Part shown: in pieces, positions 1-47,310 of the stretch | How positions within the stretch are numbered: the first letter of the stretch is position 1 | Layout: each line of letters begins with the position of its first letter | Assembly (NCBI GenBank): GCA_001179505.1 | Contig: CDMY01000583.1 | Coordinates: forward strand, 1 to 47,310 | Source: Vitrella brassicaformis CCMP3155 | Taxonomy: Eukaryota; Protista; Chromerida | DNA length: 47,310 nt | Reading direction: 5' to 3' | Notes under the pieces: model-generated | What the model was told of the DNA's origin: nothing | Seen by the model: only the letters and a program-made list of their open reading frames with translations | The model's database searches: none | Position numbers and translations under genes: made by a program

Positions 1-1507
1 GGGCGGGAAGGGAGGTGAGCAAAGTCAACGTCGGCGGTGTACGGTGGTGGCAGGATGTCGGTGCGGTCAGTCTCACTCAGAATCCCTTTGACGGCTGGTC
101 ATCGGATAAGTTCCCATCGATTCACAACCTGGTCATGGGGCTGTCAGGTACGCAATGCATTTCAATGGACAATTCTGGCTGGTCCGTCTTATGTGTGCAT
201 TTCTGTTGTCTGTGAGCTATTCCTCAGTGCCCGACAATATGGATACCTCTTCCGCCTGCGAGCTGATCCGCGAAGGCATCTCATCCATTGTGGATGGCGT
301 GCGGGGCCTGGAGCGTTTAACGCTGTATGTGTATGGCGGCGCCGCTCAGAAGGGGCTCTTATCTGTGACCATTGCATCAACGGACAGTAAGCTGTACATC
401 AGAAGTGGTCTTGGCGTTGCTGCGAGTCGGCTACTGGCAGAGAAGATGCCGAGCAAGATCAAGGAGGTGACGTTTGGCAGACATGTGAGTGCAGCGGACA
501 GAAGGAGCGTTCTGGAGGAGGTGGGGGCGGGGAGGGAGGTTGGCCTCGTCACTGTCGGTGAGCAGTATGGCGCATTGGACGGCTGGCGATCGGATAGCTT
601 CCCATCGATTCGCGGCGTAGCAATTGTGTTGTCAGGTACGCAATGCAGTGTTAGGAGACGATTCTGGCTGGCTCGTTCATCTTATGTGCGTGTTGTGGCC
701 CTGTATGTGTATCGTCACTCAGTGCCGGATGGTTTGGAGGCCTCTGCGGCTGCCGAGCGGATCCGCGACGGCATCTCATCCATCGTCAGTGACGTGCGCG
801 GCCTGGAGCGTTTGACGGTGGATGCATATAGCGGCGCCGGTCAGCAGCGGTCCTCATCTGTGACCATTGCATCAACGGACAGTGAGCTGCACATCTACAG
901 TGCTCTTGGCGTTACTGTGGGACGACTGCTGGCAGAGAAGATGCCGAGCAAGGTCAAAGAGGTGATGTTCGAGCCAACAGTGAGTCCAGAAGGCAGAAGG
1001 AGCGTGCTGGAAGGCCTGGGCGTGGAGAGGGAGGTGGGCACTGTTCGCCTAACGGGGCCTTCGGTGAGTCTCACTGAGGGTGCATTGGACGGCTGGCAAT
1101 CGGACAACTTCCCATCGATTGGCCATGTGCGTATCGGTGAAGCATATACAATGGACGTAGAAGGTATGTACCGGAGCAGACAATTCTGGCGGCTCATCTT
1201 GTGTATGTGCTTTTGTTGCCGTCTGTGTGTGACTGGTCACTCAGTCCCCAACAACTTGGAGGCCTCTGCAGCTGCCGAGCTCATCCACGGCGGCATCTCA
1301 TCCATCGTCGGTGGCGTGCGAGGCCTGAAGTGTTTGACGCTGAGGGTGCGTGGCAGCAACGCCGCTGACGCCGCCATTCGGCAGCTGCTCCGCACAGAGG
1401 TCTTCGCCCACTTCACCATCGACACACGTGAGAGACGATGGCGTTGGGGACGAAACTTCCGATGGAGTAGTTACGCCATTGAGCTGACTGCAACGCGTCG
1501 CTCTTAG
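1..1507 (+). CDS. 3' part of an uncharacterised expanded-family gene (family A, copy 1), 5'-truncated by the window edge, with internally repeated exon/intron modules
   Basis: ORF 155-1507 repeats 'GALDGWxSDxFPSI', 'VPDGLEASAAAExIRDGISSIVxxVRGLERLT' and 'RLLAEKMPSKxKEV', which recur in the genes at 35-37 kb, 39-42 kb and 45-47 kb. GT-AG introns at 148-227, 636-722 and 1164-1244; stop TAG at 1505-1507. Confidence 0.75.
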
Positions 1508-2170
1508 GGGGTGAGGACAGAGCAATGAATCCTTGCCTTCACATACTGTGTGTGTGTGGCCGCTGGGTCAGGCTGTCTGTCGAAGAGGCAACGAGATAGA
1601 TAGATAGATGGATGGATGGACCATTTGCCGCTGAGTGTGTCGGCTGATGCGGCCTTTCCACACACACACCCCACACACCAACACTCGCGTCATGGGCTGA
1701 CGGAACTTACACAAGTGTGCATGCGCGGGGGCTGTGTAATTGGCAGAGAAGCGTTCTCTTGACTACCTCTGTCGACTGGCATGGCCCATCCCGCACACAT
1801 TCACATGCCGCAAGACACAATGAGAGTATTGGTGCTAACAGAGACATATACATACGGAGGCCATCACTGTGAGTGTATGTGTGTGTATGGGAGACTTGGG
1901 AGGGGGTGCGTTTTTTTAGCTGTCGCGGTGTGCACACGCCTGGTTTTGTGCCACAGGGACGGGATAGGCGCATTCAAACGGAATGCCGCCATGTCCATGT
2001 GAATGTGTGTATGTGTGTGTGTCGAAATAGCTGGTGGGTGGAATGACGGACACATGGATGGACGTCTCGTCGTTTTATCTATCGACTGGTTGACTTCCGT
2101 GTGTGTGAATGTGTGCAGCTGTGCTTATTGCATCCATCCGTTGACACACATGCAGTCGACAACCGTCCAC
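1508..2170. repeat. Conserved 3' flank of family A genes (homologous, inverted, to ~34500-35138 and ~38740-39358)
   Basis: Shared blocks 'caggctgtctgtcga', 'gggataggcgcattcaaacggaatg' and 'tagctggtgggtggaatgacgga', with their reverse complements in the other two copies. Confidence 0.75.
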
Positions 2171-3093
2171 TCACACACGACACACAGGCGCACTGGACGC
2201 ACTCAGACTGACAGGCTATGGGAGGTGCATGACGAGTCACAGAGCACCTGGCTTACCCACACCCACACACACGTAAAAATACCCTTCCCTGAGTGAGGAG
2301 TGAGTGCGTGTCGTCATGTCGTCATACGATATATGTCTGGGCAATACTGTGTTGTGTGTGTGGAGGGTGGATCATGGCTGATGGGCTGGAGGTGCTGACC
2401 TCCAAACCATCACCCATAAACCTCCCCCTACCAACCAACACAGAATCACCACTCCGACGGAAGTCCCAACAGACGAAGCTCCCGCCTTCCCCACCCTCCC
2501 CCCCTCTCCCCTGTTACCCTTTTCTCAGAACTAGCACGAGTAGTCTGTCTATTCACAGGCAGGGCGGGGCCACTGACACTTGAGAAACCGAGCAGCCCCG
2601 CCCGTACGGATCGCCGAGACCGACTGCCTGACTCTCTAGGCATTCACTCCTAGTCAAATGACGCACAAGCAGTCCGTCTGTCTGTCTGTCTGTCGTATGC
2701 ACACCCTCCCCACCCTGAAACCCCTTCTGTGTGACTGTACAGGATTAAGCAGGGGCCGCTGGGAGACAGCGGGGCAGGGAGGAGGTAAGCTACGGCTACC
2801 AAAGGGAGGAGGATGGCTGCCTCTCAATGGCTGGGTAGCTGTACACTCGAGAGGCAGCAGATCCCTCCAGACCGACCGGCCGGCCGTGTCTTGTCTCTGT
2901 GTGGCTGGCGAAAAATGCGGGAACAGAGACAAACACACACGCTCTGGTACGTTGTGTTGTTACCTAAGCACTAGGCAGCCATACACCCATCACACACACA
3001 CACACACACACACCCCACCGCAGGCACCAACATTACTCAACTAGGCAAAAAGCCTCTCGTCCGTCTGTCTATCTGTCTCTTTTGCTAACACCC

Positions 3094-6000
3094 TCACTGC
3101 CCCCCGCTCCCCTGCCCCTCTGCCGATGAGCTGGCCGACGGCTCCGAGGGATGCATGACAGCAGCAGGGTGGCCGGGCGGCATCTCCTCTCGGCCTACTG
3201 GTGGTGTTGGCGCCGGTGGTCGGGCTGGTCGGTGGCACTGACCCCCGCCGGCCTTTTTCGCCGCCCCGTCCTCATCCTCCGACAGCACAATCACGTCACT
3301 GCTGCGCACCACAGGCCGTTGCAGCTGTCGACGGCGGCTGCGAGACCGGGGTGCCGATGATGTGGGGGCGGGTGGCCGCTCGTCGTGGTCCTCCTCGTGC
3401 TGCGAGTCAGAATAGTCGAAGCAGCCGTCGTTGCCGTCGTGGGACGGGTGGAAGGGCTCCATCGCCACTTGGGGGACCAGGTCGCCAGTGGCCCTCTCAC
3501 TTGTAAGCGTGAAGGGCGGGCGCACTCGCGCGGACAACTGAGTGTGGTCGAAGCGGTGGCTGCTCGGAGCTTCTTCCGGGGCGTGGTCATCGTCCATATC
3601 GAGTGACCCACCCGTTGCCCGTCCATCGCCCTTGTCGGGGCCTCCGTGGCGGCCAGCGTCATTGACGAGCGGAGGGGCGGAGAGAGAGAGGGGGTGCAGA
3701 GGAAGGGGCGGCTCGTGTTGGTCGTCCTCGGCCTCCTCGTGGTGCGGTGGTGGCGTCTCCGTCTTGTCTGCGTGTGCATCTGCCGGCTGCCCCTCTCCCC
3801 TGGCGGCATCGTCGGTGCCGCCATCGCCCTCATGCTCGCCCAGCTGCTGCCGCTCGATGGCCACCTCGTCGTCGAGGCCATGTCGGGTGTCGGATCCGTC
3901 ATCGGCAGCCTGGCGGCTGTTTGTGTCCTCATTCTCGTTCTCATCCTCATCCTCACCCTCATGGTCATCGTCATTTGCCGACTCAACCTCGCCCTCGTCC
4001 ATGCCACCCGCTGCAGCAGTGTCCTGATGCTCGGAGGCCCCCATCTGCGGCCGTCTCGGTCGCCGTGAGCGTGACCAGCTGCTGCGGCGTCGCCTGCCCC
4101 GGCCAATGCCCCTGCCCCTGCCCCTCCCAGATGTGCCGGCGGCTGTTGCCGGGCGGTGTGCAGGGGGAGGATTCTCGATGAGCGGCGAGCCATCTGGCTG
4201 CCGCTTCTTGGTGATGAAGCGGCCGTCAGGGCCGCGGATGCGACCCTTCTTGTCCTGCTGCTTGTCAGGCTTGGCCTTGCCGCTGCTGTCTCGGCTGTTT
4301 GGACCCTCCTTGTTGGCTGGCGACGACGCCACTGTCATCTCGGAGGCCTGATCAGTGTGCGAGTGGGAGTGGGGGTGGCAGTTGGCCTTCTTGTGCTTCT
4401 TGCTCGAGTTGCTGTCGGCCACGGCGAGGTTGGTCTCCTCGAGCTTGCGGCGAGACCGGGTCATCCTCACTGCATCTGACGCCCATTCGTCGGCAGCAAC
4501 AGGGAGGGAGGGCTCCTCGGTGGACTCGGCTGCAGCTGCTGCTGCGTTGGCCTCCTCTCCCTCTCCCTCCCCTCCCTCTCCCCCATCGGCCATCATTCGG
4601 CTGAAGATCTCCTTGGACGTGCGGGCGACGCTCCTGCCGCCCTCGCCGAGCTGGGTGCCGGCACCGAACCCCTCTATGGCGCTCTCTATCACTCCCAGAA
4701 ACGAGGGTGACACATCTCGGTCCCGGCCGCCATGGGCACGATTGCCACTACAACCACCCTCACCATACTGTGGGTAGTGGCCCTGGATAGGTGGGACCAC
4801 CTCGGCGGCCGATGCCGCCCGCCGCCTTCTGCCCCCTTTGCCGCCCCGGCCCCTCCCCCTGGCTGACCGGCCCCTGCCCGCCGACGCACCGGACTTGGGG
4901 CGTTTGGAGGGCGGCCGGCTGGCTTTCCTCAAGGGCTGCGTGTCGATGGCATCGTCAGGGTGGGGGCTCTCTGCCGCCTCCAGTGCCTGGGAGTTGTTGT
5001 GCCGCCGTGTGCGTGAGGATGCGAGGGTGGGGACGCTGGCTGGCGACATGTCCACATCGGCGTCGTGGGACAGCGGCGGGATGGCCTCGGACTCCTCCTC
5101 CTCCTCACCACCACCACCCGGCTCCTTGTGCTCGTGCCGGGCCTTCCATCGGTCGGCCCGCTGCTCGCACTTCTCAAAATACTGCATGGCCGCGGCGCGG
5201 GCCACCTGGCGGCCCCCCCAATCGTGGCTGCGGAAGTGGCGCGTCGCCATGCGGAACTCCGGCGGGTCGTGGCACACCAGCCGCTTGCCCGTGGCCTGCC
5301 GCTTGGTCGGCCGCGTCACGCAGTACGCCTCGCTCACACAGTCCCATGATATCGTCACCTCGGGCGACAGCTGACGGTCCATTGCCGCTGCTGCTGCCGA
5401 TGAGTTGCTCCTTTTGCGCCTGGCGCGGAGGCCCAGCTGTCTGAGCACCGCTGGTGGGTGTGAGCAGAGAGTCGGGACTCGCCAGGGAGAGCCGCCACCT
5501 CTTCGTGGGTCGGCACACGGGGCCGGGGGCGGTGCCGAGTCGTGTGTGCTGGTGGGGTTAATTCGGGAGGGGAGGGCGTAGGTCCAGCTGTGCTTGTAGT
5601 GGACCGACTGAGGGCAGAGAAGGCGGAGAAATGACGAGCCATGTGTGCATGTGTCTGTGTGGGAGAGCATGGGCTGCTCTGCTCACCGTGAGGTTGAGTC
5701 GCTTCTCTTGCCCTCCATTAAGGTATCTTACTTTGATCTGCACGCACACAGCAACCACACAGACGCTTCGATGGTGTCTTGTCATGTGTCTGTAAGGTGT
5801 CTGTGTGTGCAGACCTCTGTGGGTTTGTGCTGCCTGGCAGCGTATCTCCAGACCTCCAGCACTACCGCATCGTCATAGCCCTTGTTAGAATCCGACCACA
5901 CGCACACCACCGAACCTGGACCACGCACACACATTGTCGCCATCCATCCATCCATCCATCTATCTCTTGTCGTCATGTACCTGGCTGCAGCGTGTTAGCG

Positions 6001-7258
6001 GCGGTGGCGGTGGTGGTGCTTTGCTCGAAGCCCTCTGGGCGAAGGCGGAACATCCCACTAGAGGGGGAGAGGCAGGCGCGCTCACACGCATCTGCAATAA
6101 CAACCACCACACCACACACTACAGCGGCTTCATGGCTGATTCTCATCCCTCCCTCTCTCTCTGCGAGCCTTGGTTGCTGACCTTCGTCGTCGCCGATGAA
6201 TCGTTCTGTCGAGCAGATGACCTCCTTGGAGCCGACGGGAGAGCCCTTGCGCGACTTGCTGCCACCCGACGTGGCCGGGGTGTCCACACAGATCTGACAA
6301 CCACAACATCACACACACACGGAAAGGACGGACGTCTTCATCTGGGTGTGGGTGTTGTTGGGGATCTCACTCTGACGGCGTCGGTGGCTGCAGCAGCAAT
6401 GGTGCCGTCGCGCCACTTGACCTGGCCGCCACAAAAACCGCTGATCGAAACACATACAGATGATGATCGTGAGAATGTCCGTTGTTTGTATGTGCCCCTC
6501 TTCGCGGCTCACCATGCGACCTGCACGAGCTGTCCGGGCACAAGTAGAGCCCTGCTGGCACCCGCCCTCCTCTCCCAGCCACACCCCTCCCTCCCCCCAC
6601 CAGCAGCCGCCGACCGGTCCGGCGGGTCTCGCTGCTGCTCTGCCGTACTACCGCCACTGGCATGCTGCTGCTGCTGCCTTTGGTCGTCTCGCTGTTGGGT
6701 GTGGGTGTGTTCGTGTCTGATGAGCTTGATGGGCCTGTACTGCTGCTGCATGGCGATGTCCATGAAGGGCAGAGGGAGGGGGGGAGGGGGCATCGACATG
6801 GACGAAGGAGAGGCTACCACTGCGCCAGACTGCTGATGACGGCAAGAAGACCCCTGCACACAACAGAACCAACCACCCACCCACAGACACACGCATGAGC
6901 GAGTCAAGCGGTGTTGCCCTTTGGTGTGTAGTCGCCCACTTTGTGTGCCGGCGTGTCGTCGCCGGGCAGAGGGATCACGTCGCCATGGCTGAACGACACT
7001 GAAGGAGAGCGGTGGCCGCCAGCCAGAGAGTCGGGCGTCCACCCGCCAGAACTCGCCGCAGCCATGATAGACGCAGCGAACGGCTCGATGGTCATCTGAA
7101 AGAGACACACGCCAGCAACCAACCAATCAACGCACCCGAGTCGCACCTCGCCAGCTGACCTCTGTGCCGTGGTGTCCTGCTATGGGCAGCATGGGTCCTG
7201 CCGCCAATGGCATCATCTTCTTGACTACTGCCGCTGCCGCTGTGCCGTCGGTGGTCAT
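3094..7258 (-). CDS. Multi-exon putative chromatin/transcription regulator: two Tudor-like barrels, an ApiAP2-like DNA-binding domain and a long acidic/basic disordered tail
   Basis: Phase-consistent manual splicing gives ...LLVPGQLVQVACGFCGGQVKWRDGTIAAAATDAVR|ICVDT... and LQPGSVVCVWSDSNKGYDDAVVLEVWRYAARQHKPTE|IKVRYLNGGQEKRLNLT|SVHYKHSW, which joins the 858-aa ORF 3094-5670. The start codon (MTTDGT, 7258) and the exact 3' end are less certain. Confidence 0.65.
5161..5361 (-). other. ApiAP2/AP2-like DNA-binding domain
   Basis: EVTISWDCVSEAYCVT-(~20 aa insert)-MATRHFRSHDWGGRQVARAAAMQYFEK fits the ApiAP2 pattern VxWxxxxxAWxA...xFSxxKYGxxxAxxxAxxx. Recognised by eye. Confidence 0.65.
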
Positions 7259-7539
7259 CCCGGGGGGGAATGCATATGCATGCTGCTCAGCGACGGACGT
7301 CGGCAACAACCTCACGCCGCCTCACGCGCGACATGCAAGTTTCGTCGCGGTCATGACAGGCGGCGAAATCCGGTCAGGCGGCATGGCCTCGTCATCGTGA
7401 GATGTGTGCCGTCATCTACCTCGCTCTCTTCGTCCCCCCTCCTCACTGCGAGCTTCGCCTCTGCAGGCTAAGCTGCAAAAGGTCGCCGCATTCAGCCTTC
7501 CCTCGTGATCCCCCATCGCCCCGACGTTCATCACTTCTG

Positions 7540-8692
7540 ATGCCCATGCTGCAAAACACGCAGCAGCAGCGGCAGCAGCAGGAGGAGGAGGAGGCAGATC
7601 GGTACGACCACCCGGTTTCTTACCTCTTCGTCGGCCGCCGGACCTTGTTTCTGCTCAGCATAGAGGACACATTGCGGCTGAGAGGCACCTGCAGATGGCT
7701 GAGAAACCTCTTCAGAGCGCCTCAGCTGCGGCAGCGGCTCACCCACACCCTCAGTACACAGACGGGACTGCTGTGCTTCGACGATGAGGAGATGGGTGTG
7801 GCCGATCTGCTGGCGGCTGTGAGCGTGATGGAGGTGGGGGGCGACTGGTGTGAGGTGCGGGAGGCCCTCGAGCTGGCGGAGCAGTGTGGGTATTGTCAGC
7901 TGCCGGTCGTCCTCACTGCCGCTGACCTCCACCGACACACTAACATGGCGGTAAGGCACATGAGAGAGAGAGGCGGGGAAGGGAACAAGGATCGGCTCAT
8001 TATTGTGTGCTGTCATCGTGTTCTTGTGTGTGGCGTCTGCGTGTGTGCAGGCGTATTTGGCTGGGCCACGTGTGTTGGCTCAGCTCAAGATGGTCGGCCA
8101 TTATATTGGCTTCCCCAACAACGACGCAACTTTCGAGCTGTTCCAGCATGGCGATCAGCTGCGGGCGATTAAGGACCAGAGTGGCTTCGAGCTGACAATT
8201 GACCCACCTCTCCCGGCCAACCACCTCTACCAGCAGCGCCGCCTCGCCCACAACCCGCCCGTCAGCAGCCGGTTTGGGTGGAACATTTTTGATCGTTGGC
8301 GCGGCTCACGTGGTCATCATGAGGCCATCACGGATCCTTCGGTATCGTCCTTTGTTAAGAGGAACATCTTCGAGCACTTTTTCCGCAGTCGTGGGACTTC
8401 GTCGATTGGCGGACAAATCACCAGGTCAGGCAGCTGATGAGGTTGTGTGTGTGTGTGTGTGTGTATGTGTGTGGGTGCTTGTCGGCGGATGATCAGGGAA
8501 ATGGGGGATGATCGGCTGCATAGACTGCTCGAAGAGTCCCCACACGAGCCGGTGGACAACTGCACTCTGGCCATCCCATTCCATTCGGACAATTGCCTGC
8601 ATTACTATCTCCGGCTGACCCCCGCCGGCCACCCATTCCTCACAATGATCAGCATGTCATCGGAGCCCAATGACAGCGGTCAGCGGTGCTAA
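7540..8692 (+). CDS. Uncharacterised 3-exon gene (lineage-specific family B-type hypothetical protein)
   Basis: Exons 7540-7950, 8051-8424 and 8497-8692 have GT-AG boundaries and matching phases (NMA|AYLAGPRVLAQLKMVG...; TR|EMGDDRL). Ends at TAA. No catalytic motif recognised. Confidence 0.7.
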
Positions 8693-10168
8693 ATCACACG
8701 AGAGAGAGAGAGAGTCGATATGCCGGTAAACCATTCTTTTCTTCTGTCCTTCTCTCGTTGACCTGTCTGTCTGTCTGTCTGTCTGTCTGCAGTGGTGGCT
8801 CTGCTTTGGACAACCGAGCGCCCTGTCGTCGCCCAGGGTGGCTACAAGGATCTCCACCAACAGACCGCCGCCCTGGCACCTGTAATGTTGGGGCCTGTGA
8901 TCGCACCGATCATCCTAGGTGGCTGACCAGTGAGTGTGGACAGGACAGTTGTGGTGATCCATATGGCAGCGTAGGCAGCGCAGAGAACTGGCAGGCACGA
9001 GTTGAGCAAGGGAATGAGACAACGGGCTGAGAGGAGAGGAGACGAAGCAGACAGACAGACAGACAGGCAGGCAGGCAGGCTGTGCGTGTGTTGTCTGATC
9101 ATCCATGTGTGTGAGAGCAAGTGATGTGGTGCTGAGGGCCTGTTGACGGGAGAGGCGCGGTGCGTGTGTGAGAGAGCGAGAGGAGTGCGAGTGGATGACG
9201 CATGCTCTGCTGACTGCGACTGTTGTGTGCCACTGTGTCGATCATGCACAGGGTGCTTCTGCTCGTGCGTGTGTGTGTGTGTGTGTCTGAGTCTGTCGAC
9301 TCGACGCTATGGGTCTCTCTGTGAATGCCACTTTATTGATCATGCCGCCCCAGACCTGCGCACATAAGGAGAGTTTCTCACACTCTCCTCCATCAGCAGA
9401 GATGGACGATGGATGAAACGGCAGATTCGGACACGCTACCACCACAACGGCTCAGCCGCTCTCGTCTGCATGCGCCGCCAGGCTTCCCTCCCCTTCAGCT
9501 CAGGTCACTTTTGAGATCGCATGTTGGATCGCTCGCGCGGCATTTTTGAGACTCTGGGCGCCATAGCTGTTCATTCTGAGCGAGGATCGCTCCATTTCAG
9601 CGAGAGCAACCCGAAAACCTGCCAGAACTCCGTTGCCTTGCTGCGGTCATCGTCATCGAGCGGCGTACGGTAGCTTGTGAGGTGCCTCGTCGACACCCGA
9701 GGGCATCTCAGTGAGTGCGGAGCTGTTGGGACTCTTGCTGGAGAAAGCGGCGATTTCAGCTTCCCTCTCTCTCTCTCTGGGGCTTGCTTGTGGATGGGAT
9801 GCAGCTGAGTGAGCAGAGCTGATGTGGCTGAAGCAAGACTGAAGGCGGCTTGTTATCGGCCTTACTCGTGCTGCGGCTGCTGGTGCTGCTGCTGTATCGC
9901 TGTGGTGGCTCTGTGGCTCTGTGGCTTGATACAGGTCGCTGCTCTGCCAACCACCTCTCTCCCTCTCTCTCTCTCTGTGGGAACGGGGAAAGACTTTTTC
10001 TTTGATACTCCACTCGGCCTCGGCTCTGTGGACATCCTCACCAGCTACCTCTCTCTATAAAGGCCTGGACTCTCACTCGTTGAGACCCAAGCCACCCACT
10101 TTATAACAACACAACCAACTGACCGCCTCGACCGCCTCGATTGCTCCACATCTCTCTCTCTCTCTCTA

Positions 10169-13100
10169 ATGGACTACGAGGAGAACAACGAGTTCGACCG
10201 CGCCGTCGACGCCTCTGAGCTGTTGCCCGAGGCCTTTGGCCTCGACAACATCGACGACGACAACGACGGCCTCTCTGCCGACGGCGCGTCGGACGATGAG
10301 CTAAATGCCGACGATCCCTTGGCCGAGTTTGAGCGGCAGGCCACCTCCACCGCCCATGACGACTTTCGCGTCCTCGTCGGCCAGGCGGCCGATAGAGGCA
10401 CTCGGCCGCACCATCAGCAGCATCAGCAGCAGCAGCAGCAGCAGCAGACGCGAGACCAGGCTGTGGATGCGCTGCTGAAGGATCCGCCGCGCTTTAGGCA
10501 GTACCTACCGCCTCGCGAGGCTGATAAAAAGGTTGACAGCACGCGGCAGGTGTCTTTCCCGAGGCAGCTTGACCTCAATCAGGCGGGGCTTAACCGCGCC
10601 CTCCAAGGCATCTTTGCGAAGGTACCTAGGTGGGCCGGGCGGGGCGGATGCCTTCCTTGCCCCTGTGTGTGTGTGAGGCGATGTGTGTGTGGTGCTGCCC
10701 AGGGTGTGATATCGGTGTTAGCGAGCCAGGACAGCGAATTCGTTAACGCCAAGGCCACCGTCACCGTGGTCGACGGGCCCGTGTGGCTGCTACACAGGTC
10801 ACCCTCTCCCCCTCCCCCTCACACACCAACACACACACACACACACACATACATAGGGGTCGGTCTGTGTCTGTGTGTTCTGTGTTGGTGGTGTGATCAG
10901 GCGTGTGGTGATATTGGGCATCTCAGAGCGCAACCGAGCCTACCACAACGACCTCGTCACCATAGAGCTCATCGCAGTGGAGCTGCCGCAGAATGCTCTC
11001 GACGCCATGTATAAAAAAGTGAAAGGTGGGCGAGGCTACCGACCGCACAGACCACACGGACCACACAGAGGGGTCCTGGTGCTATGTCTTGTTGTGTTGC
11101 CTTGTGTTGTCTTGTGTTGTCTGTGTGGTGTGTGGGTCGCTCAGCTCGAGGTAATATGAGTATACGAGAGCGAGAGTTCGCTCTATCTTATCACATTCTG
11201 AATGAGAGCATTCTCTACGGCAGAGTGGCGAGGTAGGTACGCCGTGCAGTGGGCCCGGCAGACAGACAGACAGACAGGCAGTATGTGTGTGTGTGTGGTT
11301 TGTGTGTTTGCAGAGCTGAGCCTTTATTCGCCGGACTTCGACACACACAAGTGGTCTGCAGGTACACAACCCTCCCCCACAGCCCCACACACCCCACACA
11401 CACACATCAAGCCCGCTCTCTCCCTCTCTCCCCATCCCCCCCTCTCTCTCCCTCTGTGTGTGTGTGTGCAGGGTGTGTCAGGCCCAGACGGACACGATGT
11501 ACTGGACCTTCATCCCGCTGCTGCGCGAGATGCCGGCCGTCAGTGTGGCCATGGCGACAGACACCAAGGACATGCTCTTCAAGTTCACCCTCGAGCAGCT
11601 CTACGTCGTCCAAATCACTGGTCGGTGCGGTGGCTGGTGCGATCGACGAGGCCTTCGTGGCACCCCTTCGTGTGTGTGTGTGTGTGTGTTTTGCATCAGG
11701 CTGGGCTCACTCTCGGCCGAGGGGCCGAGTGCTCCGCTTTCTTAGAGACCCTTTTAGGTCAGTCAGTCAGCCGGGCAGGCAGGAAGGCGTTGATGACACA
11801 CTCGGGGTGTGTGTGTGTGTTGGCACCCACAGGCACATCTACGACGTGTTAGAGGTGGAGTACCGCCTCTACCTGCCCAGCGACAAGCTGCAAGACATTC
11901 ACAAATACAGAAGGTGAGCTGAGCTACGGACGACACACCCCACACACACCACACCCCACACCANNNNNNNNNNNNNNNNNNNNNNNNNNNNNNNNNNNNN
12001 NNNNNNNNNNNNNNNNNNNNNNNNNNNNNNNNNNNNNNNNNNNNNNNNNNNNNNNNNNNNNNNNNNNNNNNNNNNNNNNNNNNNNNNNNNNNNNNNNNNN
12101 NNNNNNNNNNNNNNNNNNNNNNNNNNNNNNNNNNNNNNNNNNNNNNNNNNNNNNNNNNNNNNNNNNNNNNNNNNNNNNNNNNNNNNNNNNNNNNNNNNNN
12201 NNNNNNNNNNNNNNNNNNNNNNNNNNNNNNNNNNNNNNNNNNNNNNNNNNNNNNNNNNNNNNNGGGGGGGGGGGGGGGGGGGGGGGCAAGGGAGAAGGTG
12301 TGTTTGCTCCACGTGTGTGTGTGTGTGCCTGTGTGGTGATGGGTTTGCAGTGCCGCGTCTCTGCTCGACGCCGGCTTGAGCGACCCGGATCGCACAGACA
12401 TGGGGGCCATGTGCACCTTCACCATTGACCCACCGGGTACACTCACACACACACAAACAGACATCCACACACACATGGATGGATGGATGGGCTGCAGACG
12501 CCGAGGTGCTCGATGACGCCATCTCTATCGACCTCAGCGACGGACAGACAGAGTCAAAGTCAGCAGCACCGACCCCTCCCCCCACCCCCCTCCCCTCCCC
12601 TCTCACCCTCTCTCTCTCCCTCTCTCTGTCTCTCTCTCTCTCTGTGTGTGTGTGTGTATGTGTGTCCATCACTTTACTGCCTCAGGACCGTCTACGTGCA
12701 CATCGCCGATGTCGAGCATTTCCTCCCGCTGGGCAGCTATGCCGACCGCTACGCCATGGAGAGGATGGTGACAGCCTTCCTGAAGGACTACCGTGACAAC
12801 ATCGAGTGCTGCGTGGACCTGCTGCCCAAGGGGGTCTCGGAGGCGGGGTCGCTCACGCCGGGGCTGGACAAGCTGGCCGTCACCTTTGTGTAGGTTCGAT
12901 CACTTCCCACACACACAGAGAGAGAGAGGGGGGGAGAGAGAGAGGGAGAGAGACCACACAGAGGAGAGCCCCACCGCTCCACAGACAGAGACCCACCCTC
13001 TCTCTCTCTCTCTCTCTCTTGTCAGGTTACAAGTGGACATGGCCACAGGCGCCTTCAGCTGCTCCACCTTCCTCCGCTCCAAGATCCGCTCACAAGCCCG

Positions 13101-13968
13101 GCTCTCCTACCGCTGCGCCACAGACATCATCCGCGGCGGCCAGGGCACCACCGACGTGCCCCCAGGCAACACCGGCACCACCATGCGGGCCTCCGTCAAG
13201 GAGGTCTGGAAGATCGCCGAGAAGATGCGCCAGCGGCGGCTGGCTGAGGAGGGGCTGGGGGGGATGTATGCCGATGGGGACTTTGCCGCTGACGAGTTTG
13301 AGGGGCGTGTGCTGGTGAAGGAGTTCATGACGGCCGTCAACCGCTTTGCCGGGCAGTATTTGAGAACCAAATTCGACAAAGAGGCGCCAAGGTGAGTCGC
13401 GAGGAATGCCCCTCTTCTTGTCACTGGATGGACTCTCCCTCTGTCTCCCTGTGTGTGTGTGTGTGTGTGAAGGTACATCCATCCCTGTGTGGACGGCGCG
13501 TGGGTGCGTGCGGCCTCTCGCGTGTGTCACGGTATGGGGGCGATGGACAACGACCCTGACACGGACAGCAAGACCTCCATCGACGTCTCATCGGCCAACG
13601 TACCCTCACACCCCACACACCACAACCACACACACACAGAGGGAGCATGTGTGTGTCTGTGTGTGTGTGTGTGTTAGGCGTGTCGCTCTGTGCTGACAGA
13701 AGTGGTGGCCAACATGAAGGCCAACCTGGAGGGCCGCCTGGCTGCTGACGAGATCGAGAAGGTCGCGGAGAGCTTCTTGGCGCAGCTGCGGGCCAGAGCG
13801 CCGCCGCCCGAATACGCAATGCCGTGGCACGCAATGCCGGAAGGTCAGCTACCCCCCTCCCCATCCATCCATCCATCCATCCATGTGTGTGTGTGTCTGC
13901 AGCGACCGAGAAGGACAACGAGACCCACATCGACGAGAACCGAGAGCTGTTTATCCAGTAAAGACGAC

Positions 13969-14005
<37 letters not shown>

Positions 14006-15700
14006 CACAGTACAGGACACTCTTCTCACCTGCCCTCTGTGTGTGTGTGTGTGTGCAGGGAGATTCCTCACTGGATTGGCCGCGACCAACTCATCCAGAT
14101 CTTCAGCTTCTGGGGCGATGTCGATTTCTGCGACATCAAGACGAACCGCAAGACGGGCAGGTCCATCGGCAAGGCCGTCATCGCCTTCAGGACCATCCAG
14201 CAGGCCAAGACCGCCATGGCCAAGATGCAGGGCCATGGGCCGTTCACCACTGGGCAGCGGCTGAAGATCTCCTTCAGCAACAGGGACAGCCGCCCACAGC
14301 AGCAGAAGGGCAAGCCGAGCAAATCATGTAACCGACCGTCGACACACATGAGGGCTGTTTATGGCTACTCTCCTGGTGTGTGCGTCACGGCCATGCAGCG
14401 CCGAAGCCCTCAAGCGCGCCGTCCCCCTCTCACCACTCGGCGGCAGTGCTGGAGGGCGGGTATCACACCTTCCCGGTGTTTGGGCTGGAGCCCTACTTCC
14501 AAGTCACATCGCCACTGAGACGGTACACCCACACCCACACAGAGGGAGAGGGGAGGGGGGTGGGGTGGTCGGGCGGGCGGGCGGAGTGATTAGACTTGAG
14601 TAGTGCACGGGGCAGTGGTCCCGCACCCGAGCCATCCCGTGGGAAGCAGTGAGGGTGCGCAGGGGTTATGACCGTCAGCCACCGTGTGTGTGTGTGCCTC
14701 TCTCCCTCCCTCCCTCCCTCCCTCCCCCCCTCACTCTCTCTTTCTCCCTCACTCTGATCTGTGTGTGTGTGTGTGTGTGTGGCTTGGGCCAGGTATATCG
14801 ACGTCATCGGCCACCGTCTGTTGCTGCGCGGCGACCGTCGGCAGCGGCAGGGTGGTCAGGGGCGCCAGGCGAGCAGCAGCGTGTCGGAGCTTTTCCTGAA
14901 GCCCAAAGAGGGCGAGGACAGAGAGGAGGCCTCGCAGTGGGTGGCGGAGCTGCCCAAGATTGTGCTGAGATACAACCTCCGCTTCAGAATGGTCCGTGCC
15001 CCCCACAGACACACACACACACACACACAAACCTCTCCCTCTGTGTGCGTCAGGTTCGGCGCGCCGAGCAGCAATTCGAGCTGATGTCCTTGTGCAAGAC
15101 CCTCCGCGGCAGTAATGTCAAAACCACCGCCCTCGTCGGGCCCCTCGGCACCTCCGGCATCACTCTCCTCTTCCCAAAGCGGCTGCACCTCAGGGGCTGC
15201 CCCTACCACCCAATGCCCATCAGGTGCGATTGATGCGCACCTACAAGGGCGACGGCAGCCATGAGTGTGGTGGGTGTGTGTGGGTGTGTGTGCAGGCAGC
15301 TGAAGCTGCCGCTGACTGTGTGGCGCAGCGACAAGATGCAGTGCATCTACCACAAGGGCCGCGAGCAGCAGAGACGATTCGAGGGCGACTTTGTCAGAAT
15401 ACGGTCAGCACACTGACACACACACACACACACGCACACACAAGAGAGAGATTGGGTGCAATCGCAAGCCGTGTGTGGTTGGTTTGTTCGTTCAGGTCTC
15501 TGGAGGACCGCAGTCACGTGGACACCTGGTTCGAGGACTGCTACCTCAAGCCCTTTGAGTCGACCCTCACTGTCGAATTTGGCCTTAACAAATGTGGTGT
15601 GTGCCCCCCAGACACCACCACACAGAGAGAGAGGGGGAGGGAGGGAGGGAAGACACCCGCTCACCGACATAGTTGCTGCACCGATTGGACCTTCTCCCCG

Positions 15701-15736
<36 letters not shown>

Positions 15737-18280
15737 TGTGTCTTACATCTCAGTGCCGGTGCCATGGTGCCGTGTTGCTCTAGTGTCGGTGCACATCGCC
15801 ACCGCCCCCCGGCCTCTGCCGTGCTTCCATCGGCAGTACCCTGACGCTTTCAGCTCCTACCTCGACCTCAGGGATGCTTACCGGGTGAGTAGTTGTTGGT
15901 TTCTTGGTCTGGGTTTGTGGGTCTCTCTGTGTGTGAGGCGTTGTCCGCCGTGTCTGTGTGTGTCGTGTGTGCAGGTGTTCAAGTCGATGGATGCTTACGC
16001 ATCCTTCTGGCACAGAATCCGGCAGGTGGGTGTCACTAATCGACGTCGCGCTCAGCTCATTTCTCTCTCTGTGTGTGTGTGTGTGTGTGTGGGCCGTCAG
16101 GCGCAAGTTCACGCCTCGGCCATAATGGACGACTTTGTGAGCGAGCTGCTGCCCACCGCCAATGTGCGCATCATGCGCAAGCAGGACAGACCCGCCAGAC
16201 ACGAACGCTTCAAACCCTACCACGAGGTGCGCACCACACGCACACACACACATGTAGGGAGCCACTGGGCGAGTTGTGTTGTGGTTTCTTCTCCCGTCCG
16301 TCAGGTCCAGTGTGTGCTGTCGACGGAGAGCTTCGGCACCAACGTGTCGCGGAAGGTGCAGGAGAACGACCTGGTCATCCTCTCCATCCAGTTCGACGAG
16401 ACCCGCTCCTGGCAGGGCTTCGGCCACGTCACACACAAGCACTGGCGTCGAGCCCGGGGTGGCAAGCCTGCTGCGGCTGCGGTGGGGGGTGGGGAGGAGG
16501 AGATGGAGATGACCATCAAGCTCTCGCCGGCATGTCACTCCTACTGGTCGGTGGGCGACAGGACACATGTGCACACACACAGAGGGAACCGCACTTTTGT
16601 GCGTGTGTGTGGTTGTGTGTGGGCAGGGAGGAAGCCCCTGGTTTGGTGAAGCTGCCCGACGAGGTGCACCGCTTCAAGGACCACATGTTTCTCCAGTTCA
16701 TCGCCGTCATCAAACACGACATCAACATACTCAGGTCGCCCACCACACACCTCTCTCCCTCTCTCCCCCCCCACACACGCCTCGCTCCTGCTGTCGTCAG
16801 GTCCATCGAGAAGCTCTCGAACCGCTCACCAAACCAGCCCCTCGGCGGCGGCAGCCACAACAACAACCATTACAACAGCCACCACAAGAACCACCCCCGC
16901 GGCAGCAATGGCGGCAACAACGCCCCTCCCAGCAGCAGCAGCGGCCCCCGCTTCGCCGACTCTCGGCAGTCCGTCATGCGCACCCACCTCGTTCGAGCTA
17001 TGGTGCTGAGCGATGCCAAGGTGATGCGGGACCTGAAGGACCACGCCAGAACCAGGATCGACGCGCCGCTCAAGAGGTGTTTGCCGGAGTTTCTGGAGGC
17101 TCCGAGGGAGTGGTACAACGCGCCGGGGCTGCCGAGGCTCAACGACTTCCAGTGCAAGGCCGTCAGACAGGCCATGACGCACCCCATCAGCTGCATCCAG
17201 GGGCCGCCGGGCACCGGCAAGTCCATCACCACGGTGAGAGAGCGAGACCTCCTCTCAACACACAAACCACACAGACATGATGTCTGTCTGGCTGCAGATC
17301 CACATCGTCCACAACCTCCTGCGCCTGTCGTCTGCCATCGGCGAGGCGGCCATGCGCAAGGGCAGCGCGGCCGCGTCGGTCGAGCAGCAGAGGATCCTCC
17401 TGTGCGCGCCGAGCAACAAGGCCGCCGACAACCTCCTCGCTCTGCTCGTCAGATACGAGAAGGCCAGAGGCGTGCCGCTCAAAGTCGTCCGAGTCTATGC
17501 CAAGTCAGCGACCACACACACACACACACACACACGGGGGGAGAGAGAGAGAGAGAGAGAGAGGGGCGGAGGAAGGGAACACACATGTGACCATCCATCC
17601 ATCCATCCATGTGTGTGTGTGTGTGTGTGTGTCTGTGCGCGACACTGCGTGCGACACACAGGTCGATCGAGGCCAAGTACTACCCCACCTGGCGCACCAT
17701 GCAGAACTACGGCAGCAGCATCATCCGGGAGGACTTCGAGATGGACCCCCGCCTCAAGGAGTACGCCCTCCATGAGGCCGTCAGGAAACACAGGCCGGAG
17801 CTGGTGCGGCAGTGCGAGGACCTCAAGGCCAAGTACGAGGAGATTCGGAACGGGTCAGCGGCGAGAGGGGGGGGACGACAGACAGACAGACAGACAGACA
17901 GAGAGACAGAGAGAGAGAGAGAGAGAGCGCCTGTGTGTGTGTGTGTGTGTGTGTGCAGGAAGGTGTTCTTTCAAAAGCATGGAGATGCCATTCGGCAGTA
18001 TGAGACCGGCCTCGCCAAACTCGAGGCCGACCACATAACGGTCAGTCAGTCCATCCATCCAGGTCTTTCTCCTCCGTCTGACCTCTCTCTCTCTCTCTCT
18101 CTACCAGGGCTGTCAGATTGTGGTTGGCACGTGCGACACGTGCTTCTTGCACTCCTCCATGGCTTTTGAAGAGTTCTCTACTGTCATTATTGATGAAGCC
18201 GCACAGGTCAGTCGCTCTGTCTGTCTGTCTGCCTAGCGGCCCACCGCACACACAAAGGTGTGTGTGTTTGCCTGCACTCG

Positions 18281-18317
<37 letters not shown>

Positions 18318-21300
18318 TAGGGCACTGAGGTGGACTGTGTGCTGGCCTGCTGCAAAGCCACGGACCGCGTCATACTCGTCGGTGAGGGAAAATGCCTCCA
18401 ACATCCTCACTCCCCACCCACACACCCACACACGCAGACACAGACAGAGATTGCTGAGGCGTTGCTGTCTGTCTGTCCTTCAGGCGACCACAAGCAGCTC
18501 GGCCCCGTGGTCATTGAGAAGAACATGTATCCCCCCGTCTACAAAGTCCTCGAGAAATCCCTTTTCGAGCGGCTCTTTGTCTCAGAGAAGCAGCGGGAGG
18601 AGATGCGAAGACAGAACCAGACCCAGCAGCAGCAGCAGCAGCAGTCGCCCCAGGCCCAGGAGGGAGACAACAAAGCCGCCACTGGCAGCCGCCCGCACCG
18701 AGGGCAGAAGGCGATCCCGCACATCACCTTGCGCAAGCAGTACAGAATGCACCCGAGGATCCGCGAGTTCATCTCGACGGAGTTCTACGAGGGGCAGCTC
18801 AAGGACAGCGAGGAGACCCGAGATCTCGAGTATCGGCTGTGGACACAGCCCGACATGGCGGTGTTCCCCTGGCCCGCCGGCAGACACAAGCCCATGATGC
18901 TCTGCGACAACACCACCCCACACCAGCCCAGACAGGTCGGTGGGTCGGTGGGCATCCACCCTCCCTGGTGGCACTCCCTCTCCCTCTCCCCCTCTGTGTG
19001 TGTGTGTGTTTAGGCCAACAAGATCGAGGACGTCATAGGTCAGCAGGAGTCGTCGATGGGCCGGCAGTCGCAGGTGTCGCCCTACTCCCTCACGAATCCT
19101 GGCGAGGTGCGCCTCGTGGCCGCCTGCTACCAGTACCTCATCGGCATGGGCGTCAGCGCCAAGGACGTCGGCATCATCACGCCCTACAAGGCGCAGGTCG
19201 GTCGGCCTCTCTAAATGGGAGGGAGGGAGGGAGGGAATACGTTTCTCTCTTTCTCTCGTCATCAATCAGGCTGAGATGTTGCGCGAGGCGATAATGGAGG
19301 TCGTGGGTCTGAAGGCCCCCTCCGAGAACTCTGTCCTCGACACACCCCTCCGCAACCTCAGCAACGGCCGCATGAGAGCCGGGGGGAGAGGGAGGGGCGG
19401 GAGGGGCAGGGGGGTCTTTAACGGCCGTGGTGTGGCTGACCTGGTGGACGGCGCTGCTGGTGCGGGTGTGCCCTCGGTGTCCATGTTGGGGTGCGCCAGT
19501 GGGGAGGGCGACCCCGACGACGTGTTGCCCATCATCGGGACGGTGCACGCCCTGCAGGTGGTCCCCGGGACTCTGTCACACTGACACCGACAGACGCACC
19601 TGTCCATCCATCCGTCCCTTGTGTGTTCGGTGTGGGGGGGGGGGGGGGNNNNNNNNNNNNNNNNNNNNNNNNNNNNNNNNNNNNNNNNNNNNNNNNNNNN
19701 NNNNNNNNNNNNNNNNNNNNNNNNNNNNNNNNNNNNNNNNNNNNNNNNNNNNNNNNNNNNNNNNNNNNNNNNNNNNNNNNNNNNNNNNNNNNNNNNNNNN
19801 NNNNNNNNNNNNNNNNNNNNNNNNNNNNNNNNNNNNNNNNNNNNNNNNNNNNNNNNNNNNNNNNNNNNNNNNNNNNNNNNNNNNNNNNNNNNNNNNNNNN
19901 NNNNNNNNNNNNNNNNNNNNNNNNNNNNNNNNNNNNNNNNNNNNNNNNCGCAGGGGATGGAGCGTGACTATATCATCATCTCCTTTGTCAGAAGCGTCAC
20001 CGAGGAGGAAGTGGCCACTGGTACTCACACACACACACACACGCACACAACACAAACACAGAAGCGCCCCTCCCCTGTGTATGTGCTCTTGTGGGCGGTG
20101 TGGTGTTGCAGGTCGTTCTGTGGGCCTCCCCCGGGAGCTGGAGTCGCAGTCTGAGGGCCTGCCGATGCAGCACGAGCAGCTCTTCAAGCACATTATGCGG
20201 CGGATGCTCAGAAGCTCTCTCGGCTTCCTCAATAACAAAAGGATCCTCAACGTGAGGGCGAACGACCCGCCGCCCACAGACTCCCACACACACACATGGA
20301 TGGATGTGTGTGTGTGGGGTGGGGGGCGTTAGGTGGCTTTGTCCCGAGCCAAGAGGGGGCTCCTGGTGTTTGGCAACTTGGAGGTCCTCTCGTCAGGTGG
20401 GTGTGGGTGGGACATCAGACAACAGACACACGCGCACAGACACGCAGTGCTCTCCGCTCTGTGTTGTGTGTGTGTGTGGGTGCATTGATTGGTTCAGAGC
20501 TGATCTACGAGCGGCTGATCCACCACTACCGCAGCCTCAAGTGCCAGATCTCCACAGAGCAGTTCAAACAGCTCATGTGAGAAGAAGCCATACCCACACC
20601 CACACACCCTCCCTCTGTCTGGTGTGTCTGGTGTGTCTGTCAGGGAGGGCACCATCAACCCCCACGCCACCCCCCCTCCCCCGTCAGGTCTCCCCGCCGC
20701 TGACGACATCGGCATGGACGTCACAGAGGAGGACCGCATCAGGCAGCTGGACATCCTCCGCTCCATCAGAGCTGGTGGTGGCCGCGAAGACGCCAGCCCC
20801 ACACACAGCTCTCCTGCCGCCGCTGCAGCTGGGGCCCCCGCTGCGGCGGCGGCGGCTGCTAGTGGCGGCGGAGGGGTGGCGGACGTCGATGCGCTCAGCT
20901 TATGGGATGACGACGCCTCGCCGAGGGTGAGAAGACACTCGAGGGCGCGGTCATGGTCGGCCATTGTCACGGCGCTTCTCTCGTCTGTCTGTCTCATGAT
21001 TACAGGCGAACGACGATCTGCTGAGCGGTTCTGAGTATGAGGGCTCCGACGATGAGGACTCCTTCGACCAGTATGAGCAGCGGGAGGTCTTCAAGCAGCA
21101 GTACTTCTTCGGAGGAGGCAAGAAGCACCAGCAGCAGCAGCAGCAGCCCAGCGTGTTCACCAAGTTCGCCAAGGAGCTACACAACGGCACTACAGCAGCA
21201 GACAACGAGCCGGACTCGCCCCCAGTGGCACCACGAGCTCCACCACCAGCAGCAGCAGCTGCTGCTGCATCGCCTCAGACGCCCAATGTGCCTGTGTCGA

Positions 21301-22898
21301 TGGGCCGTCGACCGTCCGGACTAACACCGGGCTCTCCGCCATCAGGAGGGAGTGGTCGCCGGTCGGGCAGTGGGCAGAGCTCTGCCCGACGGGCTGTGGG
21401 GCCATCGATGTCGATCGACGAGCTCAAAATGCTGGTACGTCTTTTGTGTGCCGAGCTTCCATCCATCCATCCATCCATCCAGAGCCTGCTGCCGTTGATG
21501 TGATGGCTGGTGGTCTCTGTCTGTGCGTGCCTTCCTCAGGCGGCACAGCGGGCCGAGGGCACCATAGCTACCGCCACGATGGAGCGTCAGGCGTCGAGCC
21601 CGCTCAACAACCTGCCCAGCACCACACACCAGCTGCCGCCCCTCCCACCCCCCTCGGGCCAGACAGGAGGAGGCCGCAGCACATCCGCCCCACTCACGTC
21701 CCCCGCACTCAATGGGCCGCCGGCTGTCGATGATCAACAAGCGCCCCCTCAGGGGACCACTCCTGCTGGCGCTGCGGCAGAGTCCGAGCAGGCCTCTTCA
21801 TCGCAGAGTATACCAAATCGCCGGCCGCCGTCTGTGCCGGACGTCCCTGCGGGTCGGGGCATCTTCGCAACTGGCCATGTCGCCCACCGGCAGCAGCAGC
21901 CACCGGACGGCCTGCAGAGCAATGGCGTTGCTACTGCGGTGAATGGGGACCACCCTCCTCTGGCTCCGCGCAGCAACGGCACCAACAATGGTCGAGGTGG
22001 TGGTGGTGGTGGTGAGGTGGTGGGTGCCTGTCGGATGTGCCAGGAGCCGATTGAGGTGGACTTGTCGGGCGGCATACGGCAGGAGGACCTTTCCTTCATC
22101 GAGCTGAGGCTGTGTCTGCAGCACTTTGCCGCACTCAAGAAACAGTTCATGTGTGTGAGAGAGCCGTCACACACACACACACACACAGATGGATGGATGG
22201 ATGTGTGTGTGTGTGTGTGCAGCGAGATGGAGCAGTTCTGGCGGGCCAAGTTTGGCAACCAGCCGGAGATCGGCATTGTCTTCGGCGTCATCTGTTCCCA
22301 GAGCTACCAGGCCGTATGCGCACGCACACACAAGGCGAGATGCCACTCAGCCAGTCATTGTGCCCGTTGTTTGATTTCAGCGTCTGTCTGACATACTGCG
22401 AGAGTACGGCGACGAGTGGGGCAAGGTGATAGTGGAGTTCGTGGCACACAAGGGGGTCAACTTTGAGCTCACCGACGCTCAAGGGAGAAGACCATGTGGG
22501 CTCATCACACACACACACATGCAGTGGCTGGTGGGGTGCATTTCCCTCTCTCTCTCTCTCTCTCTGTGTGCGTGTGTGTGTGTGTGTGTGTGATTGTCAG
22601 TTGAGGCTGCGGTTCTCGATTTCCAGACGGCTGCCATCCGCTGCCTATACAGCCTCTGTAAGGACACACACACACACACACACATACACACACACAGACT
22701 GGGCGATGTGTGTATGTGTGTGTGTTGGCTGGAGTGGCTGCCTGTCCTGCAGGTGACACCAACAGTGCGTTCTTCATGGAGCACCTCGACCAGATAGACA
22801 CCGCCCTGGCCGTCGAAAGGCTCGACTGGAATCCCCACACCAGCCCCACCGCACAGACTCACACAGAGAGGTCCGAGCAAAGCAATGGGGTCAACTAG
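10169..22898 (+). CDS. Large multi-exon RNase II/Dis3-family (RNB) exoribonuclease fused to a UPF1/DNA2-like SF1B helicase (HELZ2-like architecture), with an RRM inserted in the RNB domain
   Basis: Cold-shock motif VVILGISERNRAYHNDLVTIEL. RNB motifs FTIDPP|DAEVLDDAISI, VYVHIADVEHF, SKIRSQARLSY, LVKEFMTAVN and YFQVTSPLRR|YIDVIGHRLL. Helicase motifs QGPPGTGKS, ILLCAPSNKAADNL, VIIDEAAQ, VILVGDHKQLGP, QYRMHPRI, GIITPYKAQ, QGMERDYIIISFVRS and LNVALSRAKRGL. Two N gaps lie inside introns. Stop TAG at 22896-22898. Confidence 0.85.
11964..12263. other. Assembly gap (300 N) followed by a poly-G run
   Basis: N run inside an intron of the RNB-helicase gene. Confidence 0.99.
12400..14830 (+). other. RNB (RNase II catalytic) domain exons
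   Basis: TIDPPDAEVLDDAIS at 12420-12530 and TSPLRRYIDVIGHR spliced across 14500-14820. Confidence 0.9.
14059..14290 (+). other. RNA recognition motif (RRM) inserted within the RNB domain
   Basis: EIPHWIGRDQLIQIFSFWGDVDFCDIKTNRKTGRSIGKAVIAFRTIQQAKTAMAKMQGHGPFTTGQRLKISFS has an RNP1-like 'GKAVIAF' and the typical RRM spacing. Flanking intron phases (2 and 1) keep it in frame. Confidence 0.85.
17130..20400 (+). other. UPF1-like superfamily 1B helicase domain exons
   Basis: LNDFQCKAVRQAM...QGPPGTGKS (Walker A ~17200), DEAAQ (18192-18206), GDHKQLGPVV, KSLFERL, YRMHPRIREF, TPYKAQ and LNVALSRAK. Confidence 0.92.
19649..19948. other. Assembly gap (300 N) preceded by a poly-G run
   Basis: N run inside an intron between TVHALQ and GMERD. 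Confidence 0.99.
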
Positions 22899-23750
22899 CT
22901 AGTGCAGCTTAGATCAGCTCAGCTCAGCTAAGCCAAGCTTAGCTACATGGGCCAGCAGTGAACGGCCAAAGGAGGGGGGCGGGGAGGCCTTTTTGTTTTG
23001 TCGCTCTCTCTCTCTCTCTCTCTGTCTCTCTCTGTGTCTGTCGGCTCACGTGGGTCGTCTTTAATCTGGCTGACGGACATCTGCCTCTGGTGCGATCGAG
23101 GCGAAGACATACATACCCCTCTCTCTATTGTCTGTCTGTGTGTGTGTGGGGTGCATGAGAAAGAAAGACAGAAGTGTTTGCTGCTGCTGCTGCTGCTGCG
23201 CTGCTGCCGCGCTGCTGATGGCTGGATGGCTGGATCTTTTTTCGCCGGCCCTCTGCCGTCCGTCTGCTTTCTTTTGAGGGCCACGAGCCACGGAACGCTC
23301 CGCATCCTGCACACATGGCCGACAGACAGACAGACAGACAGACAGACAAGTTGGCGGGCACAGGCGGGCAGAAAGGTAAGGACTGTTTTAGTGCGGCGGC
23401 ATCGACGAATGGCATTTTCTCTCTGTGTGTGTGTATGTCTGTGTGGGAGGGGCAGAGGCTCGTTCGTTTGTCTGTCTCTGCTGCTGCATATCGGCGTGTG
23501 CTGTGTGGGGGGCGGAGAGGGGAGGAGGGGGTGGGGCATTGATGTGTGTGTGCTGTGTGTGTTTGTGTGTTATATAGATCTCGACAGACAGACAGACAGA
23601 CAGATGCATGCAGTGGGTGGATCGACCTCGCTATTATGCCGAATGACCGACCTTATTGCCGACCTCTGTCAGCACAAAACAAAAAGACCCACACATTATC
23701 CGTCCGTCTCATCGCCTAACGACACACGACACACTGAGAGGAGAGCAGCT

Positions 23751-26700
23751 CTACAAATCGAGCAGCCGGCCCAAAGCGCTCTGCACAAAGTCGCTCCATT
23801 GGACAGTCCACCTGAGGTGCAACACACAGACAGAGACAGAGACAGAGAGAGACACTTGCACAGTGCATTTCTCTCTCTGTTGTCTTTTGTCACCTCCAGT
23901 ATCTTCTGAACACCGCACCATCGACCCCCGCCGCCCCAAACAACCAATAAACAATCCTGAGAAGGCCAAAGGCCAAAGGCCAGCCAGAGGGAGAAAGTCG
24001 CACAGTTCCCGCCACCAAAGGGCGAGTGAGACGCACACACGGTTGGCAGCTGACCTGGTGTCTAAGTTGGAGAGAAGCGTGTAGGGCAGGTAAGCATCCA
24101 TCGGCTCATCCCCGTCGGCCACCAGCACCTGGTTGGCCACGAAGTGGGAATTCCCCGTGTATATCAGCTCGAGAGGCACCGGCTGTGGCAAGGACACACA
24201 CACACACACACACACACAAATGGGCCGTCTGCTGCCCCTTTTTGCGCCTCTCTGCCAGTGCTTACCTCTTCTCTCTGGTGCGCTCTCGTCACCCGGGCAA
24301 GGGAGACGGCAGCAGACAACCCGTCCCCCTCTGCAGAAATGTCTCCACAAGATGATTGAGGCCGCTGAGGCCCCTCAACACGCACCAGCCAGTCCCCCTG
24401 CCGCACCTCGGCAGCCGACACGTGCCTCTGTCTTGACAGGGCGGACTCGGCGCAGTCGCCTGCCGTCGTCAGTGGATCGAGGCATATTGTGGGAAGCCGC
24501 TCACCAGCGACAATGGGCAGGCGATGAGAGGGGGAGAGGGTCAGATGGAGGGGAGGGGCGGGGGCGCATGACGTCCTGTTGTGGTGGTGCAGCGGTTCGG
24601 CCACTAAGTCGACGACCTCGGTGGTATCAGACGCTGCATCACGTGACAGATGTCTCACGTGTGTCTTTCTCTCAGTGTCCTTCTCTGTCCTTTGTTTGCT
24701 CACCTGCGTAAGACTCCCTGAAGTAGACGTCAGTCAGTTCGACCCCTCTCGTCTTGCTGAAGGACAGAACCCGGTCGCCCACCACCACTTCCTGCGCCGG
24801 CACCGACTCGAGCTTACGAAAGTCCACTCTGTCCGATGACCCCACAAGGGCCGCAAGCAGGAGACCTGCCGCCGCGGTGAGCTGCCATGAGGACATCCAA
24901 TGCATCATTGGTGGAAGGAACCATTTGCCGAAGGAGAAGGAGTCCCATGGGGCCGAGGGGGGGTCACGTGATGGGGGCAGCCTCCAGAGGGATGCGTTGG
25001 GATCGATGCAGGTCTTCTGCGAAAAGGACTGCACACACGTGAGCGCCTCGTCGGGCTGGCCGACCCACGAGCCGTAGAGACACTGGTAGTCTACACACAC
25101 ACGCACACACACAAGTCTCAGAGATGCTTCGGTCTCCCTTATTGCCGGTGCTGTGTACGAACGTTTGCCGGATCTCTCCCCGTGGAGCCTCGCCACTGGG
25201 TTGGCCATCTGTTGTTGCCAAAACCACTTTAAGTAGTAGACGTGCCTACACGACAGACAGATCATGTCAGCCAGCGTGGATGGATGGATGGATGGGTGGA
25301 TGGCTGTCGTGTCCACCTACACGCTGCTGGGGGGCCCGATCCGAAAGATTCTCCAGACTTTGACAAAGATGTTGACTGCCGCTGGCGGCCTGATGCCCCA
25401 GATGGTCTTCCTGCCTAGGCCGGTCTCAATCGTGCGGCGACGCTGCAAGCAGCCTGATGGATGGATGGATGGACACACACATAGGGACAGGCTGGTCTGT
25501 CTGTGTGTGTGTGTGTGTGTCTGTGTGTGTCGTAATTTCACCGACCGGATGCGCCGCCCCGGACGGTGATCCGCTTGCCGGGTGCGTCTGTCATCCAATC
25601 TTGCCCGTGGTAAAGTGTCTTGGGCTCCGTCTGCCCCCCGATGCTGCCGGCGACGTTCCATTGGGCTGCAACGGTCTGGTTGACCTTGGAGAGCGGAGTC
25701 CACCCTTGGCAGTGAGGCGTATAGCAGAAGGCGTAGTATCTGCCTCGGTGCCGCCGCACCCATGGCCGCTGCTTGACGAAGTCGTCATAAGCAAGGTTCT
25801 CAAACTCGACAGACAAGGGGCCCGCCACGTTGTAGCGGACCATCTTGTGGCTCTCGCGGAAGGGAACCGGGCACATCTCTGCGATTGTCCGGGGCGTGCG
25901 AGAGACACACACACATGGATGGATGGATGGATGGGTGGCTGTCTTTGTTGGTGGGATGGTTGGCATACTCATGCAGCTGAACGGTGAGGTGAGGTAGCCG
26001 TTGAAGCAAATGGTCTTGAAGGCGGGCCGGGCGTCCCACGTGTCCTGTTGGGGCTCAGGCAGGTACCCGTCGGCACACCGCACCTCTGTCGCAGCGCCTG
26101 GGACGATGAGGCCGTGCATGGGCGGAATGGGGTAGCCTTTCTCTGGGTGGTAGTAGTTCTGCTTCCTCCCGTCGGCGTACACCATCTCATAACCAAACGG
26201 CTCGCACATCGCTGCGGTGGACAGAAGACAGGATCACACAAACTCTGCTGTAAGTGTCCGTCCGCTGCTTCCCCCTCCCTCCCTCCATCCCTTGGTCACT
26301 TACGATGGCACTGCATCTCGGGCTCGGACCAGTGGCCGTTGCTGCAGTGCACCTCTGACCTATAAGGCGGATCGAGCACGTTGGTGGCAAAGGTCCACCT
26401 GCACGTGGGTCTCTCTGCGGCGGATGCCTCTGCTTCCCCTGGGTAAAGGAACGCCCCCTTAGTGCAGCACGACACCGTCCGCGTGGCCCCGTTCCTAGCG
26501 GTGCCTGTGTTGTGGGCGGTGTCCATGCTGGTGCCGCGGCCCTGGACAATCATGGAGGTGCCGAAGCGAGCATCGAGGGCGTAGTCGTCCTCAGGCACGT
26601 ACTCGGGGCAGTTTGCTGCAGGCCAGCGGATAGGACAAACAGACAGAGACATGTGTCTAAATGCCTGTGATTGGGCGGCGGCTCACGGACCTTCGCAGAT

Positions 26701-29700
26701 GAGCAGGCGGCTGGTGTACTCGCCGTCCAGACATCTGACGGTCTGCCGATTGGCGCCCGCCTCAGTGAGCGACATCGCCTGCCCACACACACATGCCATC
26801 ACACCCATCACATCAACACACACAGACCTATGGAAGGAAACAGATGCACTTGCCGCTCTCTCTCTCTGTGTCTCCTTCCTTGTTTAGAATGGTTTTGGTT
26901 GCTTACGCACGTCAGAGTGTCTGATTGCGCACCGTATCTCCAGTGACCTGCCCGAAGGGAAGAGCGACTCGGTGAGGTGGTACCTCGGCCGAACGATCTC
27001 GTAGCGAGACTGGTTGGTCACCGCCACGTCATTCGCCGTCGCCCACTCCACATAGTCAATGCACATCTCTGACAAACAGACAGACAGACAGCGCCGTGGC
27101 TCAGCTCTGCCCTGGCTCTTACTTCTGCATCTCAACTGGAGGGGCCACCAGCTGCCGTCGTTGCATTCAATGGTCTCCCCCTCCGAGCCGCTCACAGCCG
27201 AGTACATCTTGGCGCAAAACACCACCACGACAGTGCTGTGGCGAAGCGACTCGCCGCCGTCTATGGCATAGTTGGTGATCGAGTCTCCCAGATGCTCGAA
27301 ATACACAGGCAAAGGCGGGCAATCCCCTGACGACACACACACACATCACGTCTCTCTCTCACTGCGATCGACCGTCTTGTCTCCCTCACTTCTGCACTGT
27401 ATGCCGGTGAGCGTCCAGACACCGTCCTGACACTCGGTGTCCTCAATGGGCCGCGAGAGCGTCGACTCAAAGCCTCTCGTCGTATTGCACGACACCAGCT
27501 GTCGGCTGCCGTGAAGGTAAAGAGGCAGCACTCGCCCCGTGTCGGGATCGGTGCGGTTCTCGGCGAGCGGAGGGTTGTCCGGCGCGTCTCTCACGACGTA
27601 CCTCTCCGCCTCCTCGTCAGGACGGTAGATGGTCATGTCCATCCACGAGAGGCAGTTGCGGGGGCATGCAAGTGTGGGACGGGTCCACTCGCCATCGTCG
27701 CAGTTGATGGTCTCGTTCTCCGGTGGCGGATGTGGGCAGAACACGGGATCACACTTGAGCACGAAGGCTGATCCGTGCATCCACATTGCGTCGCTGGGGG
27801 AGAAGAAGGGATTCGATTTGTCCTCCTGAGTGAGGCGCAACACGTCGTGAGGGATGGATGCGGGCTTCATGCGTGTGTCTGTCTCTCTCTCACGTCAGTG
27901 AGGGACCCAGGCCTTTTGCAGAACTCTGGTGGGTCGCAGAGCATCCGCTGGGGCTGCGGCATCTTGAAAGGCGGACAGCGGGCTATAAAGACACACTTAC
28001 AGTGGATCGTTATGATCCATTCGCCTTGTTTCTCACGATGGCAGAAGTGCTGCAGCTCTGTCCACTTGCCGTCGAGACACAAGACGTCACACGCGTGTCC
28101 GCTGCAGTCCTCCACCTCGATAGGCACACCAGCCACCTCCCTCCTCTCCTTCAGGCGCGTCATCGGGCTCGTCAGATCGTAACCCTCCGTGCAGTTGACG
28201 GCCATAAAGTCGCCTTCGCGGTAGCCGATGGAGCGGTCGAGCGGCTCATTGAGAGGGCGGGGGGGATACAGCTTCAAGAAGTTGAAGGCCTGGTCTAACA
28301 GTTTCTTCTCGCCCACTGCATTGACCAGCTCGTGGTAGTTTCCACTGAAGCTGACATTGTAGAGGGGGGAGAGCTGCAGGAAATCCGCACCGGGGCAGTT
28401 GCCTGTGTGTCGACACACGTACACAAAGATGCAAAGACAAAGACTACGTTTCTCTCACGTGTGTGGTCTTCCTTACGCTTGCAGCGGATGGCCTGACGCC
28501 CCCAGGTGCCATTGTAGCAGACAACATTGTCAGGCTGCGTCTCCTGCCAAGTCGGATCGCTCCATCCGTCCGCACACCTGATCCACCGCCAGCTGTTGTG
28601 CCTGAAGTACCGGTCTCGCGTGAGGTGCGAAGACCGCATCGATTCTTGCGGCTTGGAGAGGTAAGCGATGCCGTCGCTGTCGTATGTGAGAGTCGACGCT
28701 TCGAAGGTGGGCAGATGGGAGAAGGCGTATGCTTCGACAGGGAGAAATGGGGGATAGTAGGGGCTGCAGCGGCCAACAGGCGACGGCAAGACGACCGTAA
28801 ACAAGGGAAACAAATCGTGTTCGTGTCCTGAAAATCGTGTGTCTCGCGCCTACGTCGGCATTGTATCGTGATGGGCTCGAAACGGCCATTATGGCAGCTG
28901 AGGGGCTGCTGATAGTCGGGTTCATGAGGCGGCATGGCAGCGAAGCCGCGATACGGGTCACGGCTGCCTGATAAAGACAACGATAAGGTGTCTGTGCGTG
29001 GTTTGATGTGTCTGTCGTTTCCTCTTCTGTCACCCACCACGGCACTCGACGTATTCGATGTCGCCATGCTTATACGCGTCTTTGATGGCACTCGCGGCCT
29101 TGACGTACTCGACACCAGCGATGTACCGCTTCTTCAGAGGCGGGGGGCTGTCGGCTGCACAAACACCGCCAGACAAGGTCGGCGTCTGTCTGTGTCTGCT
29201 TCCTGCCCTTTATTTATCTAGCGTGTCTGTATCCGCCGCAGACAGACCTTTGCATTCAAAGTCTCTCGGCGTCCAGAGCCCGTCCATGCACCGCAGTGTG
29301 GTGCAGTCGTCGGACCCAAAGCCCTTTTTCCACCCATCCCTCTCCCCAGGCCTCCCGCAGCTCACCGTCCTCCATGCCGGTGCCTCCACATCAGGCCCTT
29401 CGCGCGCTGCGCACCTAAACACCACACACGAGCCGTGTCTCGGAAAGGAGCTCAGCTGGAAATCGGGTGTGGGCCGGGCGTGAGGCGTTGTGTTGGTGGA
29501 TGGGGGAGGGGGAGGTGACGCCGGCCCCTCACACGCTGTGGTGTTACTGAGGTCATTGGCGGAGTCCGCCACACGGAAGCTGTACTTGAAGGGGTCGATC
29601 AGGTCGGCAAGGTCTCGACACGACCCTGACAACGGCACACAGAGCCCTCATGGATGTGTCATGCTATTCCCTCTTATCAGCTGACTTTTGCATGAGAGGA

Positions 29701-32700
29701 AAGGCATCGGGGGGCCCCACTCGCCCCGCAGGCACGCAATACTAGCCTGTGCACCGGGCCTTGCCGTTCCGTTGAAAAATGACCGCTCATTCGCACACCG
29801 CACATAGAGCACATCTCCGTGCTGATACTCGCCGCCCGCCCGCTGGCCCAACACCTCGTAAGCCGCGTCCATGCCAGGTGCACTGCACTTCTCTGCAACA
29901 GGCAACAATCCACAGATGCACGGCAAGGCAGAGACACTCTGGACAGGAATGTTCCCTCCCATGGTGTGTGGTAACTGACTGTTGCACTGGAAGGGCGGCG
30001 GGAAGGGCGACCATGTGCCATTGATGCACACGGCCTCGGCCTGCCCTGGCTGTCTCGGGGTGGCGGATGCGCCGCTGAGCGTCGAGCATTTTATGTTGAG
30101 TTTGGTGCCGTGGGGCAGCCAGGCCTCGGTCGTTTCCTGCCCAGAGGTGAGGGACGCCTCGTACAGGTCGGGGAACTCGAGCTTCTGTGCCGGATACGGC
30201 TGGCAAGGAGCTGAAGAGAGAGAGAGACAGACAGCACGGCAAAGCAAGTCTGCCATACTTGCTGGCGGCTTCTTGATCTGCTGACCCACCCATGCACTTC
30301 AGCAAAGCTCCCGTGATCCTTCCCCTGTCGCAGACCAGCGTCTGCGCCCTATCGGCTTTCCCCGCATCCGGCACAAACGTCCTCTCCGTGTTGCAGCGAA
30401 CGGTCAGCTCAGTTCCGTGAGGCTGCCAGACGTCACTGCGCATTCTCGATACCTCCAGTGGGTCGGTGATCTCGATGATCTGCTCCGGGGCGGGGGCCTT
30501 GCGCGCAGAGAAGAATTGCCGGGGATCGAGGGTCGAGGCCCTTCTGGCAGCTCTTGGAAAGATGTAGGCATCAAAAGGGTGGAAAGAGGGAAAGGCGGGG
30601 CAGTCCGGCCCGCAGATGACGTGTTGTTTGCTGAAGTCCCCCTGGCTGCAGACCAGCGCCTCTTCGTCAGGCCCCATATACGGGTGGTAGGGCTTCATGG
30701 CCGCGCATCTGATGGTCACGCGAGTGCCGTGAGCAGAGGTTCCTCGCAGGGCAGCCTCGTTATCGATGTCATAGAGGTCGATTGCTGATGGGGGCTCCGG
30801 TGGACCGTCTGGCGGCCAGTAATTGCGATGCAGCTCGCCACCGACATAGGCAGACGATGGGCCGAGAAGCTTCACAGGGAGACAGGGTACTGTCAGACAG
30901 AGACACCAAGAGACGATGTTGGTGTCCTGTGTCTGTGTGTCTGTGTTGCTCACGTTGGCAGTGGATGGACACCCGCCCCCACTGGCCGTCTGCACACGTG
31001 ACGGTCTCTTCTTCATTGGGCATCTCCCTATCCTTGACAGCACTGACTGCGGGGTCCCTCTGACACATGACCCTCAGCTTGAAGCCGTGGGCAAACGACC
31101 GGGCCTGGGCGATTTCCCTCTGCGGCGGCTCGGTTCTAAATCGCCCCTCAGGTAAAGGGAACCATGGGCCACATGGTGCTGGAGACCAGAGAGACAGAGA
31201 GCGAAAGAGACGTTGACGTGCGAACGTTGGCTTGGCCTGCGCACCTCTGCAATGCAATCGATTGGGCGTCCAGACTCCCTCCAGACAGGTGAGGGTCTGC
31301 CGGTCGATCACGCTTTCCATCATTGTGATGTCGGGGACCTGCGTGCAGCTGATCTCTGCAGTGCTGCCATGGCGGAAAGGCGGACTCGATCGGCCGTTGT
31401 AGATGACCTGGTAGGCGTTGGTCTGCCCTCGACCCTGGTACAGCTCTGGATAACCCATGCACTGCTCTGCCCATTGCACACACACACACACACACACACA
31501 TAGATGGAGGAAAAAGTCTCGTTTTGGAGTCCTTCATGCGAGTGGCGGTTTGCTCACTGAAGCACTGCAGGTCACTCCGAGAGTACTCATCAACGCCGCC
31601 AAGATCGCCCCCCTCACACTTGACGATATCGGACGCTTCGGCGCCCCCCACCCTCTCAGGCTCGGCGTAGCCGTTGCGGCTGTCGCAGGACAGCCGAACC
31701 GCCGTGCCATAAGGCACCGTGGTGATGTTCTCGACCCTAGTGCCTTCCATGCCGACATACTCGACGTCAAACATGAGCTCGGCCGTTCCGTTGCCCACAT
31801 AGGGGTGAGGGCCGCACGGAGCTGACAGCACCGACACAACACAGTGGTAAGTCGAGTCTCTTTGTTGACCGATTACTCTTGCAATCAAGCTGGTAGTCTG
31901 TCCACTTCCAGTTGCGGGGATCGTCGCAATCGGTGTCCTTGCCATAGAATGTGCACCCGACGGTTTCCGAGGCCTCCTGCCCTTCACGTGGCACCGATCC
32001 CGCCCCACACGAGATGGAGACGGTTGACCCTGGCGGGAGCAGACGAATCGTGGCTGTCGGGGGATCCAGCACGTATATGTGGGGGTTGAGGCCGCGGAAC
32101 CGAAAGGGAGGGCACTGGCCGTGGCATTCAAGGACGACAGGGCTCCATGCGCCGTCGGTGCACTGCACCTTCTGGAGGGTCGATTGCAGTGCCGCATTGA
32201 CTGGTGGCAGATAGCCGGGCTGGCACGATACCGTCCGCTCCGCCCCCTCAGCGAAGCCTGTGTCTCCCCCATCGACGCGATACCTCTTGTCAGACAAGGG
32301 CTGGACATAGTCAGGGGGCTGCAGCAGAGTCGACGGGCACGGCTCTGCCAAAAAACGAAAGAGAGACAGACAGATCGAAGACCATCTGCAGCACCGGGAG
32401 ACAGAATCTCTTACGTTTGCACGGGAGATCTAGCTCATCGATGAGGCCGTCGCTGCAGAAGAGGCTCGTCACAGCGTCTTCGACGTGCAGAGGGGGCAAA
32501 AACGGCAGAGCGCAGGTCACCTCAATGAGCTCACCGTGGCAGATCCGAGACGCCCGCAGCGGGCTCAGCACTTTGTAGCGAGGCGCCTGTGCGGCTCCCA
32601 GGTCTGTTTGTGGCCACCATGGGGTGTCACTTGGCACGCAGTCCTCTGTAGCGGAGACACAGATGAATAAGGATAACAGGGGAGACAATGTGGGGCGTAC

Positions 32701-34466
32701 TGAGGCATTCGAGGATCTTTGGGGGACATGCACCGGACTGGATGGCACCACACTTGATGGTGTCCTCTTCAATAAAGCCGTGGTACGTCGTGTTGCCGAC
32801 GGTCTGGCACCGGAGCGTCAGCACACTGCCGTAGTGGCCGGAGCGGCGCAGGTACTTCGGGCTGAAGACGTTGATGCCCCTGTCGCCGAATTTGGCCAAG
32901 TATGCGTCGACAGGCTGCTGCAGCCGCTGGAGCTCCTTGATATACGGGGGGCACATCTCTGAAAGCGCCGCAACGGTTGGGAAGGGATGTACGTGTGTGC
33001 GTGTTTTCCTTGTCATGTGTGTGTGTTCCTCTGTCCATATACTTCTGCAGTCGCAGCTGCAGTCGTCCGGGGTCTTTTCGACGTCGCATTCTTCGTTCTC
33101 TGCCTGCACTTCGCCGTCGCCACAACGCTGGTCGAAGTCTGCCGAGGAGAGGAGGAAGCGGTCGCCGCTCACATCATGCAGAATCATGTCTCCAGTGTCT
33201 CCGGGATGTTTGGCTGCTTACTGAGGAGCTCAGATATCTGCTGAACAGCGCCTTTAATGTTGTTCTGTAGCCTGCCTATGTTGGCGTAATGAAAGTAGCG
33301 GATGCGGCCTAGATAAGCAGCAGTGAGAAAGAGGGGAAGAACCATCCATCCATCCACTGACTGTTGGTCAGAAATCGTCAAATCGTACGTACCTCTGAGA
33401 CATCTCTGCCCCCGGTGGTCACATCCCAACGTGAGCGGGCTCGGCAGCATCAAGTTGGTCACTATCAGGTCGGGCAGCCGCACCTGGACCTTGATGTTGC
33501 CCATCATGAAGATCTGCATCGTCGACTGAGACACCACAAAGTGAAACACAAACCCTCTCTCCGACCGCCAACAGATCTTGGCCATCCCTGGCGGCCTCCC
33601 CTCGCCACCTGCCGCCTCCTTTCCTCCTTGTCTCGGCTTCTCGGGTGCCGTGCCGTTGTGAATGGGGTCGAGAAGGCCGATGTAGAGGTGGTCAGGGTCC
33701 CAATCACCGTCCTCGTCAAAAGCTGCCACGGCCCCCAATCTGAAGCCCCAGAAGTTGTCCAGAAATACGACGGGCTGCTCGGGGGAAGGGGCGCGGTCGA
33801 ATGCGAGAAGGAGGGTGAATGTGAAGCCCTCGCTCTGGCTTTCCGCCCATCGGAAGCAGACTCTCTTAAGGCCATTCGGCGCGGTGATCACATATCGGCC
33901 TGACGAGTGGGAGAAGGGACAGTAATGAAAAGACAGCCTTGGAGAGCATCTCACCTGGCGCGAAGCCGAGCCATGTGGTGCCGCCACTAGGAGGCTTGTC
34001 ACTGCAACATAAGAGAGAAAAGACACCAGGCACAAGGATCATGCATGAGGCCAGACGTACAAATGAAGCAAACGGCTCACATCTGGTGCAAGTGAGGCGG
34101 GTGGTCTTCACCATCGAAGATGACTCCCTCCGTCCCGAGAGCGGCGTCCTCCCACCGCCATGGAAGCCGTTTGTCCTGCGCAGTGACCTTGAGAGAGATG
34201 ACCTCGGCCCGGTGAACAAGGCAGACGGGCAGCAGCTCGCCCTTTGCAATGACCCCCTCCGTCTCCCTCCATCGTGCATCGCCAATCGTCTCCCGCAATG
34301 CGTCCTCTTCAGGGCCGCCGGCAAGGCTTAGCCATTCTGTCTGTGTCGCCGTCTCAAAGCGTTGATTCTCTGACAGCAGGCTTGGCGCTGGCGACGGTCT
34401 TGTTGCAAGCGGCAACAGTGCCGTCAAAACGATGGCCGCAGGGCAGCAACGGTGTCTGGAAGGCAT
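23751..34466 (-). CDS. Secreted multi-Sushi/CCP-repeat protein with a C-terminal Hedgehog-like Hint domain and an SRR-like tail (Hog-type autoprocessing precursor)
   Basis: Signal-peptide-like MPSRHRCCPAAIVLTALLPLATRPSPA. About 20 modules of the form C-P-x(n)-HG-x-x-x-x-C...x-C-x-D/N-G-x-W-x(4-6)-C, e.g. FRHGSTAEISC...LTCLEGVWTPNRLHC and YLHGSRQLVSC...ECQDGVWTLTGIQC. The last exons splice in phase into the Hint domain and end at ...QSALGRLLDL* (23751). Confidence 0.8.
24114..25010 (-). other. Hint (Hedgehog/intein) domain
   Basis: Spliced: T|CIDPNASLWRL...ESVPAQEVVVGDRVLSFSKTRGVELTDVYF...LHLTLSPSHRLPI...HVSAAEVRQGDWLV...ARVTRAHQREE|PVPLELIYTGNSHFVANQVLVAD. This matches the Hint blocks (N-terminal Cys, GDxVL, L-x-L-[TS]-x-x-H, A-x-x-V-x-x-GD, F-V-A-N-x-V-L). 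Confidence 0.8.
33045..33124 (-). other. Myxococcus-type cysteine-rich repeat (CGDGxxxxxEECD motif)
   Basis: CGDGEVQAENEECDVEKTPDDCSCDCR. Confidence 0.7.
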
Positions 34467-35138
34467 CTGCGCTGCTCGTATCACCTTGAGACTGGGGGGC
34501 CGTTTGCGATCAACGGCTGACCACGGTGCGGATGGATCTGCACAGCTTCAGATTCACACATAGATAAACGCACACATTCACACACACGCAAGTCAGCCAG
34601 TCGATAGAGAAAAGGCGAACAGACACTGTGTCCGTCATTCCACCGACCAGCTACTATATACATATACACACACACTCACAAGGGCATGGCGGCGCTCAGT
34701 TTGAATGCGCCCATCCCATCCGTGTGGGACGAAACCGTGTGTGTGCACACCAACGGCAAGACAAACGCACCCCTCCCACAAAAACATGGCCTTCCTGGCT
34801 GCAAACGACGTCAGCCAAGAAAGCGCTTCTCTGCCCTTTACACGGCCCACACACATACACACTCACGCGCATTGATGCACTCCATTTACGTCACTGTCAG
34901 CCCATAGTGCGAGTGCTGGTGGATTGTGCCTTGGTGTGTGTGGGGTGTGTGGGGTGGGCCGCATTAACCGGCACACAGCAGCAAACATCCATCCACTATT
35001 GAGCAAAAAAAGTGCCGGCAGCGAAGCTACGTGCTGTGGTGTCTTCCTACATGCGATCGACAGACAGCCTGACGACACACACACATACACAGGATGAGGG
35101 CGATGGATGCACTGCGCTGCCTTTTCACGCCTCACCCT

Positions 35139-37296
35139 CTAAGAGCGACGAATTGCAGTCAGGAGAGTCCCCCACCGTTCCGTCTCGTGTGTGTCGATGA
35201 TAAAGTTATCGCCGACCTTCGTGCCGGTGGTGAGGAGCTGCTGAATGGCGGCGCGGGCGGTGCTGCCGCCATCCACATACAGCATCACCGTCAAACGCTC
35301 CAGGCCCCGCACGCCATCCACGATGGACGAGATGCCGTCACGGATGCGCTTGGCAGCAGCAGAGGCCTCCAACCCATCGGGCACTGAGGAAGGAGCAACG
35401 CACAGACGGCAGCAGTGCACACACATAAGATGAGCCGCCAGAATCGTCTGTTCCGGTGCATACCTGACGACCGCATGAGTATGCGGCCAATCGACGGGAA
35501 GCTGTCCGGCCCCCAGCCGTCCAATGCGCCCTCAGTGAGACTGACTACGACATTGACACCTCCCACCGCCCTCCCCGCCCCCAGACCCTCCAATACGCCG
35601 ATCCTGTCCCCTGAACTCACCTCTCGGCCGAAATCCACCAGCTCCACCTCCCTGGGCATCTTCTCTGCCAACAGCCGACCCGCAGCACCACCAAGAGCAC
35701 TGTCGACAAACAGCTGTCGGGCTGTTGGCAACGGCTGCAGGTGGTCGATGATGGCGGGGTGGGGAGAGGGGGCGTTGGGAGGGAGGACGAAGCCAGGGGC
35801 GTTGCGGACAATCACGGCCGTGACGTTGTCGAATGTGAGTGTCTTGACGATGTCGATGGCCGCCTGGCTGGGGCTGTCGACGGGGTGGGTGAGGCTATGC
35901 TGGCTGATGGTGTAGTTGATCTGTGTCGCCTCCTGTGCGGCCGCCTGGATGGCATTCATGACGAGGGGCGAGGGGTTGGGGGGAAAGTCGTCGCTGTAGA
36001 AGAGCGACAGGTCGAAAGTATGCACACGTCGGTACTCGAAGACGACTTCGGCGTCGACCCGGCAGCACGAGCTGTGGAGCGACTCGACGGACTGCAACAG
36101 GGGAAGGACGCTGCTGTCGATGACGAAGAAGCCCATGTCCACCGTCAGCCAAGTGAGCGACCGGCGGCAGCCACGCGATGTGAGGACATCCTATAGCACA
36201 CAGGAACGGCACACACACATGTGGTGATATCACCGTCAAGGCCCGTCTGTCGCGTGCATCTATTGCTGGCTGAGTTACCTTCAATCTGTCCACCGCTGCA
36301 CGGGCCTTGTCAACATCGAAGGACAGCTCGATGGTGCCGATGCTCTGCAGACCTGCAAGTGGCCCTCTCTGCCAGGCCGCTGCCTTGGGAATACGCCCAA
36401 ACATCGCCGCCCACTGCTCACCCGGCAGCCGGTGACCGCCCACGCGCTGCAGTGACTGTGACGAGCAGATGAGGCGGCCCAGCTCATCGGCCCCCCACTC
36501 GTGCTGCTCCACGCGCTGTAGTGATGGCATCCGCCAGTCTCTGCTCGCCAGGTCGCGATGAGCGAAGCGGAGGCCGGTGATGGTCGTGAGCGCATCGAGC
36601 GATGGGGGCGGGACGAGAGGCGCGATCTGGTCAGGGCAGAGCTGCTGCCGTCGGCGGACGGTACTCATCTCCCTCTTAGCCAATCGCACGCCTTCCAATG
36701 TGATGGTCCGCAGGGAGCCGCCCTGCATGTTGGCCGCTCTCCGGCCGGCAACATGGCCCTCGATCACGGTGATGAAGACGTCAACGCACCACAGAGGCGT
36801 CATCACAGGATAGCGGAACGTAATCGTCGTCAGGCGAGTGAGTTTGTTGGCCCATTGGGTGACGAGAGCGAGAGGGACCCGCTGCCACACCGACCGCTCG
36901 TTGCTGTCGGTGCTGTCGATGGTGAGGTGTGTGTGTGTGGGCGCTGCGTGGTCCCAGGCCGTGGTGGACAGCAGGCCGAGCAGATAGAGGGGCAGAAAGG
37001 CCGTGATGCAGTTGACAAGACCAGGCTGCACAAAGGCAAAGACACACAGAGAGCGACACTAGTGAGATGTCAGGTGCTTCATTCAGACTGACTGAGTCAT
37101 TTGCTCTACCGTGTCTGCGATGGTCTGCCTGAGTTCCCTCTCCCTCTCTGCGCGTCGCTGATCCTCATCGCTTGCAGCAGTTGCAGATGTGGCCTGTCAT
37201 CACACACACACGATTGACAAACAAACAATCACCCACTCATTCACGCGGCCTCACCTGCCGGCCGTCATCTCCAGCGACAGCAGCAGGAGCAGACAT
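35139..37296 (-). CDS. Uncharacterised expanded family A, copy 2 (apparently complete)
   Basis: Exons MSAPAAVAGDDGRQ | ATSATAASDEDQRRAERERELRQTIADT | PGLVNCITAFLPLYLL... | ...VDSPSQAAIDIVKTLTFD...GALDGWGPDSFPSI | VPDGLEASAAAKRIRDGISSI...AIRRS*. The N-terminal helix segment looks F-box-like (inference). Confidence 0.75.
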
Positions 37297-39358
37297 TCTC
37301 CGTCAGTCAGTGTGAAGCAAGCAGCAGTCGAGCGACGAATGTCACTGTTGCCTGATACCAGCTCTAACAAGTCTGCTTCGTCCGATTTACAGACTCGCCT
37401 TCCCTCTCGTGACGGAGCGATGGTATCGACAGGAGAGTTGGTCGGAGAAGATGCTCACTCTGTTCACCGACCCCCCTGGCGGCAGCATCGGCGATGTGCA
37501 GGACCATTTCTACCACTTCTTCAGCGACAGAAGCGACGCACACCCCGCGGAGATCCAGTTTGTCGGAAAGCCTGTCATTGCTAACCGCTCAGTTCCCATC
37601 AGGTCTTTCTTCCAGGCGCACGAGGGTGCTGTGCGAAAAGGCCGGTGAGGACCTTTCCTGTAGTTAGCTGAATAGAGGATCTGCTGGGCGGTAAGTCCCA
37701 GAGTAAGAGTGCTTTTACTTTAATAAGACCGATGGACTGGCCAATCAGTCAATGTTGTTTCTGTTCATGTATGGCATCATGAAGGGTGGTCAACACAGAT
37801 CTCACTTCGATGATGGCTGATAAGATCGTGTCTCCTCAGAATGCTTTCCTTGTCTTTCCTTGTCTTCTCCTCTCTCTCTCCGTTACACAGTAATCTACCC
37901 TACCTCACAAGCTCGCAGTGGTTCGTCTTGCCAAGCTGGCAAACCTGACAGGTGCGACCAGGCAAAAACCTATCGTCTTCTATAGGCAACCTGGCCATGA
38001 GGGTATGTGTGTGTGGGAGGCAGGCAGGCAGGCACTAGGCCGACCAGATGTGATTCGTATGTTGTGGCGTTTCTTGTGTGTGTCAGGAGCAGAGAACAAC
38101 GCCGCCGCGACTCCCATCCGGCCATCCACGCAGCAGCAACAAGGTATAAGCACAGCGACACAAAGGCACGCGGGGAGGCAAGGCTTGTGCCTGTGTTGTC
38201 TGATGCAGATGTCGTGGTGGAATCTCCTGCTGGCCGTCCAAAACGGCGTGCAGTACGTCGTGAAGAAATGTGAGTGACGGCTGTCTGTGTCTTCATGTGC
38301 TGGCCAATGTGGGACACTATGACATACCAGTAGGTGGGTGTGCGTGTGTGGAGGGAGGGAGGGAGAGCTATTTGTTGTTTGTGTTGTGTTGGTAGTGCTG
38401 GTTGTGTGGGCAAGTGGAAAGCGATTTACTGAGCAGATTTGGTATGATTGATGGGCTAATTTGACAATGAGTAGCTTGTTCATGGACGTGTGGGCGTGGT
38501 GAGATTGTCGTGTTGATGAGGCACGGATTGGTCAAGGACGGACAGTACAGCGAGGAGGCCGCCCCCGGACCAAGCAGAACACACAGACAGACAGACAGAC
38601 AAGACAGACAGATGGCAAATCCATGCAGGCAGACAGACAGATGCATGCTTCATGTCGGACATACGCACATCAATTCGATTTTCGTCGACGACGTGAGGCC
38701 ACGGCCTGTGTGAGTGTGCTCCCATTGTGCCCCCAGGATCAACGGTTGACACGACGGAATGGCTCGCTGGCTTTGCACAGCTTCACATACACCAGACGCA
38801 CAGACACATGCACAGGAAGTCATCTACTCAGAGTAAATGCGTCCACAGATATATCCGTCATTCCACCCACCAGCTACGTGTAGACACCAACACACACACA
38901 CACACACACATTCACATGGACGTGGCAGCATTCCGTTTGAATGCGCCCATCCCGTCCCTGTGGGATAAAACCACGCGTGTGCACACCTCCAACACGCACA
39001 CACATGCCCGCCTCGCTGCAAGCGACGTCTACCAGGAGTCCGCTTCTCTACCCCCACACAACACGCACATATACGTCTATATCTGTGTTGGCACCAACAC
39101 CCGATGACAGTGTTGGTGTATTTTGTCCCGCGGCATGTGAGATGTGAGATGTGTATGGGGGCGGGGAGCATCAGCCGACAGACACAGCGGAGAACATTCA
39201 TTCACTCATGTATTCACCAAACAAGTATCAGCAACAATTAATGCTGCGTGCTGTGGTGTCTTCCTAGATGCGATCGACAGACAGCCTGGCGACACACACA
39301 CACAGATACACAACATGGGGGTGATGGGTGCATTGCTCTGCCTCTTTCCTCTTACCCT

Positions 39359-42167
39359 CTAGGAGCGACGAGTTACAGTCAGGCGAGTCCACCATCTCGT
39401 CTCGCTTGTGTCGATGCTAAAGTTGGTGCCGACCTCCGTGCCGGTGGGGAGAAGCTGCCGAACGGCGGCGCGAAGGGCTTCGCTACCACGCACATTCACC
39501 ATCAAACACCGCAGGCCCCCACCACCCACGATCGATGAGATGCCGTCGCGGATGAGCTGGGCAGCCGCAGAGGGCTGCAAGTCGTTGGGCACTGAGTGGA
39601 AACACACACACACGGCAGCAATGCGCACACATCAGATGAACCAACCGAAATCCTCTATATTGAAATGCGTTGCGTACCTCTTACGCCTAACTTCAATTCG
39701 CCAATCGATGGAAAGCTATCCGATGACCAGCCTTCCAATGCACCCTCAGTGAGACTGATCGAATGCTGAAAACCTTGTTTTTGCCTCAGCAGGCCGACCT
39801 CGACAGTGCCCACTTCCCTCTCCGCCCCCAGCCCCTCCAGCACTCTCCTCCTTTCCTGTGGACTCACATCTAAGCTGAACCACACCATCTCCATCTTGCT
39901 CGGCATCTTCTCTGCCAACAGCCGACCCGCCGCACTGCTCACAGCGCCGCCGGTGTCCAACTCTTTGGCCTTTGGGAACGGTTGCAGTTGTTCGATGATG
40001 GCGGGGTGGGGTGAGGGGGTGTCGGGAGGGGGGACGAAGCCAGGGGCGTTGAGGATCGCCACGTACCGCGCCCTGTCGAATGTGAGTGTTTTGGTGATGT
40101 CGATGGCCGCCTGGCTGGGGCTGTCGACGGGGTGGGTGAGGTCATGCTGGCTGATGGTGTAGTTGATCTCTGTCGCCTTCCGTGCGACCGCCTGGATGGC
40201 ATTGAGGGGCGAGGGGTTGGGGGGAAAGTCGTCGCTGTAGAACAGCGACAGGTCGAAACTCTCAAGACGCTGGGCCTCAAAAACGACGTTGGCGTCGGGT
40301 CGGCAGCACGACTTGTGCAGCGACTCGACGGACTCCAAGAGGGGAAGGACCCTGCTGTCGATCTGCTTGCTCAGGCCACGGATGTTGTGGTTAGTCCTGA
40401 CCGAAAAGCTCATGTCCACCACCAGCTGAGTGAGCGATCGACGGCAACCACGCGATGTGAGCGCTGCCTACATCACACACATACATGTGGTGAGATCACC
40501 GTCAAGACCTGTCTGGCACGTGCATCTTCTGCTGCTGACTTACCTGCAGTCTGTCGACCGCTGCAAGGGCCTCGTTAACATCGCCGGCCAGCTGGATGGT
40601 GCCGATACTCTGCAGCTGACTCAGCGGCCCCGGCTGCCCAGCAGCTGCCTCGGGGATGTGCTCAAACACACTGGCCCACTGCTCACCCCGCAGATCACCG
40701 CTCACGTGCCGCAGACACCGTGACGAGCTGATGAAGCGGCCCAGCTCTTCCGAACGCCACCGCTCCTGCTCCACTGTCTGGAGTGACGGCATCAGCCACC
40801 CTCTGTTGGCCAGTTTACCGTACTGCCAAACGGCTCCGGTGACGGCTTTGAGTGAGGGGAGGGTGGAGGGCTCGGTGAGGGGAGGAGGGAGAGGGGGGCG
40901 CCGTCGCTCCACTTCACGCTCCGCCGCCGCACTCGGCCTCACTTTTTCGAATGCGATGGTCTCCAGCCGACTGGCCGACTGTCGCACCTCGGAGGGCCTC
41001 TGAGGGGCGGGGGCGTCTCTCTGTCTGTCGGGCTGGTCGGGGTTTGGAGGCGGCTGAGTGGGGGCGGGCGGGGCGGCCGTGGTCTCAATGATGGTCACCA
41101 ACACGTCACTGCACCACATGGGGTGGTCCTCAGGGTGGCAGAGGGCGATGTGAGTGAGGCCGGTGAGCCGTGCCGCCATCCGCTTGACGAGGTCGAGAGG
41201 GATCTTCTGCCAAAAGCTGCGGCCCTCGGTCGGCGATCGCCAGCAGTGCTCGTCGTCCTTGGTGGCGCAGTCGATGAAGAGTCGTGTGTGGCTGGGCGCC
41301 GCCTGTTCCCACATCTGCTTGGTGTTCTTGGCCAGCCGCTGGGAGAGGGGGATGAGCACATGAAGGGGCAGACACTCCATCACCAACGAACAAATCTGCA
41401 CAACACACAGAAAGAGGGAGGGAGAGCGGCAGGAGTGAGTGTGTCTGTCGTTCACTGCAGATTCCCTCTGGCTGGCCTCACCGTTTCTATGCGCTGCTGC
41501 TGCTCTCTGTTGCCCGCCGCTGCACTGTTCTCTACACCATTACAACCACCGCCAGCCGGGTTGCCAACCACACGCGCTCGCTTGTTGCCGTCGCCAACAC
41601 AAACCTGCACAGACAGACGCACCAATGAGGCCGATCCATGTGTGTGTGCGTGTTCGCGTACGGTCTTGGAGTGCTGCCCTTCTGTGTTGTTCTCGTCCGA
41701 GTTCACAGCACCGCCCACTCAATGGATACACCGAAACAACCTCCCGTCGCCATCAGAGCCCTGACCACACACACCAAGCTCTCCTCTCTCCGGGTGTCTG
41801 CTGTAGGGTGTGCGAACCTGTTGCTGATACGGTGTGTGGGTCTGATTGTGCGGGACGACCTTCTGGAACGGCTCCCGCACCCCGTTGACCGCCTCCACCG
41901 CCCTCAGGTACACCACCGTCCCTCCCTCGGTCGGCTGCACGCGATACACCTCGGCCAGCGCCATGCCCCTCTTCGCGACAGTCGACACCATCCACACACG
42001 AGTGCCCTTCTCGTAACACTGAGGGCCACGGCGGGACACCACCTGCTGAAACGAACAGGCACAAAGATCAGTCACTCCACACAATGATAGAGTGCGCTGT
42101 GCCTTTACTGACCGGCGTCTGCGGCTGAGATCCAGCGGCGGATGACGACGAAGCGAGAGCCGCCATG
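39359..42167 (-). CDS. Uncharacterised expanded family A, copy 3, with an extra N-terminal beta-barrel-like exon
   Basis: MAALASSSSAAGSQPQTP | QVVSRRGPQCYEKGTRVWMVS...HTPYQQQ | VCVGDGNK...RIET | ICSLVMECLPLHVL... (all phase 0), then the family core (WRSEELGRFISSSRCL, VDSPSQAAIDITKTLTFD, GALEGWSSDSFPSI) and the terminal exon ...TVTRRS*. Confidence 0.65.
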
Positions 42168-42900
42168 GCGCCAATCAAGCAGTGGTCGAAGCAAGCAGCA
42201 GACGTCAAATGAGCGCCTGCAATGTCAAGCGGGATGGATAAGTTGTGTTGCTTTGGCTGTGTGTTCCTTCACTCACTTACGTGTGTCCCGAACTCGCTTG
42301 GCTCGAGACTGATGTCTTGAAGCAAGGCGATTTGACAGTGCGATGGCGTCTTGTGCGCGCGCTTTGCAAAGTTACCCTAACTCGAGGAGAGATCGGTCCC
42401 TTCGCATATGTCCTGTCGTTGTTGTCCATCAGACTCAGACCGTTTGTCTGCTTGTCCCAGGTTGATTCGTCAAACCATCTGTCGGCTTCAAGTTTGCAGC
42501 GCTACATTCCCCGGCTGCTTAAAGTTGCTTCACTGCGTGACGGAGATATGTCTGCTGCTGCTGCTGCTGCTGCTGCTCCTGCTGCTGCTGACGGTCGGCA
42601 GGTGAGGCTGCGTGAATGGGCGGCGTGATTGTTTGTCAGCGCTCATCGTTCACTCGTCTGTGTGTGATGACAGGCCACATCTGCCGCTGCTGCAAGCGAT
42701 GAGGATCACCGACGCGCCGAGAGGGATAGGGAACTCAGGCAGGCCATCGCAGACACGGTAGTCCAAATGACTCAGACAGTCTGAATGAAGCACTGACTCA
42801 CTCACTGTCGGCTATCTGTGTGTCTTTGCCTTTGTGCAGCCTGGTCTTGTCAACTGCATCACGGCCTTTCTGCCCCTCTATCTGCTCGGCCTGCTGTCCA
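41814..42900. repeat. Direct repeat, copy 1 (divergent gene-start unit)
   Basis: Reads as identical to 44378 onward for roughly 880 bp, then substitutions accumulate. Confidence 0.9.
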
Positions 42901-44077
42901 CCACGGCCTGGGACCACGCAGCGCCCACACACACCCACCTCACCATCGACAGCACCAACAGCAACGAGCGGTCGGTGTGGCAGCGGGTCCCTCTCGCTCT
43001 CGTCACCCAATGGGCTAAGAAATTCACTCAGCTGACAGCAATTACTCTCCGCTACCCCGTGGGTAACGTCGTGGGCAAGGCTCTGTGGCGCATCGACGTC
43101 TTCATCACGGTGATTGAGTTGAATACCACTACCCTGCGCACGATCGCATTTATAGAAGGGGTGCGATTGGCTAAGCGGGAGATGATGACCGTCGGGTCCC
43201 GACGGCAGCAGCGCCCACTAAGACAGATCGCGCCTCTCGTCCCGCCGCCATCATTGGACTCGCTCACGACCATCACCGGACTCCGCTTCCCTCATCGTTG
43301 CCTGGCAAAGAGAGGGTGGCGGATGCCATCACTACAGTGCGTCGAGCAGCAGGGGTGGAGGGCGGATGAGCTGGGCAGCTTCATCAGCTCGTCACGGTCG
43401 CTGCAGCACGTTGGCGGGAGGCTGTGGGGTCCCGGTGAGCGGTGGGCCAGTGTGTTTGAGCTCATGCCTGAGGCAGCTACTGGACAGAGAGGGCCACTTG
43501 CACGCCTGCAAAGCATCGGTAGAATCGAGCTGCGCGGCAATTTTGACCGCGTCTTCCACTATGCCTGTACAATGGTCGACACACTGCATGTAATTCAGCA
43601 GAAATGGTTGACCAAGTTTGGCTGTGATCACAGCATATGTGTGTGCTGTTCGTGTGTGGTGCAGGCTGTGCTCACATCGCGTGGCTGCACTGAATCGCTG
43701 ACTCAGTTGGTGGTGTTGATGGAATGCAAGAGGGATGTGGCCATTGATATCGACAGTCGTATCCTTCCCCTCCTGCATTCCATCGAGTCGCTACACAGCT
43801 CGTGCTGCCAACCCAACGCCGAGATCGTCTTCGAGGCGTCTTCGAGGCGTCTTCAAGGCGTCTTCGACCTGTCGTTCCTCCATGCGGACACATTCCCTTC
43901 TCACCCCTCCCTCCCGCTCAAGATGGCCATCCAGGCGGCCGCAAGGAAGTCGACACAGCTCGAGTATTTCATCAGCCAGCATGACCTCAGCCACCCCAGC
44001 CAGGCGGCCATCGACATCGCCAACACACTCACATTCGACAACGTGGAGCGCGTGTGGGTCAAGGACGCCGATGGCTT
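42548..44077 (+). CDS. Uncharacterised expanded family A, copy 4, truncated by an assembly gap
   Basis: MSAAAAAAAAPAAADGRQ | ATSAAAASDED... | PGLVNCITAFLPLYLL...SQAAIDIANTLTFDNVERVWVKDADG, then N gap. Confidence 0.75.
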
Positions 44078-44377
44078 NNNNNNNNNNNNNNNNNNNNNNN
44101 NNNNNNNNNNNNNNNNNNNNNNNNNNNNNNNNNNNNNNNNNNNNNNNNNNNNNNNNNNNNNNNNNNNNNNNNNNNNNNNNNNNNNNNNNNNNNNNNNNNN
44201 NNNNNNNNNNNNNNNNNNNNNNNNNNNNNNNNNNNNNNNNNNNNNNNNNNNNNNNNNNNNNNNNNNNNNNNNNNNNNNNNNNNNNNNNNNNNNNNNNNNN
44301 NNNNNNNNNNNNNNNNNNNNNNNNNNNNNNNNNNNNNNNNNNNNNNNNNNNNNNNNNNNNNNNNNNNNNNNNNNNNN
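44078..44377. other. Assembly gap (300 N) between converging partial genes
   Basis: N run. Confidence 0.99.
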
Positions 44378-44731
44378 GAACCTGTTGCTGATACGGTGTG
44401 TGGGTCTGATTGTGCGGGACGACCTTCTGGAACGGCTCCCGCACCCCGTTGACCGCCTCCACCGCCCTCAGGTACACCACCGTCCCTCCCTCGGTCGGCT
44501 GCACGCGATACACCTCGGCCAGCGCCATGCCCCTCTTCGCGACAGTCGACACCATCCACACACGAGTGCCCTTCTCGTAACACTGAGGGCCACGGCGGGA
44601 CACCACCTGCTGAAACGAACAGGCACAAAGATCAGTCACTCCACACAATGATAGAGTGCGCTGTGCCTTTACTGACCGGCGTCTGCGGCTGAGATCCAGC
44701 GGCGGATGACGACGAAGCGAGAGCCGCCATG
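44378..44731 (-). CDS. Duplicate of the first two exons of the 39359-42167 gene; the remainder is lost in the gap
   Basis: Same sequence as 41814-42167 (offset 2564). Confidence 0.5.
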
Positions 44732-45460
44732 GCGCCAATCAAGCAGTGGTCGAAGCAAGCAGCAGACGTCAAATGAGCGCCTGCAATGTCAAGCGGGATG
44801 GATAAGTTGTGTTGCTTTGGCTGTGTGTTCCTTCACTCACTTACGTGTGTCCCGAACTCGCTTGGCTCGAGACTGATGTCTTGAAGCAAGGCGATTTGAC
44901 AGTGCGATGGCGTCTTGTGCGCGCGCTTTGCAAAGTTACCCTAACTCGAGGAGAGATCGGTCCCTTCGCATATGTCCTGTCGTTGTTGTCCATCAGACTC
45001 AGACCGTTTGTCTGCTTGTCCCAGGTTGATTCGTCAAACCATCTGTCGGCTTCAAGTTTGCAGCGCTACATTCCCCGGCTGCTTAAAGTTGCTTCACTGC
45101 GTGACGGAGATATGTCTGCTGCTGCTGCTGCTGCTGCTGCTCCTGCTGCTGCTGACGGTCGGCAGGTGAGGCTGCGTGAATGGGCGGCGTGATTGTTTGT
45201 CAGCGCTCATCGTTCACTCGTCTGTGTGTGATGACAGGCCACATCTGCCGCTGCTGCAAGCGATGAGGATCAGAGACGCGCAGAGAGGGAGAGGGAACTC
45301 AGGCAGACCATCGCAGACACTGTGAGCCAATGACTCAGACAGTCTGAATGAAGCATCTGACTCGCCGGCTATCTGTGTGTCTTTGCCTTTGTGCAGCCTG
45401 GTCTTGTCAACTGCATCACGGCCTTTCTGCCCCTCTATCTGCTCGGCCTGCTGTCCACCA
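44378..45460. repeat. Direct repeat, copy 2, starting exactly at the gap edge
   Basis: Offset 2564 from copy 1, and the ORF translations are duplicated (e.g. 42245-42628 = 44809-45192). Confidence 0.9.
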
Positions 45461-46890
45461 CGGCCTGGGACCACGCAGCGCCCACACACACACACCTCAC
45501 CATCGACAGCACCGACAGCAACGAGCGGTCGGTGTGGCAGCGGGTCCCTCTCGCTCTCGTCACCCAATGGGCCAACAAACTCACTCGGCTGACGGCAATT
45601 TCTCTTCGATATCCCATCAGCGCGGCTCTGTGGTGCAGAGACGTCGTCGTCACGGTGATTGAGAACATGCCGGGCGGCACTCTGCGCACAATCGCATTAG
45701 TAGAAGGTGTGCGATTGGCTGGGGAGGAGATGATGACCGTCGATTTTCGATTACAGCAGCGCCCTTTAAGACAGATCCCGCCTGTCGTCCCGCCCCCATC
45801 ACTGGACTCGCTCACGACCATCACCGGGCTTCTCCGCATTCATCGCGACCTGGCGAGCAGAGGCTGGCCGATGCCGTCACTCGAGACAGTGGAGCAGGAG
45901 GGGTGGAGGGCGGATGACTTGGGCAGCTTCATCAGCTCGTCACGGTCGCTGCAGCACATTAGTGGGGATCTTCAGCACGTGCGTGGCCATCTGGCGGGTG
46001 AGGAGTGGGCCAGTGTGTTTGAGCGCATGCCCGAGGCAGCCGCTGGACAGCCGGGGCCACTTGCAGGTCTGCAAAGTATCGGCACTATCGAGCTTCGGTG
46101 GTTTCAGGCGCGTGCAGCGGTCGACAGACTGCAGGTGACTTAGCAGCAGAAGATGCACGTGCAAGACAGGTCTTGACGGTGATCTCACCATATGTGTGTG
46201 CTGTTGCTGTGTGTAGGCTGCACTCGCATCGCGTGGCTGCAGCCGGTCGCTCACTGAGCTGGCGGTGGTGGCGACGGACTTGTACGGCTTCGACAGTCGT
46301 GTCCTTCCCCTCTTGCAGTCCCTCAACTCGTGCTGCCGACCCGACGCACGAGTCTCCTTCGAGGTCCGCCGTGTGCATACTTTCGACCTGTCGCTCTTCT
46401 ACAACGACGACTTTCCCCTCAACCTCTCCCCCCTCGTCATGACGGCCGTGCAGGCGGCCGCACTGAAGGCCGAAACGGTGAAGTACGTCATCAGCCAGCA
46501 TGACTTTACCCACCCCGTCGACAGCCCCAGCCAGGCGGCCATCGACATCGCCAAAACACTCACATTCGACAACGCGGGGTCGGTGTGGGTCGTCCACAAC
46601 GCCTTGAGCTTCGTCCCCGCTCCCAACACCCCTTCGCCCCTCCCCGCCATCATCGACCACCTGCAGCAGTTCCCATCTGTGAGAGGGCTGGACATCCACA
46701 GTGCTCTTGGTGGTGTTGTGGGTCGGCTGTTGGCAGGGAAGATGCTGAACAAGGTGGACATGGTGAGGTTCAGGACAACTGTGAGTGCAGAGGACAGAAG
46801 GGGCGTTCTGGAGGAGGTGCGCGCGGGGAGGGAGGTCGACAGTGTCTATGTGGATGCGGTCAGTCTTACTGACGGCGCTTTTGACGGCTG
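45112..46890 (+). CDS. Uncharacterised expanded family A, copy 5; C-terminal module replaced by a PKS-derived sequence
   Basis: Same exon series as copies 2 and 4. Family homology stops at SLTDGAFDG (paralogs continue GALDGWxxDxFPSI). Confidence 0.7.
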
Positions 46891-47310
46891 CCTCAACCCC
46901 AACATCAACACAGAGGGCTTCCCAGTCGTCTTCCCCTCGGCCGCAGACGGCTTTCAGCTCACTCGCAAGAACGGGGGCGCACTCGTGGCAGGCGTCAGCT
47001 CCTTCGGCTTCGGTGGTACCAACGCACACGTCATCCTTTCCTCGCCATTCGACGCCCCCGAAGAGGACACCGCAGCAGCATAAGAAAACAAGAAGCAGAC
47101 CCGCCCCCGCGTTGCCTTCCTGTTCACGGGCCAGAACTCCCAGTACGTCGAGATGGGCAAGGACCTCTACGAGACGGACGAGGTCTTCCGCGCCAACCTG
47201 GATCGGTGTGCGGCGCTGGTCGACCCCCATCTCCCCCGATCGATGCTCGGGCTCATCTACCCCCAGACCCACGACGAGGCGACCAAGGCTGAGCTGCAGG
47301 GTCTCTTGAG
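46891..47310 (+). pseudogene. Type I polyketide/fatty-acid synthase fragment (ketosynthase C-terminus plus acyltransferase N-terminus) with an in-frame stop
   Basis: LNPNINTEGFPVVFP...AGVSSFGFGGTNAHVIL (KS C-terminal signature), TAA at 47081-47083, then in the same frame RVAFLFTGQNSQYVEMGKDLYETDEVFRANLDRC (AT N-terminal signature). Runs off the window. Confidence 0.85.

Follow-up and report, generated by a model that had tools for sequence, protein, structure and literature searches.

Does the locus at positions 10169–22898 of this stretch of DNA from the alveolate alga Vitrella brassicaformis (47,310 nt in full; hereafter, the window) encode a single protein in which an RNB exoribonuclease is joined to a UPF1-like helicase, and, if so, where does the fusion come from? 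Our reading, which we hold to be probable, is that it is one expressed gene of the HELZ2 type, belonging to a family common to dinoflagellates and probably other myzozoans, with a fusion that is most likely shared with the core (CSD-RNB-S1-helicase 2) of animal HELZ2.

One spliced gene with a single open reading frame

The whole gene, as a tentative coding sequence on the + strand, comprises about 44 exons (7755 nt; ~2584 amino acids), separated by introns of 59–437 nt that are all of the GT..AG type. RNA joints, together with offsets in the record, fix the exons from 14059 to 19196; the remaining exons were picked by frame, splice consensus, and collinearity with dinoflagellate orthologues. 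The 5' part of the model (10169–13300) and the 3' part (beyond ~20.6 kb) lie outside the reach of the RNA evidence and are tentative.

The central record—number 13 of run X7—is a 4489 nt RNA contig from which GT..AG introns have been removed. It spans positions 14065 to past 18936, linking exons that encode the RRM and RNB with those of the helicase. All seven of its listed joints fall on exon borders of the model, and the offsets in the record agree with the exon lengths: 564 nt (14991 to 16103), 434 nt (17503 to 18483), and 105 nt (16627–16734). Joined together, the 18 RNA-supported exons give 3149 nt, or 1049 codons, with no stops in one frame and with 11 and 18 stops in the other two. A stop between the RNB and helicase exons, which the initial annotation had named among the observations that would indicate two genes, was looked for and is absent (0 in 1049 codons).

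Two assembly gaps interrupt the locus, both within phase-compatible introns on the + strand. The first (intron 11914–12350; N run 11964–12263) has its donor, AAG|GTGAGC, after position 11913 in phase 2, and its acceptor, TTTGCAG|T before 12351, gives the one base needed. The second (intron 19558–19953; N run 19649–19948) has donor CAG|GTGGTC after 19557 and acceptor CGCAG|GGG directly 3' of the Ns, both in phase 0; this junction rebuilds helicase motif V (TVHALQ|GMERD). Alignment with the Prorocentrum orthologue runs through both junctions, and Vitrella lacks no residue that the orthologues have there. It is formally possible that an in-frame mini-exon is hidden within a gap. Together, the spliced contig, the open codons, and the position of the gaps bear out the claim of a single phase-consistent gene.

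The proposal that two adjacent genes, one RNB and one helicase, were merged by read-through or by an artefact of RNA-contig assembly is close to refuted. In its favour, the contigs are assemblies (and one that spans two genes would not prove a single transcript), and we infer the RNA nature of the sequencing runs, which is not on record. Against it, seven GT..AG introns, all on one and the same strand, are spliced out of the 1.9 kb that separates the S1-like domain from the helicase, and the frame is kept; the linker also partly aligns to its counterpart in single-chain orthologues of dinoflagellates, which come from independent genomes and transcriptomes.

Domains of the predicted protein

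The protein begins with (i) an acidic N-terminus, (ii) two cold-shock/OB domains, (iii) an RNB nuclease with an RRM inside it, and (iv) an S1-like domain. These are followed by (v) a linker with a 1B barrel, (vi) a complete UPF1-like SF1B helicase, and (vii) a long, low-complexity tail. All features described below lie on the + strand.

Exon 1 (10169–10621) provides the start ATG and an acidic, Q-rich region of ~150 amino acids (D 15%, Q 12%), in which a Pfam search finds no domain. The two cold-shock/OB domains follow (10703–11913; hhalign and phmmer): CSD1 in exons 10703–10797 and 10901–11025 (RNRAYHNDLV at 10929–10958), and CSD2 in exons 11145–11232, 11472–11620, 11700–11757, and 11833–11913. 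Pfam detects neither the cold-shock domains nor OB_HELZ2 on single exons. Profile-profile comparison by hhalign aligns the alveolate pre-RNB region with the pre-RNB OB region of HELZ2 (97.7%, E = 1.4e-12, score 87.9) and with CSD1+CSD2 of RNase R (88%, E = 3e-6, score 46.5), in support of the cold-shock N-terminus proposed initially. With phmmer, model residues 140–641 align to 67–554 of the Prorocentrum orthologue P0005.

The N-terminal two thirds of the RNB domain are spread over six exons (12351–13843). Among the stop-free + strand pieces searched, Pfam RNB matches lie at 12.69–12.89 and 13.02–13.37 kb (E = 2.9e-8 and 3.4e-8; profile positions 35–218), and the dinoflagellate RNB profile scores 207 bits against the Vitrella domain. 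An intron interrupts motif I (TIDPP|DAEVLDDA, 12427–12520), in which Val occupies the second of the four Asp sites; motif II (HIADV) lies at 12699–12713. The C-terminal part (14399–14991; exons 14399–14522 and 14793–14991) carries motif IV (FGLEPYFQVTSPLRRY) and aligns to P0005 residues 596–643. Its exons adjoin as pieces of the RNA record, and RNA joint 14327/14399 connects it to the exon upstream.

That upstream exon belongs to an RRM (13903–14327; Pfam RRM_1, E = 3.3e-7, 30.5 bits), inserted into the RNB loop that immediately precedes motif IV. Its mini-exon, 13903–13957, encodes beta1/RNP2 (LFIQEI), with phases that fit on both sides, while exon 14059–14327 holds RNP1 (IGKAVIAF, 14165–14188) and the Pfam RRM_1 match at 14.06–14.24 kb; the stretch 14065–14327 is present in RNA contigs of both X1 and X7. 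The best PDB matches are the RRMs of Sxl and Hu/ELAV. An RRM within the RNB was found in none of the relatives compared, and the insertion appears to be specific to Vitrella, where it most likely serves as an extra RNA- or partner-binding handle. The order given in the initial annotation, CSD-RNB-helicase, is correct but omits this domain.

Exons of the S1-like domain (15054–15511; hhalign) are contained in the RNA contigs. The alveolate post-RNB region matches the S1-like segment of HELZ2 (96.9%, E = 1.3e-10, score 57), while its comparison with the post-RNB region of bacterial RNase R is not significant (score 19). The linker (15512–17113) is RNA-spliced and open in frame, with RNA joints at 15883/15974, 16224/16303, 16545/16626, and 16730/16797. 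It consists of a middle part, then the helicase stalk/1B barrel, and a low-complexity N/S/G stretch. For the middle part (~200 amino acids), no relatives are detectable outside alveolates and hhalign finds no similarity to HELZ2; the 1B part matches HELZ2 at 96.9% (score 72) and UPF1 at 91% (score 50).

The helicase core (17114–20553) is supported by HMM profiles and by Pfam matches to AAA_11 (17.14–17.24, 17.36–17.53, and 18.10–18.23 kb) and AAA_12 (18.71–18.91, 19.06–19.20, and 19.95–20.01 kb). A UPF1-core HMM scores 184 bits over model residues 1353–2022, and the dinoflagellate helicase profile 381 bits. All SF1 motifs are intact: GPPGTGKS (17201–17224), DEAAQ (18192–18206), GDHKQLGP (18381–18506), YRMHP (18741–18755), the gap-spanning motif V (19540–19968), and NVALSRAKRG (20249–20359). 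The core also carries a 1C-like insertion and an RGG-rich insertion. The initial description of a HELZ2-like CSD-RNB module (to which an S1-like domain can be added) fused to a complete UPF1-like SF1B helicase holds, as does the reported lack of an N-terminal helicase: the window contains no other helicase-like segment.

The tentative C-terminal tail (20554–22898; ~560 amino acids, A/G/P/S-rich), whose exons were chosen by frame and splice consensus only, contains SGSEYEG (21024–21044), a CxxC...CxxH motif (22029–22127), and the stop codon (22896–22898). After their helicase, dinoflagellate orthologues have SGSESEG and C-x4-C...GLC-x2-H(W/Y); the profile match between the tail and these orthologues is not significant (E = 1).

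Catalytic state and proposed mode of action

RNB motifs II and IV are intact, and motif I retains three of its four Asp residues. The Val at the second position could lower or abolish nuclease activity. Taken further, the substitution (DPPDAEVLDDA) may have ended catalysis, such that the RNB is an RNA-binding clamp only, comparable to Ssd1 and to a dinoflagellate clade without these Asp residues. We consider this unlikely. HELZ2 proteins of animals differ at the second position, which can be D, N, C, A, E, V, or R, and human HELZ2 is an active 3'-5' RNase with Asn there (PMC10516660). The Asp residues kept in Vitrella include the third, a residue whose mutation inactivates RNB enzymes, HELZ2 among them; moreover, the kept Asp residues, HIADV, and TSPLRRY are conserved in Vitrella and clade-1 dinoflagellates. 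In favour of a dead nuclease, the dinoflagellate paralogue clade itself (P0044, P0054, P0063, and P0202) has lost every motif I Asp and retains the helicase, indicating that nuclease-dead versions of this architecture do persist, and the non-aromatic residues at RNP1 positions 3 and 5 of the Vitrella RRM are suggestive of general drift.

We favour an active enzyme, and infer that the Vitrella protein has nuclease and helicase activities that cooperate. It would be a 3'→5' RNB exoribonuclease that brings two cold-shock domains and one S1-like domain of its own, in one chain with a C-terminal UPF1-like 5'→3' SF1B helicase. By analogy with human HELZ2, which needs its helicases and ATP for degrading duplex RNA (PMC10516660), the RNB would thread a single-stranded 3' end and degrade it processively. 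Where the RNB meets a duplex, the helicase would load onto the opposite strand at its single-stranded 5' part and, using ATP, move along it 5'→3', physically the same way as the RNB, peeling the duplex apart such that decay could go on. The cellular role may be RNA surveillance, or defence against viruses or retroelements.

Origin of the fusion and comparison with known systems

Collinear orthologues occur in at least five dinoflagellate genera (Prorocentrum, Symbiodinium, Cladocopium, Breviolum, and Polarella). The model aligns with P0005 (E = 1.6e-110) in five collinear blocks that extend from the CSD to beyond the helicase and include the S1 and linker region (895–1177). The order RNB-AAA_11-AAA_12 is seen in P0005, P0044, P0054, P0058, P0059, and P0063, and in a protein of the malawimonad Gefionella (P0206), where the RNB also precedes the helicase; the uniqueness implied by the initial annotation is thus not upheld. 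A search with P0005 returns dinoflagellate proteins as best matches, then metazoan HELZ2, then UPF1, and in the ESM Atlas the closest clusters are HELZ2-like (score 0.97).

An independent fusion had been suggested initially, with HELZ2 described as carrying helicase halves on both sides of its RNB. HELZ2 instead has two complete helicase domains, one on either side (PMC10516660). Invertebrate "HELZ2-like" proteins have a single-helicase layout with no N-terminal helicase, among them Clavelina P0080 (1546 amino acids; OB_HELZ2-RNB-AAA_11-AAA_12); since these animal proteins also lack helicase 1, its absence is no argument for independence. In a helicase tree built without MOV10, HELZ, SMUBP2, SETX, and ZNFX1, alveolates and Gefionella form a clade (100/98) that is sister to HELZ2 helicase 2 (97/90), with UPF1 outside. 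Because the OB, S1, and 1B flanks are likewise each nearer to HELZ2 than to RNase R or UPF1, we regard common descent with HELZ2 as more likely than an independent fusion, though it is not proven.

Under the alternative, a nuclease of the Dis3L2/RNase R type became fused with a UPF1-type helicase independently in an alveolate ancestor, and the likeness to HELZ2 reflects convergence of two widespread modules. The kinship tree is of the helicase only, and an AU test does not reject the grouping of alveolate helicases with UPF1 (p = 0.147); independent fusion, improbable in our estimation, therefore stays a live minority reading. The best solved matches in a PDB profile search are the UPF1 helicase (218 bits) and the DIS3L2 RNB (96 bits), but the best tree unites the RNB-linked helicases of alveolates, the malawimonad, and HELZ2 (helicase 2). 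The 1B part of HELZ2 is nearer to UPF1 (score 106) than to that of alveolates (score 71), the linker middle is unlike HELZ2, and the N-terminal zinc fingers are absent in Vitrella along with helicase 1; against this, alveolates and HELZ2 share domain order and spacing (RNB motif IV to Walker A, 441–551 amino acids in alveolates and 463–680 in HELZ2), and both tolerate change at the second catalytic Asp. Raw similarity of the RNB is uninformative on kinship: the dinoflagellate profile scores 60–125 bits with HELZ2, 96 with PDB DIS3L2, 87 with DIS3, and ~100–105 with some bacterial RNase R-like proteins.

The shared origin that we prefer can be set against the known systems. Like the mitochondrial two-subunit degradosome mtEXO (Dss1 RNB and Suv3 helicase), the Vitrella protein would couple an RNB 3'-5' exonuclease to an ATP-dependent helicase for the decay of structured RNA; mtEXO, however, uses separate polypeptides and an SF2 3'-5' helicase, where Vitrella has one chain and an SF1B 5'-3' helicase, and Dss1 is among the weakest PDB matches of the RNB profile (34 bits). 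With UPF1, the NMD helicase and best solved helicase match, it shares the SF1B motifs, the 1B barrel, and the 1C-like insertion, but not the CH zinc-knuckle domain or SQ tail. Dis3L2, Dis3 (Rrp44), and RNase R of the RNase II family have the same CSD1-CSD2-RNB-S1 layout and motifs II and IV; they differ in lacking a fused helicase and an RRM insertion and in keeping the second motif I Asp, and the PIN/CR3 domains of Dis3 are missing from the Vitrella protein.

The dinoflagellate RNB-helicase proteins (P0005 Prorocentrum, P0059 Symbiodinium natans, P0058, P0177 Cladocopium) are collinear over their full length (E = 1e-104 to 1e-110). They share with Vitrella the hydrophobic residue that replaces the second Asp in motif I, motif IV YFQVTSPLRR(W/Y), and an acidic SGSE-EG stretch and Cys/His motif after the helicase. 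Their RNB lacks the RRM (42 amino acids at that site versus ~159 in Vitrella), and they have a CCCH zinc finger between S1 and helicase, of which none was found in Vitrella. Databases name these orthologues "UPF1" or "Regulator of nonsense transcripts 1-like", or leave them unnamed; the name "UPF1" is misleading, since the helicase is placed outside the UPF1 clade (100/99).

Metazoan HELZ2 (with Clavelina P0080 and oyster P0076/P0095 as HELZ2-like invertebrate comparators) has the same succession of OB/CSD, RNB, and S1-like domains, then a stretch of ~450–550 amino acids before the Walker A motif of a UPF1-like SF1B helicase. Profile-profile comparison identifies its OB, S1, and 1B flanks as homologous, its second catalytic Asp is variable, and the expected mode—ATP-driven unwinding feeding a 3'-5' RNase—is the same (PMC10516660). 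At ~25–30% identity, Vitrella differs in lacking helicase 1 and the N-terminal array of CCCH and other zinc fingers, in its unrelated linker middle, and in having the RRM, the long acidic N-terminus, and the low-complexity C-terminal tail; as the host is not an animal, the interferon control of HELZ2 does not apply. The RNB-helicase architecture is thus already present in other lineages, and what is new in Vitrella is the RRM inside the nuclease; with a gene laid out like the core of animal antiviral HELZ2, the design is not confined to animals.

A single, transcribed nuclease-helicase gene

The window is ~60% GC, and the region at 10169–22898 (forward strand) consists of many short stop-free pieces, parted by stretches rich in (TG)n, (CA)n, (TC)n and (TCCA)n; it is an intron-dense eukaryotic gene. 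All features of the locus fit a myzozoan alveolate host. Pfam scans, for which single exons or stop-free pieces served as input, place an RNB domain at 12.69–12.89 and 13.02–13.37 kb, an RRM_1 domain at 14.06–14.24 kb, AAA_11 at 17.14–18.23 kb, and AAA_12 at 18.71–20.01 kb, all on the forward strand. An all-against-all representative search with the helicase piece returned 57 weak matches and no self match to an annotated protein of the locus; hence, the gene model was built by hand, and the spliced protein was compared locally with fetched relatives.

Four public sequencing runs were mapped over 6000 bases of the window (13200–19199). Run X8 covers the introns too and is thus DNA; runs X1, X2 and X7 cover exon pieces only, with joints at GT..AG borders. 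A spliced RNA contig of 4489 nt (X7 record 13) runs from 14065 to past 18936, and seven listed joints, together with adjacent record pieces and the sequence, fix 18 consecutive exons between 14065 and 18936. Exon sums match the record coordinates in (i) the stretch between 17503 and 18483 (434 nt, with no free parameter), (ii) the stretch 16627–16734 (105 nt), and (iii) the stretch between 14991 and 16103 (564 nt), where one exon end was deduced to be 15596 and a GT was then found directly after it.

In one frame, the 18 joined exons contain 1049 codons and zero stops; the two remaining frames have 11 and 18 stops. The open frame encodes, in order, the RRM, RNB motif IV (FQVTSPLRRY), an S1-like segment, a linker, GPPGTGKS and the remaining helicase. 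Neither a stop nor an unspliced intergenic stretch therefore lies between nuclease and helicase. The initial annotation had proposed a single gene for both parts, and named a stop between the RNB and helicase exons as an observation that would speak for two; we looked for such a stop and found none in the 1049 joined codons, and the RNA-supported frame is spliced throughout between the two parts. The locus holds a genuine gene, which is expressed and encodes nuclease and helicase in a single chain.

The model was extended using the consensus at RNA-proven splice sites (xxG/GT... and (C/T)AG/G, the slash before or after GT or AG marking the border), frame consistency and homology, giving 44 exons over 10169–22898 and a protein of 2584 aa. 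We infer the exon choice in the 5' third and everywhere beyond ~20.6 kb. The model runs on beyond a TGA at 20578 through the donor CAT/GTGAGA, a continuation at which an SGSEYEG stretch and a CxxC...CxxH motif in the tail hint faintly. These resemble SGSESEG and C-x4-C...GLC-x2-H(W/Y) in dinoflagellate tails; the likeness is confined to such short motifs, and no significant homology was found between the C-terminal tails.

Two runs of Ns interrupt the assembly within the gene. Upstream of gap 1 (11964–12263, forward strand), the 5' exon ends ...LPSDKLQDIHKYR, with the donor AAG/GTGAGC after 11913 and two bases of a codon; the 3' exon starts at 12351 with the acceptor TTTGCAG/T, one base and then frame 0, and encodes ...DRTDMGAMCTFTIDPP. 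Gap 2 (19649–19948, forward strand) lies between the donor CAG/GTGGTC after 19557 and the acceptor CGCAG/GGG directly after the Ns, and the junction across it restores helicase motif V (TVHALQ/GMERD). Since the phases at both junctions are compatible and dinoflagellate orthologues align across them with zero residues missing, the gaps are best read as intronic, with a small probability left for a hidden in-frame mini-exon in either.

Upstream of the gene, a stop-free stretch of 862 codons occupies 3097–5682 on the minus strand, where the GC content of the window peaks (63–68%). Pfam returned nothing for it. It may encode a low-complexity protein, or its openness may be due to chance, as can happen in GC-rich DNA.

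Catalytic motifs and an RRM within the RNB domain

Motif I of the RNB domain is TIDPPDAEVLDDA, in which the second of the four Asp residues is Val (D-x5-V-x-DD versus D-x5-D-x-DD). The same position is I, V or M in one clade of dinoflagellate orthologues (clade 1), D in Gefionella, and also variable among animal HELZ2 proteins. RNB motifs II (HIADV) and IV (TSPLRRY) are intact, as are all helicase motifs (GPPGTGKS, DEAAQ, GDHKQLGP, YRMHP, TVHALQGMERD and NVALSRAKRG). Human HELZ2 carries Asn at the second-Asp position of motif I, yet is an active 3'-5' RNase; it is killed by mutation of the third motif I Asp, and passes a duplex with a 5' overhang on the complementary strand only with ATP and active helicases (PMC10516660). 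Given that HIADV, TSPLRRY and the helicase motifs are intact, and that human HELZ2 is active with Asn at the same position, we expect by analogy that the Vitrella enzyme would be active and HELZ2-like in its working. That its RNB nuclease, with Val in motif I, is dead seems rather unlikely.

In a second dinoflagellate clade (P0044, P0054, P0063 and P0202, comprising Cladocopium, Breviolum and unnamed transcriptome or metagenome proteins), all motif I Asp residues are lost (e.g., MGPMVGIQHKQLPVSI), motif IV-like residues are kept and the helicase is intact. The four proteins look to be paralogues that share this RNB-helicase architecture but have a dead nuclease.

The RRM of the Vitrella protein is set in the RNB loop that connects ...PPPEYAMPWHAMPE with ...GGYHTFPVFGLEPYFQVTSP; an acidic spacer and an S/P/Q-rich spacer border it. 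It scores 30.5 bits against RRM_1 (PF00076; cut-off 20.7), resembles the RRMs of Sxl and Hu (E = 1.6e-7), and is present in the RNA contigs. Its beta1/RNP2 segment (RELFIQEI) is supplied by a 55-nt mini-exon in a repeat-masked stretch (13903–13957), the phase of which fits on both sides; read depth in the bins beside it agrees with the chosen exon ends. RNP2 (LFIQEI) is aromatic, and RNP1 (IGKAVIAF) is without the two usual aromatics. The alignment with the Prorocentrum relative P0005 passes over precisely this domain (42 aa in P0005 versus 159 aa in the Vitrella protein), which is absent from every fetched relative. An RRM within an RNB domain is a genuinely unusual local feature.

A Cladocopium protein named 'RRM domain-containing' in UniRef (P0177) was also considered; the name was reproduced neither by Pfam nor by phmmer with the Vitrella RRM. 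Microsatellites of the types (CA)n/(TG)n, (GA)n/(TC)n, (GACA)n and (TCCA)n crowd the introns of the Vitrella gene (e.g., 13849–14064, 17510–17660 and 17855–17958); many were repeat-masked in read mapping, thereby hiding small exons such as 13903–13957.

Protist relatives and probable kinship with HELZ2

Three long matches to the helicase piece (P0005, P0044 and P0054) consist of RNB, then ~420 aa, then AAA_11-AAA_12. By source names, the RNB-helicase family includes Prorocentrum, Symbiodinium, Cladocopium, Breviolum and Polarella, along with the gregarine Selenidium, in which the helicase part only was seen; in the malawimonad Gefionella, P0206 (1278 aa) has an RNB (172 bits) followed by a helicase. 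Local comparison of the Vitrella model with P0005 gives E = 1.6e-110 over five collinear blocks: CSD+RNB, motif IV, S1+linker, helicase and post-helicase. The collinear dinoflagellate orthologues and the Gefionella protein dispose of the idea that the architecture is unique to this locus; the Vitrella protein is a protist member of the HELZ2-type family, and not a one-off invention.

Several features of these and other matches are recorded here. Proteins P0103 and P0206 from the Gefionella okellyi transcriptome (EukProt EP00698) are compact (1217–1278 aa), with the canonical four RNB Asp residues and a long-branched UPF1-like helicase placed basally in the alveolate helicase clade. In the clade-1 dinoflagellate orthologues, a CCCH-type zinc finger separates the S1-like domain from the helicase (P0005 ~930–960; dinoflagellate P0058 926–955; Symbiodinium natans P0059 1562–1591), with the alignment consensus RRKTQLCxxxxRGxxCxxxxDCWYAHG and weak matches to Pfam zf-CCCH_UNK; the UniRef name of P0005 is 'C3H1-type domain-containing'. 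No such CCCH motif was seen in the Vitrella linker. P0009 (1903 aa) likewise unites an RNA enzyme and a helicase of this type in one chain: it combines AAA_28 and a domain of RNA-dependent RNA polymerase (387 bits) with a UPF1-like helicase at the C-terminus. P0001 is a giant of 7241 aa with 8 matched helicase stretches, and P0064 (Pedinophyceae sp., a green alga; 2857 aa) has two near-identical tandem UPF1-type helicase cores of 594 bits each.

The order of two CSD/OB domains, RNB and S1-like domain is present in Vitrella (hhalign against HELZ2 segments, 97.7% pre-RNB and 96.9% S1; Pfam RNB), and HELZ2 has the same layout (PMC10516660). At the helicase 2 position, a C-terminal UPF1-like helicase (AAA_11/AAA_12) shares the single RNA-supported ORF with the RNB, and the 551 aa from motif IV to Walker A lie inside the HELZ2 range of 463–680. 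Beyond dinoflagellates, the best matches of P0005 are animal HELZ2, before UPF1; ESM Atlas look-alikes are HELZ2-like clusters.

Further evidence on whether the fusion arose independently, as the initial annotation had suggested, comes from a tree and from profile comparisons. Firstly, in a maximum-likelihood tree of 57 helicase cores, built without MOV10, HELZ and other subfamilies, alveolate and Gefionella helicases form one clade (100/98) that is sister to HELZ2 helicase 2 (97/90); the UPF1 clade (100/99) falls outside this group, and HELZ2 helicase 1 is far off. Secondly, hhalign scores are 87.9 against HELZ2 versus 46.5 against RNase R for the pre-RNB OB, 57 versus 19 for S1, and 72 against HELZ2 versus 50 against UPF1 for 1B; on these scores, each flank is closer to HELZ2 than to the stand-alone families compared. 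The linker middle showed no homology to HELZ2 or UPF1 by hhalign. Tree and flanks favour shared ancestry over independent fusion, though an AU test does not reject the grouping of alveolates with UPF1 (p = 0.147). On balance, the fusion is probably shared by descent with HELZ2.

Evidence from the RNB domain itself sets a limit to this reading. Raw profile scores, considered as a proxy for kinship, are uninformative because the alveolate branch is long; bits are alike for HELZ2 (60–125), DIS3L2 (96), DIS3 (87) and some bacterial RNase R-like proteins (~100–105). The RNB tree, with bacterial RNase R as sole outgroup and without Dis3L2 or Dis3, is likewise uninformative on RNB kinship. Query P0005:60-700 gave 11 matches (a Cladocopium fragment and bacterial RNase R-like proteins), and query P0085:300-900 gave HELZ2-like fragments followed by Bacteroidota RNase R only. 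OB_HELZ2 (PF25049) had no Pfam match on exon-wise Vitrella pieces, a weak negative as the domain is split over exons, and none in the dinoflagellate orthologues.

Many Bacteroidota RNase R proteins (P0243, P0251, P0288 and others) carry precomputed OB_HELZ2 (PF25049) matches. Against a HELZ2 RNB they score 157–175 bits, level with S. pombe Dis3L2 in PDB (172 bits). Bacterial RNase R may be no more distant from the HELZ2 OB/RNB unit than Dis3L2 is.

Significance and comparison with known systems

Research on HELZ2 has concerned its role in animals, where it is induced by interferon and counters RNA viruses and LINE-1. The paper defining its nuclease describes HELZ2 in metazoan groups only (PMC10516660), and our literature search found no paper tying HELZ2 to dinoflagellates or protists, or on non-animal HELZ2 relatives. 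A transcribed, collinear chromerid relative with dinoflagellate and malawimonad orthologues dates the joining of nuclease and helicase in one chain to long before animals, or else points to ancient transfer. We tentatively propose, at slightly less than even confidence, that animals did not invent the CSD-RNB-S1-helicase module of HELZ2 and that it is instead an ancient RNA-degrading machine of eukaryotes, patchily distributed among animals, myzozoan alveolates and a malawimonad, with nuclease-active and nuclease-dead paralogues in alveolates; Vitrella would uniquely have gained an RRM in the catalytic domain, by which the nuclease may be gated or directed to other targets. In practical terms, database names can be corrected for RNB-helicase proteins now labelled UPF1, and mechanistic work gains natural variants: a single-helicase minimal form, a hydrophobic residue where human HELZ2 has Asn, nuclease-dead paralogues, and an RRM within the RNB.

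Canonical vertebrate HELZ2 has N-terminal zinc fingers and a first helicase, whereas the Vitrella protein has only ~150 acidic residues before CSD1. Neither zinc fingers nor a second helicase was found upstream, and the window holds no other helicase-like segment, which bears out the earlier observation that an N-terminal helicase part is missing. Both features are likewise missing from several animal HELZ2-like proteins. The 'HELZ2-like' protein of Clavelina (P0080; OB_HELZ2-RNB-AAA_11-AAA_12, 1546 aa) has a single helicase like that of Vitrella, and several mollusc, hemichordate and fish HELZ2-like proteins have the C-terminal helicase only; the missing helicase 1 is thus no argument for independence. 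The Vitrella helicase is of the UPF1-like SF1B type, with motifs I–VI and a 1B barrel (UPF1-core HMM, 184 bits; 1B, 91–97% by hhalign). The protein differs from UPF1 proper, the NMD factor, in that its helicase lies outside the UPF1 clade (100/99) and its N-terminal half is a nuclease; UPF1_Zn_bind (the CH domain) had no Pfam match in the Vitrella pieces. The Vitrella nuclease-helicase is not a new kind of system.

What the first reader, a model, noticed from the sequence alone, without database searches (positions are those of the whole stretch)
23751..34466. Giant secreted Sushi-repeat protein ending in a Hedgehog-like Hint autoprocessing module
Seen: signal peptide, an unknown ~250-aa domain, a Cys-rich repeat, about 20 Sushi-like modules, then T|CIDPNA... 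Hint domain with the nucleophilic Cys (codon 25010-25008) and the block-B His (LTLSPSH). Established: Hedgehog/Hog proteins use this Cys and TxxH for an N-S acyl shift, cleave themselves and attach cholesterol to the N-terminal product, and Hog domains are known in some protists including alveolates. A multi-Sushi cargo on a Hint domain is not an architecture I recognise. Inference: a self-cleaving, possibly sterol-anchored surface adhesin or coat protein.
Basis: partly seen in the sequence, partly recalled or inferred. Interest (0 to 1): 0.85.

Follow-up and report, generated by a model that had tools for sequence, protein, structure and literature searches.

The report
Giant Sushi-repeat protein with Hedgehog-type self-cleaving end
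This stretch of the coral-associated alga Vitrella brassicaformis is one 35-exon gene for a giant secreted protein with 22 Sushi repeats ending in a very divergent Hedgehog-type self-cleaving (Hint) domain, an unusual pairing, though this copy has a splice-site defect that puts the only available RNA assembly out of frame.

Summary
Window 23751-34466 (minus strand) is the coding sequence of Vitrella brassicaformis CEM24571.1 / A0A0G4G7G2 (2679 aa, 35 exons).

- **Sushi array:** there are 22 modules. A profile built from them hits complement factor H at E 1.3e-12.
- **Hint domain:** Pfam and sequence searches of solved structures see nothing in the C-terminal 310 aa. An AlphaFold model matches only Hint folds. 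The best match is the Hedgehog autoprocessing domain 1AT0 (Z 16.9, 144 of 145 residues), and the TCID cysteine (codon 25010-25008) aligns with Hedgehog Cys258.
- **Catalytic residues:** Cys, SxxH and a nearby Glu are invariant in three paralogs. Hedgehog Cys143 is replaced by Asp. A 47-75 aa hydrophobic insert splits the first hairpin. A 60-aa aromatic tail is the best-conserved part.
- **One transcript:** spliced RNA contigs join the Sushi and Hint exons. The TAG at 25317 lies inside an intron.
- **Defect in this copy:** an ancestral splice acceptor near 28775 is lost. The RNA uses a cryptic AG at 28764-28765, which shifts the frame. The annotation restores the frame with an acceptor the RNA does not support.
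- **Other copies:** a third copy is broken outright. The scan has already noted this family on other DNA of this genome.

Self-cleavage and any sterol adduct are inferred, not shown. I rate it a new variant of the known Hog-protein kind, of moderate interest.

The parts
23751..34466 (-). Whole coding sequence of CEM24571.1 / A0A0G4G7G2 (2679 aa, 35 exons)
   Evidence: 100% match of exon E to P0001; exact look-up gives the accession, organism and a contig length of 47310; exon map
34398..34466 (-). Probable signal peptide (aa 1 to about 23)
   Evidence: Read from the sequence: basic n-region followed by a 15-aa hydrophobic stretch; no predictor was run
33223..34304 (-). N-terminal beta-rich head, probably LamG / ConA-like (aa about 55-343, with introns)
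   Evidence: Atlas features score 0.96, with 58 of 100 hits in Laminin_G_3; 52% identical to P0003; fold model failed; no Pfam, PDB or NCBIfam hit
33044..33136 (-). Cys-rich CGDG...EECD unit (aa 344-374)
   Evidence: Sequence; no family hit
25035..32959 (-). Array of 22 Sushi/CCP modules (aa 375-2363, with introns); the last module is split by a conserved insert of about 130 aa
   Evidence: Module list; alignment A3 with 4 invariant Cys; PDB profile hits to factor H 1.3e-12, FXIIIB, CR1 and CR2; Pfam Sushi at 22.2 bits against a cutoff of 20.7
28731..28776 (-). Splice lesion. The ancestral acceptor before the RC(S)PYY codons is lost. The RNA uses the cryptic AG at 28765-28764 (exon starts at 28763, frameshift). 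The annotation starts the exon at 28731 (in frame, but drops Cys1 of module 14).
   Evidence: Joint 28763|28854 in X4; frame analysis showing a stop about 131 codons later; sequence; paralog L001 keeps cacAG|AGCGCTGC; annotated exon start
24114..25010 (-). Hint module, Cys2372 to Asp2619 (exons D, E, F, with introns)
   Evidence: AF2 model; Foldseek; VIA 1AT0 Z 16.9 with model 27..276 = Hedgehog 258..402, and inteins aligned 1..last residue at model 27..274
25008..25010 (-). Codon of the putative nucleophilic Cys2372 (T|CID), 8 residues after the last Sushi cysteine
   Evidence: invariant in 3 paralogs; aligned with Hedgehog Cys258
24819..24977 (-). Insert of about 50 aa, hydrophobic and poorly conserved, in the beta1-beta2 hairpin of the Hint. 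It is kept in the RNA contig.
   Evidence: pLDDT<50 for model residues 41-87; a longer insert is present in P0003 and P0004
24714..24716 (-). Glu2470 in the invariant VYFRESY motif, at or next to the position of Hedgehog Asp46/Asp303
   Evidence: Invariant columns. The position is assigned by motif and by distance from the GD motif (inference; the tools print no residue pairs).
24524..24535 (-). Block B, S2507-P-S-H2510 (counterpart of TxxH)
   Evidence: LSPSHRLP is invariant in 3 paralogs
23751..24113 (-). Conserved C-terminal tail (aa 2620-2679, with two introns), aromatic and hydrophobic. It occupies the position of the Hedgehog sterol/adduct-recognition region.
   Evidence: It is the best-conserved segment among the paralogs; helices are predicted at low confidence; AFDB Hedgehog alignments extend to query residue about 306; no 19-aa window reaches KD 1.5

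Best explanation
The region is one gene of a small Vitrella-specific family. Its parts, in order, are:
1. a signal peptide;
2. a LamG-like head;
3. a short Cys-rich unit;
4. 22 Sushi/CCP modules;
5. after an 8-residue linker, a highly divergent Hog-type Hint domain;
6. a conserved aromatic tail.

The most likely mechanism, by analogy with Hedgehog, runs as follows. Cys2372 attacks the Thr-Cys peptide bond (an N-to-S acyl shift), helped by His2510 of SxxH. The resulting thioester is then resolved by a nucleophile, either water or a lipid, sterol or wall hydroxyl recruited by the tail and possibly activated by Glu2470. This releases the 2371-aa Sushi array from the roughly 310-aa Hint-tail fragment.

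The architecture, the fold, residue conservation and the joined transcript are shown. Cleavage, the nature of the adduct and the location of the protein are inferred.

In this copy a lost splice acceptor makes the dominant RNA form in the one data set out of frame. Full-length protein would require the minor acceptor used in the annotation.
For: - Identity and exon map.
- RNA: spliced contig X4 record 17 joins 26158..25969 and 25878..25545 to exons D and E and beyond. Fifteen GT-AG joints agree with the annotation, all but the one at 28763.
- Sushi.
- Hint fold; atlas features point to Hint clusters.
- Conservation: TCID, VYFRESY, LSPSHRLP, SHxVAN, Asp and the tail are conserved in P0001, P0003 and P0004.
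- Family architecture: P0003 carries the same collinear architecture in one model. P0004 lies 213 nt downstream of a 2435+ aa gene.
- Constraint: dN/dS is about 0.3 against the L001 copy (rough).
- Precedent: Hog proteins with varied cargo are known in alveolates (PMC2362128).
Against: - No Pfam Hint hit at E<=10 in any of the three proteins, and no PDB sequence hit.
- The model has mean pLDDT 57 and was built from 3 sequences.
- Hedgehog Cys143 is replaced by Asp, and block-B Thr by Ser.
- A roughly 50-aa insert sits inside the fold.
- The RNA-supported acceptor at 28763 shifts the frame upstream of the Hint.
- Module 13 has Ser where P0003 has Cys1.
- The unplaced part of X4 record 17 is 218 nt where the annotation needs 219. 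This is unexplained.
Confidence: 0.6

Rival explanations
1. This copy is a transcribed but decaying paralog. It is spliced and polyexonic, but the lost acceptor before module 14 truncates translation at a premature stop. The Hint end is then a relic here, and function resides in the intact paralog P0003.
For: - The cryptic acceptor is used in the only RNA assembly, with a frameshift and a stop about 131 codons later.
- The annotated in-frame acceptor is not seen in the RNA.
- Cys1 is changed to Ser in module 13.
- The hydrophobic segment of the last-Sushi insert that P0003 has is absent here.
- There is a possible 1-nt shortfall before exon D in the RNA contig.
- Sister copy L001 is clearly broken, with a frameshift plus a stop in exon B.
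- An earlier scan note reports a pseudogene copy in this family.
Against: - All 35 annotated exons are open.
- There are no in-exon stops or frameshifts against P0003 over 2679 aa.
- The catalytic motifs and the tail are intact.
- Contigs drop minor isoforms, so an in-frame isoform is not excluded.
- Downstream exons show RNA depth similar to upstream exons.
Confidence: 0.3
2. The Hint works like an intein or BIL domain rather than like Hedgehog. It cleaves at both ends, using the conserved Asp at the terminal-Asn position. In the paralogs with Ser at +1, it would splice or ligate the Sushi array onto the conserved tail.
For: - Asp2619 aligns with the last residue of inteins (model 27..274 = intein 1..end).
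- Asp is invariant, and the +1 residue is Ser in P0003 and P0004.
- The tail is more conserved than the Hint.
- The Tetrahymena BIL2 domain is among the top Foldseek hits.
Against: - The +1 residue is Gly in this copy.
- The penultimate His is absent.
- The best structural match is Hedgehog Hh-C, and AFDB hits are mainly eukaryotic Hog proteins, with alignments running into the tail.
Confidence: 0.07
3. There are two separate genes: a Sushi-array gene ending at the TAG at 25317 and an independent small Hint gene.
For: The annotation of the third copy is split in just this way.
Against: - RNA contig X4 record 17 spans both sides.
- The TAG overlaps a GT donor.
- Exons B and C are conserved at protein level in P0003, and P0003 is one model.
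- The split in L001 coincides with a frameshift and stop, not with a gene boundary.
Confidence: 0.03

Closest known systems
Hedgehog C-terminal autoprocessing domain (Hh-C; PDB 1AT0, 6TYY) and Hog proteins of protists and nematodes (Buerglin 2008, PMC2362128)
   Same: - Hint fold over 144 of 145 residues (Z 16.9).
- Cys at position 1, directly after a secreted cargo.
- Block-B His.
- An acidic residue near the Asp46 position.
- No intein HN end.
- A hydrophobic, aromatic region of 60 aa after the Hint, where Hedgehog has its sterol-recognition region.
- Cargo-swapping is typical of Hog proteins (warthog, groundhog, quahog, hoglet).
   Different: - No Pfam PF01079 match.
- Ser for block-B Thr, Glu for Asp46, and Asp for Cys143.
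- A 47-75 aa insert in the first hairpin.
- The tail is better conserved than the Hint.
- The cargo is a 2371-aa LamG-like + 22-Sushi array, not a Hedge, Wart or Ground domain.
Inteins and bacterial-intein-like (BIL) domains, e.g. NpuDnaB intein 4O1R and Tetrahymena BUBL BIL2 6Y75
   Same: The same fold (Z 15-17); a Cys1 nucleophile; an F/G-block-like SHxVAN...D motif, with Asp at the terminal-Asn position.
   Different: No penultimate His; no Asn; Gly at +1 in this copy; not inserted in a host protein, but terminal apart from a 60-aa tail.
Complement-control-protein (Sushi/CCP) arrays such as factor H and CR1; apicomplexan Sushi proteins (ASP/RON1)
   Same: Tandem modules of 68-106 aa (larger where inserts occur) with four invariant Cys, a conserved G and W, mostly one module per phase-1 exon; profile E 1.3e-12 to factor H.
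   Different: Individually too divergent for Pfam (only one module reaches the cutoff); several carry long inserts; none of the known arrays ends in a Hint domain.
Other Vitrella copies: P0003 (2743 aa), L001 copy (P0004 + upstream gene), A0A0G4H288 (1025 aa 'Sushi domain-containing protein')
   Same: P0003 and L001 are collinear with this gene module by module and have the same Hint-tail. A0A0G4H288 is the top AFDB structural hit (27% identity, residues 724-1009).
   Different: P0003 has a strongly hydrophobic 38-aa stretch in the last-Sushi insert and Ser at +1. L001 is broken in exon B. A0A0G4H288 is much shorter and was not recovered by any sequence search run here.

Membership tests
Hint superfamily (Hedgehog/intein fold) | Hint beta-fold | tested here: met
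   AF2 model core pLDDT 70-87; all 29 Foldseek PDB hits at E<=1e-3 are Hint proteins; 82 chains at Z>=8, top 1AT0 at Z 16.9
Hint superfamily (Hedgehog/intein fold) | Nucleophile (Cys/Ser) as first residue of the fold | tested here: met
   Model C27 (Cys2372) is the first aligned residue against Hedgehog 258 and intein residue 1; invariant in paralogs
Hint superfamily (Hedgehog/intein fold) | Block B TxxH | tested here: met
   SPSH in all three paralogs: His kept, Thr replaced by Ser
Hint superfamily (Hedgehog/intein fold) | Match to curated sequence models (Pfam PF01079, related Hint models, or solved Hint sequences) | tested here: not met
   No Pfam family at E<=10 for P0001 C-terminus, P0003 C-terminus or P0004; no PDB sequence hit with profiles A1 or A2. 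UniRef does name P0004 'Hint domain-containing protein'.
Hog (Hedgehog-type Hint + adduct-recognition region) | Sits at the C-terminus of a secreted cargo, with no intein HN + nucleophile end | tested here: met
   Signal-peptide-like N-terminus, Sushi cargo, and an ...VLVAD-G end
Hog (Hedgehog-type Hint + adduct-recognition region) | General-base Asp46 (Asp303) | tested here: inconclusive
   An invariant Glu in VYFRESY lies at or next to that position, judged by motif and spacing; the tools print no residue-level structural pairs
Hog (Hedgehog-type Hint + adduct-recognition region) | Cys143 of Hh-C (branched intermediate, PMC12054796) | tested here: not met
   Asp2619 occupies the position six residues after the conserved Asn, in all paralogs
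Hog (Hedgehog-type Hint + adduct-recognition region) | Helical hydrophobic region of 60-70 aa after the Hint (SRR/ARR) | tested here: inconclusive
   A conserved 60-aa aromatic tail with helices predicted at pLDDT 35-46; AFDB Hedgehog alignments reach query residue about 306
Hog (Hedgehog-type Hint + adduct-recognition region) | Autocleavage with sterol or other adduct transfer | not testable with these tools
   Needs biochemistry
Sushi / CCP (PF00084) | Modules with four conserved Cys, plus G and W before Cys4 | tested here: met
   25 aligned modules: 4 invariant Cys, G in at least 90%, and an aromatic residue (mostly W) two positions after it in most
Sushi / CCP (PF00084) | Profile similarity to bona fide CCPs | tested here: met
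   Factor H 1.3e-12, FXIIIB 1.5e-10, CR1 and CR2; Pfam Sushi at 22.2 bits (cutoff 20.7) in this gene and 37.2 bits in P0003. The whole-protein Pfam scan gave nothing.
Intein / BIL | C-terminal Asn (or Gln/Asp) followed by a Cys/Ser/Thr +1 nucleophile | tested here: not met
   Asp-Gly in this copy; Asp-Ser in P0003 and P0004
Laminin G / ConA-like lectin (N-terminal head) | Beta-sandwich fold or profile match | tested here: inconclusive
   Atlas features 0.96 to Laminin_G_3 clusters; model pLDDT 33, unusable; no Pfam, PDB or NCBIfam hit

The most novel reading that the evidence does not exclude
The family is a distinct class of Hog domain that works without Hedgehog's Cys143. It would use its invariant terminal Asp, the hydrophobic hairpin insert and the ultra-conserved aromatic tail to transfer a 2371-aa Sushi array onto a non-sterol acceptor, such as a membrane lipid, a cell-wall glycan or the tail itself by splicing. 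That would be a Hint-driven way to tether giant adhesins covalently in an alga close to apicomplexans.
Probability: 0.12. Interest if true: 0.75.

Novelty: new variant of a known kind. Interest (0 to 1): 0.45.

Why it matters
Hedgehog-type autoprocessing is well understood only in animals. The protist Hog proteins listed by Buerglin (2008) have never been characterised.

This is a Hog domain fused to a huge Sushi array in a free-living relative of apicomplexans. It lacks Cys143 and has a better-conserved tail than Hedgehog. It would give a natural test of which parts of the Hedgehog mechanism are ancestral, and of what adducts other than cholesterol can be attached. It also bears on how alveolate surface adhesins are anchored.

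The case also shows that Hint domains can escape Pfam completely. Woo et al. 2015 listed HINT only for Chromera genes in the supplementary table that was searched.

In practical terms, the public gene model needs correction, and this copy may be non-productive.

Tried and rejected
- **Pfam on exon pieces, the whole protein and ten segments**: only weak Sushi hits and no Hint.
- **NCBIfam**: nothing.
- **PDB sequence profiles of the Hint region and the head**: nothing; one chance CopG hit at E 0.44.
- **Exhaustive HMMER with exon E against 1.84 billion representatives**: only the gene's own product and a spurious repeat protein.
- **Word-index searches in three length ranges**: only Vitrella P0003 and P0004. 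No relative of the Hint-tail from any other organism was recovered by sequence.
- **An extra 141-nt intron removing the Hint insert:** rejected. The RNA contig is continuous across 24704-25087, and the paralogs have the insert too.
- **First mapping of Hedgehog Asp303 onto the SAAEV motif:** this was wrong. Asp46 lies before TxxH. It is corrected to the VYFRESY motif (note).
- **Chimeric RNA contig through a paralog as the cause of the 218 versus 219 nt discrepancy:** unlikely, because L001 is only 75-78% identical at DNA level. An enumeration of alternative GT-AG exons found no solution that keeps the conserved exons.
- **AF2 model of the head**: failed.
- **Atlas search of the last-Sushi insert**: uninformative.
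- **A true transmembrane anchor in this copy:** not supported. No 19-aa window reaches KD 1.5.


Full report
**What is there.** The window is a whole 47,310-bp contig of Vitrella brassicaformis CCMP3155. An exhaustive HMMER search with one exon returned a 2679-aa protein that is 100% identical over that exon. An exact look-up names it CEM24571.1 / UniRef A0A0G4G7G2, 'Sushi domain-containing protein', seen on one contig of 47,310 bp. Mapping it back to the window gives 35 exons on the minus strand from 34466 to 23751.

**One transcript or two.**
- I laid four public runs on 23400-29300. Three of them (X1, X3, X5) are unspliced and DNA-like. X4 is spliced RNA.
- X4 gives 15 listed joints, all CT..AC on the plus strand, which is GT..AG for the gene. 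After adjusting by one base where the tool allowed it, every one has canonical sites.
- X4 record 17 (2175 nt) carries exons 26158..25969 and 25878..25545 (Sushi modules 21 and 22). It also carries the Hint exons 25087..24704 and 24633..24266 and continues into the 3' end.
- The next two small exons (25245..25163 and 25090 onward) encode peptides conserved in the paralogs. HVYYLKWFW...GERSGKHYQCLYGSW here matches HIYYFKWFW...GEWGAKQYECLWGVW in P0003.
- The two-gene reading is therefore rejected.

**The Sushi array.**
- Splitting the protein at the short Cys-x(2-4)-Cys linkers gives 22 modules.
- Thirteen of them were aligned with twelve from the paralog P0003. The alignment shows four invariant cysteines, a near-invariant Gly, and an aromatic residue (mostly Trp) before the last Cys.
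- A profile of that alignment hits complement factor H (E 1.3e-12), coagulation factor XIII B chain (1.5e-10), CR1, CR2 and MCP among solved structures.
- Pfam is nearly blind to the individual modules. One module reaches the Sushi gathering score (22.2 bits against 20.7). The whole-protein scan returns nothing. P0003 gives 37.2 bits.
- The last module is split between Cys2 and Cys3 by an insert of about 130 aa that is conserved in the family.

**The N-terminal parts.**
- The N-terminus has a plausible signal peptide. This is read from the sequence; no predictor was available.
- The 'unknown' head is beta-rich. Protein-language-model features place it among Laminin_G_3 / ConA-like clusters (score 0.96).
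- The structure model failed (pLDDT 33) and no sequence library sees the head. LamG is therefore a lead, not a result.
- Residues 344-374 are a single CGDG...EECD cysteine-rich unit.

**The Hint domain.**
- *Sequence methods fail.* There is no Pfam hit at E<=10. There is no solved-structure sequence hit with two- or three-sequence profiles. Nothing beyond the gene's own product turned up among 1.84 billion representatives.
- *Structure does not fail.* An AlphaFold2 model of residues 2346-2679, built on three Vitrella sequences, has mean pLDDT 57 but 70-87 in the core strands.
- *Foldseek.* Against the PDB it gives 29 hits at E<=1e-3. All are inteins, BIL domains or Hedgehog.
- *VIA re-alignment.* The Drosophila Hedgehog autoprocessing fragment 1AT0 ranks first: Z 16.9, rmsd 2.5 A, 144 of 145 residues, model 27..276 on Hedgehog 258..402.
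- *Residue positions.* Model residue 27 is the Cys of T|CID (Cys2372, codon 25010-25008), so it occupies the place of Hedgehog Cys258. Inteins align from their residue 1 to their last residue on model 27..274, so Asp2619 occupies the terminal-Asn position.
- *AlphaFold DB clusters.* The best hit is another 'Sushi domain-containing protein' of 1025 aa (A0A0G4H288; organism masked as own genome). It is followed by eukaryotic Hog proteins including hedgehogs and C. elegans qua-1. Many of those alignments run on into the tail.
- *Atlas features.* They independently point to Hint, Vint and PT-HINT clusters.

**Catalytic inventory.** This rests on motifs and spacing. The tools do not print residue pairs, and the Hedgehog numbering comes from my own knowledge and from PMC12054796.

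| Hedgehog Hh-C residue | Here | Comment |
|---|---|---|
| Cys1 | Cys2372 | present |
| Thr69-x-x-His72 | Ser2507-Pro-Ser-His2510 | Thr replaced by Ser |
| Asp46 | Glu2470 in VYFRESY, or its neighbour | invariant motif |
| Cys143 | Asp2619 | differs |

- All of these residues are invariant in the three paralogs.
- The +1 residue after the Asp is Gly in this copy and Ser in the other two.
- Two further features set the family apart. A poorly conserved hydrophobic insert of 47-75 aa sits in the beta1-beta2 hairpin; it is kept in the RNA contig and is present in all copies. A 60-aa aromatic tail (DEPxDAxxPYTxLSNLDTRxVYWLxGAAGV...FRxYWRW) is the most conserved part of the whole C-terminus.
- In this copy no 19-residue window reaches a Kyte-Doolittle mean of 1.5. 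I therefore read the tail as an interfacial, SRR-like element rather than a transmembrane anchor.

**Family.**
- Word-index searches in three length ranges found only Vitrella proteins. P0003 is 2743 aa, collinear module by module, and 36% identical in the C-terminus. P0004 is 400 aa and named 'Hint domain-containing protein' by UniRef.
- P0004's locus (L001, CDMY01000399.1) shows it lies 213 nt downstream of a gene of 2435+ aa on the same strand. That upstream gene is collinear with this one from residue 53 on.
- The split coincides with a frameshift plus a Trp-to-stop change in exon B. The third copy is therefore broken.
- A rough dN/dS of 0.30 over 2164 codons against L001 indicates past purifying selection. 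dS is saturated, and the HSPs cross introns.
- Earlier notes of this scan had already flagged the same architecture on other pieces of this genome, one of them judged a transcribed pseudogene. This finding is therefore a repeat discovery of a family, on new DNA.

**Is this copy intact?**
- The annotated reading frame is open throughout and collinear with P0003. The RNA, however, disagrees with it at one junction.
- X4 contig 19 joins 28854 to 28763. The annotation starts that exon at 28731.
- With the RNA-supported acceptor the frame shifts, and a stop follows about 131 codons later.
- The genomic sequence still encodes the start of module 14 (R-C-S-P-Y-Y-P-P-F, matching R-C-P-P-F-F-P-P-F in P0003). 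But where L001 has the acceptor cacAG|AGCGCTGC, this copy has gttGG-CCGCTGCAG|CCCC.
- The ancestral AG is gone, and a new AG inside the Cys-Ser codons is used instead.
- The annotated alternative keeps the frame but deletes Cys1 of the module.
- Module 13 has Ser where P0003 has Cys1.
- The unplaced part of X4 record 17 between 25545 and 25087 is 218 nt, whereas the annotated exons need 219. I could not explain this with canonical splice sites or with a paralog chimera.
- Contigs hide minor isoforms and only one RNA run was available. I therefore put about 0.3 on this copy being non-productive.

**Separately, the annotation is wrong in one place.** It removes 29518..29414, which is open in frame and conserved in P0003, including the G-S-C-V-x-F strand of module 12.

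**Comparison with what is known.**
- Hog proteins, meaning a Hint plus an adduct-recognition region behind a variable secreted cargo, are documented in nematodes, choanoflagellates, red algae, mosses and alveolates, including dinoflagellates and Cryptosporidium (PMC2362128).
- Woo et al. [quoted passage not shown]
- Their supplementary table lists HINT (cd00081) only for five Chromera genes and for no Vitrella gene.
- No paper in the searchable library holds both 'Hog domain' and 'Sushi'.
- I therefore file this as a Hog-type protein by fold, position and key residues. The exceptions are no curated sequence-model match, no Cys143 and a large insert. The cargo is new.

**Verdict.** It is a new variant of a known kind. 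Interest is moderate (0.45).

Noticed in passing
window 26873-27071: Depth is 4-8 times that of the neighbouring sequence in both the DNA-like runs (X1, X3) and the RNA run (X4). Many contigs break off at 26856-26873 and at 27071-27091. This is a multi-copy segment that coincides almost exactly with exon 27068..26911. That exon is also unusually conserved at protein level against L001 (81% versus 30-60% elsewhere), although the L001 DNA is only 79% identical.
   Followed up: partly
window 29414-29518: The public gene model removes this stretch as an intron. It is open in frame, and its translation, including the G-S-C-V-x-F strand of Sushi module 12, is conserved in paralog P0003. This is probably an annotation error.
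   Followed up: partly
window 25088-25544: The part of RNA contig X4 record 17 lying here is 218 nt. The annotated exons (133 + 83 + 3 nt) need 219, and the exon D piece stops at 25087 rather than 25090. No canonical splice combination explains this. If it is real, it is a second frame problem just before the Hint.
   Followed up: partly
L001 9560-9940 (CDMY01000399.1): The third family copy has a frameshift and a Trp-to-stop change in the exon equivalent to 25453..25321. The public annotation splits it there into a gene of 2435+ aa and a 400-aa 'Hint domain-containing protein'.
   Followed up: yes
P0003 residues 2312-2349 (paralog, another contig): A strongly hydrophobic 38-aa stretch (KD 2.17) sits inside the conserved insert of the last Sushi module. 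It is absent in this copy, which has a 16-aa deletion and charged residues there. It could be a membrane hairpin. Its meaning for topology is unexplained.
   Followed up: no
window 23818-23861, 24185-24226, 25445-25534, 25890-25952, 26159-26195: The introns are full of (TG)n/(CA)n and CATC-type microsatellites. The read tool masks them as repeats, which hides some splice joints.
   Followed up: no
window 10169-22898: The neighbouring gene downstream was noted by the scan as an RNB exoribonuclease-helicase fusion. It is unrelated to this finding and was not examined.
   Followed up: no
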